Source: Deltaproteobacteria bacterium (GTDB lineage: Bacteria > Desulfobacterota > Desulfobacteria > Desulfobacterales > C00003060). From it: DNA of 64,000 nt. The position numbers were made by a program, and so were the translations under genes. This document shows positions 1 through 64,000 of the stretch, one piece after another. The stretch is from contig QMMN01000002.1 in the NCBI GenBank assembly GCA_003647275.1, positions 21,726 to 85,725 of the forward strand, in the 5' to 3' direction. Numbering within the stretch: position 1 is the stretch's first letter; each line of letters starts with the position of its first letter. The notes under the pieces were generated by a model that saw nothing but the letters and a program-made list of their open reading frames with translations, searched no databases and was not told the origin of the DNA.

Positions 1-597
1 TTGCACAAAGAAGCGATCAAAAGCATGCCTGAATACCATGTCCCCTATTTTAGATTAGGCGAAAGTTTATTCAGGCATGGTAAGACAGAGGCCATTTACT
101 ACCTGGATCATGCCAATAGGTTGTGTGCGGCTTCTCTTCGAACTAAACTCCTCTTGGGCCTGGCATTTTTGAACAGGGATAAGCAAGCAGCTTACCGTTA
201 TTTCAAAGATGCCCTGGAAGTGTCTCCCATGTATGCCCCGGCCTGGGACGCGCTTGGGAGAATGCAGGAAGAATCTGGAGATTACGGAAAAGCCATCGAG
301 TTCTTTAATCTTGCGTTAAAGGCCAATCCCTTTTATGGGTTGGCATCGCTGGGTTTAGGCCGGGCCTATTTGGCGATGGGAAAATTGAACGAGGCCCTTA
401 AAGCCTTACACATAGCAGATGATATCTTACCCAACCATGTGGAATCGAGATTACAACTGACAAAACTCTTTTTGAAAATTGAAAAGTTTGAAGAGGCAGT
501 ATGTCAATGTAAAAGAATACTCGGAGAAGATCCCCAAAACAATGCTGCACAAAAACTTCTTGCTGAAATTAGCGATCGATATGTGGCAAGCGTATAA
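1..597 (+). CDS. TPR-repeat protein, C-terminal part (ORF open at the 5' window edge)
   Basis: The frame is open from base 1 to the stop at 595-597. The translation is a run of TPR-like units (AWDALGRMQEESGDYGKAIEFFNLALKANP; GLASLGLGRAYLAMGKLNEALKAL; LQLTKLFLKIEKFEEAVCQCKRILGEDP). It may be the tail of another GT-TPR protein like those downstream. Confidence 0.7.
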   Translation: MHKEAIKSMPEYHVPYFRLGESLFRHGKTEAIYYLDHANRLCAASLRTKLLLGLAFLNRDKQAAYRYFKDALEVSPMYAPAWDALGRMQEESGDYGKAIEFFNLALKANPFYGLASLGLGRAYLAMGKLNEALKALHIADDILPNHVESRLQLTKLFLKIEKFEEAVCQCKRILGEDPQNNAAQKLLAEISDRYVASV

Positions 598-756
598 AAT
601 TCTTCTCAAGAGGCTCCAACATAGAAGAAAACACAAATAAGTGGTGGAACGGACGGCGGAGAGCCTTTTGCTAAGGGCTATCAGATAAACTTAAATTTGG
701 TGCGAGCATAAGCGATCCTCGATTTTTCCTATCAACCATAATAATTTTGAAACCAC

Positions 757-1641
757 GTGGGAGACATTATGAAGACGGTTCTTAAAGCCGAAGTCATAGA
801 TGGTATTCGGACTTTGTCGGTCGATAGCCAACACCCCATTGATAAGGCAATTCCAGAGATAAACCATGTGGATGCTTTTTTGGCCAGCCAGATGCCTCAA
901 GAACTGAAAGAGCAGATTCTTCAGATACCCAGTGAACTTAACATATATCTTTCGGCAATATTTGAGGTCATGCTATACACCAAAAAAAGTTTTGCTGAAT
1001 TGATCGACCTCGTAAAAGTTGAGGTCCCAGTGGAAAGGGATTGGAATTCTGTTCATCCAGACCCGGATGATCAAGAGTCCCTTGATGATTTTTACAAAAA
1101 GACTGAGGCATTTATCTACGATGGCATGGCCAATCATACCTCTCCCCCTACAATGGCTACCTTAGGAGAAGTAGTGCGGATATGCCTCCACTTTGGATTG
1201 AAAGAAATGCTGGACTGGGGGGCCGGAGTGGGGACCCTGACAATTCTTTTGAACAAATACGGGATACAAACACATCATGTAGACTTGCCTGGCAAGACCC
1301 TTGAATTTGCACGATGGCGATATCGTCTTCGTGCCATGGATGTTAACGTTATCCCTTTGCCTCACCTCTTTACAACAGAAAGTGTGGATGGCATTGTCTG
1401 CCTTGAAGTGGTGGAACATGTAAAAGAGCCTGTTGAAATGCTCAAAAAGTTACATCGTATTATAAGGCCTGGAGGCATCCTGATATGTTCTGAGTCGTGC
1501 GCTCAACTTGAATATTCATCGCATTTGAAAACAAATGCTTCATTTTCCGGAGAGGCTTTCATTGAGAAAATGAATCAGATTGGTTTCCAACTGATACCGG
1601 AGTTTTCCCGGTTTTACCCCAAGACATATCAGAGAATCTAA
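757..1641 (+). CDS. Class I SAM-dependent methyltransferase
   Basis: 294-aa ORF with SAM-binding motif I (LDWGAGVGTLT), an acidic loop (HHVDL) and downstream motifs (VCLEVVEHVKEP, LHRIIRPGGILI). The start is either GTG 757 or ATG 769. Confidence 0.8.
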   Translation: MGDIMKTVLKAEVIDGIRTLSVDSQHPIDKAIPEINHVDAFLASQMPQELKEQILQIPSELNIYLSAIFEVMLYTKKSFAELIDLVKVEVPVERDWNSVHPDPDDQESLDDFYKKTEAFIYDGMANHTSPPTMATLGEVVRICLHFGLKEMLDWGAGVGTLTILLNKYGIQTHHVDLPGKTLEFARWRYRLRAMDVNVIPLPHLFTTESVDGIVCLEVVEHVKEPVEMLKKLHRIIRPGGILICSESCAQLEYSSHLKTNASFSGEAFIEKMNQIGFQLIPEFSRFYPKTYQRI

Positions 1642-1720
1642 TGATACCCATCTCAAAAAAGGCTCTTTAAAGCTTTTATGGCTGGACGACCGGGATAGCC
1701 CTCTTTCAAAAGAGGTTACG

Positions 1721-3472
1721 ATGCCGGGAAGATGGCCAGTTTGCAAAAACATCCCATCAAAGAAATCCATTGAGAAAGGAACAAGACGACCAATGCAGCA
1801 AAAACTTCCAGAACGTTTTTCCATGACCACCTTAGAGAAAAACTTGGCGGCCCTGATGCCTGTCAACGAGGATCTGGTTCGGCGTATATGTCTTCCAGTT
1901 GACGGGACCCATATCCATTTCTTACAAGGTGGAGAGGCCCGATACCAGAGACACCGCACCCTTTTACCTTTTGTTGTTGGTAAAGAAGATTTTCTCAGTA
2001 CCTTGGGCGATGCCAACATCGGAGAAAATATATTCCTTTTTGGCATTGGATTGGGTGAACAGCTTGATTATCTGCTAGAGCATTTCAAGGAGGCCGGAAT
2101 CACAGTTTGGGACCGTGATCCCTGGCTCGTCCGTCTGGTATTAATGCAAAGAGATTACAGTCAGTATATAGGTTCCGGACAACTGCAATTACATATGTGC
2201 GCGGATCTTTTTGGCATGCTTGATACGGTCAAAAGCGCTTCAGTCATATGTCATCCTTTCTTGCGCTCGGTTTACGAGAATGAATACAAGCTGGTTGAGG
2301 ATGGTGTGGGGAAAAAACGAGCCATCATCTGTTCAGGAGATCTTTTTGTGGATGATGTAGGTAAAATTCTTAGGGGGTTTGGCTACTCTCTTTACACCCT
2401 CGAGATCAAGAAGTTGGCTCTTGAAGAAATAGAGACGGCAATCCAGCGTTTTGATCCCAATATGATTATAGCCATTAACTATACAAATGGCCTGGCGGAG
2501 ATGTGCCATAGCCAAGGCGTTGACCTGATTTGCTGGGAGGTAGATCCTGCCGCAGACCGCCTTAAACCGTGTAATGCACCTACAGATCGAGCTTTCATCT
2601 TTACCTACAGAAAGGCCAATGTGAGGGCATTTATCCAGGCTGGATTCAAAAACGTCGAGTACCTACCTCTTGCATCCAATATTGAAAAAAGGTTTCCAGC
2701 AGAACTTTCATTAAAGGAAAAAGAGAGCTATGGCTCGTCATTATCATTTGTTGGATCTAGCATGATTGAACAGGCCAAATCCTTTCGGGATATCTTTCTT
2801 TCTCATTATAAGGCTTACTGTGGAGGATCTCCCAATGCGGTAGAAGAGGGAAATCGCCTGTTGGAAGAGATCCTGTCGGTCCAGCGGCAAGATCTTTCCA
2901 CTTATCGGATTCCCGATCTCTTGAGTCAGTATTTTTCAGACTTTATTAGTTACCTGTTTAATCTCCCGGGGGCGCATAATCCGTTCATGCTGGTCGGTGA
3001 GATTGCTGCAGCTGAGAAGCGGATCAACTACATCGCCAGTCTCGGTCGCCTGGGCCTTAATGTGTGGGGAGACCAGGGGTGGCGGATAACAGAGCAATAC
3101 GGAGTCAAATATATGGGAAGTGCGGGCCATACCTATGAGATCAATAAGATTTATAGCGCTTCCCTCGTCAATGTGGATATCAACAGGCTCTATCAGGCCG
3201 ATATTGTAACCATGCGGGTCTTTGATATTATGGCCTGTGGCGGGTTTGTCCTGGCCGAATACAGCCGTGATCTGGACGAGCTCTTTGAGATTGGGAAGGA
3301 GGTTGAAGCCTACCATACACTTGATGAATTACTCTCAAAGGCCTCCTATTATCTGGATCACAGGGGTGAGGCATTAGAAATCGCCGAGCGCGGCCGGGAA
3401 GCGGTGCGAAACAACCATACCATAGAAAAACGCGTCAAGTACATGTTGAGTGTGGCCATGAATAACCAATGA
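1721..3472 (+). CDS. Glycosyltransferase: Maf-type N-terminal domain fused to a CgeB/DUF3880-like GT domain
   Basis: The C-terminus (NRLYQADIVTMRVFDIMACGGFVLAEYSRDLDELFEIGKEVEAYHTLDELLSKASYYLDH..EIAERGREAV) matches the CgeB/YkvP-type Glyco_trans_1_2 pattern. The N-terminus (TLEKNLAALMPVNEDL ... FLFGIGLGEQLDYLLEHF..ITVWDRDPWLVRLVL) is visibly homologous to the N-terminus of the Maf protein at 4761-7031. The start is uncertain (ATG 1721, 1793 or 1823). Confidence 0.7.
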   Translation: MPGRWPVCKNIPSKKSIEKGTRRPMQQKLPERFSMTTLEKNLAALMPVNEDLVRRICLPVDGTHIHFLQGGEARYQRHRTLLPFVVGKEDFLSTLGDANIGENIFLFGIGLGEQLDYLLEHFKEAGITVWDRDPWLVRLVLMQRDYSQYIGSGQLQLHMCADLFGMLDTVKSASVICHPFLRSVYENEYKLVEDGVGKKRAIICSGDLFVDDVGKILRGFGYSLYTLEIKKLALEEIETAIQRFDPNMIIAINYTNGLAEMCHSQGVDLICWEVDPAADRLKPCNAPTDRAFIFTYRKANVRAFIQAGFKNVEYLPLASNIEKRFPAELSLKEKESYGSSLSFVGSSMIEQAKSFRDIFLSHYKAYCGGSPNAVEEGNRLLEEILSVQRQDLSTYRIPDLLSQYFSDFISYLFNLPGAHNPFMLVGEIAAAEKRINYIASLGRLGLNVWGDQGWRITEQYGVKYMGSAGHTYEINKIYSASLVNVDINRLYQADIVTMRVFDIMACGGFVLAEYSRDLDELFEIGKEVEAYHTLDELLSKASYYLDHRGEALEIAERGREAVRNNHTIEKRVKYMLSVAMNNQ

Positions 3473-3510
3473 GATTTAAAAACCCGCGTTAAAGCCATAC
3501 AACATGAGTT

Positions 3511-4728
3511 ATGAATATCCTTATCATCGGTAATGCCTATCCGCCTACCTATATGGGTGGTGAATCGGCCCATCTCTACAATCTGGCAACCAGTCTGAAA
3601 AAAAGGGGACACACGATTTTTGTGGCTCATCCGGCCGCCAGTACGGACGGCCGAACGAGCATCCGGTTGTCTCGCTCAGGCGAGGGGATCCATGTTTATC
3701 GGCTCTGTTTGCCTGCAGAAGATAGGGGGCTTGAAAGGCTAAATATCATGCTTATGGATATTTTTCAGGGTCTGCTTGAAAAAGGAGACGAGATAGACAT
3801 CATCCACTGCCATTCAAACAAGTTTTCATCAAGTATGGAGGTTCTGACGAAAAGATATTCTGTCCCGCTGGTTACAACCATTCACGCCGTCCACATAGCC
3901 ATGGTCCATGACTTGATTAAGAGGAAGGGTACTCCTGTGGATCCCCATGAACTGGCACTTTACACAGCAGACACAGAACGTCAGAAAGCTATCTGTGCTA
4001 AAAGTGCGAGGATTATCGCCATCAGCAGGGCCATGAACTCATTGGTCGTTAAATATTTTGACGCTGATCCTCAAAAAGTAAGGCATGTCTATAACGGCAT
4101 TAACTTTGATCGTTTAGCCAATTTTTCCGACCAGAGCCAAATGGAGGAAATCAAGAAACGACTCGGGATTGGCGACAGAACAGTGATCCTGTTTGCAGGT
4201 CGAGTTGAACCGGTCAAGGGAATTCAGCCTCTCGCTTCAGCCTGCAAGACCCTGTGCGAAAGGTATGACCAGATTGCCTTTATCTTTTTGGGCAATGGGA
4301 GTGCAGATACCTGGTTAAGGTCTTATTTGGCCGAATGCAGAAACGTATATTTTATTGACTGGCTGTCCTTTGATGGCGTGATACCCTACTATCATTTGGC
4401 AGATATCGCAGTCGTTCCTTCACTCATAGAACCCTTTGGCTTGGTGGTTATTGAGTCCATGGCCTGCTGTACATGCGTGATTTCATCCAATGCCGATGGC
4501 TTGGATGAGATCATTACTCATAACCTGAATGGCGTAAAGATTCCTCTGGTCGTGGATGAATACGGGGATCGAGATATCAGGGCAGAAGATATTTGCAGCG
4601 CCCTGGAAAGGGCTATTTGCGAGCCTGACTGGCGCCAGTCACTGGCTGACCAGGGTGTTATGAGGGCCAAGGAATTCACTCTGGATCACATGGCCGAGGA
4701 GGTAGAAAAAGTCTATTCAGAGCTTTGA
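3511..4728 (+). CDS. GT4-family (GT-B, glycosyl transferase group 1) glycosyltransferase
   Basis: N-terminus MNILIIGNAYPPTYMGGESAHLYNLATSLKKRGHTIFV. C-terminal EX7E region SLIEPFGLVVIESMACCTCVISSNADGLDEIITHNLNGVKI. Confidence 0.9.
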   Translation: MNILIIGNAYPPTYMGGESAHLYNLATSLKKRGHTIFVAHPAASTDGRTSIRLSRSGEGIHVYRLCLPAEDRGLERLNIMLMDIFQGLLEKGDEIDIIHCHSNKFSSSMEVLTKRYSVPLVTTIHAVHIAMVHDLIKRKGTPVDPHELALYTADTERQKAICAKSARIIAISRAMNSLVVKYFDADPQKVRHVYNGINFDRLANFSDQSQMEEIKKRLGIGDRTVILFAGRVEPVKGIQPLASACKTLCERYDQIAFIFLGNGSADTWLRSYLAECRNVYFIDWLSFDGVIPYYHLADIAVVPSLIEPFGLVVIESMACCTCVISSNADGLDEIITHNLNGVKIPLVVDEYGDRDIRAEDICSALERAICEPDWRQSLADQGVMRAKEFTLDHMAEEVEKVYSEL

Positions 4729-4760
4729 ACTGTACAAGTGAACGCATTCCCCATCCCGAT

Positions 4761-7031
4761 TTATTGGGACTCCAGGGAATCTTCAAAGATTTTGGATAAA
4801 CGCTGCTTCAGTCCCTCGGCTTCTGTGTCGTTCGGGAGTGAGCGGGCAAGTTCCCGGAACATCAGATATGCGTCAATGCGGGAAGCGGATTGGATAATTC
4901 CCCGCGCTTTCTTTATGAGGTCTCTTTTTTCCTCCTCTATATAAGTAAGAACGAGCCGTCGTTTTTTCCCTGCTTTGGCATCCAGTCTTGCTCCTTCAAG
5001 CAGGCTGGTCGCTTCTGACAACAGTCCCATTCTTGCCTTGAGTTTGGCCATGAGGAGGCGGATTTCAAAACCATTGTCCGGGATGATGTTATCAAGCTCC
5101 ATGGCGGCTTCATGGTGAAGGCCATTATCTGACAAGAAATAGATGTAAGAGATACGTTCAACCAGTTTCTCATCTTGCGACGTTTGATCCATGCCTTTGC
5201 CCACCCTTGCCATTTCCATTTGTTGTTCAGAAATTCGTTCCAGAATTTTTTCCGATTCAGTTTTCATTTTTGTAAAGGCCTCAAGATTTTTTCTGATTTC
5301 AGCACTCAGACGCCGCCCTGGTTCCGAGATAGATGCGATCTTTTGAGTCTCACGCTTGAGTTTGAACCAGATGGAAGACATATATTGATTTAGCAATGGG
5401 TTTTGAACCAAAAAATCCTGTATCTCCTTCCCGTCCTGATTGATTTGGTTTGCCAGTCCCTGGTCTATCTGGCCCCTCTTGAGCCTTTTGTCAAATTCTT
5501 CTAACGCCTTAATGCCGCGAGAGCAAATTTCCATTGTCTTTTGGAAGACCTTGGATAAGGCTTTCATACTGGATACAGGAAGCTTCTCTCTAACGGTCTC
5601 CAGAGATAAAGACGCAGATGGCAGCTTCTTTGAAAGGTCAGGCAGATTTTTACAGACCTCATCTATGTCCATTTCTAAAGTCCCCTCGATACGAGCGCCT
5701 GACAAAGTCGCGTTGATCGGTCTTGCTTCCGAGCATTTGATGTGCCACTCAAGGTGACGTTTAATATCTGAAAGGTGGGGAAAGGTCCTGACTATTGTAT
5801 TATGCATGCCAGGGGCCTTGATTAAACGAGGATCATCGGGCTCAAGGTGCCTCCTGAAGTGGTGCCCGTTAGCATGGGTAACATTGTCCACGGCCAGATC
5901 AAGTCCGATCAGGATAATGGGATCTGCCTCCAAGTAAACAGCCAGATTAAAGGCAAAAACGGCCACAGAGGTTCCTGTGCTTAAGGAGAGTCGGTGGTGC
6001 TTGTGGGAAGGAAGCATAGGGTAAAGTGCTTTTTGAGGTACGGCAAAACAAGGCCCAAGGTATTTTTTGACGAATTTAGGATGGGAGGAGGAAGAAAAAA
6101 TCAGCGGGGTCTGCTGGGCAAATCGGGTATGTTTTAGCATACCAAAAGACTCAATATTCTTATCAGATGTCAAGACGAAGTCTGCTGCAATGCCATTGGA
6201 TAGTAGGTTCCTCCAGGAGGCAGCAAATGCGAAAACAAACATCTTTTTTTGCGCCTGGCTTATTTTTTCCATGGACCGATCCAACGAGGGGCCAGGGCCT
6301 ACCAGAAGGACAGGCTTGCCCTTGACTAGAGATTTGAGTATTTCCACACCGGGCACCAGAGATACAATGATGGTGTTTTCGATCTCATTTTGAATTGAGG
6401 TCCTGCCAATTAGGGTGGCATTTTTTATCAGTACATTCGCATAACGATAGGCCTCCTCTATTTGTTTGCCCCATTTTTTATATTCAATGGATATCGCCTC
6501 GCTTCTGGGATCCACAATAACTTTAATTTTCTTATGTAGAAGCCCTTTGCTGAGGAGATGCAGAAAAAGATTCTCAATGGCCTTTTGGTCGGGCTTTACA
6601 ATGTGCAGGTTATCAGTTCTGATGGGCTCGACAAGGTCCACTTGGTGCAATGCCAGCTTAAGCAGCCAAGGATTTGGCTCCAGGACCATGATATGATGTC
6701 CATGGGCCATCTTTTGAAGAATTGCACTGACAGTATATCCCAGACCCATTCCCACCAGACAGGTCATACTACCGCTTGAAAGGTCCATGCCATGAATGAC
6801 CGAAAACTCTGCTTCAACAGAGGGGGATCTCTCATAATAGAGAACCTGGTTTCCGGATGATAGCCGAATCAGGAGATTAGCTGAACCGTCGTTGGTTGGC
6901 AGGGGGCTTATACCTGGGTCCGCTTGGGCGCCATCAAGCCAGGTGTGCAATTCCGGGTTAAGATCGAAGAGCGCCTCCATGTTCTTTTTAAAGATATGGC
7001 TGCCTTCGAGAGGTAGTTTTTGTTTTAACAT
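4761..7031 (-). CDS. maf: Motility accessory factor (Maf, DUF115/MptE-like) putative flagellin glycosyltransferase with a long helical C-terminal extension
   Basis: 756-aa ORF. DUF115 core motifs are VLLVGPGPSLDRS, FVLTSDKN and GTSVAVFAFNLAVYLEADPIILIGLDLA. N-terminus FKKNMEALFDLNPELHTWL. It lies next to the flagellin locus, convergent with the GT4 gene and divergent from the 1416-aa GT gene. Confidence 0.8.
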   Translation of the reverse strand: MLKQKLPLEGSHIFKKNMEALFDLNPELHTWLDGAQADPGISPLPTNDGSANLLIRLSSGNQVLYYERSPSVEAEFSVIHGMDLSSGSMTCLVGMGLGYTVSAILQKMAHGHHIMVLEPNPWLLKLALHQVDLVEPIRTDNLHIVKPDQKAIENLFLHLLSKGLLHKKIKVIVDPRSEAISIEYKKWGKQIEEAYRYANVLIKNATLIGRTSIQNEIENTIIVSLVPGVEILKSLVKGKPVLLVGPGPSLDRSMEKISQAQKKMFVFAFAASWRNLLSNGIAADFVLTSDKNIESFGMLKHTRFAQQTPLIFSSSSHPKFVKKYLGPCFAVPQKALYPMLPSHKHHRLSLSTGTSVAVFAFNLAVYLEADPIILIGLDLAVDNVTHANGHHFRRHLEPDDPRLIKAPGMHNTIVRTFPHLSDIKRHLEWHIKCSEARPINATLSGARIEGTLEMDIDEVCKNLPDLSKKLPSASLSLETVREKLPVSSMKALSKVFQKTMEICSRGIKALEEFDKRLKRGQIDQGLANQINQDGKEIQDFLVQNPLLNQYMSSIWFKLKRETQKIASISEPGRRLSAEIRKNLEAFTKMKTESEKILERISEQQMEMARVGKGMDQTSQDEKLVERISYIYFLSDNGLHHEAAMELDNIIPDNGFEIRLLMAKLKARMGLLSEATSLLEGARLDAKAGKKRRLVLTYIEEEKRDLIKKARGIIQSASRIDAYLMFRELARSLPNDTEAEGLKQRLSKIFEDSLESQ

Positions 7032-7288
7032 AATTCTAAAAATATCACAAAAAAAAGCTCATTACCATTTAATTTTTCATAACTGTTATTTTTTCGATCC
7101 TATGTAGTCATGCGTGGGCCGATACTGAGGGCAGGAAATCAGGCCGATTGGTGAGATCAGAGATCTCCCTTGCCCCATGAAAAGATGAAACTACTTCATG
7201 GGAATGGACTCAAGTTTTACTGAAGTGCGAAAGTGAGTATAATCTCGTGTCGAATCCGTTTTGTAGGATGATCACCTTACTGTTTTTT

Positions 7289-7304
7289 TGGCATAATTAT
7301 TGCC
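7289..7304 (+). promoter_or_regulatory. Sigma-54 (-24/-12) promoter candidate upstream of the 1416-aa GT gene
   Basis: TGGCATAATTATTGCC has GG at 7290-7291 and GC at 7302-7303, the canonical spacing of TGGCAC-N5-TTGC. It lies about 37 bp upstream of ATG 7341. Confidence 0.6.
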
Positions 7305-7340
7305 TTAGCATTCTGATATTCAATAGCACAAAAGGTTCCC

Positions 7341-10300
7341 ATGCAACAACAGTTTCAGCAAATAATAACTGCCATTCATAAGAAAAGATGGTCCTTTCAA
7401 CCTTTAACCAAAAAGGAGCTCGTATTTCTTTTGGCAGATTGTATCCTGGATAGACGGCTCTTTTCCTCGCCCAACTGGAACTGGCGCTATGGTGGGGTCA
7501 GATACATCCCGGATAAACAGACCGATCCAGAGCCTTCAAAAATACTGGTTTTGCAATGGCCTGGGACATTGGGCGATGTGGCCATGAGCGCTCCGGTATT
7601 CTCCATATTAAGGCAAAAATATCCCCATGCAGAAATCTCCTTTTTATCTGGCAAAACAGCTCAGTATATCTTTATGGGCAACCCTGACATAGATGTTTTG
7701 ATGGACAATCCTCTTGACCCTTATTTAGAGAAGGTTATGCATGGGCGTTCCATTGACCTTGAGGCCCTGTTGAGAGACATCTCCAGCCTTGTCGAATTAT
7801 TGACAAAAAACGAATATATTCTCCTGGTCAATCTTCAGGTTTTGCCCATGTCGGCTGTCCTGGCTAAGCTGTCTGGAGCCAAGCATACGATCGGAATGAC
7901 CCTGACGCCCGATGGGATGCCTGTTATCCACGGAAATATCTGGGCGGCTTATCTATTTGGGGTTTCCGCAAGCCTCATGAGGAGATATAACCTGCTCCAC
8001 CGTACAGAGATCTTTAACCTGATGATTGATGAACAGGGGAGGTTTATACCTGACTCCACGCTTTACATCAATCATGAAGCGGCGGAGAATGTTCAGGCAT
8101 TTTTTGACCACCACAGGATAAAAGATGAAGATCTTGTGGTGGGCATCAATCCCATGGCCGGGACCCCGATCAGAAAGTGGGGGCATTACGATCAGTTGGC
8201 CAAAAGAATCAAAGATGAATTAGGAGCCAAGGTGATCGTCTTCGGGGCAAAGGCTGAAGAAGATAAGGTTGATGAAATTGTCCGAAGAGCAGGAAAAGAT
8301 GTTATCAAAGCCACACAGTTCAATTTACAGGAGCTGATGGCGGCCATCTGCGGTTGTGATCTCTTCATCACCAATGATACCGGCCCCATGCATTTGGCAT
8401 GTTTGCTTAAACGCAAAGTCATAGCCCTTTTCGGGCCAACGTCCTTTCAAGAAGTAGGGCCTTGGCAGACCGAATTCCACGTACTTCAGTCATCACTGTG
8501 CCGGGATTGCTACAAACAGGTGTGTCCCTATCCTGAAAAATACTGCATGAACCAGATAAAGTTGGAAGATGTTTTCAAGGTCGTGGAGAAGGTCGTGAAA
8601 GGCGAGCTTGTTGCTGACATTGGGGACCATCTAATTTATCGGTCGTCAAAGGATATAGATCCCCGTGAGGCTGAGGATGCGTTTCTTGGGCAGATGATTT
8701 TTCAAGTGTTCAAAGTAAAAGGCCAAGGCATAGAAAGGGCTCCGGAAAGACCCCCAGAGGCTTTTAGGGAGACCGAGGGGCTCATGAAGGAATACAGCCA
8801 TGTCAAGAGCATGGTTAAAAAGGCAATCAACTACTTCAATATGCCGGCATCCGTCAATCTACAAAAGCTCCAGGAGATCCATCAGTCTATCGAGAGTGTT
8901 GATGAGATTTTAAAACCCATCGTGGTGATCAATGCGCTTGAATTTTTGGACAGAAGGATTCCCTTAAAAGAAAACCTTGATGCCTATCGCAACTTCTATG
9001 ACAGTCTTCTCAAGGACCTTGAGATCATGATGAGTTGCATCAGTGCGCAACCCAAAAAGGCGGTCAGATTTGGTCAAGACGAGAAAAGAGGACAAGCCAC
9101 ATTGCCAATGGACGACAATAAAGATTCCATTCCTATGATTGCGGAGATTCATCACCATCCTTTGATTAGTGTGCACATGATCGTGTGGAACCAAGAGAAG
9201 TATATAGGCGATGCTATTAGAAGCGTATTAGATCAAACCTACCAAAACTATGAGCTGATCATTGTTGATGACGGGTCAACCGACAACACAAGACAAATCA
9301 TCGAAACTTTCAGATCCGATAAGATCAAATACCACCTTAAAGAACATAGTGGCGTTGTAGCATCAAGGAACTATGCCTGTGATAAATGTGCTGGTGATTA
9401 CATCGCATTCTTGGATTCAGATGACATGTACGAACCGACTATGCTTGAAAAAGAAGTAGCTACCTTATTGAGAAACCCTGACTTGGATGTGGTGTATACC
9501 AATCTTAAGATTATCGATGAAAACGGAAATGAAACAGGAGCCGTATGGACATACAAAGACTATGAGTCCCAAGAATTGATACCAGCTCTCTTTCGTGCTG
9601 GTCAAAATATTACGCCCTTCCCCTCGATGATGGTGACAAAGAGAATCTCAGATAAAGCGGGAGGGTTTGATTCAGATTTTATAATTAACGAAGACAGCGT
9701 TTATACTGCGAAGTTGGCAAAACACGGGAAATTTAAGCATATCAATCTTCCCCTTTATAAGTATCGTCGCCATGGTTCTAACATCTCCCACCGAAGAAGC
9801 AGTTTAAAAGAGAGATCGGCAAGCACCGCTTTGATGCTTACAAAAATGCTGGAAATGTTTTCAAAGGAAGAAATTTTTCCGGAAATTCACTGGGCTGCCA
9901 TGCCCGATAAAGCAAAAGAGGCAGAATTCAACTTCCAGGTGGCCAGGGTATTCTGGGAACATTGCAAGGCCTATTTAACACATGAATGTCATCATAACCT
10001 ATTGGAAGGAGCGAATACATTTTTGGGCAAATGCCTGACAGTCGATCCGACCCACAGAGGCGGGATCAATCTCGCCAAGGAGTTAAATTCATTGTCTGAG
10101 ACAATTCAGGATAGAAGTGGAGAGGCTCCGACCAAAGTTGAGGAGAAGGTTGAATCCACAAAACACAAACTAAGGATTCTTTACCTTGCAGACTGCCGAA
10201 GTCAACACACAAAAAGGTATGTGTGCTTTTTCAAGGACCGGGGCCATGAGGTCCATATCTTTGACACTTCCGAGCATGGGGAGGGCCTGGAGGGTATTCA

Positions 10301-11591
10301 ATTACACTTTCCCCAAACACCACAAAACGATGAATCTAACGACAAGTATGAAGACCTGTTTATCCAGCGTGTATTTCAGCTTAACAGCCTTATTGACCGA
10401 ATAAAACCTGACATCCTCCATGGTCATTACCTGACAGAGCGCTGCTGGTGGGGAGCACTCACGGGCTTTCAGCCCTATGTGCTCACATGTTGGGGGTCCG
10501 ATATATTTTTGGATACGAAACTTAACGATTTTAATCGGAGGTTTAGTGAGTTTTGTCTAAAGACAAGTCCCTTGGTCACAGCCGATTCCATGGATTTACT
10601 TCGGGCGTCCACAAACTTAAGAGGGTTTTCAGATGGTGTGAAATATATACCCTTTGGGATTGATGTGGAGCTGTTTAGACCGGGTCTTGATACCTCTTCT
10701 TTGGCCAAAAAATTAGGAATCAATGGATTAAGGGTTGTCCTCAGCCCCCGGCAGTTTAGACCTCCGGCCAATATAGACGTCCTCATAAAAGCGATTCCAA
10801 AGATCATATCCAAAATACCAAACACCGTTTTTATTTTAAAGAACTATCTAGGCGAAGGGACAGCCTATGAGGAATATAAAAAGTATCTTCATGACTTGGT
10901 CAAAGAACTTAATGTTGAGAGTCACGTCACCTTTATGGACAATGTGAGTTTTGATGAAATGCCTATCCTTTATAATCTTGCAGATGTGATGGTCACCTTG
11001 CGGGACACGGATGGCTCTTCCTGTTCCATGTTAGAATCTATGTCTTGTAAGACGCCGGTGGTAGCCAGTGACATTGAAAGCATGCGGGAATGGATTATGG
11101 ATGGGGAAAACGGAAGGATCGTTAACCAAAACGACCCAGATTCCGTCGCAGATGCCATTTCAGAAATATTACTGGATGATGAGAAAAGACGGAAATTCCA
11201 AGAAGCAAGCCATGCCATAGTTTGCCAGAAAGCAGATTATCGAAAAAACTGGCTTGAGATGGAACAGCTCTACTATGAGGTTAGTCAAAAGAGCATAGAG
11301 GGGCCCCTTTCAAGTGGTTTCCCAGATTCAGATATATCGATAATCTATGGGAATCTCCGAACAGGATGGCATTCTATCGCATCCCATAACCTTGATAAAG
11401 GGAGGGAGGCTTTTGCCAAGATACTGGAGGCTTCCCAGCTCACTGCGCACAGCTACATGAGGGCCTTAATTGGATTGGCAAGGATAGCTTGGATCAAAGG
11501 AGATACAAAGGAAGCTAAAGCCTATTACATGGGGTGTTTAAAACTTTTACAAGGCTTTGAGCTTGATACACGCCTGGACATCAAAGGATAG
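7341..11591 (+). CDS. Giant multi-domain glycosyltransferase: GT9 (heptosyltransferase-like) + GT2 + GT4 + C-terminal TPR
   Basis: 1416 aa.
- GT9 part, about aa 65-400: [65 protein letters not shown].
- GT2 part, about aa 608-830: [52 protein letters not shown].
- GT4 part, about aa 942-1310: [66 protein letters not shown].
- TPR-like tail: [25 protein letters not shown]. Confidence 0.8.
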   Translation: [1416 protein letters not shown]

Positions 11592-11786
11592 GGCATTTGC
11601 TATAACTTGGAAGGCAAATTGGAATTCACCATTATTAAGGACAAAGGCAGATTTAGAACGGAAAATCGTGAGACCCAGAGATTAGTCGCCTCTGAGACCA
11701 GGGCCAAGGAGATGATGAATTGGAAAGCACAAACACCCCTGAAGGAAGGCTTGGACAAAACAGCGGGTTGGATTCAAGGCCCCTGA
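11592..11786 (+). pseudogene. Remnant of the C-terminus of an NAD-dependent sugar epimerase/dehydratase (no start, about 64 codons)
   Basis: This stretch follows the stop of the 1416-aa ORF directly and in the same frame. It reads GICYNLEGKLEFTIIKDKGRFRTENRETQRLVASETRAKEMMNWKAQTPLKEGLDKTAGWIQGP*. The ..ETRAKEMMNWKAQTPLKEGLDKTAGWI tail matches the usual SDR epimerase/dehydratase C-terminus (D.SKA...LGW.P...L.EGL..T..W). No N-terminal Rossmann part is present. Confidence 0.6.
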
Positions 11787-11836
11787 AATCCAGTAAAACA
11801 CAAACCTTTGTCTACTGAGATTTAAGGAGAAGCACC

Positions 11837-12574
11837 ATGTTGGCAGTGATTATGGCCGGAGGAGAAGGTACGCGCCTTAGACCCTACACAAAGGTTATTC
11901 CCAAGCCTTTGCTCCCCGTTGGAGATAAACCCATTCTGGAAATTCTCATAAGGCAGCTTAGAAATGAAGGGTTCAATGATTTGATCATCACAACGGGCTA
12001 TCAAGGAGATCTCATAAAGGCATATTTCCAGAACGGATCAAAATTCGGGGTGCATATCAGATATACAACCGAAAAGATCAGGCTGGGAACCGCCGGCGCG
12101 CTCTCCCTCATTGATCGAACAATAAAAGAACCTTTCCTTGTCATCAATGGAGATATTCTGACTGATCTCAGCCTAAAAAAGTTCATGAGCACCCATGTCT
12201 CCGACAAAGCTACTCTGACGGTGGGTATCGTTAAGTTCAAATTAGATATCCCTTATGGCGTGGTGCAATCCAATGGAAAAATATTTGAAAGCATCGAGGA
12301 GAAACCACGATATTTTTTTGATGTTGGCGCTGGCATTTACGGGGCCGATCCGGGGCTCCTTGATTATCTTCCAAAGGCGCGCAGGATGGATTTCCCTGAA
12401 CTCATCAAGATGTTAAAGAAAAAAGGAGAAAAGGTGATATGCTTTGAGGTGGAGGAATACTGGAAGGATATAGGCATCATGGAGGATTTTGAAGCGGTTC
12501 ATAAGGACATCGAGAATTGGGATCAAGACCGTCTATATCACGTATTTCGTCAGGACTCATCCGAAGCACGCTGA
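11837..12574 (+). CDS. Sugar-phosphate nucleotidyltransferase (NTP_transferase family, HddC/PtmE-like)
   Basis: The N-terminus MLAVIMAGGEGTRLRPYTKVIPKPLLPVGDKPILE carries the G-G-x-G-T-R-L signature. Also LGTAGAL and FLVINGDILTD. An RBS (AAGGAGAAG) precedes the ATG. Confidence 0.85.
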   Translation: MLAVIMAGGEGTRLRPYTKVIPKPLLPVGDKPILEILIRQLRNEGFNDLIITTGYQGDLIKAYFQNGSKFGVHIRYTTEKIRLGTAGALSLIDRTIKEPFLVINGDILTDLSLKKFMSTHVSDKATLTVGIVKFKLDIPYGVVQSNGKIFESIEEKPRYFFDVGAGIYGADPGLLDYLPKARRMDFPELIKMLKKKGEKVICFEVEEYWKDIGIMEDFEAVHKDIENWDQDRLYHVFRQDSSEAR

Positions 12575-12576
12575 TT

Positions 12577-12816
12577 ATGGATAAACTTTCTTGCGTCAAG
12601 CCTGACCCCTTCAGAGGACGGAATTCAAGCCGTCTCCAATGCTATTCTGTCTGGATGGGTCAGTGAGGGGGAAATGGTCCGGAAATTTGAAAAGGTCATA
12701 GAGGATTATATTGTGCACATAGACTTTCAACGGAACCGTCGCCTTTCATGCAGCTTTTCTGCCCCCTTGATTTAGGCGCTGGAGACGAGGTCATTAGCCT
12801 GTCAGAAAAATTTTGA
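12577..12816 (+). pseudogene. Frameshifted, truncated N-terminal remnant of a DegT/DnrJ/EryC1-type sugar aminotransferase
   Basis: Three pieces sit in three different frames: ..EDGIQAVSNAILSGWVSEGEMVRKFEKVIEDYI.., ..NGTVAFHAAFLPP* and ..LDLGAGDEVISLS... Joined, they reproduce the conserved DegT N-terminus (..sgw...G..v..FE..fa.y.., sGTaALhlAl.al, g.GDEVi.ps). The homology stops at about 12816, just before the radical SAM gene. Confidence 0.65.
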
Positions 12817-12826
12817 GAAAGGTATC

Positions 12827-14128
12827 ATGAAAATCACCTTGGTGCAGCCTAGACCAGGTAAATATAACGCCACCTACGTTCACGAACCACTCAATCTTGG
12901 ATATCTGGCAAGTTATTTAAAGGAGCGAGGATTTGATGAGGTGGGTATCATCGTCTCCGCATTTTGGGAAGATGATAAGGAAATCGTTAAACGATGTAGG
13001 GAATCGGATGTGGTAGGTTTTACGGCTACGTCGCCTATGATGGCACATGCTCTCTCTCTGGCAAAGGACATAAAGGGGAAAGATCCGGAAATCATAACGG
13101 TTTTCGGTGGGCCTCATCCGACAATAGAGCCCGATGGGACCCTCCAGAATCCAGCTGTGGATTATGTAGTCCGAGGTGAAGGGGAACAAACTTTTCTGGA
13201 ATTGATTGAATCAATCGATGCGTGCCGTTCAACACTTAAAATCAAGGGGCTCTCCTTTAAAGATAGGCATGGTTGCATTATCCATAATCCGAGACGTCCG
13301 CTTATAAGTGACTTGGATGTCCTTCCCTTTCCAGACCGGGATTTGCTTGGTCAAGCTCGTTTCCTTGACATTGGCTATGAGAAGTACGGTGATCGCGGAG
13401 CATGGGTCTTATCCAGTAGGGGCTGCCCCTTCAGATGCACCTATTGCGCCTCCAACAAGGTTTGGACAAGGACTTGGCGCGCACGTTCACCTGAGAATAT
13501 CATTGTCGAGATAAGGTCCTTAAAATTACACTATAACGTTGATCGCATAAACTTTGCCGATGACACGTTTACTATTTCCAAAAAGAGGGTCGTGGATTTC
13601 TGCAAGAAAATGATGATAGAAAAACTGGACGTTGTGTGGGCATGCAATGCTCGGGTTGACACTGTGGACGCGGAGCTGTTTGCCCTGATGAAACGCGCCG
13701 GGTGTACTGAGGTGTGGATGGGCGTTGAAAGTGGTTCGACAAAGATTTTGAAAGAGATAAAAAAGGAAATTACGCCCAAACAGATCATAGAGGCATTTAA
13801 GGGAGCCAAGGCAGCTGGTTTAAAGAGACGTGGATATTTTATGATTGGATCAAGGAGTGAATCTCTTGAGACCATAAAACAGACCGAGGCTCTTGTTGAT
13901 GCCATAGAACCTGATCGGCTCGCTTTTAGCATTATGACCCCTTACCCAGGGTGTGAAGAATTTGAGCTCTGGAAGAAATACAGCGGAAACCACAAGATCG
14001 AATGGTCTGAGATAGACCTATTGGAGACCGAAGCGGTAATGATGGAAACCCGGTTTCTTTCTAAAGACGAATTGCGAGCTGAACACCGTAGGCTCAAGGA
14101 AAAATACGCTTCCATATGGCGGGTGTGA
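12827..14128 (+). CDS. B12-binding-domain radical SAM enzyme (class B type)
   Basis: The N-terminal B12-binding-like fold is MKITLVQPR..LNLGYLASYLKERGFDEV..VVGFTA. The radical SAM cluster motif is SSRGCPFRCTYCAS (CxxxCxxC). It is followed by elp3-like GVESGS. Confidence 0.85.
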   Translation: MKITLVQPRPGKYNATYVHEPLNLGYLASYLKERGFDEVGIIVSAFWEDDKEIVKRCRESDVVGFTATSPMMAHALSLAKDIKGKDPEIITVFGGPHPTIEPDGTLQNPAVDYVVRGEGEQTFLELIESIDACRSTLKIKGLSFKDRHGCIIHNPRRPLISDLDVLPFPDRDLLGQARFLDIGYEKYGDRGAWVLSSRGCPFRCTYCASNKVWTRTWRARSPENIIVEIRSLKLHYNVDRINFADDTFTISKKRVVDFCKKMMIEKLDVVWACNARVDTVDAELFALMKRAGCTEVWMGVESGSTKILKEIKKEITPKQIIEAFKGAKAAGLKRRGYFMIGSRSESLETIKQTEALVDAIEPDRLAFSIMTPYPGCEEFELWKKYSGNHKIEWSEIDLLETEAVMMETRFLSKDELRAEHRRLKEKYASIWRV

Positions 14129-14173
14129 GACCTTGATGTCTTCAACACGGCACAATATTTTCATATAACCTCG

Positions 14174-14250
14174 ATTGACCGGCCCGTGCCCCGCACGCGA
14201 AGCGCTGCCGTCAGCTAGAATCCCCGTCCGGAAGGGAGGGGAGGCTTCAC
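14174..14250 (+). repeat. Dispersed GC-rich intergenic repeat, family 1, copy 1
   Basis: attgaccggcccgtgccccgcacgcgaagcgctgccgtcagctagaatccccgtccggaagggaggggaggcttcac. The reverse complement of 35177-35255 aligns end to end, roughly 85-90% identical by eye with one small indel. It starts 46 bp after the radical SAM stop codon. Confidence 0.85.
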
Positions 14251-14414
14251 TCATGGATTTCAAAAAAGTTTTCAGACAGATTTTTTCGCTCACTTAAGGT
14301 AAAAAATCGCGCCCTTTAGATAATGGTTAGAAGCATCCTGAGACAGAGGCCAGCCCGAAGAAAATAGTTGTAGACTTTATGACGGTTGGACGTCGGGGTT
14401 ACAGAAGGAATTCA

Positions 14415-16058
14415 ATGAGCAACCAGACTCAAAACAAGAAAGCTTTGCCAAAGATTTCTCTTTGCATGATCGTGAAGAATGAAGAAGAGATGCTTCCAAA
14501 GTGTCTCAGCAGTGTTAAGCATTTTGTGGATGAAATCATTGTGGTGGACACGGGTTCAACCGATAGGACCGTTGACATAGCCCAGAGTTATGGCGCAAAG
14601 GTCTATCACCATCCCTGGGAGGATGACTTCAGCAAGCACCGAAACCAGTCCATTTCTTATGCCGCCGGAGATTGGATCTTCATTATGGATGCGGATGAGG
14701 CGTTAAGGCCTGGAGATGGCGTAAAGATTCGAGAGGCGATTTCACACCCTGAAATCGATAGTGTGATGGTTGTCGTGGTCAATTTTTTTAATCAGGGAAC
14801 AAGTCAGAGTTTATTCAATCAGGTGCGTTTGTTCAAAAGAGATCCAGCCATCTTTTACTCGGGCATTGTTCACAATCAGCTGACCGGATACCAGTCAACC
14901 GTGGCCTGTTCCGCACAGATCTATCACTATGGTTATGATTTGGGCCAGGAGAGGATGCAGGCAAAGTTTGTTCGTACTTCCTCTCTGCTAAAGAAAAGAA
15001 TAAAACAGGACCCTGAAAATTTTCGCCATTATCATGACCTCGCTGTCAGCTATTCCATGAACAGAATGTTCGATGAAGCTGTCTCGGCAGGTATCAAGGC
15101 GATTGAATTAGCCAAAAACACTGAAAAAAAAGGCGGGGTTCTGATTCTGTGGACCTACTTTATTGTGGCATCCTCGTTGCTGATACAGAGAGATTTTCAG
15201 GGGGCAGAGAAGTATGCCCTTGAGGCACTGAAAAGATTTCCTAACCATCTTGATTCCCATTTTATTCTTGTAATGGCTTATCACGGATTGAAGGATTGGG
15301 CCCGTGTGAAAGAGGTTTCCGATGACTATTTCAATCTTCTCAAGGCCGTGCAGGAGCACCCCGGTCGCTTTGGCTATATTGTCAACAATACCACTGGAGA
15401 AGCTTGGCGCGTTCATCTGGTTTTAGGAGATTATTACCTGGAACAAGGGGATGTTCATCGGTGTAAGGAGGCATTTGATCATGCTTTTTCCGGTGCGCCA
15501 GTGGCATTTGAATGCCTGAAGATTATTGCCGACAGTTATAAAAACCGATCCTTATGGAAGGAGGCCGCCTATTATTACCAGCAGGCCTTCAAGGAAAAGG
15601 GTGACTTTCTGGGGGCCTTGTTGGGTCTGGCCTTGGCAAAGAATCGCCTTGGTAAAAAGAGAGAGGCCATCCAATATTATGAAAGGGCTTTGGAATTAGA
15701 ACCTGATTCCATTGAGGCCCTGGTCAACTTGGGCGACCTTTACTGTGAACAAGGGGAGGAAGATCTTGCTCAAAAATTCTATGAGAAGGCCCTGGGCATT
15801 GAATCCAAACTCGTCAATGTTTCACTTCGGCTGGCTAACTTTTCCGTGCAAAATGGTGAACTTGAGAAATGCGTGAGCTATTGTGAAAATATTCTTGAAA
15901 GCCTTGGTCTGTCGTTCAACCGCCCACTGGAAAGCGTATCGGATTTGGCTGATCTCTTTTTGATTATTGGCCATGAGTTGGATAAATCTGGGAGGGATGA
16001 CCTGTTTAGGGAGGCCATGAAGGTCGCGTTAAATCTAAAACCAGAACTAATAGCATAG
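14415..16058 (+). CDS. GT2 glycosyltransferase with C-terminal TPR domain (paralogue 1)
   Basis: GT2 motifs are ISLCMIVKNEEEMLPKCLSSVKHFVDEIIVVDTGSTDRTVDIA, HHPWEDDFSKHRNQ and DWIFIMDADE. The C-terminal half is TPR repeats. ATG 14415 (RBS GAAGGA) is preferred over the ORF-track start at 14379. Confidence 0.85.
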   Translation: MSNQTQNKKALPKISLCMIVKNEEEMLPKCLSSVKHFVDEIIVVDTGSTDRTVDIAQSYGAKVYHHPWEDDFSKHRNQSISYAAGDWIFIMDADEALRPGDGVKIREAISHPEIDSVMVVVVNFFNQGTSQSLFNQVRLFKRDPAIFYSGIVHNQLTGYQSTVACSAQIYHYGYDLGQERMQAKFVRTSSLLKKRIKQDPENFRHYHDLAVSYSMNRMFDEAVSAGIKAIELAKNTEKKGGVLILWTYFIVASSLLIQRDFQGAEKYALEALKRFPNHLDSHFILVMAYHGLKDWARVKEVSDDYFNLLKAVQEHPGRFGYIVNNTTGEAWRVHLVLGDYYLEQGDVHRCKEAFDHAFSGAPVAFECLKIIADSYKNRSLWKEAAYYYQQAFKEKGDFLGALLGLALAKNRLGKKREAIQYYERALELEPDSIEALVNLGDLYCEQGEEDLAQKFYEKALGIESKLVNVSLRLANFSVQNGELEKCVSYCENILESLGLSFNRPLESVSDLADLFLIIGHELDKSGRDDLFREAMKVALNLKPELIA

Positions 16059-16132
16059 TGTCCATCTTACGAAGATTAATCATTTGAGGTGTGATTTCTA
16101 CTTGTCCGTTCGCTTAGACTGATAGACGAAGA

Positions 16133-19108
16133 ATGACTCATAAAATTAGGTTAGCATATGTACACAGTTATTTGCCGTTAGGTGGGGTTGAGAATCACAT
16201 TCTTCAACTGTGCAGGCACCTGGACAGGAATCAGTTTGAAATCGAGGTCTGTCTCTTCCGAGGAGGCGGGCCTATGCTGCCCCTGTTTGAAGAAATCGAT
16301 ATACCAGTGGAAATCATTCCTGTGCTTGACCAAAAAGGGGCCATTAGCGAGAGAAAATTCCAAGACTTCGTGAAAAAACTGAGAGAATTTGACGTGTTCC
16401 ACAGTTGGTATGGAGGCGGGCAACTACACGTCGGGTTTCAGGCAGCTTATATGGCCAAAGTCCCTGTTCAGGTGCAGAGCATTGCCTGGCCGGTCCCAGC
16501 CTTTGGCCAACATTTTGATGCCGTGATCCTGGAAACCGACTTCGTGTTGAGAATTCAGCAAAAAGCCGGCGTAAAGTCTCGTATGGTGCGCATCAATCCG
16601 GGAATCGACCTCTCACGTTTCGATCCCAAAACTATCCGCCCTGCGGTCCAGTTCGATGGTCAGGTTGTCGGGCGGGTAAGTCGCCTTGTGCCAGAGAAAG
16701 ATCCCGAATCCTTTGTGCGGTCTGCAGCCCTGGTTCAGAAGCGCCACCCAGAGGTGAATTTCCTCATTGTGGGGGATGGTCCTCTTCGCCATGAGCTTGA
16801 GGTGTTGGCTGGTCAGCTTGATGCTAATGTTCAATTTTATGGAGAAACCACGAACGTGCCTGGCGTTTTAGCTGCCATGGATGTCTTTGCTTATTCCACC
16901 CTAGGCGACTCGTTCGGCTTCGTCAATGCCGAGGCCATGGCCATGGCAAAGCCTGTCATCAGCACTCGAGTTGCCGCCATCCCCGAAGTGGTAGAAGATG
17001 GTCGAAGTGGAATTCTGGTTCCTCCGAAAGATGTGGACATGCTATCCGATGCGATCTGCTACTTAATTGAGCATCCCGAGGAGGCCAAGCGGTTGGGACA
17101 AAGAGGACGCCAGATCATCGAGCAGCGATATAACCTCAAGCGATATATAAGTCAACATGCACGGCTGTATGAGGAACTGTACTTCCAAAAACAAAATTCC
17201 AAGCATGGGCACCTTATCACTCCGAGGATTCAGCAGTCATCTCAAAATAATCATTCAGTTGAGACTATAGGGAGCCTAAGCACTGCAACGACTTCCTCGC
17301 GCAGAAAACGGATTCTCATTATCCAGGAAAATGGCCGCCACGAGCGCAACCGCCAGTTTCGGGAATGCTTTGCTCTGCAGAGAGCATTTGGTCACCTGGG
17401 CGTGTCCGCAGACGTGTGGGGTTTGGGGCACGACAATTTCCGTCAACCGTTTGATGACATCGTTGGTCAGTATGACGCCGTGCTTTCACTGGAAAATTAC
17501 GACACAGGCTGGCACCCAGACCTTGCAACGCTGAAGATACCTAAAGCCTTCTGGTGCATCGACGCGCACATGGGCGTTGAACGGTATCTGGATTTTGTGC
17601 GCCGCCACCGGTTTGACTTGGTTTTCAATGCCACAGAACACTTTGTTGACCGCTTTACCGGACTTGCTGAAACCAGTCTTTGGTTGCCGAACGCATATGA
17701 TAGTTTTTTGGTGGACAAGATTTTTAATGTTCAGAAAACAGTGTCCCTTGGCTTCTGTGGCAACGTTGTCAACCGTGGGGAGTGGATCGAATATCTCAAT
17801 GAGCGTTGGAACCTTAGGCACGACGAGATGGTCATTGGCCCCGACATGGTACGTGCGATTAACAGTTATCAGGTCCACTGGAATCGTAATTTCTCGATTG
17901 ACATCAACTACCGCACCTTCGAGACTCTGGGTTGCTGCACCTTCCTGCTTACGAACTACACGCCGGGCCTCGAAAAACTCTTCACGTTGGGTAAGCACCT
18001 CGTGGTTTATGAAACCCGGGACGATCTTGACGAGAAGATTTCTTACTACCTTACGCATCCTGAAGAGCGGGAACAGATCGCCAGACAGGGGTATGATCAT
18101 GTCCGGAAGAACCACAAATATATCCATCGCGCGGAGCAAATCCTCGATGCGCTAGGCTTCACCGTTTCTGACGCGGTACACTATAGTCAGAGAATTCAGA
18201 TTTATGAAATTACGCAGAGAATGATCTCTATCAAGGAATATCTGTTCGTGTCTGGCGCCACAAAATCGGGAACAACTTTATTGGCTAACGCCCTGAGTTT
18301 CTCGGAAAGAGTTTCATTCTTGAGAAATGCAGATGGAAAGATAGAAGAAGGCCAGTGGGTTCAGGACGTTTATGAGTGGGGAAAGGGAAATCAAGATCTC
18401 ACAGAAGAATATCACATGACAGAAGATCACCCCCTGGCAACCGCAGAAAACCGGATTCGGTTGTACAGGTGTTGGCTTCGCTACTGGGACATAAAAAAGC
18501 CTATTTTGGCTGAAAAAAGTCCTCATAACATCATTAAGACAAGATTCCTTCAGGCTCTGTTTCCGAATTCCAAGTTCATCATACTGGTGAGGAACGGTGT
18601 CGTCCAAGCGACCGGGGAAACGCTGCAGCAAAAAAGATCTCCCCTTGTTTGCTGCCAAGAGTGGGTGAATGCCTACCAGATGTTGATGCGCGATTTGCCC
18701 CACTTAAACGAGTACCTGATCGTGCGCTATGAAGATTTGACAAACAATGTCGAAGCAACGTTTGATAAGATCTGTAAGTTTATCGGGATCCCAAGGATTA
18801 ATGTCAAAGATAAGTATTTCTATGTCCATGCCTTTCGGGATGGAATTAAACGGCCAGATTTCAACAAAATCCAGGATATGAATAGGCCACATATCCAGAA
18901 TTTTCTTACTAGATTTGACCAGGAAACCCAGCAGGCAATGCTTCGCATTTGTGAGCCTGCAATGACAATGTTTGGCTATACCACAGATATAGCCAAGTAT
19001 CATGAATACATAAAAAACCATAACTATCGTCTCTTGGTCACGGATACTGGTAAACAAGAAACACAAAGAGAAAAACAAACAAAAACCTCTCTCGCCTGTA
19101 TCCAATGA
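16133..19108 (+). CDS. Tri-domain enzyme: GT4 + CgeB/DUF3880-like GT + C-terminal sulfotransferase
   Basis: 991 aa.
- GT4, about aa 1-350: RLAYVHSYLPLGGVENH, DSFGFVNAEAMAMAKPVISTRVAAIPEVVEDGRSGILV.
- CgeB-like GT, about aa 390-680: INYRTFETLGCCTFLLTNYTPGLEKLFTLGKHLVVYETRDDLDEKISYYLTHPEEREQIARQGYDHV.
- Sulfotransferase, about aa 700-960: 5'-PSB loop FVSGATKSGTTLLANAL, 3'-PB region ILAEKSPHNIIKTRFLQALFPNSKFIILVRNGVVQATGE, and IVRYEDLTNNVEATFDKICKFIGI. Confidence 0.8.
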   Translation: MTHKIRLAYVHSYLPLGGVENHILQLCRHLDRNQFEIEVCLFRGGGPMLPLFEEIDIPVEIIPVLDQKGAISERKFQDFVKKLREFDVFHSWYGGGQLHVGFQAAYMAKVPVQVQSIAWPVPAFGQHFDAVILETDFVLRIQQKAGVKSRMVRINPGIDLSRFDPKTIRPAVQFDGQVVGRVSRLVPEKDPESFVRSAALVQKRHPEVNFLIVGDGPLRHELEVLAGQLDANVQFYGETTNVPGVLAAMDVFAYSTLGDSFGFVNAEAMAMAKPVISTRVAAIPEVVEDGRSGILVPPKDVDMLSDAICYLIEHPEEAKRLGQRGRQIIEQRYNLKRYISQHARLYEELYFQKQNSKHGHLITPRIQQSSQNNHSVETIGSLSTATTSSRRKRILIIQENGRHERNRQFRECFALQRAFGHLGVSADVWGLGHDNFRQPFDDIVGQYDAVLSLENYDTGWHPDLATLKIPKAFWCIDAHMGVERYLDFVRRHRFDLVFNATEHFVDRFTGLAETSLWLPNAYDSFLVDKIFNVQKTVSLGFCGNVVNRGEWIEYLNERWNLRHDEMVIGPDMVRAINSYQVHWNRNFSIDINYRTFETLGCCTFLLTNYTPGLEKLFTLGKHLVVYETRDDLDEKISYYLTHPEEREQIARQGYDHVRKNHKYIHRAEQILDALGFTVSDAVHYSQRIQIYEITQRMISIKEYLFVSGATKSGTTLLANALSFSERVSFLRNADGKIEEGQWVQDVYEWGKGNQDLTEEYHMTEDHPLATAENRIRLYRCWLRYWDIKKPILAEKSPHNIIKTRFLQALFPNSKFIILVRNGVVQATGETLQQKRSPLVCCQEWVNAYQMLMRDLPHLNEYLIVRYEDLTNNVEATFDKICKFIGIPRINVKDKYFYVHAFRDGIKRPDFNKIQDMNRPHIQNFLTRFDQETQQAMLRICEPAMTMFGYTTDIAKYHEYIKNHNYRLLVTDTGKQETQREKQTKTSLACIQ

Positions 19109-19172
19109 CTTCCCAATGGGCATATAGTCGGGCACAAGTGACGAGGACCGCGCCACAACTTAGAGGTTAAGT

Positions 19173-22100
19173 ATGATCATCCGGATTGACGATTACCCGC
19201 ACGGCGATCTTATTATCTACAATCGCTTGCTTGCTGATCGCAGTTACGATCACCGCAGGCACGTGTACCACTTTCTGCGACCGTTCGAGGAGAGGGGGGT
19301 GTCCTACGTGCTAGGCGTATCGCCCGGCCTGATCAACCGCGAGTCCGATCTATTTTTTCTTCGCTCCTTGCACCACTGCGAGGTCGCCATGCATGGGTTC
19401 AGTCACGGCTGGCATGAATTTGCAGAAACATGGCACAGCATTACGGAGACATGGCCGTATGGCGGTGAATTTGCTCATGCGTCGCGCGAGGAGGTACGCG
19501 AAAAAATTCAACGTGGGTTAGAGATTCTTTCCGACTTCAAGATTCGAAAATTTATCGCTCCTTTCAACGCCTACACTCAAGAACTGCTCGACGTGCTCAA
19601 TGAGTTTGGCTTCGAGATGATCATGGGAGGTAGACAAACGCTTCAGTTTGGCATGGACCGCCTCGACCACGGTAATCTCCAGCTTGATGTCTGTGTGCCG
19701 CCGCTTTGCAATGACAGCCACAAGATCATCCCGCACTTGGATCAGGCTATTGTAGAGCAAAAGACGATTCTCCTTCATTGGATCTTCGAACAGGCCGCCA
19801 ATGTGTCCTATTGGGATCAAATTGCCGAAGCCGTCCAGCATGCGGAATCGCACCGTGTTGTATCTCCGAAGCATGCGGAGCCATATCTTGCCAGGTCTCC
19901 CGTTGAAGTGCGCAATGTCCATACGCCGATTAGGAGACCATCGTCTGCCCTTGCCACCGGCAAGGAGTTGCTGCACTCCCTGCCCATTGCCATTGTTACT
20001 GAAACAATGAACTACATCTCGGGCGGTGTGAGGTGCATTGCCGAGGTGCTCAACCGCCTTGCCGCCCGCGGCTATCAAACCGCGTGCTATGTCACCCTTT
20101 CTGACCTGCGTTGCGAGTGGCTAACCACAGACTTTCCTATTTTGCCAGTCTCTGAACTGCTTAACTTCCGAGGTATTCTCATCAGTCCATTTTCGCCCAC
20201 CGCCGAAATCGTGGCCCGTTCTAATGCCATCGGCAAATTTTATTGGGTTCACTCCTACGAACCTAAGTTTCCCGAGATCACGGGTCGACCAGACAGTTGG
20301 CGTGTGATGTCTGAGAACTCGTATCGTCTGCCCGAGTTACAATATTTCACCACCTCATCCTATGTGAGGATGATTCTAGAGTTAATCTATGGGCTTGAGG
20401 TGCTCTCTCCACTCGTTCCTGGAGGGGTGGACATAAGTTTATTCAGGCCTGGCCCTAAGGGAAACCGCCCACTCCGGGTGTTGTTCCTGAGCCGCGAAAA
20501 TCCATTTCGCGGCGCACACGACGTTGTGCACGCCCTTCGTATTGTTCGTGATCAGGGCGTAGACTTGGACGTGTACGTGATGGGTCAGGCAATAAATATG
20601 GAAGGTCTGCCCCATCGCCTTGTGCCACCGCTTCCCCAATCCGAGTTTGCCCAATTGCTTGGATCGGCAGATATCTTCATTCATGCCAGCCACTTCGAAG
20701 GGCTACCGCTTCCACCGTTGGAGGCTATGGCTGCCAAATGTGCGGTGATCGCCACCTACGTGGGAGCCAGTGATTATCTGCTCAACGGCTACAACGCCCT
20801 CGTTGTGCCACCCAAACGCCCGGACAAAATTGCCGAGGCGCTACTGTGTCTTGCGACTGATGCAGATTTAAGGGCTCGGTTTGGGGAAGGCGGCTACCGG
20901 ACCGTGACCAATAACTACACATGGGAGCACACTGTAGATCGGCTGGAAGAAGCTCTATCCGAGGGAATGGCCCGGATCGGCTATGGCTCAATGGCAACCA
21001 CGGCGTGGATGTCATCCCATGAGCCTAAACCAAGTACAAGTACCCATTTTCACGTATCAGAATTAGAAAAGTCGAGGGACCCCCATAAACCGGGGGAGGC
21101 TCCTTTTGGTGAAGGTGATGTGGAAGATGATTGGGAATACCTCGTTTCTGCCATCGTCTCCACCTATAATGCCGAACGTTTCATCCGTGGTTGTCTTGAG
21201 GACTTGGAGGCCCAGACCATTTCAGATAGGCTAGAGATAATTGTTGTCAACAGCGGTTCAGAGCAAAATGAAGAGATGATTGTCAAGGAATTTCAGGAGA
21301 AATACCCAAACATCAAATATATAAGGACGCCACAGCGCGAAACAGTCTATGCCGCCTGGAATCGTGGCATCAAGGCTTCGCGTGGCAAATATATTACCAA
21401 TGCCAATACCGACGATCGACATCGCCCGGATGCCTACGAACGGATGGTGGGGGTGTTGGAGGCCAGACCAGATATTGCATTAGTCTATGCAGACGTCATC
21501 ATTACTGAAAAAGAGAATGAAACATTTGAAAAATGCACGCCCATTGGCATTTGTGGTTGGATTGATTGGGACAGACGTCGCCTCTTGGAGGGGAGATGCT
21601 TCATGGGTCCGCAGCCCATGTGGCGACGCAGTTTGCATGATGAGTATGGCTATTTCGATGAGTCATTTGTTACTTCAGGCGATTACGAGTTCTGGCTGCG
21701 TGTTTCGCAGACCAACAATTTTTTCCACATTCCAACGCCCTTGGGACTATATTTGAAATCTTCGGACAGTATTGAGCACTTAAATCGTAAACAGCAACAG
21801 GAAGAGAATGAAAAGATCGTTGCAATGTATAAAAAAGCAGAAGCTTCCGGGGATATTATCAGGCGTTTTTACTCAGATAATGAGGAGGATTTGATAAGAG
21901 TTCATAATCGAAAAGGGGAAGAACTCTTTAAAACAGGAAACGTCAAAGTCGCCAAAGTCATTTTTGAACAAATCCTGTCCAAGAATCCGAAAATGGTCGA
22001 TCCCCTCAACAACCTGGGCGTCATTGCCTTTCAGCAAGGTGAAATAGATCGGGCCATTTCCTATTTTACCCGTGTGATTGAAATCGATGAGGACTGTTTT

Positions 22101-22379
22101 GAAGCGATCGAAAATCTTGGAAAATGCATGGAAATAAAAAGAGACTATCTAAAAGCAATAAAGTGGTTTAAACGAGCACTGGAAATCAAACCTGATGAAG
22201 TTAGCCTGTTAAACGCCTTGGGAAATTGTTTTGTTCAGATAGAAGATTTGATGAATGCAAAAGACGTTTATACCAAATCTTTTCACCTTGACAGCAGCCA
22301 GGATACCATCAGGACAATTCTTGAGGAGATGGAGAGAATTGGGAAAGAAAAAAAAGACCTCGCCAAAGAGTATGAATAG
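19173..22379 (+). CDS. Tetra-domain enzyme: polysaccharide-deacetylase-like (NodB/DUF2334-type) + GT4 + GT2 + TPR
   Basis: 1068 aa.
- N-terminal domain: MIIRIDDYPHGD ... VAMHGFSHGWHEF (the deacetylase assignment is tentative).
- GT4, about aa 270-590: IAIVTETMNYISGGVRCIAEVLNRLAARGY, HFEGLPLPPLEAMAAKCAVIATYVGASDYLLNGYNALVV.
- GT2, about aa 645-860: VSAIVSTYNAERFIRGCLEDLEAQT..LEIIVVNSGSEQNEE, ITNANTDDRH.
- TPR tail: NNLGVIAFQQGEIDRAISYFTRVIEID, ALGNCFVQIEDLMNAKDVY. Confidence 0.75.
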   Translation: MIIRIDDYPHGDLIIYNRLLADRSYDHRRHVYHFLRPFEERGVSYVLGVSPGLINRESDLFFLRSLHHCEVAMHGFSHGWHEFAETWHSITETWPYGGEFAHASREEVREKIQRGLEILSDFKIRKFIAPFNAYTQELLDVLNEFGFEMIMGGRQTLQFGMDRLDHGNLQLDVCVPPLCNDSHKIIPHLDQAIVEQKTILLHWIFEQAANVSYWDQIAEAVQHAESHRVVSPKHAEPYLARSPVEVRNVHTPIRRPSSALATGKELLHSLPIAIVTETMNYISGGVRCIAEVLNRLAARGYQTACYVTLSDLRCEWLTTDFPILPVSELLNFRGILISPFSPTAEIVARSNAIGKFYWVHSYEPKFPEITGRPDSWRVMSENSYRLPELQYFTTSSYVRMILELIYGLEVLSPLVPGGVDISLFRPGPKGNRPLRVLFLSRENPFRGAHDVVHALRIVRDQGVDLDVYVMGQAINMEGLPHRLVPPLPQSEFAQLLGSADIFIHASHFEGLPLPPLEAMAAKCAVIATYVGASDYLLNGYNALVVPPKRPDKIAEALLCLATDADLRARFGEGGYRTVTNNYTWEHTVDRLEEALSEGMARIGYGSMATTAWMSSHEPKPSTSTHFHVSELEKSRDPHKPGEAPFGEGDVEDDWEYLVSAIVSTYNAERFIRGCLEDLEAQTISDRLEIIVVNSGSEQNEEMIVKEFQEKYPNIKYIRTPQRETVYAAWNRGIKASRGKYITNANTDDRHRPDAYERMVGVLEARPDIALVYADVIITEKENETFEKCTPIGICGWIDWDRRRLLEGRCFMGPQPMWRRSLHDEYGYFDESFVTSGDYEFWLRVSQTNNFFHIPTPLGLYLKSSDSIEHLNRKQQQEENEKIVAMYKKAEASGDIIRRFYSDNEEDLIRVHNRKGEELFKTGNVKVAKVIFEQILSKNPKMVDPLNNLGVIAFQQGEIDRAISYFTRVIEIDEDCFEAIENLGKCMEIKRDYLKAIKWFKRALEIKPDEVSLLNALGNCFVQIEDLMNAKDVYTKSFHLDSSQDTIRTILEEMERIGKEKKDLAKEYE

Positions 22380-24000
22380 AAAACGCACGCCTACGATTTC
22401 ACTGTGCATGATCGTAAAAAATGAAGAACAGTTTCTTGGCCAGTGCTTGAATAGCGTGAAAGATTATGTGAACGAAATGATCGTTGTGGATACGGGTTCA
22501 ACAGACAAGACCATTGAGATCGCCAAAGGCTTTGGTGCAAAGGTTTACCATCACCCATGGGAGAATGATTTCAGCAAACATAAAAACCAGGCGATTGCCC
22601 ACGCGACCGGAGACTGGATTTTCATCATGGATGCTGATGAAGAGCTAAGGCAGGGTTCTGGTCCTATTTTAAAAAAGGCTGTAGCGAATACGCAAATAGA
22701 CGCTGTTATTGTCACACTTGTCAGCTATTTTAACAATAAAGCGAGCCAATCTTGGGAAAGCAAGATAAGGCTTTTCAAAAATCACCCCTCGATCCGTTAT
22801 GAAGGAATCGTCCATGAGCAGCTCGTGGGCTATAAGTCCGCCCGAATGTATCCTATTTATTTGCAACATTATGGATATGATTTAGACCCTGAACAACAGC
22901 AAAAGAAGTTTGAAAGGACGTCTTCGCTCTTAAAACGGCAGATAAAAGAAGACCCCGAAAATTATTGGCATCATCACAACCTCGCGGTTTGCTATTCCAG
23001 CAACTTTATGTTTTCAGAGGCCGTGGAGGAGGGAATGTGCGCCCTGGCCTTAGCTGAAGACCAGGGCCTACGAGGCCCGACCCTGTTATGGACACTCCAT
23101 ATTGTAGCGGCCTCATACCTGAAGCTGGGCAATCTATCCAAGGCAGAAGATTTAGCACTGAAAGCCCTTAAGCAGTCAAAGAATCACTTGGACCCCCATT
23201 TCATTCTGGTTCTCATCTACCACCAGCAGAAGCAATGGAAGAGCCTTGAGCGCCATGCCAAAGCATTTTTTCGGGTTGTGGAGCTGATGAAATCCTCGCC
23301 AGAAAGTTTTGCGGGCTCAATTATTAATATGGCCGGTGAGGGCTGGCGGGTGCGCTTAGCCATGGGCGATCTCCATTTGGAGAGAAATGAGTTAGAAAAA
23401 GCCAGGGCTGCCTTTGAAATAGCCCTGACCGAAACGCCCGTGCCATTTGAATGTCTCAAAATTATTGCAGATTGCTATAAGAACCATTGCTTATGGAAAG
23501 GTGCCGCTCATTTTTATCGACAGGCAATCAATGAAAAACAGGACTTTTTGGAGGCTGTTTTTGGTCTGGCCTTGTCCAAAAATCGTCTCGGTCAGAAGAA
23601 TGAGGCCATTAGATATTATGAAAAGGCCTTGGAATTAAAGCCCGATTCCATTGAGGCGCTGGTCAATCTGGGAGACCTTCACTATGAACAAGGCCTTGAA
23701 GACCTGGCTCAAGAATTTTATGAAAGAGCCATGGATGTTGAATCCAATCTCATCAACGTTTCCCTTCGGCTGGCCAATTTTTCCGTGAAAAAAGGCGAAA
23801 TTGAGAAATGCGTGAGCTATTGTGAAAATATTTTCATAAGCCTTGGTCTGTCGTGCAACCGCCCACTGGAAAGCGTATCGGATTTAGCCAATCTCTTTTT
23901 GATTATCGGCCACGAGTTGGACAAGGCTGGGAGGGATGACTTGTTCAGGGAGGCCATGGAGATCGCGATCAGAATCAAGCCGGACTTGCTCCAAGGTTAA
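22372..24000 (+). CDS. GT2 glycosyltransferase with C-terminal TPR domain (paralogue 2)
   Basis: MNRKRTPTISLCMIVKNEEQFLGQCLNSVKDYVNEMIVVDTGSTDKTIEIA, HHPWENDFSKHKNQ, DWIFIMDADE, then TPR repeats. ATG 22372 overlaps the upstream stop (tATGAATAG), which suggests translational coupling. The ORF-track start at 22255 lies inside the upstream gene. Confidence 0.85.
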   Translation: MNRKRTPTISLCMIVKNEEQFLGQCLNSVKDYVNEMIVVDTGSTDKTIEIAKGFGAKVYHHPWENDFSKHKNQAIAHATGDWIFIMDADEELRQGSGPILKKAVANTQIDAVIVTLVSYFNNKASQSWESKIRLFKNHPSIRYEGIVHEQLVGYKSARMYPIYLQHYGYDLDPEQQQKKFERTSSLLKRQIKEDPENYWHHHNLAVCYSSNFMFSEAVEEGMCALALAEDQGLRGPTLLWTLHIVAASYLKLGNLSKAEDLALKALKQSKNHLDPHFILVLIYHQQKQWKSLERHAKAFFRVVELMKSSPESFAGSIINMAGEGWRVRLAMGDLHLERNELEKARAAFEIALTETPVPFECLKIIADCYKNHCLWKGAAHFYRQAINEKQDFLEAVFGLALSKNRLGQKNEAIRYYEKALELKPDSIEALVNLGDLHYEQGLEDLAQEFYERAMDVESNLINVSLRLANFSVKKGEIEKCVSYCENIFISLGLSCNRPLESVSDLANLFLIIGHELDKAGRDDLFREAMEIAIRIKPDLLQG

Positions 24001-24111
24001 TTTTTTTTGCCATGATGAGTGCCCCAAAAAGTTCACGATGGTCATTCAACGGACTTTTTCAAAGCTCTCAGATATCGCAAGACCAAATGATGTGATTTTG
24101 GAGGCTACACT

Positions 24112-31961: not shown

Positions 31962-32421
31962 CCAGATGATGGAAGCTGAAGAGATCTGTAAGAAATGCTG
32001 TTCCCGCTTACGGGAAAAGACGCGATTGCTGGGAAACTATAACGAGACGACAGCGAAGATCAAGGAGGCGCTTGAATCCAAAGATATTTTGGGATTAGAT
32101 CGCCGATTAAAGGCGCGCCAAGGCCTTATTGACAAAATCGAACAAATTGATAAAGAGATAGATACCCTTACCAGGGGCAATGGTTTTTCAATAGAAAGAC
32201 TGTCGGACAAGTCCAAAGATCTGTTTAGGGGCTATTTTGACCAGATGAGAACCGTCTTGGAACCACTATCTGGTCTGGACAGGGACTGCCTGGACCTGGC
32301 TCAGGCTGAATATGATGGCATGAAATCTGAGATATTGAAGGTGCGACAAGGACTTCGTGTAGCCAGGGGTTATAGGCCGAGATTGCATCAAAGCCCGAGA
32401 TTTTTGGATGTGAAGAGATAA
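31954..32421 (+). CDS. Helical hypothetical protein, possible FlgN/FliT-like flagellar chaperone
   Basis: About 155 aa, predicted all-helical and charged (..KIKEALESKDILGLDRRLKARQGLIDKIEQIDKEIDTL..). The ATG overlaps the fliS stop (ATGGATAG). The assignment rests on position and composition only. Confidence 0.4.
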   Translation: MDSQMMEAEEICKKCCSRLREKTRLLGNYNETTAKIKEALESKDILGLDRRLKARQGLIDKIEQIDKEIDTLTRGNGFSIERLSDKSKDLFRGYFDQMRTVLEPLSGLDRDCLDLAQAEYDGMKSEILKVRQGLRVARGYRPRLHQSPRFLDVKR

Positions 32422-32431
32422 CCAACAACAA

Positions 32432-32455
32432 ATTGACTAAGCTATTGACTAAGCT
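32432..32455 (+). repeat. Tandem 12-mer (attgactaagct x2) in the spacer before flaG
   Basis: attgactaagct occurs at 32432-32443 and again at 32444-32455. Confidence 0.8.
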
Positions 32456-32476
32456 TAAGAAAAGAATTAGAAAGGG

Positions 32477-32842
32477 ATGATATCCGTGTTGGTCGAACCA
32501 ATTTCAGTACCAAAACCTCAAATGGATCCCACATCGGCTGTCGGGCCGAAGTCAAAAGGTCCGGACCCGCCAAAAGAACCAGAGCGGTCACCGGTGAAGA
32601 AGGAAGAGAAAATAGAAGATGCTGAATTCCTTCAAGACATGTTGGAAGTTGCCCAAAAGCATTTTAATGTTCAGAATATTGGGCTTGAGTTTGCCGTGGA
32701 TGGTGGGACCGGTCGGATTAAGGTAACAGTGCTCGACAAAGAGACAGGGGAAATAGTCCGAGAGGTTCCGCCCCAGCAGGTGTTAGACCTGATGGCAAAG
32801 ATTGACGAAATGATGGGGATTCTCTTTGACCACAGGGCCTAA
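32477..32842 (+). CDS. flaG: FlaG family flagellar protein
   Basis: The C-terminal half is NIGLEFAVDGGTGRIKVTVLDKETGEIVREVPPQQVLDLMAKIDEMMGILFDHRA, the typical FlaG (PF03646) pattern. Confidence 0.8.
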   Translation: MISVLVEPISVPKPQMDPTSAVGPKSKGPDPPKEPERSPVKKEEKIEDAEFLQDMLEVAQKHFNVQNIGLEFAVDGGTGRIKVTVLDKETGEIVREVPPQQVLDLMAKIDEMMGILFDHRA

Positions 32843-32845
32843 TAC

Positions 32846-33538
32846 ATGAAGCAAGTGCAAGCCTCTTCTATTCGGACTGTGATCGTAGATGATGACAGAA
32901 CGATCGGCGACATCCTGAGGGATTTGATTTCAAAAGAGCATGTTTCGGTTGAGGTTTTCAACGATGGTTTTGAGGCTCTACAGTTCATTAAAAAACAGCC
33001 TGTGGATATCCTCATTACTGACCTTGTGATGCCCAGGATTGGAGGCCTGGAAGTATTACGCCGGGCCAAGATCACGAATCCCGATGTGGTTGTGATCATC
33101 ATCACCGGGCATGCCTCACTTGAGACTGCCATTGAGGCTGTAAGGGAAGGGGCTTATGACTATATCAAAAAACCCTTCAAACTCCAGGAGATGGAGATTG
33201 TCTTCAACAATGCTGTTGAGCGGGTCACCCTGATCCGGGAAAACAGGCAGTTGCTCAAAGAACTCAAAGAAGCCTATGACCAATTGGTTGCCATCAAGAA
33301 AGAAAGGACCGAATCCAATTATGAGGACAAAGAGGAAGAGGACAGGATGGATAGGCTTAATTTTTTTTCCCGCGACCTGCTCGGCCTTCACCTTATGCAC
33401 ACCTCTCCAATAGGCAAACCCAACTATTTTGAACAACTGCAAAATATCTCCATGCTAAAAAAGGACGGATTATTGACTGAGAAGGAATTCAATGCGTTTA
33501 AAGCCCACCTATTAAAAGCCATGAAAGCCCATGAGTGA
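32846..33538 (+). CDS. Response regulator: receiver domain + coiled coil + SHOCT-like C-terminal motif
   Basis: REC domain: VIVDDDRTIGDILRDLI..VDILITDLVMPRIGGLEVLR..VVVIIITGHASLETAIEAVREGAYDYIKKPF. C-terminus: LKKDGLLTEKEFNAFKAHLLKAM (SHOCT-like). It starts 3 nt after flaG. Confidence 0.8.
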   Translation: MKQVQASSIRTVIVDDDRTIGDILRDLISKEHVSVEVFNDGFEALQFIKKQPVDILITDLVMPRIGGLEVLRRAKITNPDVVVIIITGHASLETAIEAVREGAYDYIKKPFKLQEMEIVFNNAVERVTLIRENRQLLKELKEAYDQLVAIKKERTESNYEDKEEEDRMDRLNFFSRDLLGLHLMHTSPIGKPNYFEQLQNISMLKKDGLLTEKEFNAFKAHLLKAMKAHE

Positions 33539-35102
33539 ACCCCTGAACATATTGGTTGTTGATGATGACGAAATGATCCTTCAGGTTTTCAAGGATTTTT
33601 TGAACAGAACGGAGACCTATTCGGTCTTGACCGCGCGAGATGGGGCAGAAGCCCTTAAAATCTTTGGACGCGAGCAGGTCGATTTTTGTTTCACAGACCT
33701 TAATATGCCAGGCATGGACGGGATCGAGTTCACCAGACAGGTTCATGAGCTCGACAACACCATACCGGTTGTTGTTATGACGGGATATCCATCTACAGAT
33801 AACGCGATAGCAACCCTGAAACACGGGGTGGTAGACTTCTTGGTCAAACCGTTTAGAATTGGTGAAATAGAGGTCACGATTAGGAGGGCTTTAGAACAAA
33901 AGGCACTCTTTATTGAAAATATGCTGCTAAAGGAGGAAGTCAAAAAAAAGGAACGTATTGCCCAGTTAAATGAAGAACTGTCTAACAAGGTTAGGGATCT
34001 CAAGATATTGAACATGATTTTACAGAAGGTAGACTGGGTAACAAGGAGCTCAGACCTCTTTGATCTGATCGTTAAGCTCTCTGCAGAGATAACCAGCAGC
34101 GACGAAGTCCATTTTTATATCCTGGATGACACTTTTGAACGGCCAACACCTATTGCATCTTTTTATAAAGGATCCAAATCTGGGTGCAGTGAAGACACAG
34201 GGAAACAGGCCGATCAAGCCTGCCGGCTCGGGGACAGCAACAGTTATTTCGCAGAACGCCTTGCAAAAAAAATATCCGAAGGAATGCCGCTTCTTATTGA
34301 TGGCAGTTATGACAAGACATTTTCCGATGCAAATATCTCTTCGCTGGTTGTTATTCCGTTCAAGATTCGCAATAAGCTGTTTGGTATGCTGGCTGCCATC
34401 GCCAGAAATGGATCGGCGCCTTTAAGCGAGAAGGATCTGTACTATCTGAATTTTTTGGCTGAGAGGGCCACGTTTGTTATAGAAAATGTGGCTCTGTATG
34501 AGAACATCTACGAGAACCTTTTCGCCACGCTCTATGCTTTTGTTGAAGCGATTGAGGCTAGAGATCCTTATACCAAGCAGCATTCGAGCCGGGTAACCGA
34601 ACTTGCACTGCGCATCGGAAAGGAGATGGGATGTTCTGACGAGCAACTGGATCTATTAAATTTTTCAGGGTATTTGCATGATATCGGGAAGATCGGTATT
34701 CGGGATAGTATCCTGCTGAAACCCGGTCCCCTAACCGAGCAAGAATATGAAGCCATTAAAAAACATCCCATCATTGGCGCGAACATTGTGGGGCACTTGG
34801 GCCTTTTGGTCGAAGAGCAGAAAATCATTCTACATCATCATGAAAGATGGGACGGGAAAGGATATCCTGATGGTCTTAAAGGTGAATCGATCCCGTTTTT
34901 GTCCCGCATTCTTACCGTGGCCGATGTTTATGATGCCATGGCCTCTGACCGTGCCTACCGGAAAAGGCTTCCTGACGAGGTCGTAATCAGGACGATTAAG
35001 CAAAATGCTGGTAGCCAGTTTGATAAACAGGTGGTTGATGCATTTCTGAGGGTCTGCAAGAATAAACCAGCATTTCTCCCCACGCTTGAACCGCACCCAT
35101 AA
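33531..35102 (+). CDS. Response regulator with HD-GYP domain (putative c-di-GMP phosphodiesterase, RpfG-like)
   Basis: REC domain: ILVVDDDEMILQVF..FCFTDLNMPGMDGIEF..VVVMTGYPS..DFLVKPF. A central GAF-like region follows. HD-GYP domain: HSSRVTELAL..SGYLHDIGKIGI..HHHERWDGKGYPDGL..ADVYDAMASDRAYRK. It overlaps the upstream stop codon. Confidence 0.85.
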   Translation: MSEPLNILVVDDDEMILQVFKDFLNRTETYSVLTARDGAEALKIFGREQVDFCFTDLNMPGMDGIEFTRQVHELDNTIPVVVMTGYPSTDNAIATLKHGVVDFLVKPFRIGEIEVTIRRALEQKALFIENMLLKEEVKKKERIAQLNEELSNKVRDLKILNMILQKVDWVTRSSDLFDLIVKLSAEITSSDEVHFYILDDTFERPTPIASFYKGSKSGCSEDTGKQADQACRLGDSNSYFAERLAKKISEGMPLLIDGSYDKTFSDANISSLVVIPFKIRNKLFGMLAAIARNGSAPLSEKDLYYLNFLAERATFVIENVALYENIYENLFATLYAFVEAIEARDPYTKQHSSRVTELALRIGKEMGCSDEQLDLLNFSGYLHDIGKIGIRDSILLKPGPLTEQEYEAIKKHPIIGANIVGHLGLLVEEQKIILHHHERWDGKGYPDGLKGESIPFLSRILTVADVYDAMASDRAYRKRLPDEVVIRTIKQNAGSQFDKQVVDAFLRVCKNKPAFLPTLEPHP

Positions 35103-35176
35103 AAAACCATTCAAAGTGTGCCCGTCTGCATACTTGCTGGTTGACGACAATCCACCTTTCATCTTGCCATTAGTAA

Positions 35177-35255
35177 GTGAAGCCTCCCCCCGCCCTTCCG
35201 GACGGGGGTTCTGCCTGACGGCAGCGCTTCGCGTCCGGGGAGCAGGCCGGTCAAT
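35177..35255 (-). repeat. Dispersed GC-rich intergenic repeat, family 1, copy 2 (inverted relative to copy 1)
   Basis: gtgaagcctccccccgcccttccggacgggggttctgcctgacggcagcgcttcgcgtccggggagcaggccggtcaat is the reverse complement of the element at 14174-14250. It starts 75 bp after the HD-GYP stop codon. Confidence 0.85.
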
Positions 35256-35309
35256 AGCTTTTTAGCATGCGCCAGAGGCAGTTTTGGGGTTTACCCATAA
35301 TATGCAAGA

Positions 35310-35325
35310 TGGTATAGTGATTGCA
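35310..35325 (+). promoter_or_regulatory. Sigma-54 promoter candidate upstream of the PilZ-kinase pair
   Basis: TGGTATAGTGATTGCA has GG at 35311-35312 and GC at 35323-35324, with a perfect TTGCA -12 element. It lies about 85 bp upstream of ATG 35411. Confidence 0.6.
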
Positions 35326-35410
35326 TGCTGTGATTTCCTGTGACTATCTTGTTCCTTTAGATTAAATTGATCCTTTTGGCTGAACCAAATTTCTGAATGT
35401 GGGGGAAAAT

Positions 35411-36022
35411 ATGCAGGAATTTCCGTGCCAAGAGAGAAGAGAGTATGTCCGGACACCCTTGTGGGTTGATGTTGAGTTTACCATTTTGGATGAGGATGAA
35501 TATGAAGCTGTCAGGCGATCTGAACGGCCGCCCCCGCGGTTTATAAGCCAAGAAGCCTTGCCCCCTGGTGAAGAGGGGCAATATCAAGCGGATAGCGCAT
35601 TTCATTCAAATTTGATAGATTTTTTAATTCACATTGATCAAAAATTGGATCGCATATTAAAGCTGCTATCCAAAGTCCCCGGTCTGGAGGTTCCAGCCTT
35701 CAAGGATGACAAGTGTAAGGGGGACCTTTTTGTGGGAAAGGGTTTAGATATTAGCGGTGCCGGGATGAGTGTCATATGCGATAAGCCTATAGAGCCAGGG
35801 CGGATCCTTAGGGCGAGTTTCATGATCTCAAGATTTCCTATCATACCGTTAGTTGTATTTGGGGAGGTTGTACGTACGACACCTGTGCAAGATGATGGCA
35901 AGCAGCGCTATCAGGTTGTTATAAAGTTTATTGATCTGGATGAAGAGGATAAAGAAAAAATCATTGCTTACACATTTCAAGTCCAAAGAGATGCAATTAG
36001 AAAAAAGAAAAAGAGACAATGA
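35411..36022 (+). CDS. PilZ-domain protein (c-di-GMP receptor) with a long insertion between the two binding motifs
   Basis: RxxxR motif (QERREYVRTP) and D-x-S-x-x-G motif (LDISGAGMS). The C-terminus has a beta-barrel-like pattern. ATG 35411 is preferred over GTG 35399. Confidence 0.75.
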   Translation: MQEFPCQERREYVRTPLWVDVEFTILDEDEYEAVRRSERPPPRFISQEALPPGEEGQYQADSAFHSNLIDFLIHIDQKLDRILKLLSKVPGLEVPAFKDDKCKGDLFVGKGLDISGAGMSVICDKPIEPGRILRASFMISRFPIIPLVVFGEVVRTTPVQDDGKQRYQVVIKFIDLDEEDKEKIIAYTFQVQRDAIRKKKKRQ

Positions 36023-36870
36023 TGGATAATCGTAAAGAAAGTTCCGGAGAATTGATATTCCCATCGGCATCGTCAAGGGAACGGATGCTGCTGAGAAAAC
36101 TTATTGAAAACTATTATGGTTTGTACTTGGTTCGACTCATCAAGGGGATAATCCACAACCTCAATGGTCCGCTTCAAATCCTTTATATTCGATCTGAACA
36201 ATTGGAGCAGAGTCTGTCGCAATTACGGGGTGTCTTGCAATCAGAAACTCTTAGCGAAGCCGAGGGATTAGTAGGCCGCATGGAGGAAAGGATCAAATCG
36301 CTTTCAACGAGTCTTTATGATTTGAATACCCAACTCAGCCACCTCACAAGTGATTTGGTTATTGAAAGGCACTCTGAAGTCGGGGATGTTAAGATCAATC
36401 AAGTGGTAGAAAGCTGTCTTTATCTTCTCAATGCCAATATGTTTTTCAAGCACAACGTGAAAAAAAAGATTCGATTGGATGATGGGCTTCCAATTTTAAA
36501 GGGGAGAAAAACCGATTTTTCCCTTATCATTTTAAATCTTGTTCAAAATGCCCTAGAGGCAATGGTCGATGCTCAAGACAAACACCTTACCCTCGAAACC
36601 GCCAGCAAAGAGGACAAGGTGGTTATCAGGGTTGAGGATACTGGCTGCGGCGTCCCTGAAGAACACCGTGAATACATATATGAGACTTTCTTTACGACCA
36701 AGAAAGGAGCTGAGTACGAAGGCAAGCTTGATAAACATGTAGGCCTCGGCCTGTCACTTGTATGCCTCTTGCTTGAGGATTACAATGGAACCATTGCACA
36801 CCAAAGTGTTCCTGGCAAGACCACCTTTACTGTTGAAATCCCCTGCTTGGTCAATTTGTCAGATGGATAG
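36019..36870 (+). CDS. Soluble sensor histidine kinase (HisKA-like + HATPase_c)
   Basis: H-box-like IKGIIHNLNGPLQIL. N, G1 and G2 boxes: LNLVQNALEAM, VEDTGCGVPEE, GLGLSLV. There are no hydrophobic segments. The start overlaps the PilZ stop (ATGATGG). Confidence 0.75.
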   Translation: MMDNRKESSGELIFPSASSRERMLLRKLIENYYGLYLVRLIKGIIHNLNGPLQILYIRSEQLEQSLSQLRGVLQSETLSEAEGLVGRMEERIKSLSTSLYDLNTQLSHLTSDLVIERHSEVGDVKINQVVESCLYLLNANMFFKHNVKKKIRLDDGLPILKGRKTDFSLIILNLVQNALEAMVDAQDKHLTLETASKEDKVVIRVEDTGCGVPEEHREYIYETFFTTKKGAEYEGKLDKHVGLGLSLVCLLLEDYNGTIAHQSVPGKTTFTVEIPCLVNLSDG

Positions 36871-37233
36871 ACGACTCAGTTGTGAGGTGGCGGTATTGCC
36901 GCAATGCCCTTTGGGATGAGCCTAAAACTCAGGGATATTTGTTAAGGAAATCAGACCATTGTATCTTGCTGTGGTGGTGGGCGGTCATAAAAAAGGGCTC
37001 GTGGCCAATGGTGTCCTTATTCACGGTGAAGACGTTTGGTGCACAGCCCATAGAAGCATACGGGTGAGGATTTCAACAAGGGGACTTTGAGGATTTCTGG
37101 CCCGGGATATTAGATTAACCCCTATATACCAAGAATGATGGGAAGCATCTTTCCTAAGCCCCTTTGCGTCCATTATGGCTTCCATGAGTTCGCAACCCAG
37201 CAAATAAAGTGCGGTCATTTCAACAAACCATAG

Positions 37234-38283
<1,050 letters not shown>

Positions 38284-38381
38284 TGCTGACGGTTCGTGAA
38301 TGGCAATGCTATGGATCTCTACTTTTTTGAACCATATTCATTTCTCATAACCGCTTAGCTTGGGAAAACCACTGGATTTCA

Positions 38382-38504
38382 ACAGGCTGGCTGTTGCCCA
38401 AACAGCCGCGTACCTGGCATGAGGCTGATAAACACTCAAAGAGGGCTGAAACTTGGATTGTCGTGATTTGGGTAACAGCCTGTCAAAATTTCTAAGGATC
38501 TGAT
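38382..38504 (+). repeat. Dispersed intergenic repeat, family 2, copy A
   Basis: acaggctggctgttgcccaaacagccgcgtacctggcatgagg..aaacactcaaagagggctgaaacttgg..tcgtgatttgggtaacagcctgtcaa..gatctgat aligns with 47202-47358 in the same orientation. It contains the hairpin ggctgtt-gccca-aacagcc. Confidence 0.8.
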
Positions 38505-38823
38505 CCTTTTCCTGTATCTTCTGTCAAAAAAATGGCAGACCGGAAAAAATGTCCGTCTTAAAAGACTTGAGGTCTTGGCCTGAGCCATCTCCCAGCTTTG
38601 CTCGTTCATGTTTTTTTACGGTATTTTGTCCCAAATTATGCGATGAAACCTCCGTGGGTGAGAAGGGAATTTTCCTTAAAAGCCATGATCATATTGGCCA
38701 TCCAAAAGGGAATAATCGGCAAAAGAAAATGTAATATAAAGAGATAGTTAGATATGCCCTTGCCATTAAGGCATGATTCAATTTCATTGCCCTTTCTGAG
38801 TTTTTTGAATCATGTGCCTATTT

Positions 38824-38839
38824 TGGTGCAATTAATGCA
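38824..38839 (+). promoter_or_regulatory. Sigma-54 promoter candidate upstream of the HTH-PAS/cheW/cheA/cheR genes
   Basis: TGGTGCAATTAATGCA has GG at 38825-38826 and GC at 38837-38838, the correct spacing. It lies about 170 bp upstream of ATG 39008. Confidence 0.45.
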
Positions 38840-39007
38840 TGTAATGCATGAGGATCATTATGCGAGCGAGGGGGATAAACCTGAACAGCATACCATTGTT
38901 GTCATGACCCCGCTTGTGGCCCGTTGCGAGAAGGGGACTAAAGATTCAGGACCATTCTCCCGATAGATAGAAGCAACAGGGTATTTTGAATCTTCAGGAG
39001 CAGGGCA

Positions 39008-39595
39008 ATGGAGAAAAGTCTCTTTTCTACACCAGAGTTAGCCCACCTTTTGGGTGTATTTCACACCACCATCAGGCGATGGATTGAACGGGGTAAGATA
39101 AGGGGTATCAGGGTGGGGAGAAATTATAAGATTCCTGCCGAGGAAGTGATCCGAATATTGGATGATCATGACCTGCCCCTGCCCGAATCACTACGCAAAT
39201 ATAAGCACAAGTTGACAGATGAGAATGAGGGCTTATCCACGGTACACCATCATGGTTCTATTCTAGAAAAGTTACTCCTGGTTGAAGAAATAAAAGATCC
39301 GGCCCTCATATGCCGTAAGCAGGCTATTATAGGTGCCAATCAGGCCTGTGCGGATTTGTTTGGGTATAGCCAGGCGGATCTGATTGGTCTGGATGTTGCT
39401 GAGGTCATGAATGGCACTTTTTACGAGAAATTAGTCGATTTGGCTGAAAACCGCCGGGAGCACACTGATCAGGGACCGGCACATTATAAAGCACATTTGA
39501 AGACAGACAAGATGCAGAAAAAGAGGGTAAAGATTTCAGTTAGTTCCTTGAAGCATCTACCGGATGCTTTGCTACTGATCATAAGAGAATACTGA
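39008..39595 (+). CDS. DNA-binding protein: excisionase/MerR-type HTH (HTH_17) + PAS-like domain
   Basis: N-terminus: TPELAHLLGVFHTTIRRWIERGKIRGIRVGRNYKIPAEEV. C-terminus, PAS-like: ICRKQAIIGANQACADLFGYSQADLIGLDVAEVM. Confidence 0.65.
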   Translation: MEKSLFSTPELAHLLGVFHTTIRRWIERGKIRGIRVGRNYKIPAEEVIRILDDHDLPLPESLRKYKHKLTDENEGLSTVHHHGSILEKLLLVEEIKDPALICRKQAIIGANQACADLFGYSQADLIGLDVAEVMNGTFYEKLVDLAENRREHTDQGPAHYKAHLKTDKMQKKRVKISVSSLKHLPDALLLIIREY

Positions 39596-39646
39596 CAAGG
39601 CTTTGCTTCAAGTCGACATTCAGTCAATCCACAGCGAGGTGAGAAA

Positions 39647-40159
39647 ATGCCAGAATTGCAGGAGGGGGGTGACCGGGCTTCGGAGATGGGCCGTGGTAAG
39701 GAGGGTAAATATCTTACCTTTACGTTGGCCAAAGAGGAATACGGCATTGGCATCCTGAAGGTCAAGGAGATCATCGGGATGATGCCGATCACTTCCATTC
39801 CCCAGACCCCGGAATTTGTCAAGGGGGTCGTAAACTTGCGGGGCAAGGTGATCCCAGTGGTGGACCTGAGGCTGAAGTTCGGGATAGAGGAAATGGCGTA
39901 TACGGAACGCACCTGCATTATCGTGGTGGAGATTGCAGGGGAAGCCGGGGATGTCCTTGTCAGGATCGTGGTCGATGCAGTCTCGGAGGTATTGAACATA
40001 AAAGATGGCGATATCGAGGATGCGCCCACATTTGGCACCAGGTTGAATATGAACTACATTCTCGGGATGGCCAAGATAGAGGGGGGCGTGAAGATCCTGC
40101 TTGATATAGATCAGGTGCTGAGTACGGAAGAAATTGGCCTGTTAGATCAGGTGGGATAG
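39647..40159 (+). CDS. cheW: Chemotaxis coupling protein CheW
   Basis: KYLTFTLAKEEYGIGILKVKEIIGMMPITSIPQTPEFVKGVVNLRGKVIPVVDLRLKFG. Confidence 0.9.
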   Translation: MPELQEGGDRASEMGRGKEGKYLTFTLAKEEYGIGILKVKEIIGMMPITSIPQTPEFVKGVVNLRGKVIPVVDLRLKFGIEEMAYTERTCIIVVEIAGEAGDVLVRIVVDAVSEVLNIKDGDIEDAPTFGTRLNMNYILGMAKIEGGVKILLDIDQVLSTEEIGLLDQVG

Positions 40160-40201
40160 AGGTTTTGGGCTTTCAAGACTTACTAAGAGGGGTTTTGCTA
40201 T

Positions 40202-42403
40202 ATGGAGGGTTATCTTAATACTGTCAAAGAGTTACTCGACAAGCTGGCCCTTGAAGTTGTCATGCTGGAGCCAGATGACGTCCAGGGGTTCGGTGTTGTT
40301 TTGAATCGTCTGGATGAGGTTATCGGGGTGTCCACAGAAGCTGGCGAAGCCTCTTTTGCCAATCTTGGGAGGGCCATAAAGTCGATTGCAGAAAAATTAG
40401 TGTTGGGTGAGGTGTCCGCGCCAGAGGAAGGGATAAAGCAGATTGAGAAGGGCGTATCACTGTTTCAGGAAGTCTTGAGAGATGCTGAAGATGGCAAGTC
40501 CGCTTCTGAGAGGATCGCAAGGTTTTTGGTCGAATGCGGTATTTCAGATACTGATGGGAGCAAGAGTGAGGCAGGTGGTTCCAAAAGTGAAGACGCGGAA
40601 AAAGCAGGCGAGACAATGCCAGACATTGATCAGGACAGGGAACTTGTTGAAAGTTTCATTATAGAGGCCTTGGAACATCTTGGGAACATAGAGGTCAATG
40701 TCCTTGCTCTTGAACAGGATCCAGAAAACCGTGAGGTCATTGATGCGATTTTCAGGCCCTTTCACACGATCAAGGGGGTTTCTGGTTTTCTGAATCTTTC
40801 TGATATCAACCGACTTGCCCATGAGGTGGAAACCCTGTTGAATGGTGCAAGGAATCAAAAGCTGACTGTGGATGAAACATTGACTGACACGGTTTTAGAC
40901 GCGGTTGATTTGATAAAGGCAATGATCAACCACCTCAAGGAAGAGCTTGACACGGGCGTGGTTCAGCCAGCTGATTTTGGGCTGGAAGCTTTTTTGGATC
41001 GATTAAGAAGGTTACAAGCCAGGGAGGTTGAAAAGGTTCAAACCGAAACCGCACATGTTTTAGCAGGGGATGGGGCTGATGCTGGAAAGATTTTGATTGA
41101 AAAGGGGGGGGTGGCGGAGCCAGATGTTGCCAAGACCCTCGAGAAGCAGAAAGAGCTGAGCGGGCCGGGCAAGAAGCTCGGTGAACTTCGGAGGGCTTTA
41201 GGTGTTGCAGAGGTGGGAGTGGAGGCGTCTCGGTTTGTAAAGGTGGATACGCAGAAGCTGGATAACATGGTGGATATGGTGGGAGAATTGGTGATTACCC
41301 AGGCGATGTTGGGCCAGGATATAAGCGGTTTGGCCAGCCAGAACAAGAAACTTTATACCAATCTGGGTCAGCTCAGGCGGATTACCTCTGAGATCCAGAG
41401 GATTTCGATGTCAATGCGCATGATTCCCATCAGACAGACCTTTCAAAAGATGATTCGTCTGGTTCGTGACCTTTCGAGAAAGTCCGGCAAGCAGGTCTCC
41501 CTTGAGATGACCGGCGAGGAGACCGAGATAGACCGCAACATGGTGGATGAGATCTATGATCCCCTGGTGCACATGGTCAGAAATTCTGTTGATCACGGTA
41601 TTGAGAAGCCCAACGTGCGCAAAGCAAAGGGCAAGCCCGAGGTCGGGACATTGAAGCTGAAGGCCTATCATAAGGGAGGGAATATCGTGATTGAAATCTC
41701 GGATGACGGTGGGGGGCTTGACCGGGATAAGATCATTGAAAAGGCTATAGAGCGTAATGTGATTCGATCTGGTGAAAATATGACGGATCAAGAGGTTTAC
41801 AGCCTTATTTTACAGCCCGGTTTTTCAACGGCCGATGTCGTGACCGATGTGTCAGGCCGGGGTGTGGGCATGGATGTGGTCAAGCGAGCCCTTGACAAGA
41901 TGCGCGGGTCACTGGATATCCATTCGGTCAAAGATCAGGGGACAACGATCCTGATGAAACTGCCTCTGACCCTAGCCATTATTGACGGCGTCATGGTCCG
42001 TGCAGGGGACAGAAATTATATCATCCCGACGGTTTCGGTGGTTGAGTCCCTCAGGCCGGATAGGGCGGACTGCACCACTGTGGTCGACAAAGGGGAGATG
42101 GTCAAGATCAGGGAGAATCTTTATCCTTTGATCAGGCTTCATGAGCTTTTTGACTTTGAGCCTGCGTATTATAACCCCTGGGAAGCGATTGTTGTGGTGG
42201 TCGAAAGTGACGGCCGGCGCAAGTGTATCCTGGTGGATGAGCTTGTCGGCAAACAAGAGATTGTGATCAAGAGCCTGGGCGAACAGCTAAAGCGTGTGCA
42301 AGGGATGGCTGGTGGCGCCATCCTGGCTGATGGACGGGTGGGCCTCATCCTGGATGTGCCGGGGTTATTCACCCTGAGTGAGGGTGAGACCAAAGTGAAC
42401 TAA
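40202..42403 (+). CDS. cheA: Chemotaxis histidine kinase CheA
   Basis: HPt domain: IDAIFRPFHTIKGVSGFLNL. Dimerisation and HATPase regions: DPLVHMVRNSVDHGIE, ISDDGGGLD, GRGVGMDVV. C-terminal CheW-like domain. Confidence 0.95.
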   Translation: MEGYLNTVKELLDKLALEVVMLEPDDVQGFGVVLNRLDEVIGVSTEAGEASFANLGRAIKSIAEKLVLGEVSAPEEGIKQIEKGVSLFQEVLRDAEDGKSASERIARFLVECGISDTDGSKSEAGGSKSEDAEKAGETMPDIDQDRELVESFIIEALEHLGNIEVNVLALEQDPENREVIDAIFRPFHTIKGVSGFLNLSDINRLAHEVETLLNGARNQKLTVDETLTDTVLDAVDLIKAMINHLKEELDTGVVQPADFGLEAFLDRLRRLQAREVEKVQTETAHVLAGDGADAGKILIEKGGVAEPDVAKTLEKQKELSGPGKKLGELRRALGVAEVGVEASRFVKVDTQKLDNMVDMVGELVITQAMLGQDISGLASQNKKLYTNLGQLRRITSEIQRISMSMRMIPIRQTFQKMIRLVRDLSRKSGKQVSLEMTGEETEIDRNMVDEIYDPLVHMVRNSVDHGIEKPNVRKAKGKPEVGTLKLKAYHKGGNIVIEISDDGGGLDRDKIIEKAIERNVIRSGENMTDQEVYSLILQPGFSTADVVTDVSGRGVGMDVVKRALDKMRGSLDIHSVKDQGTTILMKLPLTLAIIDGVMVRAGDRNYIIPTVSVVESLRPDRADCTTVVDKGEMVKIRENLYPLIRLHELFDFEPAYYNPWEAIVVVVESDGRRKCILVDELVGKQEIVIKSLGEQLKRVQGMAGGAILADGRVGLILDVPGLFTLSEGETKVN

Positions 42404-42407
42404 TTGT

Positions 42408-43253
42408 TTGAGCACAGATATGCTTTCTACTGAGTTATCAGACCGAGATTTCAGACGGTTCAGTGACCTGGTTTATAAAAGGTGCGGGATCAACCTGCAT
42501 GAGGGCAAAAAGGAACTGGTCCGCGCCCGGCTGGGCAAACGGCTCCGAGAGACAGGTTTTAAAGATTTCAATGCCTACTATAAGTTCTTAACCCAAAAGG
42601 ATAACGGGCATGAACTGGTGAAGATGCTTGATGCGATCTCCACCAACCTGACGAGCTTTTTTCGGGAAGAAAAACACTTTGATTTTCTGAATCAGGTGGT
42701 CTTTCCGTCTTATGTGGCAGGCCGGAATGGGAAACGTCTTCAGAGGCTCCGATTCTGGAGTGCAGGGTGTTCAAGTGGGGAGGAGCCCTATTCTCTGGCC
42801 ATAAGCTTGTTGGAATACTTCGGCGACAGCCCGGGTTTTGATATAAAAATTTTGGGAACCGATATCTCCACGAAGGTCCTGGCGCAGGCCAAAGGAGGGG
42901 TCTATCCGGCAGCCAGGCTTGAAAGGATGCCGTCCTCTGTGGTCAGGAAGTATTTTCAACGGGGTTACGGGCGGCAGGAAGGTTACTTCAGGGTGAAGCT
43001 GTCAGTAAGAGCAATGGTGGAGTTTAGGCGTCTTAATCTGATCGAGCCGTTTCCGTTCAAAGAGGCCTTTAATCTCATACTTTGCCGAAATGTTATGATC
43101 TACTTTGACAAAAGCACACAGCAGACACTGGCGAACAAGTTCTACGACGCGCTAACAGAAGAGGGTTATCTGTTTATCGGACACTCAGAAACCCTGACAG
43201 GGATTAACCATCAGTTCAAGTACATCAGGCCAAGCGTTTATCAAAAGCCATGA
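42408..43253 (+). CDS. cheR: Chemotaxis protein methyltransferase CheR
   Basis: LSDRDFRRFSDLVYKRCGINL, TNLTSFFREEKHFDFL, RFWSAGCSSGEEPYSLAI, ILCRNVMIYFD. The start is either TTG 42408 or ATG 42420. Confidence 0.9.
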   Translation: MSTDMLSTELSDRDFRRFSDLVYKRCGINLHEGKKELVRARLGKRLRETGFKDFNAYYKFLTQKDNGHELVKMLDAISTNLTSFFREEKHFDFLNQVVFPSYVAGRNGKRLQRLRFWSAGCSSGEEPYSLAISLLEYFGDSPGFDIKILGTDISTKVLAQAKGGVYPAARLERMPSSVVRKYFQRGYGRQEGYFRVKLSVRAMVEFRRLNLIEPFPFKEAFNLILCRNVMIYFDKSTQQTLANKFYDALTEEGYLFIGHSETLTGINHQFKYIRPSVYQKP

Positions 43254-43298
43254 AAAGAGAAAAGATACGCATTGCCAATATGGCTCCTGATATGCCAG

Positions 43299-43314
43299 TG
43301 GCACGAAGCCGGCA
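43299..43314 (+). promoter_or_regulatory. Sigma-54 promoter candidate upstream of cheX-cheY
   Basis: TGGCACGAAGCCGGCA has a perfect -24 element (TGGCACG) and GC at 43312-43313 at the correct spacing. It lies about 115 bp upstream of cheX. Confidence 0.5.
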
Positions 43315-43428
43315 GGTTGGTTTAGAATTCTTTATAGATAGCTTCAAGCGCGCAGGGGGGTTGGCGGTTGATTTGACTTTGTACCGTGAAGGTGGTAAAA
43401 AAAAATATCAGGTCGATGGAGGGTGAAC

Positions 43429-43890
43429 ATGGATGTAAAATATATTAATCCTTTTATTAATGCGACGATCAATGTGCTGGAGACGATGGCATTTACCAAG
43501 GCCGAGGCCGGAAAGCCATACCTAAAGAAAGATCAAGTTGCCCAGGGTGATGTTACAGGGGTGATTGGCTTGATAGGGGGTGTCAGCGGAACGATTTCGG
43601 TCAGCTTTACCGAAAAGAGCATCCTGTCCATTGTCTCCAATATGTTTGGCGAGGAGATGAAGGAACTGAACGAAGAGATAAAGGATGCCGTTGGTGAGAT
43701 TACCAACATGATCTCTGGGCAGGCAAGGCAGGAATTGGAAGGGATGGGCATATCGTTAAAGGCGGCAATCCCTTCGGTGATCGTCGGCAAGAATCATTCT
43801 ATAAACCACATTACCAAACACCCCATAATCGCCATCCCATTTAATACCGCTAACGGGGGGTTTACGATTGAGGTGTGTTTTGAAAAGTGA
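43429..43890 (+). CDS. cheX: CheX-type CheY-P phosphatase (CheC/CheX/FliY family)
   Basis: MDVKYINPFINATINVLETM.., GDVTGVIGLIGGVSGTISVSF, DAVGEITNMISGQAR. RBS GGAGGG precedes ATG 43429. Confidence 0.8.
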   Translation: MDVKYINPFINATINVLETMAFTKAEAGKPYLKKDQVAQGDVTGVIGLIGGVSGTISVSFTEKSILSIVSNMFGEEMKELNEEIKDAVGEITNMISGQARQELEGMGISLKAAIPSVIVGKNHSINHITKHPIIAIPFNTANGGFTIEVCFEK

Positions 43891-43918
43891 TGGAATCCTG
43901 CCTAAGGAGGTCTGAAAG

Positions 43919-44296
43919 ATGGATTTAAGCATGAAAATATTGGTGGTCGATGATTTTGCCACCATGCGACGTATTGTGAAAAATGTCCTCAGGCAGATCG
44001 GTTTTACGAATATCGTAGAGGCTGACGATGGGTCAACTGCCCTGGGGGTGCTTAAGAAGGACAAGATTGACCTGATTATATCTGATTGGAATATGCCCAA
44101 GGTAAATGGGCTGGAGCTATTGAAAGCCGTTAGAGGCGATGAATCAACGAAAAATTTGCCATTTATCATGGTCACAGCAGAGGCCCAAAAAGATAGTGTG
44201 GTACAGGCGGTTCAAGCTGGTGTAAGCAACTACGTTGTAAAACCGTTCACAGCAGAGGCCTTGAAGGAAAAATTAGAAAAGGTATTCAGTAAATAG
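43919..44296 (+). CDS. cheY: Chemotaxis response regulator CheY
   Basis: KILVVDDFATMRRIVKNVLRQIGF..DLIISDWNMPKVNGLELLK..PFIMVTAEA..NYVVKPF. RBS AAGGAGG. Confidence 0.9.
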   Translation: MDLSMKILVVDDFATMRRIVKNVLRQIGFTNIVEADDGSTALGVLKKDKIDLIISDWNMPKVNGLELLKAVRGDESTKNLPFIMVTAEAQKDSVVQAVQAGVSNYVVKPFTAEALKEKLEKVFSK

Positions 44297-44415
44297 GTTA
44301 AGAAATTGGCCCAATGGACCGACAAGATATATATAAACTTTCGCAGGGGTAAAATTTGGTTAGAACTTCATGCGCTTTGCTTTTAACTCTGGATCTATAA
44401 AGGGGGTATGTTCAA

Positions 44416-44871
44416 ATGAATATCAATGAAGTCAATGGGTATACCCACACGAAGCAGCCCTCCTCAGATCGAAAGGCGGGGGGTGACAAGAAATTTGACC
44501 GGATTTTGAATGATGCCATGGATAGCGTTGTCCATGAAGAACGTGCCGGAGACGACCTCTTCCCGGTAAAAGGGGTGGATGCCCCTGTCTTATGGGACCG
44601 CGGACACGTGGACCATTCCATTTTGTTGCAACACGCTTATCATATGCTGGATTTGCTGGAAGAGTACTCAGAGGCCTTAAATAACCCCCACATGACCTTA
44701 AAGCGGATTGAGCCGATTGTGGCCCGAATAGCGCAGGGGCTCAAAGGCTTGGACATGCAATCTATGGACAATGTCGCTCAAGATGATGAGCTTGCAGGCA
44801 TTATCAATGATATAGCCGTCACAGCCAGAGTGGAGGCCTTTAAGTTCCAGCGTGGCGACTATGTTGCATAA
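44416..44871 (+). CDS. Hypothetical protein (151 aa), no recognisable motif
   Basis: The ORF has a good RBS (AAGGGGG) and sits directly after cheY. The composition looks like a real protein, but I recognise no family. Confidence 0.5.
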   Translation: MNINEVNGYTHTKQPSSDRKAGGDKKFDRILNDAMDSVVHEERAGDDLFPVKGVDAPVLWDRGHVDHSILLQHAYHMLDLLEEYSEALNNPHMTLKRIEPIVARIAQGLKGLDMQSMDNVAQDDELAGIINDIAVTARVEAFKFQRGDYVA

Positions 44872-45429
44872 TCTCGAAGGAAAATTAATACACCTTTCCC
44901 CTTAAGGAACTTGTTGTCCAGAAAGGTGTGCTGGTAGCTCGAAAGCTGTCAGAGGGGATTTTTGGGTAGGTCACGGAGATTCCCCCGACAGGCTCGATAA
45001 AGGCGCAGAATTTTCCACACCGACTTATCCCCAAAAAAGATGTCCCTTCGCAGTTCAAAGATGAATGTGCACCTCTTTGGTCAACATCCCGTCAAGCATT
45101 AACCTGGTTGATTTAAGATCTTATTCGGTGCCCAATGAACTCGGGCAAAATCTATGAATCAATTGAGCCGAAATTCAGCGCACAAAAATTTTGCTTGCCT
45201 GTTGATAATCCACTTGAATTATGATAGATTAAATTCATAAACGGGTTAGGCTTTTAGCCTGCGACCATGGGTGAGCTGGACCGGGTTCGTTATTCGGAAA
45301 TCATGATCCGATGACACATTTGCAGTTCACGATTTAGCGCAACCCTGCGCAAAAAATGCACTCCGTGTCCAACTTCAGATTCACGGACCCAAAAGGGCCA
45401 AACGATCTCAACGTGTCAAAACGACGATT

Positions 45430-46827
45430 ATGATAGCACCGATGCAAAAGATTCTGATTGTGGATGATGATCCTGAGATTCTGGAGGTGATCGCAGATAT
45501 ATTAAGAGAGAAAGGCTATGATGTAGGCACGGCCGAAGACGGGGCAAAGGCCATTAAATGTATTGATGCTGAGTTTTACGATCTGGTTATTACCGATCTT
45601 AAAATGCCTGAGATTGATGGGATGATGCTCCTAAGACATGTTGTTGATCAATCGCCTGACACGGTGTGCATCATCTTAACCGGTTATGGCACCATTGAGA
45701 GCGCTGTTGAAGCCATCAAGACAGGGGCCTTTCATTATATTACCAAACCCATCAAGTCGGGTGAGATGTTGATGGTTGTGGAAACGGCTTTAAGATACAA
45801 ACATCTGGAGAGAGAGAATATCCTTTTAAGGCGGCAGCTTAGGAAAAAGTATCGATTTGAAAACTTTGTTGGTGACAGCAGGCCAATTCAAAAAGTGTTT
45901 GAACTCATAGAAAAGGTTGCGGATACAGACAGCACCGTACTGATCACAGGGGAAAGTGGTACGGGAAAGGAGTTAATAGCCAAGGCAATCCATTATAACA
46001 GCGACCGAAGAGACAAACCCATGGTTGTTATTAACTGTGGGGCAATCCCTGAGGAACTCTTGGAAAGCGAGCTGTTCGGGCATGAAAAAGGGGCCTTCAC
46101 TGGCGCGCACAAGACTCGCATTGGCCGTTTTGAACTCGCCAATGAAGGGACGATTTTCTTAGATGAAATCGGGGATATGAGTCCCAACCTCCAAGTGAAA
46201 CTGCTACGGGTCCTTCAGGAACAGAAGTTTGAGCGGGTTGGAAGTACAAGAACCATCAAGGTAGATATACGCATTATTGCTGCGACGAATCAGAATTTGG
46301 TTAATGCGGTCAACAAAAACACGTTCAGAGAAGACCTTTATTATCGACTCAATGTTATTCCAATAAAGGTTCCTCCTTTAAGGCACAGAAAATCGGATAT
46401 TCCTTTGCTTGTGGATTTTTTTGTCAAGAAATTTAACAAGGAAAAGCGAAAACATGTGAAGGAATTTACAGCAGAAGCGATGGATCTCTTGCTCCAGTAT
46501 GATTGGCCCGGAAATGTGCGCGAGCTTGAGAACCTGGTAGAAAGGGTTATCATCCTTGCAAATAGTGATCAGATCGGGTTGGATGACGTCCCTGATTCGA
46601 TTAAAGGCCGAGTTGAAAAGATAGGGTCTCCCGAACCCACCATCCCCAAGGGCGGGATTCCCTTTGATCATGCTGTCGAGGAATACGAGAAAAAGTTGAT
46701 TCTGCAAGCCCTGAATGAGACGAACTGGGTGAAAACAAAAGCGGCAAAACTGCTTAATATGAATCGAACAACCCTCATCGAAAAGATGAAGAAGAAAAAA
46801 CTATACAGACCCGCTGCTAGTTCATGA
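45430..46827 (+). CDS. Sigma-54-dependent response regulator (NtrC family; FlrC/FleR/AtoC-like)
   Basis: REC domain: ILIVDDDPEILEVI..DLVITDLKMPEIDG. AAA+ domain: GESGTGKELIA, ESELFGHEKGAFTGA (GAFTGA loop), IFLDEIG. Fis-type HTH: NRTTLIEKMKK. Confidence 0.9.
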   Translation: MIAPMQKILIVDDDPEILEVIADILREKGYDVGTAEDGAKAIKCIDAEFYDLVITDLKMPEIDGMMLLRHVVDQSPDTVCIILTGYGTIESAVEAIKTGAFHYITKPIKSGEMLMVVETALRYKHLERENILLRRQLRKKYRFENFVGDSRPIQKVFELIEKVADTDSTVLITGESGTGKELIAKAIHYNSDRRDKPMVVINCGAIPEELLESELFGHEKGAFTGAHKTRIGRFELANEGTIFLDEIGDMSPNLQVKLLRVLQEQKFERVGSTRTIKVDIRIIAATNQNLVNAVNKNTFREDLYYRLNVIPIKVPPLRHRKSDIPLLVDFFVKKFNKEKRKHVKEFTAEAMDLLLQYDWPGNVRELENLVERVIILANSDQIGLDDVPDSIKGRVEKIGSPEPTIPKGGIPFDHAVEEYEKKLILQALNETNWVKTKAAKLLNMNRTTLIEKMKKKKLYRPAASS

Positions 46828-47097
46828 GCCACGTCCTCAAAGCCCTCCATAGTGATTCATAGCATCATCATCGTCAAAAACCTGACAGGTCTCTTTTTAA
46901 TTAGTGCCTGTTGATAGTTGTCAGTTGTCCATTGCCAAAACCGTAAAACCAGTTGATTGAACTAGATCGCAAAAAGAGATTCAGGCGTTCTCATATCTCA
47001 CCTAACTATTTGAAAATATAGATACAACTGGCTACTGACAACGGACTGCTGACATTACCCCTCTTTCCCAACCTCCCAATATTCACAAGCATTTCCT

Positions 47098-47113
47098 TGG
47101 CACAGTAATTGCT
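47098..47113 (+). promoter_or_regulatory. Sigma-54 promoter candidate (best match in the window)
   Basis: TGGCACAGTAATTGCT has GG at 47099-47100 and GC at 47111-47112. It lies about 245 bp upstream of ATG 47357. A small hairpin with a T-run follows (ggcag-gtgtt-ctgcc-cctttttg). Confidence 0.65.
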
Positions 47114-47201
47114 GAATACCCTGTCAGGCAGGTGTTCTGCCCCTTTTTGATCTCTTACTCTGCACTTCTGCGACCTAAGCAGGAGACTGGCAGGCTTCTC
47201 C

Positions 47202-47358
47202 ACAGGCTGTTGCCCAAACAGCCGTGCACGTGGCATGAGGAAAGCAAACACCAAAAGAGGGCTGAAACTTGAAAATGCACAGCGAATGCTAACCCTGCAG
47301 CTTGCTGCGGGAAGCTTTAATTCTCGTGATTTGGGCAAATAGTCTGTCAAGATCTGAT
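47202..47358 (+). repeat. Dispersed intergenic repeat, family 2, copy B (with an internal insertion of about 45 nt)
   Basis: acaggctgttgcccaaacagccgtgcacgtggcatgaggaaagcaaacaccaaaagagggctgaaacttga...tcgtgatttgggcaaatagtctgtcaagatctgat. It carries TGGCATGAGGAAAGCA, with GG/GC at sigma-54 spacing. Its 3' end abuts the ATG of the TPR gene. Confidence 0.8.
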
Positions 47359-49876
47359 GTTCGTGAATTTTTCGTATAAAAAAGCCGTCCTCATAGCATG
47401 GTTAACCTTTGCCTTGAATCTTGTTGTGGTCCAGTACGCGGATTCAAAGGGCCGTGCCGTGATTCATCAAGTGTTGAGGGAATCTAAGGAGGATGGCTCC
47501 AGCATCATTATCAAACTAAGTGGTAATCCCCGCTACAAAGTGATCGGGATAGAGAAAAGGGAGATCTTGATTGCACTAAAAGATACTGAGCTTTCCAAGG
47601 GGCTTTCCAATAAGCAAATCGCAGGTGATGGGCTGATACAGCATATAGAGATCAACAAGAAGCCGCACAATGTGAGCTGCTTGCTTGTTAAGCTCCGAAA
47701 ACCATATATCAGGATTGATCACCAGATAGAGACCGGTAAGGGTAGACTGTGGATTCGAATCACGGATAAAACAGGCGTGTCCACAGGGACATCCACAACA
47801 GCTTCTTTTAACAAAGCTTCAAAACCAGGTGTATCAGATTCCCCTCTTTTACCTACGGAGATGGAAGCCCCTGTGGCCCTGAGTAGGTCGGGGGGTATCG
47901 ATGAACTGCTGAATCCAGGCACCAAGGATGCCACACCAGACACAGATCTTTTCCTGCGGGCTGTAGAGCACTTTCAGGAAGGCAGATGGGATGATGCGAT
48001 TCAAATTTTTAGAAAGATCATGAAAGCCTATCCTGGCAGTCCCCATTTAGAACGGGCCTATTTCCTGCTGGCAAAAAGTTATGATCATAAATTCAAAAAG
48101 AATATTTCAGATCATTTTATGGAGGTCATAATACACTACCGTGAGGCTGTAAGTAAATTTCCCAATTCTGTTTTTGTGCCTGATGCCATGGTATCCATGG
48201 GGAACTGTTACTTTAAAGCAAAAAATTACTATGAGGCCCTGGCCCATTACAACCTTGTCTACAAAAATTATAAGACCCATGCAGTGGCCCCCGAAGCCCT
48301 ATTTCAGCGAGGAAAGATCCTTGCCTTAACCAAAAAACCACAAGAGGCAATTAAGAGCTTTGAGCAGCTTGAATCACGCTATCCTGAAACGCCATTTGCC
48401 AGAACCGCAAAGGTCGAAAGGGCCAAGGCGCTCTTTGACATGAACGCCTTTAAACGTTCCCTGAGGCTGCTTGATGAAGTCATAACCGTAGAACCGGACA
48501 AAGTTTATGAAGATCCAGATATTCTTCTCTATTTTGGTTATAACTACTATGAGCTTGGAAGATTAAAAGAAGCAAGGGATCTCTTGTGTAAAACCTTGAA
48601 CTGTTATCCCGATATAGAATCAAGCCATTTGGTCTTGACAAGGATTGCCGACACCTACCGAGAGGAGGGGATGGAAGCTAAGGCATTAAAATTGTACAAC
48701 ATGGTATTAAGGAGATACCCTGATAGCGAAGGGGGGCTGATTAGCCTGCTTCGCCTTTCTGTAAATAGCGAAGGGGTTGCATCTGAAAAGCAGCTTCTCG
48801 CGGGGCCAGTTGAAGAAATAACCTACAATAGGCCTACGGATGAGACCTACAAAGAGATCATGAAGTCGCATGGAGACCATCCCCTATCCCAGCTTGCCGG
48901 GCTGAGGCTTGCACACGAGCAACTGAAACACAAAGATTATGAAGGGAGTATCCAAACCCTTAGAGGTATCCTGTCTAAACATCCTGATACCCCTTTGTCG
49001 GAGGACATCAAGTCTGCCCTTCGAACATCAATGGAAGCCATTTTTAAAAGGGAGCAGCAAGCAGGAAATTATGAGAATATCCTAAATTACTATGAACAGA
49101 TGAAGGATCTATTGAGCATTGAAGATGCGCCGAATCTCCTTTTGATACTCGGTGATACTTACAGAAGGCTTCATCTGTACGATCGTGCTATCTCCATGTT
49201 TGAAAAAGCCAAAAGTTCGTACACAGATCAAGATCAACCTGGCACGCTGCTGTTCGGTTTGGGGGAATCTTTTTATAAGGTAAAAAGGTTTGAAGAAGCC
49301 CAACAGCCGCTTGAGGTCTTTGTTGCAAGATATCCTGAGGACAAACGGTCAGCCCGGGCCTATTTCTTCATAGGGGATATGATGCTTAGGCAAAAAAAGT
49401 ATGACAAAGCAATGGCGGCCTTTAATCTGGCCAGGCAGAAAACCACTGAGAAAGATATTAAAATCCGCATACTTATGGGCATGGCCGAAGCATTAAGCGG
49501 TGGGGGAGATTATGATAAGGCATCCAGTGTGTTGAACAAAGCCATCGCGTTGCTGAGTCAGAACAAGCGTGATTCGTTGATAGACATCTACGATGCCTAT
49601 CAGAGGCTGGGTGAGACGTATCTTAAACTTGGAGACAATGAACAGGCTGCATCGGCGTTTGAGATGGCCCTTAAGGTTAGCCCCAAGGGCCGGAACGACC
49701 ACCGCCTGCAATTCAGGCTTGCGGAATGTTATCAAAAGCTCCAGGCAAGAGATAAGGCGGAGCGAATATTAAATCAGATTATCGTTGCTGGTGACCCATT
49801 CTGGAGCAGGATGGCCGAGGCAAAGATCAATGAGATTCGCATAGAAAAAACCGTTGAAGGGCTGGGTCATACTTGA
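47357..49876 (+). CDS. Secreted TPR-repeat protein with an AMIN-like N-terminal beta domain (tentative)
   Basis: Signal-peptide-like N-terminus: KKAVLIAWLTFALNLVVVQYADS. AMIN-like segment: SSIIIKLSGNPRYKVIGIEKREILIALKDTEL. More than 10 TPR or YbgF-like repeats follow. No obvious RBS, so the start is uncertain. Confidence 0.7.
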   Translation: MFVNFSYKKAVLIAWLTFALNLVVVQYADSKGRAVIHQVLRESKEDGSSIIIKLSGNPRYKVIGIEKREILIALKDTELSKGLSNKQIAGDGLIQHIEINKKPHNVSCLLVKLRKPYIRIDHQIETGKGRLWIRITDKTGVSTGTSTTASFNKASKPGVSDSPLLPTEMEAPVALSRSGGIDELLNPGTKDATPDTDLFLRAVEHFQEGRWDDAIQIFRKIMKAYPGSPHLERAYFLLAKSYDHKFKKNISDHFMEVIIHYREAVSKFPNSVFVPDAMVSMGNCYFKAKNYYEALAHYNLVYKNYKTHAVAPEALFQRGKILALTKKPQEAIKSFEQLESRYPETPFARTAKVERAKALFDMNAFKRSLRLLDEVITVEPDKVYEDPDILLYFGYNYYELGRLKEARDLLCKTLNCYPDIESSHLVLTRIADTYREEGMEAKALKLYNMVLRRYPDSEGGLISLLRLSVNSEGVASEKQLLAGPVEEITYNRPTDETYKEIMKSHGDHPLSQLAGLRLAHEQLKHKDYEGSIQTLRGILSKHPDTPLSEDIKSALRTSMEAIFKREQQAGNYENILNYYEQMKDLLSIEDAPNLLLILGDTYRRLHLYDRAISMFEKAKSSYTDQDQPGTLLFGLGESFYKVKRFEEAQQPLEVFVARYPEDKRSARAYFFIGDMMLRQKKYDKAMAAFNLARQKTTEKDIKIRILMGMAEALSGGGDYDKASSVLNKAIALLSQNKRDSLIDIYDAYQRLGETYLKLGDNEQAASAFEMALKVSPKGRNDHRLQFRLAECYQKLQARDKAERILNQIIVAGDPFWSRMAEAKINEIRIEKTVEGLGHT

Positions 49877-49913
49877 AACACATCACAGGCCCAAATCCAG
49901 ACCGAGGATCTCT

Positions 49914-51260
49914 ATGCATAAAAGTCACATTTTACTCATAGAAGATATGGATCAAGAAAGGGCTGCCTTGTCCGAGACCTTGAAGGGCTATGGATACAGG
50001 GTCACGGCTGTCAGCAATGGTGTCAACGCCCTGGAAAAACTCAAGGGTCAGGATTACGACCTTGTCATATCCGACCTTAAAATGCCGGAACTAGATGGTA
50101 TAGAATTATTAAGGAGGGTTAATGAAGAAGAAATCGCTGTCCCTGTCATCATCATTTCAGGATACGGAACGGTCGAATCTGCTGTTGAGGCCATGAAACT
50201 GGGCGCCTTTGACTTTATTTTGAAGCCTTTTGCACCAAAAGTCATGAACTCTGTTGTCGAGAGGGCGATTCGGTGTCGTGTATCTTCATCTCCTGGGACA
50301 GATTCAGGTCCAATGGAGCCTTTAATTATTACCAGGAATCGTCAAATGCTTGATCTGTTGGACTTGGCAAAGACTGTAGCCGACAGCAAGGCAGCCGTAT
50401 TGATTCAGGGAGAGAGCGGTACAGGAAAAGAACTCTTTGCTCGTTTCATTCACAACCAGAGTTCGAGGCGTAACAAAACTTTTGTGGCGGTCAACTGCGC
50501 AGCGCTTCCAGAAGGACTTTTAGAAAGCGAACTCTTTGGACACGAAAAGGGGGCCTTTACTGGGGCAGTTTCAAGAAAACTCGGCAAGTTTGAATTGGCC
50601 CGGGGTAGCACCATACTCTTAGACGAAATAAGCGAAATGAACATACAACTCCAAGCCAAGCTGCTTCGGGTATTGCAGGAGTCTGAGGTTGACAGGGTGG
50701 GTGGCCAGCATCCTATTCCTATTGACGTCCGCGTGATTGGGACGACGAACCAGGATATCGAGTCGGCCATAGAGGCAAAAAAGTTCCGGGCAGACCTTTA
50801 TTATCGCTTGAACGTCATACCGATCAGGCTACCACCCCTGCGGGACAGAAAGGATGATATACCCCTGTTAGCGGATTATTTTATTAAGAAATACAACAAG
50901 ATAGACGGTCGTGATGTCAAAGGGTTGACAAAAGATGCAGCCCAGACGCTCATGCGCATGCACTGGCCCGGCAACGTCAGGGAACTGGAAAATGTGATGG
51001 AGCGGGCCGTGCTTCTTTGTGGTGGGGATCTGATCGACAAAGATGCGCTTTTTGCAGGTGAGAGGCCCAAAGCCGTTGGGATGCCCGAGTCATCATCCAT
51101 ACCGGCCGGTTCCCTCAAGGAGATGGAAAAAAGGGTGATTTTGGAAACTCTGGATCAGACGAATGGAAATCGAACTCACGCTGCAGAAATTCTTGGCATT
51201 AGTGTGCGGACACTAAGGAACAAGTTGAACGAGTACCGAGAAAAGATGGAAATGCTTTGA
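49914..51260 (+). CDS. Sigma-54-dependent response regulator (NtrC family), second paralogue
   Basis: MHKSHILLIEDMDQERA..DLVISDLKMPELDG, GESGTGKELFA, ESELFGHEKGAFTGA, ILLDEIS, HTH SVRTLRNKLNEY. ATG 49914 is preferred; the ORF-track start at 49854 overlaps the upstream gene. Confidence 0.9.
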   Translation: MHKSHILLIEDMDQERAALSETLKGYGYRVTAVSNGVNALEKLKGQDYDLVISDLKMPELDGIELLRRVNEEEIAVPVIIISGYGTVESAVEAMKLGAFDFILKPFAPKVMNSVVERAIRCRVSSSPGTDSGPMEPLIITRNRQMLDLLDLAKTVADSKAAVLIQGESGTGKELFARFIHNQSSRRNKTFVAVNCAALPEGLLESELFGHEKGAFTGAVSRKLGKFELARGSTILLDEISEMNIQLQAKLLRVLQESEVDRVGGQHPIPIDVRVIGTTNQDIESAIEAKKFRADLYYRLNVIPIRLPPLRDRKDDIPLLADYFIKKYNKIDGRDVKGLTKDAAQTLMRMHWPGNVRELENVMERAVLLCGGDLIDKDALFAGERPKAVGMPESSSIPAGSLKEMEKRVILETLDQTNGNRTHAAEILGISVRTLRNKLNEYREKMEML

Positions 51261-51263
51261 TGA

Positions 51264-51279
51264 AGGCATACAAATTGCT
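51264..51279 (+). promoter_or_regulatory. Sigma-54 promoter candidate for the flgB operon
   Basis: AGGCATACAAATTGCT has GG at 51265-51266 and GC at 51277-51278 with a perfect TTGCT -12 element. The first base is A instead of T. It lies 4 nt after the activator stop and about 330 bp upstream of flgB. Confidence 0.5.
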
Positions 51280-51606
51280 AAGGATAATAATCACGAATGC
51301 CTGAAAATAAGAAAGCGTGAAAGGGACAAAGATTGATTGGGGAAAAAATGACAAATTCCAAAGCCCAAATGACAAACCAAGCTCAAGATTCAAATAGCAG
51401 AAAGTCTACAATGTTGAAGAACTTCCCGGCTTGGAGGAAGTTTTGGCATTTACCATTTGGATTTTTCCATTTGAACTTGTTTGATATCGTGTTCTTGAGA
51501 TTCGTTTATCAGGGGCTTGGTTCCTGCTTATCCTGGTTAAGCCGACCCATGATGCTGTCAGGATTATCGTTATCATCGGGATAAAATAGACAGGTAAGGT
51601 ACAATC

Positions 51607-51987
51607 ATGCCGATCAACTCGCTATTTGGGAAAACGTTTCATGCCATTGAGAGGTCTCTTGATATTACCAAAAAGCGACACGGCCTCTTAACCAGCAACA
51701 TTGCTAATCTGGACACGCCAAATTACAGGGCGAAAGACATCGATTTTAAAGATGCCTTGAAGGATGCTCTGGATGGCATATCGATTGATCTGTCTCGAAC
51801 AGATTCCCATCATTTTGGTTCTAAGACTTTTTATGCAGAGCCGTCTCTCAGTGAGAGCGGCTCGGTCGATATCGATATCGAGATGTCAAAGCTTGCGGAA
51901 AACAATTTACGATATCGGATGAGCGTAGAAGTGCTTTTGAGGAAATTGTCTATGCTAAAACAGGCCATTATTGAAGGAGGGCGATAG
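51607..51987 (+). CDS. flgB: Flagellar basal-body rod protein FlgB
   Basis: SLDITKKRHGLLTSNIANLDTPNYRAKDIDF..; C-terminus EMSKLAENNLRYRMSVEVL. Confidence 0.9.
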   Translation: MPINSLFGKTFHAIERSLDITKKRHGLLTSNIANLDTPNYRAKDIDFKDALKDALDGISIDLSRTDSHHFGSKTFYAEPSLSESGSVDIDIEMSKLAENNLRYRMSVEVLLRKLSMLKQAIIEGGR

Positions 51988-51988
51988 T

Positions 51989-52420
51989 ATGGATCTTTTG
52001 ACCGCACTTCATATCAGCACAACAGGCTTAACCACTCAGAGGATGCGTATGAATATCATTTCAACCAATCTTGCCAATATGTATACAACGCGTACCCAAA
52101 CAGGGGAGGCATACAGAAGGAAGATTGTTGTCATGGAGGCGGAACCGGTTGAAGACTTTGAGTCGACCTTAAGAGCCCAATCTGAATTACTGTATGGGGT
52201 CAGAGTGGGTGACATTGTGGAAGATACAACGCCCTTCAAAAGGGTGTATAGTCCGGGTCATCCTGATGCGGACGAGTCGGGTTATGTTTCTTTGCCTAAC
52301 GTAGACGTGATTACTGAAATGGCCGACATGTTGATTGCCAGAAGGTCTTATGAAGCAAACGTGACTGCCATTGGAGCAACCAAGGCAATGGCTTTAAAGG
52401 CTCTTGAGATTGGAAAGTGA
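51989..52420 (+). CDS. flgC: Flagellar basal-body rod protein FlgC
   Basis: MDLLTALHISTTGLTTQRMRMNIISTNLANMYTTRT..; C-terminus VDVITEMADMLIARRSYEANVTAI. Confidence 0.9.
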   Translation: MDLLTALHISTTGLTTQRMRMNIISTNLANMYTTRTQTGEAYRRKIVVMEAEPVEDFESTLRAQSELLYGVRVGDIVEDTTPFKRVYSPGHPDADESGYVSLPNVDVITEMADMLIARRSYEANVTAIGATKAMALKALEIGK

Positions 52421-52496
52421 GTTTACGGCGAATCCACCTCCATATAAACTCTCCCTTGCGAATGGGGGGCCAAGCTAGGCATGAAGGAGAAGAAAA

Positions 52497-52787
52497 ATGA
52501 GTGACTTAAGGGTCCTAGACAAATTGCATGTTGGTCGGTCTCCTGCAGACAGGAAAAATCGCACCAGCCCAGGGAACTTTGGTGATGTCATCAAACAGGC
52601 GATAAAACATGTCAGCGACATGGAAATACGAGCCGATCAATCTATTGAACAGCTCTTGAAAGGAGAGACCGGTATCCATGAGACCATGATAGCCCTTCAA
52701 AAATCCGATATTTCTCTTCGTCTTTTCCTTCAGGTTCGAAACAAAGTCATGGATGCCTATAGGGAAATTATGAGGATGCAATTCTGA
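52497..52787 (+). CDS. fliE: Flagellar hook-basal body complex protein FliE
   Basis: FGDVIKQAIKHVSDMEIRADQSIEQLLKGETGIHETMIALQKSDISLRLFLQVRNKVMDAYREIMRMQF. Confidence 0.9.
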   Translation: MSDLRVLDKLHVGRSPADRKNRTSPGNFGDVIKQAIKHVSDMEIRADQSIEQLLKGETGIHETMIALQKSDISLRLFLQVRNKVMDAYREIMRMQF

Positions 52788-52862
52788 TCGTGAATCATGA
52801 ATCAGAATATGGGAGCCCGATGCCAGTCAAAACATCCACAATTTGGCATAAGCAGACACAAA

Positions 52863-52890
52863 GTATCAGGTATCGGGTATCAGGTATCAG
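52863..52890 (+). repeat. Tandem heptamer array (GTATCRG x4) in the fliE-fliF spacer
   Basis: gtatcag gtatcgg gtatcag gtatcag, an exact 7-nt period. Confidence 0.85.
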
Positions 52891-52943
52891 ACGGAAACCA
52901 ATAATAACCTTCGAATAACGAACAACAAGGAGCCATAAAAACA

Positions 52944-54503
52944 ATGATTGAACAGTTCATCGCGGCGCTTAAGGCCATGCCGGTCTCAAAGAAAATCTCC
53001 ATGGCGATTATTCTGGCACTGGTGGTTGGGGGGTTTGCATTGATGTTTTTTTGGGCCAATCAGATTGATTATCAGACCCTGTACAGTAATCTTTCCCAGG
53101 AAGATGCAGCCAATATCGTCTCAAAACTAAAGGAGATGCGTATTCCATATAAACTTGAAGCTGGCGGTTCGCTCGTTATGGTTCCGGCAGAAAAGGTCTA
53201 TGAAACACGGCTCGCCTTGGCAGGTGACGGACTCCCGGCAGGGGGGAGTGTGGGGTTTGAAATCTTTGATCATACGGATTTCGGGACCACCGACTTTGTC
53301 CAGAGACTCAACTATCAAAGAGCCCTTCAGGGAGAACTGTCCCGGACCATCAGTGAATTTCGCGAGGTGGAGCACGCAAGAATCCTCATTGTGCTACCCA
53401 AGGATTCCTTATTTGTTGAAGATACTAATCCACCGTCAGCTTCGGTATTGCTAAAACTAAAATCAAGCCTGTCTTCAGAGAAAGTAGCAGGGATCGTCCA
53501 TCTTGTAGCAAGTGCTGTTGAAGGACTGACACCACAACAGGTTACAGTGGTCGATACGAGTGGCAAGGTGTTGTTCAAAGGGGCTAACCAAGGGGATCAG
53601 GCAGCGCTTCTTAGCAGTAACAATTTGGATTATCAACGCCAGGTAGAAGGAAAAATCGCAGGGCGTGTCCAAAGTATGCTGGAGGGTATTGTAGGCAAAG
53701 GCAAAGCCATTGTCCGTGTGAGTGCCGAGATCGATTTTGATCAAATCGACCTCAGTGAGGAAAAATATGATCCTGATAATGTAGTGGTCAGAAGCAGACA
53801 ACGCAGATTAGAGTCGTCTGAAAAAGGCGGAGGGAACGCATCAGCGGCTGCGGCCATGAGTCCTATGATGGCTGGTGTGCCTACCCAAAAAGCCGAAGGG
53901 ATCAAATCTCAAAAAGAGGATGAAGTTGTCAATTATGAAATTAACAAAGTCGTCCGACGAGTTATAAAACCCTCGGGCGTCGTGAAACGACTTTCTGTGG
54001 CAGCAGTGGTTGATGGAACCTACGAAGTCGTCACGGCTGAAGATGGGTCAATGACAAGAAAATATATTCCGAGAAGCCCAAAGGAATTGGAAGAGCTTGA
54101 GAAGATTGTCAAAAGAGCAATGGGCTTTAACGCTGATCGCGAGGATCAGGTCCATGTGAGTTGTTTGCCTTTTTCTGTTTCGGCCGGCATAGAAGAAATC
54201 CCGGATGAAACAGGGACCGATTGGCTGGCATACGCACGTCCGTACATTAAGCCGGCCATTAATTTTGCACTTGTGCTTATGGTCGTTCTTTTTGTGGTGC
54301 GGCCACTTTTAAGATCGGTCAAGGGGGTGGGGACATCGGTCGGGGTCCCAAAACAGTTATCCGCATCGTACGAGGAAATGGAGTCGGCCGCGCTGCCAGA
54401 ACCTGGGGCCAGGGATATCCGGGAGAAGACCAAGATGCTGGCACAAAAGAATGTTGATAAGGCTCAACAGGTGCTCAAGGGCTGGCTGAGTGAGGCGGAA
54501 TAA
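52944..54503 (+). CDS. fliF: Flagellar M-S ring protein FliF
   Basis: N-terminal transmembrane segment. YQTLYSNLSQEDAANIVSKLKEMRIPYKLEAGGSLVMVPAEKVYETRLALAGDGLP. C-terminal transmembrane segment. Confidence 0.9.
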   Translation: MIEQFIAALKAMPVSKKISMAIILALVVGGFALMFFWANQIDYQTLYSNLSQEDAANIVSKLKEMRIPYKLEAGGSLVMVPAEKVYETRLALAGDGLPAGGSVGFEIFDHTDFGTTDFVQRLNYQRALQGELSRTISEFREVEHARILIVLPKDSLFVEDTNPPSASVLLKLKSSLSSEKVAGIVHLVASAVEGLTPQQVTVVDTSGKVLFKGANQGDQAALLSSNNLDYQRQVEGKIAGRVQSMLEGIVGKGKAIVRVSAEIDFDQIDLSEEKYDPDNVVVRSRQRRLESSEKGGGNASAAAAMSPMMAGVPTQKAEGIKSQKEDEVVNYEINKVVRRVIKPSGVVKRLSVAAVVDGTYEVVTAEDGSMTRKYIPRSPKELEELEKIVKRAMGFNADREDQVHVSCLPFSVSAGIEEIPDETGTDWLAYARPYIKPAINFALVLMVVLFVVRPLLRSVKGVGTSVGVPKQLSASYEEMESAALPEPGARDIREKTKMLAQKNVDKAQQVLKGWLSEAE

Positions 54504-55522
54504 TGGCAGAGGGCAACTTAAAAAGGGGAAAATTGACGGGTCCTCAGAAGGCCGCAATATTTCTTTTGATGATGGGGGAAGAATATACTGCGCAGGTTTT
54601 TCAGAAATTGGGGCCAGAGGAAATCAGCAAGCTTGTCACCCATATGTCAGAAATTCAATACGTTCCCCCATATACCTTAACACAGATTATGGAGGAGTTT
54701 GTTGAGAATATTGAAGGCGATGGTCGATTACTGGTGGAAGGTGCATCTTTTCTAAAAAATGTGGTGGAGGGTGCCTTAGGTAAAGAACAAGCCAAAGCCA
54801 TCCACAGGCAGCTTGAAAAGAGCGGGAAGGACGTACCCTTTGGTTATTTTGAGAATATGGACAAAGGGATGGCCGTTAACATTATCAAAGGGGAACATCC
54901 TCAGACCATAGCCCTGATACTGGCACACTTGAAACCCAGCATAGCTGCTGAGATCCTTGCGGGCTTGCCAGAACAAATCCAGGCCAGCGTTGCAATGCGC
55001 ATCGGACAGATTGAGCAGGTACCCAGGGAAGTTGTCCACGAGGTGGACCAGGCGCTTCACAAGGAGGTTATGGGCCTGGGCGATTCTGGCGGTAAAGAAG
55101 TTGAAGGTGTATCGGCCCTTGCCGATATACTGAACGAAATAGAGAGGGGTACTGAAGAACAGATTCTGTCGTGGATTGAAGAGCAAAATGCAGACATGGC
55201 CGAGCAAATCAGGCAGCTGATGTTTATTTTTGAAGATCTCACAAAAGTGGATGATCGTGGTATGCGGGAGATCTTAAAACATGTGGATAGACAACAACTG
55301 GCTGTGGCCCTTAGGACGGCATCTGAAGAATTGAAAGAAAAGATCTTTGCCAACCTCTCAGAAAGGGCAGGTGAGATGCTTCGGGAGGACATGGAGGTTT
55401 TGGGTCCTCTGAGAATTTCTGAGGTCGAAGAAGCCCAGCAGAAAATCATCAGGATTGCCAGGCAACTTGAAGGTGAAGGGAAGATCATACTAGGAAAGGG
55501 GAAGGAGGATATCTTTGTCTAA
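54503..55522 (+). CDS. fliG: Flagellar motor switch protein FliG
   Basis: LTGPQKAAIFLLMMGEEYTAQVFQKL, LMFIFEDLTKVDDRGMREILK, LSERAGEMLREDME. The start overlaps the fliF stop (TAATG). Confidence 0.95.
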   Translation: MAEGNLKRGKLTGPQKAAIFLLMMGEEYTAQVFQKLGPEEISKLVTHMSEIQYVPPYTLTQIMEEFVENIEGDGRLLVEGASFLKNVVEGALGKEQAKAIHRQLEKSGKDVPFGYFENMDKGMAVNIIKGEHPQTIALILAHLKPSIAAEILAGLPEQIQASVAMRIGQIEQVPREVVHEVDQALHKEVMGLGDSGGKEVEGVSALADILNEIERGTEEQILSWIEEQNADMAEQIRQLMFIFEDLTKVDDRGMREILKHVDRQQLAVALRTASEELKEKIFANLSERAGEMLREDMEVLGPLRISEVEEAQQKIIRIARQLEGEGKIILGKGKEDIFV

Positions 55523-56276
55523 CACCGAAGCAGAGACTGGCACCCGGAATGAGACATCCGAAATTTTTGAAATGGAATCCTTTGATATGCCCGATGCCGG
55601 CTCAACTGCCAAGACACGTTCCAGCACCTTTGAGCCCTCCTATAGCGGCCACAGCGAAGATGACGCATTTCAATTTTGGACCTTTTCTGGTGACCGGGAG
55701 AAGGCCGAAGGGATTATAGATGAGGCCAAAAAAAAGGCGAGCTTGATTGAAAGTGAGGCCTACGAAAAAGGTTTTTCCCAAGGCGAAAAAGATGGCTTTG
55801 AAATGGGGACCAAGAAGATTGACAAGGTCTTGGATCGAATCCATGGCATCTGCAACGATATGGCCTCGTATAGACATACATTCATAGAGACATATGAAAA
55901 GGAGATGTTACGTTTGATCCGCGCTATTGCTGAAAAAGTTGTGCGAGGAGCAGTGGCCGTGGATAAACAGATTGTTCGGGAAACCATCCTTGAGGCCTTT
56001 AGCCTTGCTGCGGAGCGCATGGAGGTAACCATAAGCGTCAATCCCGAAGACGTTGAGTACGTGAAAGAAATAAGGCCAGACTTTTTTGATCGCATTAAGG
56101 AGTTAAAATCGATCACGATTAAGTCTGACCCGTCCATTTCCCGGGGTGGGTGTTTTATGGAAACGGCTTTTGGTCATGTAGATGCCCGCGTGGAAACCCA
56201 GCTGGAGAAAATAGCCAGGGCTGTTGAGAGGGCCTTTGAAGAAGGGCATGTGGTAACCGGAAATGGTGAATCGTGA
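55515..56276 (+). CDS. fliH: Flagellar assembly protein FliH
   Basis: It lies between fliG and fliI. EAYEKGFSQGEKDGFEMG motif, FliH/YscL-type C-terminus. TTG start overlapping the fliG end. Confidence 0.75.
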   Translation: MSNTEAETGTRNETSEIFEMESFDMPDAGSTAKTRSSTFEPSYSGHSEDDAFQFWTFSGDREKAEGIIDEAKKKASLIESEAYEKGFSQGEKDGFEMGTKKIDKVLDRIHGICNDMASYRHTFIETYEKEMLRLIRAIAEKVVRGAVAVDKQIVRETILEAFSLAAERMEVTISVNPEDVEYVKEIRPDFFDRIKELKSITIKSDPSISRGGCFMETAFGHVDARVETQLEKIARAVERAFEEGHVVTGNGES

Positions 56277-56287
56277 AACGTTATAGC

Positions 56288-56375
56288 GGTCATTAGTCAC
56301 TGGTCATTAGTCATTAGTGGGCTGTACATGACCAGTGGGCAGTGACCAATGACCAGTGACTAATGACTAATGACC
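56288..56375. repeat. Large dyad built from heptamer repeats (CATTAGT/ACTAATG, ATGACCA) in the fliH-fliI spacer
   Basis: ggtcattagtcattagt (56302-56318) is the exact reverse complement of actaatgactaatgacc (56359-56375). gtcactggtcat (56296-56307) pairs with atgaccagtgac (56349-56360). Confidence 0.8.
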
Positions 56376-57733
56376 AACATAGCGATTCCCGACTAATGAA
56401 TAACGACATGCGCTGGAATCACTATACAGATGCTGTAAACGCCTGCCAGTGCTTAACGGCTGAAGGTCGTGTCGTTAAGGTTGTTGGACTGATTGTGGAA
56501 GGACTTGGTCCGGGGAAGGGTGTGGGGAGCATTTGCGTTATTCACAATGCGGCCGGAGAGGAGGTTCGTGCTGAAGTTGTCGGCTTCAAGAACCACAGGA
56601 TTATTTTGATGCCGTACGGAGAAATGCGAGGCATCAGCCCTGGGTGTAAGATCACGTTGGTTGATGAACGCCCTTATGTCCCAGTCGGTGACGCTTTTCT
56701 AGGAAGGGTGGTCAATGGTTTGGGTGAACCTATTGATGGGAAGGGAGCAATCCCCTCAAACGTTCGATATCCCCTGTATGGCAATGTTGTGAATCCTATG
56801 GAGAGACGGCCTATCCGTGAAGTGGCGGACGTAGGTATCGGTGCGATCAATGCCTTCATAACGATTGGCAAGGGACAGCGAATGGCTATTATGGCCGGTT
56901 CGGGTGTTGGCAAAAGCGTGTTGATGGGAATGATAGTACGACACACCACGGCTGACGTAAGCGTCATCGCCCTGATTGGAGAGCGGGGACGTGAGGTCAA
57001 AGACTTTGTTGAACAAAATCTCGGCCAGGAGGGTCTTAAAAGATCGATTGTTGTGGCGGCAACATCGGATGTGTCTCCGTTGATAAGGATGCGTGGGGCC
57101 TACCTGGCAACTACCATTGCAGAATATTTCAGAGACCGAGGACTCGACGTCATTTTAGTTATGGACTCTATCTCAAGGTTTGCCATGTCTTGTAGGGACG
57201 TAGGTTTGGCCGCAGGAGAGCCGCCCACCGTAAAAGGATATACACCTTCATTCTTTTTTCAACTGCCCAAGCTTCTGGAACGCGCTGGCAGTATTGAGGG
57301 CAAGGGAAGTATCACCGGTATCTACACGGTCCTGGTCGAAGGGGATGATATAAACGATCCTGTGGGAGATGCTACACGAGCTATTGTAGACGGACATATC
57401 GTACTTTCGAGAAAACTGGCTAATCGTGGCCATTATCCGGCCATAGATGTGCTTGCGAGCGTCAGCAGGGTTATGCGAGATGTCGTGGACCCTGAGCACT
57501 TAAAACTTGCCGAGAAGATTAGAGACATCATGGCGACCTATAGTGATGCCGAGGACCTCATCGCTATCGGGGCATATGTGGATGGAAGTGATCCAAAGAT
57601 AGATTATGCCAAAAGTATGATTGACAAGATCAATGCCTTTTTAAAGCAGGATGTTTCCGAGCAAGTATCATTTCGCGTTGGGATAAACAGGGTAAAGGAG
57701 ATGCTTCAAGGCCCCGATCATGAAAAGGTTTAA
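56363..57733 (+). CDS. fliI: Flagellum-specific ATP synthase FliI
   Basis: Walker A GSGVGKSVLMGMI, Walker B DVILVMDSISRFA, plus GSITGIYTVLVEGDD. The start is uncertain (ATG 56363, 56396 or 56408). The first candidate lies inside the dyad repeat. Confidence 0.9.
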   Translation: MTNDQHSDSRLMNNDMRWNHYTDAVNACQCLTAEGRVVKVVGLIVEGLGPGKGVGSICVIHNAAGEEVRAEVVGFKNHRIILMPYGEMRGISPGCKITLVDERPYVPVGDAFLGRVVNGLGEPIDGKGAIPSNVRYPLYGNVVNPMERRPIREVADVGIGAINAFITIGKGQRMAIMAGSGVGKSVLMGMIVRHTTADVSVIALIGERGREVKDFVEQNLGQEGLKRSIVVAATSDVSPLIRMRGAYLATTIAEYFRDRGLDVILVMDSISRFAMSCRDVGLAAGEPPTVKGYTPSFFFQLPKLLERAGSIEGKGSITGIYTVLVEGDDINDPVGDATRAIVDGHIVLSRKLANRGHYPAIDVLASVSRVMRDVVDPEHLKLAEKIRDIMATYSDAEDLIAIGAYVDGSDPKIDYAKSMIDKINAFLKQDVSEQVSFRVGINRVKEMLQGPDHEKV

Positions 57734-58172
57734 GTTCAGACTCGATCCTGTGATTCGGTATCGACAGTATCTTGAACGGATTGCCCGGATCGAGTTGGCC
57801 AGAGACAAACAAGCACTGATTGAAAGTAAAAATAGGATTCGGGAGATCAAGCAAGCCCGGCGGAACACTGCCCGTGAGCTTGACCGGGAGCAGGCGCAAG
57901 GGATTGAAGTTGATCGCTATCGGGTCTTTACAGGCTATTTACAAGGGTTGCTCCACGAGATTGAATCTGAAAGTGAACGCTTGGTTGAGATTGGCGTTAG
58001 GATAAGGCAAAAGCAGGAGGCGGTTAAGGCTGAGACGATAAAGAAGAAAACCCTAGAGTGGCTTAAGCAAACCGAATATAATAAATATTTGGAATGGATT
58101 AACCGGGCAGAACAGAAAGCAGCAGATGATCTGAGCGGGCTGCGGAGAAAATCAGTAAGCAGTAGGCAGTAG
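57720..58172 (+). CDS. fliJ: Flagellar export protein FliJ
   Basis: MKRFKFRLDPVIRYRQYLERIARIELARDKQALIESKNRIREIKQ. Coiled coil, position after fliI, overlaps the fliI end. Confidence 0.8.
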   Translation: MKRFKFRLDPVIRYRQYLERIARIELARDKQALIESKNRIREIKQARRNTARELDREQAQGIEVDRYRVFTGYLQGLLHEIESESERLVEIGVRIRQKQEAVKAETIKKKTLEWLKQTEYNKYLEWINRAEQKAADDLSGLRRKSVSSRQ

Positions 58173-58187
58173 GCAGTACGCAGTTTA
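58153..58187 (+). repeat. Tandem heptamer array (CAGTARG x5) spanning the fliJ stop codon
   Basis: cagtaag cagtagg cagtagg cagtacg cagttta. The fliJ TAG at 58170-58172 lies inside the third unit. Confidence 0.85.
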
Positions 58188-58215
58188 CATGCCACCGTAA
58201 TCTGGCAGAAAAAAC

Positions 58216-58836
58216 ATGAACTTTAGAACGAAACATGTAAAACCTTATCTACTGGCAACCCTGTTGTGCTTTTTGATTTTAAAACTTGTGCTTGGGGCTA
58301 TGCTCCTGTACATCAAAGGACCTGTGTTGTCCGTGCCTGGGTTAGATAGCAGGCCAGCTTTGGCTGAAGATGCCGGTCGAGGCACGTCGAAGGGACCTTC
58401 GGACCAGGATCCCCTTCTTCCATCACGGCCGTCTTTGAATTCCCAAAACGTGAGCGCGAGCTTAAAAATTCTTGAACGCAGGCGTGCTGAGATAGAAATG
58501 GAAAGACGGCAACTTGAAAGTGAGCGTAAACAATTAACAGCCCTCAAGGAGGAAATTGAGGCAAAGCTTGTCCAGCTATCAAAAATTCAGGATAGCATCC
58601 AGAGCAAGCTTGAAACACAAGAGACGATTCGTAATGATAAGATCAAGCATCTCATCAAGATATATACGACCATGGCTCCCAAAAAGGCCGCTGCCCTTAT
58701 AGAAAAACTTGACATGGAGGTCATTATAGAATTGTTTTCAAAGATGAAAGGGGAAAATGTCGGGAAGATACTTCCCTATGTGTCGGCTGAAAAGGCGGCC
58801 AGGATCAGTGAACGCCTTGCCAATTTCAATGATTAA
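58216..58836 (+). CDS. MotE/YlxF-like flagellar protein (MgtE_N-type domain)
   Basis: N-terminal transmembrane segment and a coiled coil. C-terminus: MAPKKAAALIEKLDMEVIIELFSKMKGENVGKILPYVSAEKAARISERL. It occupies the same position (after fliJ, before fliK) as ylxF in the B. subtilis fla/che operon. Confidence 0.7.
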   Translation: MNFRTKHVKPYLLATLLCFLILKLVLGAMLLYIKGPVLSVPGLDSRPALAEDAGRGTSKGPSDQDPLLPSRPSLNSQNVSASLKILERRRAEIEMERRQLESERKQLTALKEEIEAKLVQLSKIQDSIQSKLETQETIRNDKIKHLIKIYTTMAPKKAAALIEKLDMEVIIELFSKMKGENVGKILPYVSAEKAARISERLANFND

Positions 58837-58848
58837 GGTGCGTAGCAC

Positions 58849-58905
58849 AAAGGGCATAGGGCAAATAGAGTTTGAGTCTTGCGCATGCTCTATGCTATGC
58901 CCTTT
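58849..58905. terminator. Long hairpin between convergent genes (possible bidirectional terminator)
   Basis: aaagggcatag (58849-58859) pairs with ctatgcccttt (58895-58905). An inner pair is atagag (58865-58870) with ctctat (58888-58893). There is no clear U-run. Confidence 0.4.
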
Positions 58906-59398
58906 ACGGTTGTGTTACCTTCTCAATATTTATATTATAGGTGCTCTGCGATTTAGCGGGGAGGCTGGTTTCTGGCTCGGGGGCCAGACGTGTACCATAT
59001 ACAATGCTTTCATGTCCATGGTCGTCGACTATCCTTTTCACCGGTATGCTATTGACCATTTGCATGATCACCTCATCTGAAAAGCCCGCCTTTTTTAACA
59101 TCTCTATTTGTTCAATGGACAGCTCAGCTTTCTTGGGGTTCTTATAACGATCTGCCAAAATGACCGATTTCAGCATCGCGTCATTTGCCCCGGCACTTTT
59201 GAGTTTTATCAGAGACTCACCGGTTATGGAACAGGTTTGTTCCGCGATCAACATTTGAATCACACTATCACTGATCTTTGCGCTTTTCATCCTTCTGATG
59301 TCATCAGGGCCAACCAATGAGTTCATGGCCAAAACCAGCCCGGAAAAGATAAGCGTTATACCTACCACGCAGAGCCAGAGGATAATGATTCTTTTCAT
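58904..59398 (-). CDS. Small secreted or membrane-anchored protein with three copies of a repeat of about 18 aa (unknown family)
   Basis: MKRIIILWLCVVGITLIFSGLVLA is signal- or anchor-like. Repeats are IRRMKSAKISDSVIQMLI, LIKLKSAGANDAMLKSVI and IEMLKKAGFSDEVIMQMV. The RBS GAGGGGG precedes ATG 59398, which is preferred over the ORF-track start at 59425. Confidence 0.6.
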   Translation of the reverse strand: MKRIIILWLCVVGITLIFSGLVLAMNSLVGPDDIRRMKSAKISDSVIQMLIAEQTCSITGESLIKLKSAGANDAMLKSVILADRYKNPKKAELSIEQIEMLKKAGFSDEVIMQMVNSIPVKRIVDDHGHESIVYGTRLAPEPETSLPAKSQSTYNINIEKVTQP

Positions 59399-60251
59399 GA
59401 TCTCTTCCCCCTCGTAAGTTATCAAAACGCCTTGTTGCTTTTCCTCCTGTTGTGAGGTCGGCTCGAAGAGCCAGCCTAAGCAGGATTATCATTCCATCCC
59501 TTCCAGTCTGGGATGAGTATATTGCGCAGGCGTTCGGTTGGTAGCGTTTCGTTTGGGCACTTTATGAAACAGAGCAATATTTGTGCCTAGGATTATATAC
59601 GCATTATGGCAACACACAATCAGAGGATGGTTGGTTTCTAGTTCTTGCCAAAGGCGGACGGCTGTTGGTTGAACACTTGCTAACAAGGGTAGGCACTAAA
59701 CATAAATATCCACCAGGGTTCCTTTTTCAGAAGCAATGTCCCGGGGTAATCGTCGGGACCCCTGATTTTCGGGATTTTTCTCTGAGGTAGTTTCGTATCG
59801 GTCCCCAGGGATGGCAGTCCTTTGATAAGGCTTGGCAAGATATGTGCTGTTCTTTGTAAAAGGAACAATCGCTAGATTTTTGGTGGGATTCACTTCCATA
59901 GCTGGGTACCCCCCCTCTTTAAAGGTGTAAGGCTTTGGGCGCAAGGCTCACGGTTGTCTGTTTTTCTCTTACGGCGTTTGCCGTGCGCACAATGTCCAGC
60001 GCTTTTGAGATCTCTTAAGAGATGAGTACTGCTCCCGCATGATTTTAGTGCATTATTTTTACTTACATTATAAATGTATTTATAGAAAGTCAAGCCTTTT
60101 TGTCTCAGGTCGCATGGATATGGGAAATATTTTCCTCCTCAGCCTTAATCATGGAAAAACTTTCTATTTAAGGAGGGCCCCAAATGCTTCTTGCTGGGCA
60201 TCATTTTTACAACCTGATGTATTCATTGAAAATAAATAAAATCACCTTTTC

Positions 60252-60267
60252 TGGCATGCTCATTGCT
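60252..60267 (+). promoter_or_regulatory. Sigma-54 promoter candidate for fliK-flgD-flgE
   Basis: TGGCATGCTCATTGCT has GG at 60253-60254 and GC at 60265-60266. It lies about 50 bp upstream of ATG 60318. Confidence 0.65.
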
Positions 60268-60317
60268 CACAAGATGTGCAGCAGTCACAAAAAACAGGAC
60301 GATACAATGAGGAAACC

Positions 60318-61928
60318 ATGAGTCTGCATTCGATGAAACTTGGGCTTATCTTGAAAAACCTGAAAGTTGAACCGTCTCAGGGCAATGCTACAGGGTCGGT
60401 AAATTCTGGGGGACTATTTTCAAGGCTCTTGGAACAGACGATGAAGTCTGCTAGGGGACTTCTTTCGCCTGCAGCCCGCAAAGGAGCGAAGGCAGGAGGA
60501 ACCGACCGGGGATGGCTTGAGCATTTTAGAAATCGATTAATGTCCTTGGGTATTCCCCTTAAAGATATGTCATTATCCAGCGATGCCTTCCCTGATTTAA
60601 AAAAGCTCCTGATGGGGCAAGGATATTCAGAATCAGAGATTAACAGTTTTCTCAAAAAACTGCTTCACGGGAAACCATGGCCTGAGATTAAGGTTACCGA
60701 ACTTCTTGAAAAACTCTCTGAGCTAAAGGCGTTGTCCAAAAAGAAATCCCCGGATCCTGCCATAGAGGTGTCGGCCGTAGCCTATATAGAAGCTTCACTG
60801 CACCGCCTCGGCCTGGATGTCCAGGAGGTAAACAGGGCAATAGCTCAGGCAAGGGCGCGCGCGGGGCAGGTTAACCTGGAAAGTTTGATCCAAAATCTGA
60901 AAGGCATTCTCAGGGGTTTACCTGAGGGAAAACAGCTAAAAGCTGACGGGAAAGCCGCCGAGGATATAAAGGGCATGCTGGCTCGCATAGGGATGATTAA
61001 TAAAGCGGGCGATGTCAATGGCCCCATCTCTTTGGAACGATTTATCCAGATACTCGAACAAAGGATGGCCAGCATGATGCCCGGCCGTCTGTCAGACACA
61101 CAGATCGAAAATCGCGTAGACCGTCTCATGGACAACGTGTTGGTGGCCTCAGGACAAGACGAGACAAAATCCAGTGTTCGGCCCCTTTATGGCGGTAAAC
61201 TTAAGGGCCTCCCCGGTGATGACTTAAAGGCGAATCAGGCACATAAACAAATAGGGAAGGGGGAGGACCCAGCACTTCAAGTAAAAAGGCCAGCAACTGA
61301 GGTGAAGGGGACTGCTGAATTTCAGACAAAAAAAGAGAAAGAGGCATTCTTCCCTAAAATGGAAAAGCTGGTCGAAGCCATAGAAGGGGCACGTGGAAAG
61401 AAGGCGGTTGATCAGGATAAAGGGACCTTGCTACATGGGGTCAGAGAGGCGATCATGGATCGGGTGCCTGTGATGAAGGAGGGAGGCAGGCCCATTCCCG
61501 TTTACGTGGCTAACCAGGTTGCAAGACAGATCTCGCTTTCCCTCCAAAGGGGAGAAAATCACATCAGGCTTCAATTAAAGCCCCCTCAGCTTGGGTCCAT
61601 TCAAATTGACATGGATATGAAGGATAGCGTGCTAAAGATTGGAATAACCACTGAACTTCATTCAGTCAAGGAATTCTTGACAACCAGTATCCATGAACTC
61701 AGAGACACCTTGGTACAGCAGGGCGTAAAGCTTGAGAGAGTAGATATTCAGGTTAGCTATAATCTTGACCAGTCTATGGCCCATACCCAAAGGGACCTCA
61801 AACATGCACACTCCGGGAGGCGTAGTTCGGCGACTGCATCTGCTATTTCGTCAAGTGAGGCGGACAGCAAGGAGGATGCGTCGTTGGCCAATATCCGGAG
61901 CAATGCCTTATTGGATATGTTTGCGTGA
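60318..61928 (+). CDS. fliK: Flagellar hook-length control protein FliK
   Basis: C-terminal Flg_hook domain: IRLQLKPPQLGSIQIDMDMKDSVLKIGITTELHSVKEFLTTSIHELRDTLVQQGVKLERVDIQV. ATG 60318 (RBS GAGGAAA) is preferred over GTG 60276. Confidence 0.8.
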   Translation: MSLHSMKLGLILKNLKVEPSQGNATGSVNSGGLFSRLLEQTMKSARGLLSPAARKGAKAGGTDRGWLEHFRNRLMSLGIPLKDMSLSSDAFPDLKKLLMGQGYSESEINSFLKKLLHGKPWPEIKVTELLEKLSELKALSKKKSPDPAIEVSAVAYIEASLHRLGLDVQEVNRAIAQARARAGQVNLESLIQNLKGILRGLPEGKQLKADGKAAEDIKGMLARIGMINKAGDVNGPISLERFIQILEQRMASMMPGRLSDTQIENRVDRLMDNVLVASGQDETKSSVRPLYGGKLKGLPGDDLKANQAHKQIGKGEDPALQVKRPATEVKGTAEFQTKKEKEAFFPKMEKLVEAIEGARGKKAVDQDKGTLLHGVREAIMDRVPVMKEGGRPIPVYVANQVARQISLSLQRGENHIRLQLKPPQLGSIQIDMDMKDSVLKIGITTELHSVKEFLTTSIHELRDTLVQQGVKLERVDIQVSYNLDQSMAHTQRDLKHAHSGRRSSATASAISSSEADSKEDASLANIRSNALLDMFA

Positions 61929-61939
61929 ACAAAGTTGCC

Positions 61940-61988
61940 AATAACCAGTAACGAGTAACCAATGACCAATGACAAACGACAGATAACG
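61940..61988 (+). repeat. Tandem heptamer array (7 units: AATAACC AGTAACG AGTAACC AATGACC AATGACA AACGACA GATAACG) in the fliK-flgD spacer
   Basis: An exact 7-nt period over 49 nt that ends at the flgD RBS (aaaggga). Confidence 0.85.
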
Positions 61989-62002
61989 AAAGGGATAAGA
62001 CC

Positions 62003-62680
62003 ATGTCTATAGCAGCGCTTGGACCAACCTATATCAGTGAGGATGAGACGACACGTTATACCAGCCCGAAAGATGTCTTGGGTCGAGATCAATTCCTGAC
62101 CCTGCTGGTAGCCCAGCTTCAACATCAAGATCCCTTAAACCCCCTGGAAAGCACGGAGTTTACCGCGCAACTGGCCCAGTTCTCCAGCCTTGAACAGTTG
62201 TTTTCGATAAACGAGAACCTGATGAATATTCAAGAAGGGATCCGCTCACAGGAATACGGGGATATCCTTGGCTATATCGGGAAGACAGTAAAGACAACGG
62301 ATAATACGATTCAAGTAAGCAATGGCACAATGGAATCAGGCTCCTATACCCTGGAGGATCGGGCCGATGTGGCCGTTTTTATATACGATAGCGACGGCAT
62401 GGAGGTCCGAAGGCTCTATCCGGGCTGGCAGGATCCTGGTGAGCATGCGCTCGCCTGGGACGGCAAAGACAATACAGGCGACAAGGTGGCGGATGGCACT
62501 TACACCTTTGAGATCGAAGCTCGGAATGAAAGAGGTGCCATTGTTCCTTACAGCACTTATTTAACGGGAGAGGTTACGGGTGTGACCTATCAAGGCGGTA
62601 TCCCCTATCTGATGATCGGGGATCAGTTGGTGACACCTGAAAACATTGTAGAGGTTACGAAAACAGTGGCAGGGCAGTAA
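62003..62680 (+). CDS. flgD: Flagellar hook assembly (capping) protein FlgD
   Basis: LGRDQFLTLLVAQLQHQDPLNPLESTEFTAQLAQFSSLEQL. FlgD Ig-like part: HALAWDGKDNTGDKVADGTYTFEI. Confidence 0.9.
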   Translation: MSIAALGPTYISEDETTRYTSPKDVLGRDQFLTLLVAQLQHQDPLNPLESTEFTAQLAQFSSLEQLFSINENLMNIQEGIRSQEYGDILGYIGKTVKTTDNTIQVSNGTMESGSYTLEDRADVAVFIYDSDGMEVRRLYPGWQDPGEHALAWDGKDNTGDKVADGTYTFEIEARNERGAIVPYSTYLTGEVTGVTYQGGIPYLMIGDQLVTPENIVEVTKTVAGQ

Positions 62681-62690
62681 CCAACAGGAA

Positions 62691-62726
62691 GTGCCTAAAG
62701 TGCCTAAAGTGTCTAAAATGCCTAAA
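62691..62726 (+). repeat. Tandem 9-mer array (GTGCCTAAA x4, slightly degenerate) in the flgD-flgE spacer
   Basis: gtgcctaaa gtgcctaaa gtgtctaaa atgcctaaa. Confidence 0.85.
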
Positions 62727-62740
62727 ATTACAAACTCAAA

Positions 62741-62768
62741 TGACTAGTGACCAATGACCAATGACCAG
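62741..62768 (+). repeat. Tandem heptamer array (TGACYAR x4) in the flgD-flgE spacer
   Basis: tgactag tgaccaa tgaccaa tgaccag, ending 10 nt before the flgE RBS (aaagggggga). Confidence 0.85.
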
Positions 62769-62787
62769 ATAAAAGGGGGGAGATAAA

Positions 62788-64000
62788 ATGTCACTATCAA
62801 GTTCACTCTTTTCAGGCATCAGTGGCCTAAATACCCTTGGCAATGCCATGACGGTCATCGGTGACAATATCGCCAACGTCAACACAGTGGGGTTTAAGGC
62901 AAGCCGGGTCACCTTTCAGGATGTCCTGAGCCAGACCGTGGCCACTACAGCCGGCACGGCCCAGGTCGGACGCGGTACATCCCTTGCGGATATTAGCAGC
63001 AGTTTTGCTCAGGGCTCGTTTGAATCCACGGATTCGACCACAGACCTGGCCATCGGTGGAACGGGTTTCTTTGTGGTTCGAGATCCTTCTGCTGAAGAGG
63101 AGGAATACTATACCCGATCCGGGGAATTTCGATTTGACAAAGATGGCTACTTTACCAACCCGGCCGGCTATATTGTTCGGGGATGGGCACTCGACGAGGA
63201 CACAGGTGAAGATGTGGGATCGATTACGGACATCAAACTCCAATCCTTTACATCATCGCCCAAGGAAACTGACAAGATAACCGTGATCACGAACCTTGAT
63301 GCTGATGCCACCAGTAAGTCGGCAGTCCTTGCCTCTGCATGGGATGGTGCCGATGGCGACGATGAATACATTGGTGACAACGAGTACGAGTATCAAACGA
63401 CCCTCAAGGTCTATGATTCTCTGGGAAGCACCCATGACATCACCATCTATTATGATAAGGGTAGCGCTACATCAACGTATGAGTACATCGTCACCTGTAA
63501 TCCTGATGAAGATAAAAGGTCGGGTATAGATAGTACTCAGTCCGGTGTTGGCATGTTGGGCAAAGGCACCATTACCTTTAATCAGGCATCCGGGTCAATT
63601 TCTGATATCGATTTTTCAGCTTTTGATGCGACAAACACGACGACGGTCATAAACGCTGTGGTCAAAGGGACATGGAGCGGGACATCAGACCCGGTCTCCG
63701 GCGGAACCTATGCCTCAGGGACCAAATCACGCACTTATACTTTCACCGTAACCACTGCAGGGACTGTAGATGATGGTTCAAACGTGGTGCATTGGGATGA
63801 TGGCGAAGGAAATTCTGGGGATATAAGTGCGGACGGATCTGCTCAGGCGATCGGATCCTTGGGGCTGACGGTCGATTTTGGTTCTACAGGCGACACGCTT
63901 GTTTTAAACGACACCTTCACGGTAACCTGCTATGGCGACAATGACGTTCGAAACACCAACTGCTGGGTCGCAAAAAGCGAAGCCACTGACCTGACCAACG
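62788..64000 (+). CDS. flgE: Flagellar hook protein FlgE (5' part; ORF runs off the 3' window edge)
   Basis: This ORF is not in the ORF track because it has no stop. My hand translation from ATG 62788 stays open to base 64000. It reads MSLSSSLFSGISGLNTLGNAMTVIGDNIANVNTVGFKASRVTFQDVLSQ...GGTGFFVV...YYTRSGEFRFDKDGYFTNPAGYIVRGW. Confidence 0.9.
   Translation, partial: MSLSSSLFSGISGLNTLGNAMTVIGDNIANVNTVGFKASRVTFQDVLSQTVATTAGTAQVGRGTSLADISSSFAQGSFESTDSTTDLAIGGTGFFVVRDPSAEEEEYYTRSGEFRFDKDGYFTNPAGYIVRGWALDEDTGEDVGSITDIKLQSFTSSPKETDKITVITNLDADATSKSAVLASAWDGADGDDEYIGDNEYEYQTTLKVYDSLGSTHDITIYYDKGSATSTYEYIVTCNPDEDKRSGIDSTQSGVGMLGKGTITFNQASGSISDIDFSAFDATNTTTVINAVVKGTWSGTSDPVSGGTYASGTKSRTYTFTVTTAGTVDDGSNVVHWDDGEGNSGDISADGSAQAIGSLGLTVDFGSTGDTLVLNDTFTVTCYGDNDVRNTNCWVAKSEATDLTN

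Follow-up and report, generated by a model that had tools for sequence, protein, structure and literature searches.

Genomic setting of the PilZ-kinase pair

The window, by which we mean the whole 64-kb stretch of DNA that was analysed, encodes a PilZ protein with a small histidine kinase directly behind it, and both genes lie downstream of a sigma-54-type promoter element (Table 1). Desulfobacterales-type bacteria have a conserved module for flagellar regulation, and the pair is part of it; the host is sulfate-reducer-like. The module runs in the order flaG, a receiver (REC) gene, a REC-GAF-HD-GYP gene, the sigma-54-type promoter, the PilZ gene (tPilZ, see below), the kinase gene, (the gene for a 151-aa protein), an NtrC-type activator, a TPR protein, a second NtrC-type activator and rod genes.

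Table 1. Features of the PilZ-kinase locus; positions are those of the window unless given as residues
Feature	Position	Strand	Details
REC1, single-domain receiver, 230 aa	32846..33538	+	C-terminal ~100 aa without a family match
REC-GAF-HD-GYP response regulator, predicted c-di-GMP phosphodiesterase	33531..35102	+	YLHDIGK, HHERWDGKGYP; receiver Asp present
GC-rich stem-loop downstream of the HD-GYP gene, in the spacer	35195..35245	+	no U tract
Sigma-54-type -24/-12 element TGGTATAGTGATTGCA	35310..35325	+	GG 35311-12, GC 35323-24
tPilZ-class PilZ protein, 203 aa	35411..36022	+	PF07238, motifs, AF2 model, Foldseek
RxxxR of tPilZ (RREYVR), residues 10-14	35438-35452	+	
Two-helix insert of tPilZ	residues ~27-105		
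Interlock motif D76-Q-K78-L-D80 of tPilZ	35636-35650	+	
D113-I-S115-G-A-G118 of tPilZ	35747-35764	+	
Basic C-terminal helix of tPilZ	residues 178-202		
Minimal soluble histidine kinase, 283 aa	36019..36870	+	DHp hairpin (residues 19-109) and ATP-binding domain
Phospho-His H46 of the kinase	36154-36156	+	Asn47 next
Chemotaxis cluster	37243..44296	+	CheB, HTH-PAS, CheW, CheA, CheR, CheX, CheY-size ORF
Conserved 151-aa protein	44416..44871	+	no family assigned
NtrC1, NtrC-type sigma-54 activator	45430..46827	+	canonical receiver; candidate kinase substrate

Throughout, class A denotes the clade of the window's tPilZ and class B its paralogous sister clade. The REC1 gene overlaps the start of the HD-GYP gene, and every class A locus that extends far enough has it upstream. 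No other gene persists upstream of the tPilZ and kinase families as the HD-GYP gene does; it is immediately upstream of tPilZ in class A, and in four of the five distant contexts as well. A spacer of 180-500 nt, which carries tPilZ's own promoter, lies between the two genes. In the window, positions 35103-35260 fold with a minimum free energy of -59 kcal/mol (z = -2.7), and the upstream transcription unit may end at the stem-loop in this region.

Downstream of the pair, the chemotaxis (che) cluster separates the kinase gene from the 151-aa gene; it is missing at that position in several relatives. The 151-aa gene lies directly between the kinase gene and an NtrC-type activator in relatives, and where relatives have no inserted che cluster, NtrC1 lies next to the kinase or nearly so. 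Besides this one, the 64 kb encode a single kinase, CheA, so two REC proteins and two NtrC-type activators have no kinase of their own there, as a previous sequence-only reading of this DNA had stated. The acceptor Asp is retained in all four orphan receivers of the window, and the receivers of REC1 and the HD-GYP protein score highest against NtrC-like receivers.

A PilZ protein of the tPilZ class

The PilZ family model PF07238 matches the 203-aa protein with 45.7 bits (cut-off 22.5), though along residues 102-190 only (profile positions 18-102), and it matches all 46 family members tested. The RxxxR motif (R10, R14) and D113, the first residue of the second c-di-GMP motif, lie 103 residues apart. 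The sequence-only reading was thus right about the motif positions and their separation of about 100 residues, as it was about a Pro-rich loop and a helix in the intervening stretch. The spacing, which it set against about 20-30 residues in canonical PilZ domains such as YcgR, is not an anomaly: strands 1 and 2 are separated by the two-helix insert that defines the published tPilZ class (bioRxiv 10.1101/814665; bioRxiv 10.1101/2020.02.11.943704). The wide spacing is therefore a known architecture and not a new one.

In the AF2 model, strand 20-26 is followed by helices 28-38 and 61-87 and by strand 106-114, with a core pLDDT of 80-95. The fold is a six-stranded beta-barrel with a C-terminal helix. 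The Pro-rich loop (RPPPRF...LPPGEE) has a pLDDT below 50, and the long helix 61-87 contains NLIDFLIHIDQKLDRILKLL. Foldseek matches the model to the PilZ domains of YcgR, MrkH, Alg44 and MapZ, and over its full length to 3PH1/3RQA (~195 columns, E 1e-4). PilZ hits in a sequence search of solved structures were weak (PP4397, E 3.7e-5; XCC6012, E 0.08), and the DQKLD of the window protein aligns to DAKLD of XCC6012. Like XCC6012 (PDB 3RQA/3PH1), PA2989 and the proteins of PF16823, the tPilZ model, the window protein is a stand-alone protein of ~200 aa with a two-helix insert of ~60-80 aa; in common with XCC6012 it has a basic C-terminal helix and, on its second inserted helix, the interlock motif [DENH]x[KR]h[DEN]. 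Unlike known members it escapes PF16823 altogether (no match at E <= 10), and its similarity to XCC6012 is marginal. That model is reached by only two of the 46 family members, the better at E 0.063. Sequence similarity within the tPilZ class is low (PMC11725899).

The family as a whole conserves RxxxR and [DN]xSxxG. R10, R14, I114, G116 and G118 are invariant among 18 homologues, and R10, R14 and G118 also among 46 diverse members, in which S115 is conserved in at least 90%; some orthologues have Gly in place of S115. K78 of the interlock motif is invariant in the 46 members, and the motif is retained in five distant family members. On sequence and model, the protein is thus of the tPilZ class; its c-di-GMP motifs are intact and it carries the tetramer-interlock motif. 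PA2989, another member, binds c-di-GMP (PMC11725899); the window protein retains RxxxR as PA2989 does, and its second motif is fully intact. By its motifs and by analogy with PA2989, it is probably a c-di-GMP receptor.

The family comprises at least 348 cluster representatives at E <= 1e-10, which have the ~100-residue motif spacing in common. Nearly all of the best 150 representatives listed carry the two-helix insert. No PilZ-kinase fusion occurs among these 150, and the longest (~290 aa) are extended at the N-terminus only. The window protein is itself stand-alone, and no second copy was found in the window or in any locus examined. Residues specific to class A (R43, F107, C123 and Y187) form no clear surface patch.

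A sensor-less histidine kinase

Pfam recognises only HATPase_c in the 283-aa kinase (68.8 bits), with no match to HisKA reported. The sequence-only reading had seen neither a membrane segment nor a sensor domain, and the analysis agrees: the maximum 19-residue hydropathy is 1.28, and the AF2 model (pLDDT 82) consists of a helical hairpin (H19-75/H78-109) and an ATP-binding domain, with nothing else. Neither Pfam nor the model gives a receiver domain. Residues 40-275 align to residues 23-246 of HK853. In 34 homologues H46 is invariant, as are N177, D207-x-G209-x-G211 and G242-x-G244 of the N, G1 and G2 boxes. Asn47 is equally invariant, so that the H-box reads H-N-L-N-x-P-L-Q and not H-E/D. The acidic residue that normally follows the phospho-His is regarded as the catalytic base, and autokinase activity is uncertain because Asn takes its place here. 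Sequence and model thus describe a sensor-less, NtrB-like protein of DHp and CA domains with predicted kinase activity. Its best NCBIfam matches are AtoS, ZraS, PnpS and NifL; those of NtrC1 include AtoC and ZraR, whose kinase partners by name are AtoS and ZraS.

The kinase start overlaps the PilZ stop, in agreement with the sequence-only reading: the TGA at 36020-36022 overlaps both ATG 36019 (ATGA) and ATG 36022 (TGATG). Orthologues begin with M-D/G-N, and thus ATG 36022 may be the true start.

A conserved promoter upstream of the pair

The element TGGTATAGTGATTGCA lies 101 nt upstream of the tPilZ start codon (ATG 35411). It agrees with the sigma-54 consensus TGGCAC-N5-TTGCW at 12 of 14 specified positions, its GG and GC being ten bases apart. 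The pattern TGGYAY-N5-TTGCW occurs four times in the window against 0.26 expected, a count reached in none of 100 shuffles. Other sites in the window (TGGCAY-N5-TTGCT) stand before flagellar operons. In 31 of 34 class A (orthologous) and 14 of 14 class B (paralogous) loci, 45 of 48 together, TGGTAY-N5-TTGCA lies 5' of the PilZ gene, which upholds the earlier view of a strong -24/-12 element before the pair. Across 51 non-identical upstream regions TGGTA and TTGCA are constant, even at the two positions where the search pattern permitted two bases, while the flanks are unconserved.

Could the conserved 16-mer be an extended -10 promoter for sigma-70 instead? TGnTATAAT is embedded in TGGTATAAT, which many orthologues carry, and the window itself has TTTACC-17-TATAGT with an upstream TG, scored at 9 of 12 positions in a promoter scan. 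Against this, the final position of the supposed -10 hexamer is not fixed over the 51 regions (T in 35, G in 12, C in 4), whereas TTGCA, five bases past it, is invariant and the GG-to-GC spacing constant; no conserved -35 was found across these regions. Sigma-70-like sites in the scan were no commoner than in shuffled sequence, and the window encodes two sigma-54 activators and has TGGCAY-N5-TTGCT sites ahead of flagellar operons. The conservation pattern speaks for sigma-54 and against an extended -10, and we reject the sigma-70 assignment as very improbable. Sequence conservation thus argues for a sigma-54-type promoter, with a predicted dependence on rpoN and an activator. The rpoN gene is absent from the 64-kb window.

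Linkage of tPilZ and kinase

The locus search was made with a narrower tPilZ alignment. The kinase gene follows directly after the PilZ gene in 34 of 35 class A loci, over PilZ identities of 36-75%. The distance from PilZ stop to kinase start is -8 to +16 nt in 23 of 25 class A loci, two starts being ambiguous; in other tPilZ clades the next gene begins 74-335 nt downstream, with one exception. Kinase homologues (45-56% identity) also follow the same REC-GAF-HD-GYP gene with no PilZ gene present. Such kinases occur in at least three clades, and within the kinase tree the clades that lack PilZ hold nested positions. Distant tPilZ relatives adjoin HD-GYP or flagellar genes with no kinase. In one of these loci (L081) tPilZ lies between an HD-GYP gene and an NtrC activator, and in another distant locus (L085) its HD-GYP neighbour has no receiver domain. 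The pair is therefore a real, conserved and translationally coupled unit, yet a separable one. The sequence-only reading of PilZ and kinase as a unit stands in so far as they are conserved and coupled, but the association is not obligate, as each occurs without the other.

The tPilZ family was found in seven types of context, all flagellar or chemotactic. The genes downstream differ among them (the kinase, CheR/CheA, NtrC, CheX/CheY or FlgF-G-A-H-I); what is constant is the flagellar or chemotaxis setting and, usually, an HD-GYP gene just upstream. In a mirror-tree comparison of PilZ, kinase, REC1 and HD-GYP distances over 19 loci, all correlations were 0.93-0.98. Partial correlations were 0.34 for PilZ-kinase given HD-GYP and 0.79 for kinase-HD-GYP given REC1, and did not single out PilZ-kinase, which makes the comparison uninformative. 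A relaxed kinase surface after loss of PilZ was not found: 4 of 63 conserved columns change, and L55, L106, T110 and D112, which change in at least two PilZ-less clades, are replaced conservatively, with no sign of an interface.

Possible roles of the module

Our best reading, to which we give a probability of about 0.4, is that the locus encodes a flagellar c-di-GMP and two-component module in which the kinase has two targets, the HD-GYP regulator and the NtrC-type activator, and receives the c-di-GMP status from tPilZ. The kinase would phosphorylate the adjacent NtrC-like receivers, those of the HD-GYP phosphodiesterase and of NtrC1. Levels of c-di-GMP would then depend on the phosphodiesterase, and sigma-54 flagellar promoters, that of NtrC1's own operon among them, would be driven by NtrC1. 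tPilZ would bind c-di-GMP and, in class A, dock on the kinase and bias its kinase/phosphatase balance, and a feedback loop could thus be closed between c-di-GMP level and flagellar gene expression. FlrB/FlrC, FleS/FleR and FlgS/FlgR are flagellar two-component systems of a kinase and an NtrC-type activator. The module could be their functional counterpart, with c-di-GMP entering through a separate PilZ protein and not through the activator itself.

The near-exclusive adjacency in class A and the tight stop/start coupling count for a link between tPilZ and the kinase. In class A, tPilZ is hardly ever found where the kinase is missing, and the kinase outlives the loss of PilZ; an accessory regulator would be expected to behave in this way. 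The conserved RxxxR and [DN]xSxxG motifs, together with c-di-GMP binding by PA2989, count for c-di-GMP competence, and the invariant H46 and N, G1 and G2 boxes for kinase competence. The reading also gains from the AtoS/ZraS type of the kinase and AtoC/ZraR type of NtrC1, from kinase-NtrC adjacency in relatives, and from the four retained acceptor Asp residues with no other non-CheA kinase in the 64 kb. A precedent for a PilZ adaptor on a kinase is HapZ of Pseudomonas aeruginosa, which acts on the kinase SagS through its receiver domain (bioRxiv 10.1101/2020.02.11.943704). On the other side, the Asn after the phospho-His counts against kinase activity. The PilZ-less kinases of at least three clades, the tPilZ relatives beside HD-GYP or flagellar genes that have no kinase, the unrelaxed kinase surface after PilZ loss, and FlgX of Campylobacter jejuni, a tPilZ stator-ring component that binds and stabilises the stator and not a kinase (PMC11725899), all count against the tPilZ-kinase link. 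The earlier proposal that the PilZ protein is the sensory input of the kinase is therefore plausible for the class A clade, but at least one other reading is about as likely.

The main rival, somewhat unlikely in our view, is that tPilZ is a c-di-GMP effector on the flagellar machine, at the stator (as FlgX) or at the rotor/stator interface (as YcgR and MotI), and that the kinase is an independent, FlrB/FlgS-like protein. As part of this, and with a similar likelihood, the tPilZ gene may merely be the first gene of sigma-54 motility operons. All seven contexts are flagellar or chemotactic whichever gene follows, the same 16-mer precedes class A and class B genes, and the separate occurrence of kinase and PilZ, the kinase surface unchanged by PilZ loss and the stator role of FlgX all fit. 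A motor target does less well with a tight coupling that is confined to the kinase and held down to 36% identity; moreover FlgX lacks the c-di-GMP and interlock motifs (PMC11725899), both of which the window protein has, and no motA or motB lies near the pair in the window. It is quite unlikely that the direct partner of tPilZ is instead a receiver-containing protein, either the REC-GAF-HD-GYP phosphodiesterase or an NtrC-type activator. The persistence of the HD-GYP gene beside tPilZ, the arrangement of L081 and the receiver domain as the target of HapZ (bioRxiv 10.1101/2020.02.11.943704) would suit such a partner, but the HD-GYP gene is parted from tPilZ by the spacer with its own promoter and, in the window, the stable hairpin, and the HD-GYP neighbour in L085 has no receiver. 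Equally improbable is that a tPilZ tetramer serves as the missing input domain of a kinase unable to work alone, switching it between kinase and phosphatase states on the helical hairpin. The invariant H-N box of this kinase lacks the usual catalytic acid, and tPilZ, c-di-GMP-loaded or c-di-GMP-free, would assemble on the hairpin. The sigma-54 flagellar cascade would thereby have a checkpoint kinase gated by c-di-GMP and linked by feedback to an HD-GYP phosphodiesterase of its own.

Relation to known systems

PilZ proteins take part in HD-GYP complexes in Xanthomonas, a precedent for a receiver-containing partner of tPilZ. No description of a tPilZ-kinase or tPilZ-HD-GYP flagellar module was found in the literature searched, nor of a tPilZ gene set as the window's is, in a flagellar/chemotaxis locus behind a sigma-54-type promoter and coupled to a kinase. 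FlgX is the sole tPilZ with a known function, and the authors of the FlgX study urge work on the class in other phyla (PMC11725899). The window protein has the architecture of FlgX and a genetic tie to the flagellar system, but it has intact motifs and is encoded beside an HD-GYP gene and a kinase gene. Its likeness to HapZ-SagS is one of concept, a single-domain PilZ protein through which the state of c-di-GMP is predicted here to reach two-component phosphotransfer. HapZ belongs to the canonical short PilZ proteins and binds the receiver of a hybrid kinase, whereas the window has a tPilZ and a kinase with no receiver domain.

Like FlrB, FleS and FlgS, the window kinase is cytoplasmic and lies amid flagellar genes near fliD/fliS/flaG, behind a sigma-54-type promoter; as with FlrC, FleR and FlgR, an NtrC-type activator is nearby and sigma-54-type sites precede rod/hook operons. 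It differs from those kinases in having no PAS or other input domain and in its unusual H-box (H-N), and the unit adds a PilZ gene and two receivers, one of them an HD-GYP phosphodiesterase. The likeness does not imply orthology.

The family is thus a large, motif-intact group of tPilZ proteins that PF16823 misses and that are consistently encoded in flagellar/chemotaxis loci, usually just after an HD-GYP gene, within a class that has no assigned function apart from FlgX of Campylobacter. The class A coupling names concrete candidate partners: the kinase, the HD-GYP regulator, the NtrC activator and the stator. It suggests an entry route for c-di-GMP into the sigma-54 flagellar hierarchy of Desulfobacterota, whose activator is not known to sense c-di-GMP. 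Were tPilZ the missing input domain of the kinase, this would be the first signalling function assigned to the class and its first kinase partner; should the kinase link be false, the context map would still be useful, though otherwise ordinary.

Class B tPilZ genes head che operons, directly before CheR/CheA genes. This recalls MapZ, the PilZ adaptor of the chemotaxis methyltransferase CheR1, but MapZ is a canonical PilZ protein and the comparison applies to the paralogous class B clade, not to the window gene. In one class B locus (L038) the tPilZ ORF overlaps the start of a 277-aa ORF, a candidate CheR by size, as it matches the size of the CheR confirmed in L062.

Architecture of the PilZ protein

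The sequence-only reading had singled out the roughly 100 residues between the two c-di-GMP motifs of the 203-aa PilZ protein. The distance from R10/R14 to D113-I-S-G-A-G118 is indeed 103 residues, and across 18 close and 46 distant homologues these positions show little or no variation. Such wide spacing is the known tPilZ architecture. In tPilZ proteins, described by Galperin and Chou (bioRxiv 10.1101/814665) and in a PilZ network study (bioRxiv 10.1101/2020.02.11.943704), an insert of about 60 aa with two helices lies between strands 1 and 2, and the second helix bears an interlock motif ([DENH]x[KR]h[DEN]), which builds the tetramer in XCC6012 (DAKLD). The same papers place the motifs of the PA2989 group more than 90 residues apart; PA2989 binds c-di-GMP with a Kd of 188 nM (PMC11725899).

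The window protein fits this class in its spacing, its interlock motif and the two-helix insert of its AF2 model (predicted order: strand 20-26, helices 28-38 and 61-87, strand 106-114). Foldseek aligned XCC6012 (3PH1/3RQA) to it over the full length (~195 columns, E 1e-4). The interlock motif is matched by D76-Q-K78-L-D80, which the family profile puts onto MDAKLDLILALI of XCC6012; K78 is invariant among 46 family members. The Pfam PilZ score is 45.7 bits (cut-off 22.5), with the alignment limited to residues 102-190, since the profile does not span the insert. A search with the Pfam tPilZ model did not detect the family, which is therefore a divergent branch filed under generic PilZ only. 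The window protein thus belongs to a new, Pfam-invisible branch of a known kind. The branch is large: 1931 representatives pass E <= 1e-3 and 348 pass E <= 1e-10, almost all of them 185-210 aa long with motifs 85-105 residues apart.

A minimal histidine kinase

The sequence ATGATGG at the PilZ stop allows an ATGA or TGATG overlap with the kinase start. As had been noticed from the sequence, the kinase lacks a membrane or sensor domain: HATPase_c was the only match in the domain search, and no hydrophobic segment was found in the protein. Its AF2 model (pLDDT 82) consists of a helical hairpin and an ATP-binding domain and nothing more, and residues 40-275 align with the HK853 kinase core. In all of 34 homologues, H46 and the N, G1 and G2 boxes are unchanged. 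The best family matches are AtoS, ZraS, PnpS and NifL; AtoS and ZraS are named kinase halves of systems with the regulators AtoC and ZraR, which are among the top matches of NtrC1, the first NtrC-type activator of the window. The receivers of REC1 (230 aa), the HD-GYP protein, NtrC1 and NtrC2 (the second activator) are NtrC-like and keep the acceptor Asp. CheA is the only other kinase within 64 kb, in agreement with the earlier remark that the local receivers have no kinase of their own.

In canonical HisKA kinases the phospho-His is followed by Glu or Asp, and this acid is needed for autophosphorylation. In the present family an Asn is invariant at that place (H-N-L-N-x-P-L-Q) and the residue four past the phospho-His is G/N/S/A, not T/N, while the ATP-binding boxes are intact. 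The Asn in place of the acid suggests that the kinase may be weak, phosphatase-biased or partner-dependent.

Features of the window and of related loci (L handles, loci from other genomes)
Feature	Position	Strand	Remark
Putative flagellin-glycosylation island	1721-26118		~24 kb, 5' of flagellin gene
TGGCAY-N5-TTGCT site	15166-15181		within glycosyltransferase-TPR gene; no obvious role
FliD	27891-31427		1178 aa
REC1	32846-33538		upstream of HD-GYP gene
Stable GC-rich stem-loop without U tract	35195-35245		spacer after HD-GYP gene; region MFE -59 kcal/mol, z -2.7
Sigma-54-type element TGGTATAGTGATTGCA	35310-35325	+	101 nt 5' of ATG 35411
PilZ protein ORF	35411-36022	+	203 aa; Pfam PilZ match
Kinase gene	36019-36870	+	overlaps PilZ stop
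H46-N47	36154-36159		in kinase gene
che cluster	37243-44296		CheB, HTH-PAS, CheW, CheA, CheR, CheX, 125-aa CheY-size ORF (43919-44296)
151-aa protein	44416-44871		no Pfam or NCBIfam match
TGGCAY-N5-TTGCT site	47098-47113		244 nt before TPR-NtrC2 operon
TGGCAY-N5-TTGCT site	60252-60267		just 5' of FliK ORF
L018	1731-2700		class A tPilZ locus
L078; L079; L080	5222-11559; 5207-7852; 4092-8966		REC-HD-GYP, kinase, NtrC activator
L062; L041	5995-12576; 4511-10962		examples of class B (L023-L042, L053-L064)

A conserved sigma-54-type element

A sigma-54-type element does precede the pair, as had been noticed. The pattern TGGYAY-N5-TTGCW occurs at 4 sites in the window against 0.26 expected, and the strict 16-mer, counted when at most 450 nt before the PilZ start, is kept in 31/34 loci of the kinase-linked clade and 14/14 of the sister clade (class B), whose genes are preceded by the nearly identical TGGTATGATAGTTGCA. 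TGGTA and TTGCA stay the same throughout 51 non-identical upstream regions whose flanks are unrelated, even at two positions where the search pattern permitted two bases. The element can also be read as an extended -10 promoter (TGnTATAAT), but the last base of the would-be hexamer varies (T 35, G 12, C 4), TTGCA does not, and no conserved -35 was found in these upstream regions; sigma-54 therefore appears the better reading. In related loci the spacers after the HD-GYP gene otherwise show poor conservation and are about 180-500 nt long, and related locus L004 has a ~180-nt insertion between element and ATG.

Coupling and separability of the pair

In class A, the clade of the window gene (PilZ 36-75% identical), the kinase comes next after PilZ in 34/35 loci, and the distance from PilZ stop to kinase start is -8, -4, +2, +3, +7, +14 or +16 nt in 23/25. 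The sole locus without a kinase downstream, L018, has minus-strand genes there instead and may be a rearrangement or assembly join. Conversely, kinase homologues without PilZ (45-56% identity; L078, L079, L080 and the related locus P0105) lie behind an HD-GYP gene of the same type, too close to it for a PilZ gene to fit between, and are followed by an NtrC activator; two also have FlhG-like and FliA-like genes. In L078, a ParA/FlhG-like and a sigma-28-like gene come next, and the sigma-54-type site of L078 and L080 is placed before the HD-GYP gene instead. PilZ-less clades are nested among PilZ-linked clades in the kinase tree, which suggests that PilZ was lost repeatedly.

Class B tPilZ genes (30-41% identity) head operons of the order PilZ-(CheR)-CheA-CheD-HDOD-CheY-CheX-CheB. 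Five distant members (L081-L085, 26-34% identity) all have RxxxR, [DN]xSxxG and the interlock motif, with no kinase adjoining; they come immediately behind HD-GYP genes or ahead of flgF-G-A-H-I (HD-GYP, tPilZ, NtrC, TPR, NtrC; HD-GYP, tPilZ, PilZ, CheX, CheY; REC, HD-GYP, tPilZ; FliS ... HD-GYP, tPilZ, CheX, CheY, CBS, CheA; tPilZ, FlgF, FlgG, FlgA, FlgH, FlgI). A second, canonical short PilZ gene is nearby in L083 and L085. What persists across these loci is therefore a flagellar or chemotaxis neighbourhood and, in most cases, a gene for an HD-GYP protein, a predicted phosphodiesterase, directly before tPilZ. Only in class A is the following gene so closely coupled, and by gene order and phylogeny the pair is separable in evolution.

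Possible roles of the module

The simplest model is a two-component module of the flagellar system in which the minimal kinase would serve the HD-GYP regulator and NtrC1, with tPilZ as the c-di-GMP receptor arm. That tPilZ acts on the kinase is the best explanation, at a probability of about 0.4. The sequence-only reading had proposed such a pathway, and it stands in part: tight coupling and the asymmetry whereby class A PilZ is hardly ever found apart from the kinase speak for it, but the pair is separable and no relaxed surface was found on kinases that lost PilZ. Mirror-tree statistics were uninformative on the two proteins and were also counted against it, as was FlgX, a precedent for the competing idea that tPilZ acts on the motor, which we consider only somewhat less likely. 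Action on a receiver or the HD-GYP protein seems improbable. It is similarly unlikely that a tPilZ tetramer is the missing input domain of a kinase unable to work alone, an idea kept alive by the invariant H-N box.

The tPilZ-kinase unit, translationally coupled and probably sigma-54-driven, lies next to an HD-GYP regulator in a flagellar cluster and is a new variation on known themes, namely PilZ adaptors, two-component systems of the flagellum and flagellar tPilZ proteins. It gives the tPilZ class testable partners; the mechanism remains a proposal.

Flagellar setting

The whole window forms a flagellar supercluster with, in order, putative flagellin-glycosylation genes, flagellin, FliD, FliS, FlaG; REC, REC-GAF-HD-GYP, tPilZ, kinase, che cluster; 151-aa protein, NtrC1, TPR protein, NtrC2; rod genes, FliF-G-H-I-J and FliK-FlgD. 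By source names, it and its relatives belong to Desulfobacterales-type MAGs. Those with a kinase 47-52% identical lack the che cluster (FlaG, REC, HD-GYP, PilZ, kinase, 150-aa protein, NtrC, TPR, NtrC, FlgB), which, judged against L008, L009 and L037, seems to have been inserted after the kinase and ahead of the gene for the 151-aa protein; in other relatives it is present only in part. In relatives the 151-aa protein is kept (46-61% identity) directly 5' of the NtrC-type activator. REC1 is 47-78% identical among relatives, and its C-terminal ~100 residues, a coiled-coil-like segment plus LKKDGLLTEKEFNAFKAHLL, had no family match. FliD is unusually long against the ~790-aa called product in L008 and L009 and repeats internally, with residues 364-492 matching three places in L006. 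The putative glycosylation island contains several glycosyltransferase-TPR fusions, a 1416-aa multi-glycosyltransferase, a sulfotransferase fusion, a radical SAM/B12 protein and an MptE-like protein. The orthologous locus L005 (JAIWEZ010000124.1) belongs to a MAG with the label Gammaproteobacteria, yet its content is almost the same as that of the Desulfobacterales loci L003 and L004; the label probably reflects an error in binning or labelling.

Follow-up and report, generated by a model that had tools for sequence, protein, structure and literature searches.

In the fla/che operon of B. subtilis and in the flgB operon of Borrelia, the genes fliJ, ylxF/flbB, fliK, flgD and flgE are contiguous and lie on one strand. 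The DNA analyzed here, a stretch of 64,000 nucleotides from a bacterium of the order Desulfobacterales (hereafter, the window), keeps the order of these genes, and at positions 58837-60317, between the ylxF-like gene and fliK, it contains a gene on the opposite strand and a further stretch which an initial annotation, made from the sequence alone, had regarded as devoid of any convincing ORF. The question raised by this locus is whether the interval is the product of a recent accident or a maintained part of the operon. The reading favored here, to which a probability of roughly 0.7 is assigned, is that it constitutes a compact, conserved divergent regulatory unit within a B. subtilis/spirochete-type flagellar operon of uncultured Desulfobacterales, whose two minus-strand proteins are likely to be flagellar accessory or regulatory factors. 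The features on which the analysis is based are collected in Table 1.

Table 1. Features of the interval between the MotE/FlbB-like gene and fliK, with the two flanking genes; positions are those of the window.
Feature	Position	Strand	Description
MotE/FlbB-like (ylxF-like) gene	58216..58836	+	closes the upstream flgB-fliJ block
Long hairpin	58849..58905		in the convergent spacer, between the stops of the MotE-like gene and of the 164-aa gene
P164 gene, 164 aa	59398..58904	-	ATG start; ribosome-binding site GAGGGGG
Variable spacer, small gene to P164 gene	59399..59695	-	contains a promoter-like site and the non-conserved ORF 59489-59686
Sigma-54-type promoter-like site AGGCACAAATATTGCT	59588..59573	-	faces P164; 175 nt before its ATG
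Small gene, 67 aa, MEVNPTKNLAIVPFTK...SEKGTLVDIYV, then stop	59899..59696	-	gene call on the source contig; homologues; dN/dS
Shine-Dalgarno AGAGGGGGGG	59909..59918	-	9 nt before the small-gene ATG; read from the sequence
Perfect 14-bp palindrome ATCTCTTAAGAGAT of the initial annotation	60010..60023		in the leader of the small gene, within DNA specific to the window
Sigma-70-like promoter candidate	60067..60093	-	faces the small gene; -35 TTGACT 60093..60088; 15-nt spacer; -10 TATAAT 60072..60067
Near-palindrome GGAAATATTTTCC, candidate activator site 1	60123-60135		conserved 13-mer
GGAAAAACTTTC, second candidate activator site	60153-60164		some three helical turns (about 30 bp) past site 1; about 85 nt upstream of the promoter
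Paired-site pattern GGAAATATTTTCC-N17-GGAAAAAnTTTC	sites 1 and 2		pattern by which further sites may be sought, with a sigma-54 promoter 85-115 bp downstream
Conserved box TGTATTCATTGA	60218-60229		between the candidate activator sites and the promoter; poor match to the IHF consensus (by eye)
Sigma-54 promoter TGGCATGCTCATTGCT for fliK-flgD-flgE	60252-60267	+	50 nt before the fliK ATG
fliK (hook-length control)	60318..61928	+	ATG 60318; Pfam Flg_hook 2.3e-16; 536-aa gene call

Profile searches against Pfam and NCBIfam, together with gene calls, confirmed the order FlgB-FlgC-FliE-FliF-FliG-FliH-FliI-FliJ-MotE/FlbB-like ... FliK-FlgD-FlgE, which had been recognized from the outset as being of the B. 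subtilis type. The product of the last gene before the interval passes the cut-off of Pfam MgtE_N (score 27.3, cut-off 25.9) and fails that of NCBIfam collar_FlbB (8e-09, score 35.5, cut-off 110), while its homologues carry the names MotE or FlbB in their source records. The order is kept, but same-strand co-linearity is lost, two opposite-strand genes being located between the FlbB-like gene and fliK. Several sigma-54 units make up the cluster, promoters being located ahead of fliK and of motA, and a gene for an enhancer-binding protein (Response_reg, Sigma54_activat, HTH_8; 49914-51260) lies just upstream of flgB.

One of the two opposite-strand genes falls within the region 59426-60250, where only short ORFs had been seen. 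Two of these, 59696-59944 and 59489-59686, had been described as being in the same frame and separated by a TAG. When the first is read from the ATG at 59899, it turns out to be a conserved gene of 67 codons, contrary to the initial view of this region; the two ORFs do share a frame, but the TAG is the genuine stop of the small gene, as relatives stop there too, by TAG, TGA or TAA. Homologues of 62-75 aa, with conserved N- and C-terminal motifs, are present in nearly all relatives examined, mostly preceded by a GGAGG or GAGGG motif that resembles the strong Shine-Dalgarno sequence of the window gene. The dN/dS ratio ranges from 0.16 to 0.86 and stays below 1 in all 12 pairs; the conserved C-terminal codons vary synonymously, and third-position changes are in excess in the more diverged pairs. 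A frame open in relatives, purifying selection and a ribosome-binding site mark the small ORF as protein-coding, and the decayed gene that had been suspected in the gap is an intact one. A pseudogene with an in-frame stop, extending over 59489-59944, was also considered and rejected, since no homology is found past the stop and relatives end at the same position; none of the relatives contains anything corresponding to ORF 59489-59686.

The small protein is predicted to be disordered, its AF2 model showing no secondary structure (pLDDT 57.6). Searches with 16 members of the family found no Pfam or NCBIfam match at E up to 10, and those with all the ORFs of the gap were likewise negative. Identity with FlgM was rejected, as hhalign against a FlgM from outgroup locus L048 gave a probability of 0.3%, no Pfam or NCBIfam match was found and the AF2 model contains no helices; a likeness to the C-terminal part of YjfB-type motility proteins has no Pfam support and is not claimed. 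The gene is often overlooked by gene callers and, where called, carries no annotation beyond that of a hypothetical protein.

The second gene, designated P164, had been described as coding for a signal-anchored protein of 164 aa with three repeats. Size, strand and repeats are upheld: three L..LK.AG.sD..I units are evident in an alignment of 30 sequences and correspond to three helix hairpins in the AF2 model (mean pLDDT 68.8; 80-92 over residues 31-80, which comprise the first two repeats). A putative signal peptide precedes the repeats, which are followed by a beta hairpin and by a disordered tail with a NINIEKV motif. The anchor is less well founded: the N-terminus reads more likely as a cleaved signal peptide, relatives having AWA followed by MNSLV at the presumptive cleavage point, and P164 would be a secreted protein located in the periplasm. 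The three units are shared with helix-hairpin repeat proteins; P164 differs from these in that no Pfam family reaches its cut-off and no fold match is found in the PDB, where sequence searches gave no hit and Foldseek returned nothing below E = 1.9. Below threshold, weak matches were seen to CPSase_L_D3, SAM_DprA and DUF7626, as well as to designed helical repeat proteins in the PDB. The repeat recurs, at E 0.001 or better, in about 125 representative proteins, and a few distant relatives just exceed the cut-offs of repeat-type families, such as DUF7626 in protein P0084. The members found at flagellar loci form a subfamily, marked by NSLV...EQTCS...ILADRYKNP...NINIEKV, which was found only in metagenome-assembled genomes of Desulfobacterales. 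In every related Desulfobacterales locus with enough flanking sequence (about 30), P164 is located on the opposite strand between the MotE/FlbB-like gene and fliK. The distant relatives sit outside flagellar loci, and it is therefore synteny that argues for a flagellar role of P164.

The stops of P164 and of the MotE-like gene face each other across a convergent spacer of 67 bp (58837-58903). The long hairpin reported there is supported by folding of both strands, with energies of -29.1 kcal/mol (z -2.25) for the plus and -23.7 kcal/mol (z -3.09) for the minus strand. It has the stem of an intrinsic terminator, lacks a T-run on either strand and is not listed by the terminator scan; it may act as a bidirectional transcription barrier. 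A hairpin is found at the equivalent place in two relatives (L003 and L011), while the convergent spacer spans just 0-12 bp in six others, so that the element is lineage-variable.

On the other side of the interval, the sigma-54 promoter placed upstream of fliK by the initial annotation proved to be sound. TGGCATGCTCATTGCT carries the -24 GG and -12 GC elements at exact spacing (TGGCAC-N5-TTGCW), a pattern found three times in the window versus 0.21 expected. The corresponding TGGCAY-N5-TTGCT is located upstream of fliK in 16 of 16 first-round loci, in further metagenome loci and in outgroup L051, i.e. in every locus covering this region, in agreement with the earlier proposal that fliK and the genes downstream have an RpoN promoter of their own. 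Further upstream, the exact GGAAATATTTTCC 13-mer occurs once per locus, at a constant place, in 17 of 26 loci, with variants of one or two bases in L007, L020 and L022; the site is also present in L051, and its distance from the -24 element is fixed (about 115 nt). In the second site, GGAAAAACTTTC, 10 of 12 columns are invariant in an alignment of 16 sequences. Judging from the sequence, the two are likely to be activator sites of the fliK promoter: conserved putative sites about 115 and 85 nt away, within the range of about 80-150 bp typical of such sites, are found together with a Response_reg-Sigma54_activat-HTH_8 gene in the same cluster. The GGAAATATTTTCC motif matches no activator binding site known to us, a literature search returned nothing specific to this motif or to this locus, and a scan of the rest of the window for GGAAA-N3-TTTCC found no other promoter convincingly preceded by such a site.

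DNA-bending proteins usually bind between activator sites and a sigma-54 promoter, and the conserved box TGTATTCATTGA is so placed; it was considered as an IHF site and set aside because of its poor match, judged by eye, to the consensus. A plus-strand ORF, 60039-60239, yields tblastn matches down to 1e-16 and was rejected as a gene. The variable columns of the control region are distributed 33/30/30 over the three codon phases, and with codon periodicity absent and the frame interrupted in relatives, conservation is at the DNA level and not coding. The role of candidate activator or IHF sites had at first been given to two palindromes, both of which exist, one base further on than reported (60010-60023 and 60070-60083). 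Neither is unusual: the window contains 6 perfect 14-bp palindromes (about 4 expected, estimated as 64000 x 4^-7) and 72 in which no more than one pair is mismatched. Both palindromes lie in window-specific DNA which cannot be aligned to relatives, and that at 60010-60023 probably has no conserved role. The conserved elements are instead the two candidate activator sites and the TGTATTCATTGA box.

Transcription starts throughout the interval are placed by consensus matches and are to be read as candidates. Upstream of the small gene, most of the 25 scanned loci carry TTGACW-N17-TAnnAT 26-62 nt before the ATG, with a conserved TTGACT box. The sigma-70-like candidate of the window overlaps the AT-rich near-palindrome, and its 15-nt spacer is not optimal, the consensus scan having missed it; no sigma-28 or second sigma-54 promoter was found upstream of the small gene, either by eye or by scan. 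The spacer separating the small gene from P164 ranges from 17 to 297 bp across relatives, with no sequence similarity. In the window, the site AGGCACAAATATTGCT matches 10 of 11 consensus positions and is one of just 6 sites scoring at least 10/11 in 128 kb (both strands); in the same spacer of relatives, a site of at least 9/11, mostly CGGCATCAATGTTGCA, is found in 11 of 27, versus 0.28 expected. The closest relatives of the window (L003, L011-L014, L027, L029) lack such a site, and a sigma-54-like promoter of P164 is therefore not universal; the one in the window could be a chance match (about 1-2%, a rough estimate from the window frequency).

According to the favored reading, the sigma-54 promoter would drive fliK-flgD-flgE on the plus strand, and would be activated from GGAAATATTTTCC and GGAAAAACTTTC by what is most likely an NtrC-type enhancer-binding protein, the best candidate being the response regulator encoded upstream of flgB. 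On the minus strand, the gene for the intrinsically disordered protein with conserved termini would be transcribed from the sigma-70-like promoter, and the P164 gene from its own sigma-54-like promoter here and in about 40% of relatives; elsewhere, P164 would probably be co-transcribed with the small gene. Both proteins would then most likely be lineage-specific flagellar accessory or regulatory factors, co-expressed with the hook genes.

The history of the interval can be read from the related loci. The layout with MotE-like forward, P164 and the small ORF reversed and FliK forward is found in every first-round or metagenome locus whose flanks are long enough. Outgroup L051 lacks P164 but carries the small ORF together with the candidate activator site and the sigma-54 promoter; outgroup L048 has neither P164 nor the small gene. 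On the favored reading, the small gene and the promoter architecture predate P164, which entered the operon at the base of the clade, between the MotE-like gene and the small gene. The two genes are not an obligatory pair, because the L030/L049 lineage is devoid of the small ORF.

Strict positional conservation across deep divergence argues against an unlikely alternative, according to which the minus-strand genes are unrelated to flagella, the junction is a permissive site for genes coding for small secreted proteins and the DNA motifs serve fliK only. In its favor, a different opposite-strand gene, coding for a secreted protein of 108 aa, occupies the same junction in L050; the non-flagellar contexts of distant P164-like proteins, the loss of the small ORF in L030/L049 and the sigma-70-like, not flagellar-type, promoter of the small gene point in the same direction. 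In 11 of 27 loci, however, the sigma-54-like promoter facing P164 is of the type used by the neighboring hook genes, and L051 keeps the small ORF beside the fliK control region even without P164.

The conserved-unit reading may also be pushed further, to a model that must be considered quite doubtful. Here the small disordered protein would be a new flagellar checkpoint factor for the sigma-54 hook genes, an analogue of FlgM acting one tier earlier, its N-terminus serving flagellar export and its C-terminal FEKGxLVDxYA binding the activator, sigma-54 or FliK; P164 would be a new periplasmic motor component or assembly factor of Desulfobacterales, alongside the FlbB/MotE-like protein.

The initial annotation had inferred that an insertion broke the ancestral operon. 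An interruption did take place, as P164 is missing from L051 and both genes from L048, but it is not recent: comparison with relatives revealed the same layout, with a conserved gene in the gap, in about 30 loci, although FliK identity drops to about 30%. An arrangement common to related uncultured sulfate-reducer-type bacteria is an old one, rather than a recent break or a decayed gene. Recent insertion and decay, with a foreign gene placed between ylxF and fliK and the remaining 0.9 kb consisting of leftover DNA or of a TAG-interrupted pseudogene, is thus largely refuted by synteny and very improbable. It would account for the lack of P164 in the outgroups and for peculiarities of the window, which has the longest spacer (297 bp), the longest small-gene leader among all loci and about 100-130 bp of unalignable DNA, but not for an upstream ORF that is intact, under purifying selection and normally terminated, next to a downstream ORF without homologues; the locus showed no sign of a transposase, an integrase, a tRNA or terminal repeats.

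Equally improbable is the structured ncRNA, an sRNA or a cis-regulatory leader, which had also been suggested for the gap and would make the small ORF incidental: each of the two minus-strand genes of the window has a predicted long 5' leader of about 160 nt, one of them including the 14-bp palindrome, but neither folds significantly (z -1.55 for the putative P164 leader, 59396-59562, and -0.51 for that of the small gene), leaders and spacer vary in sequence and length, the conserved part shows coding-type substitution, Rfam, run on the whole window, gave nothing at gathering score and, run on 58700-60400 at E up to 5, only noise (RMST_1, sR44), and a tRNA/tmRNA scan was negative.

What appeared to be a gap is turned into a defined, testable regulatory module, in which two uncharacterized protein families are tied to a hook-gene promoter. 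The 13-bp GGAAATATTTTCC site, which is invariant in most loci and differs by one or two bases in the others, may serve in uncultured Desulfobacterales as a means of finding the activator and the genes under its control. Should either protein act on the flagellum, a well-studied machine would gain a lineage-specific component or checkpoint; should neither do so, the locus still clearly exemplifies an ancient, stably kept operon interruption, with internal sigma-54 promoters supplying downstream expression.

Compared with the B. subtilis and Borrelia operons, the cluster shares the order from flgB to fliN and the position of the MotE/FlbB-like gene after fliJ, and differs in the two opposite-strand genes at the FlbB-like/fliK junction and in its division into several sigma-54 units; what the fla operon contains here is a conserved divergent unit peculiar to the lineage. 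FlgM, an anti-sigma-28 factor, is small and intrinsically disordered and is exported through the flagellar secretion system. The 67-aa protein, conserved mainly at its termini, resembles it in size, predicted disorder and flagellar location, but there is no sequence relationship and the likeness concerns general properties only. NtrC-type activators act together with RpoN on rod and hook genes in several groups, as FlgS/FlgR in Campylobacter and Helicobacter, FlrC in Vibrio and FleR in Pseudomonas. Common to these systems and to the locus described here are a canonical -24/-12 promoter, located here directly upstream of fliK-flgD-flgE, and a response-regulator-type enhancer-binding protein encoded in the flagellar cluster; the candidate site pair, about 30 bp apart and about 100 bp upstream, has the classical enhancer geometry. 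The epsilonproteobacterial FlgR has no DNA-binding domain, whereas the regulator of this cluster contains HTH_8. Sigma-54 and enhancer-binding proteins also control flagellar operons in Desulfovibrio, where DVU1063 of D. vulgaris is an activator of this kind, and a few activator sites, most of them belonging to DVU1063, are reported to be located 40-70 bp downstream of their promoters (PMC4641369). Unlike these, the candidate sites of fliK lie upstream of the promoter.

The 1.5-kb interval that separates the MotE-like gene (MotE/FlbB-like, or ylxF-like) from fliK is fully accounted for, in every part. Two genes lie in it, one for a secreted repeat protein (P164, 164 aa) and a small one that is intact and preceded by a ribosome-binding site. 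Besides these it contains a hairpin between convergent genes, a spacer of variable length carrying a sigma-54-like promoter, the sigma-70-like promoter of the small gene and, before fliK, two conserved predicted activator sites, a third conserved box and the fliK sigma-54 promoter. The source contig (L001, ENA ERZ1742239 NODE_77) was retrieved, and the genes tabulated for it run FlgB-FlgC-FliE-FliF-FliG-FliH-FliI-FliJ-MotE-like, then two on the opposite strand, then FliK-FlgD-FlgE-MotA-MotB-FliL-FliM-FliN, bearing out the B. subtilis-type fla order claimed in the initial annotation. A regulator gene with Response_reg, Sigma54_activat and HTH_8 domains sits immediately 5' of flgB.

Features of the fliJ-flgD region (window positions)
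Feature	Position	Strand	Remark
FliJ	57720-58172	+	Pfam FliJ 5e-14
MotE/FlbB-like protein	58216-58836	+	MgtE_N barely over cut-off; FlbB model under cut-off
P164	58904..59398	-	164 aa
Sigma-54-like site AGGCACAAATATTGCT	59588..59573	-	at least 10/11 consensus positions
Small gene	59696..59899	-	67 aa
Sigma-70-like promoter candidate	TTGACT 60093..60088, TATAAT 60072..60067	-	spacer 15 nt
Conserved block GGAAATATTTTCC	60123-60135		upstream-DNA alignment
Conserved block GGAAAAACTTTC	60153-60164		upstream-DNA alignment
Conserved block TGTATTCATTGA	60218-60229		upstream-DNA alignment
Sigma-54 promoter TGGCATGCTCATTGCT	60252-60267	+	canonical consensus
FliK	ATG 60318	+	Flg_hook 2e-16
FlgD	62003-62680	+	

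Synteny was compared over the 16 first-round loci, 13 genome loci and 21 metagenome loci. The order FliJ, MotE-like, opposite-strand P164, FliK, FlgD was found in every sufficiently flanked locus, at P164 identities from 75% to 43% and FliK identities as low as about 30%. By this comparison the layout goes back to the ancestor of a sizeable clade and is no recent event; the operon-breaking insertion proposed earlier was right in kind but not in age and consequence. In the outgroup locus L051 (MotE-like 38% identical) the order is FliJ, MotE-like, an opposite-strand 63-aa ORF terminating in WEKGTFIDIYI-stop, GGGAAATATTTTCC, TGGTATAACACTTGCT and FliK, and P164 is absent. In the outgroup L048 (Ca. 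Magnetomoraceae), FlgM and che genes come after FlbB, and the small gene, P164 and the fliK control elements are all missing. At a third locus, L050, a gene for a different 108-aa signal-peptide protein, by eye unrelated to P164, lies on the opposite strand directly 3' of MotE-like (5656-5982, minus). Because L051 has the small gene as well as the fliK control region but not P164, these form the older unit, and the comparison of the three loci therefore makes P164 a later addition between MotE-like and the small gene. The junction after MotE-like is a recurrent host of small opposite-strand secreted-protein genes.

The small gene contradicts the description of this gap as lacking any convincing ORF. 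Read from ATG 59899, within a minus-strand ORF noted at 59696-59944, it encodes MEVNPTKNLAIVPFTK...SEKGTLVDIYV, is preceded at 9 nt by the Shine-Dalgarno sequence AGAGGGGGGG, and had already been predicted by the gene caller on the source contig. In 16/16 first-round loci and nearly all metagenome loci, P164 is directly preceded on its own strand by an ORF of 62-75 aa with a common N-terminus (M-x-V-N-P-x-Q-N...P-I-x-K) and C-terminus ((F/Y)-E-K-G-x-L-V-D-x-Y-(A/V)-stop). Each of the 12 pairs tested gave a dN/dS under 1 (0.16 to 0.86), which leaves no place for a decayed gene. At the conserved C-terminal residues the loci use synonymous codons (AAA/AAG, GGA/GGT/GGG/GGC, CTG/TTG/TTA/CTC, GAT/GAC, TAT/TAC), and the stop is TAG, TGA or TAA at an unchanged position; hence the TAG previously read as a break between two ORFs of one frame truly ends the gene, and no relative has an equivalent of the second ORF (59489-59686). 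An ncRNA, the other content suggested for the gap, finds no evidence, the predicted leaders folding no better than shuffles (z -1.55 and -0.51).

The small-gene family matches nothing in Pfam and NCBIfam, and only 10 homologues have been called, all in the same clade. Identity with FlgM was considered and rejected, as comparison revealed no sequence likeness. The AF2 model predicts a disordered protein (pLDDT 57.6, zero secondary structure). In the L030/L049 lineage P164 is present, together with the predicted activator site and the sigma-54 promoter, and a recognisable small ORF is missing; the 240-bp interval (L030 2760-2997) is filled just by an unrelated 56-aa ORF. A pair of overlapping terminator-like hairpins, each with a T-rich tail and lying antisense inside the small gene (59738-59773, plus), could restrict read-through from MotE-like towards fliK; such hairpins occur at chance level (2 found, 1.9 expected).

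P164 starts at ATG 59398, preceded by GAGGGGG. The search for homologues gave 57 cluster representatives, every one of them out of metagenomes or metagenome-assembled genomes assigned to Desulfobacterales or 'Deltaproteobacteria'; in GTDB, 13 species-level genomes carry the gene. The alignment confirms the three repeats reported initially (L..LK.AG.sD..I), along with the invariant motifs EQT, ILADRYKxP and D..G.E and a NINIEKV tail. The signal peptide, which ends in AWA before MNSLV, is more likely cleaved than, as initially assumed, an anchor. The AF2 model comprises three helix hairpins, a beta hairpin and a disordered tail (mean pLDDT 68.8; 80-92 over residues 31-80, the first two repeats). 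No Pfam family exceeded its cut-off, and neither a sequence nor a fold match was found in PDB. Searching 1.84 billion representatives exhaustively with HMMER returned 25 proteins at E <=1e-10 and 125 at E <=0.001, the weaker matches being other small secreted three-repeat proteins; neither of two distant relatives looked up lies in a flagellar locus.

Relatives differ in the length of the spacer between the small gene and P164 (59399-59695), which runs from 17 to 297 bp and is longest in the window; its sequences are unalignable. AGGCACAAATATTGCT is one of just six sigma-54 sites of at least 10/11 positions in the window (128 kb, both strands). In 11 of 27 relatives the equivalent spacer contains a site of at least 9/11, mostly CGGCATCAATGTTGCA, against 0.28 expected from shuffles, and in L007 an 8/11 version; the relatives closest to the window have no such site and carry palindromic repeats instead. 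P164 would thus be served by a sigma-54 promoter of its own in some members of the clade, probably in this genome too, and would elsewhere be co-transcribed with the small gene. In some relatives long palindromic GTTTGTTGTGTTT / AACACAACAAAC repeats (fold -49 kcal/mol) flank P164 on both sides (L011 3853-3964 and 4484-4590; spacers of L013 and L014); they look like REP- or MITE-like elements confined to those genomes.

The 67-bp convergent spacer between the MotE-like and P164 stops does fold into the long hairpin reported there (plus strand: -29.1 kcal/mol, z -2.25; minus strand: -23.7 kcal/mol, z -3.09). It lacks a T-run behind the stem and is absent from the results of the consensus terminator scan. 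Hairpins occupy the equivalent position in L003 and L011, but the genes are just 0-12 bp apart in six other relatives; the hairpin is genuine yet lineage-variable, and at most a local barrier separating convergent transcripts.

The sigma-54 promoter placed at 60252 held up: the same element precedes fliK in every locus, and the window contains three exact consensus matches against 0.21 expected. Upstream, the three aligned blocks stand out from otherwise diverged DNA. The exact 13-mer GGAAATATTTTCC occurs in 17 of 26 loci, single-copy and always at the same position, a constant ~115 nt from the -24 element; L007, L020 and L022 differ by one or two bases. GGAAATATTTTCC and GGAAAAACTTTC are GGAAA...TTTC sites spaced by ~30 bp, or three helical turns, a spacing typical of tandem dimers of enhancer-binding proteins (NtrC-type activators). 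They are predicted activator sites of the fliK promoter, for which the cluster's NtrC-type response regulator would be the best candidate activator. An overlapping plus-strand ORF (60039-60239) has tblastn matches in relatives; it was rejected as a gene, its variable columns being spread 33/30/30 over codon phases and its frame broken in many relatives, and conservation across it is, on this pattern, regulatory rather than coding.

The two palindromes initially offered as activator or IHF sites exist, one base off, at 60010-60023 (ATCTCTTAAGAGAT) and 60070-60083 (AT-rich, imperfect), but comparison with relatives indicates that they are not themselves the conserved regulatory sites. Across the window there are 6 perfect palindromes of 14 bp (about 4 expected), and when one mismatched pair is tolerated the number is 72. 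ATCTCTTAAGAGAT falls within a stretch of about 100-130 bp that is specific to the window, without counterpart in relatives; the AT-rich one overlaps the sigma-70-like candidate directed at the small gene, whose TTGACT box is conserved (TTGACW-N17-TAnnAT, 26-62 nt before the ATG in most of 25 scanned loci). A perfect palindrome resembling the core of the fliK upstream site, TGAAAATATTTTCA (23823-23836), is probably coincidental, since it lies within apparent coding sequence with no sigma-54 promoter near. In some relatives, enlarged intergenic regions near fliK are filled by short tandem repeats (CCTGACA in L014, about 1000-1400; CAGAGGT/CAGAGAT, GGTTCAG and GTTCGAT in L051, 5620-5680 and 6100-6380).

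Another sigma-54 promoter, TGGCACAAAGGTTGCT, lies past flgE, ~50 bp 5' of motA (L001 4478-4493, minus; ~64906-64921, just outside the window end), and no GGAAATATTTTCC-type site was seen 5' of it; the fla cluster is therefore divided into several sigma-54 units. TGGCACAGTAATTGCT (47098-47113, plus), a perfect consensus, is located ~245 bp 5' of an 839-aa TPR protein gene (47357-49876), behind which come the gene of the NtrC-type response regulator (49914-51260) and then flgB; the regulator may itself be sigma-54-dependent. Further sites of at least 10/11 positions occur at 15166-15181 (plus; within a 559-aa ORF, 14379-16058), 27755 (plus) and 5747 (minus).

The regulatory logic of the interval is of a well-known kind. 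New are two unannotated protein families locked to one position in an uncultured clade, their functional role suggested by context, and the highly conserved predicted activator site 5' of the fliK promoter, which to our knowledge fits no known activator motif. Flagellar operons of Desulfovibrio are controlled by sigma-54 and enhancer-binding proteins, through motifs that differ from those upstream of fliK here (PMC4641369).
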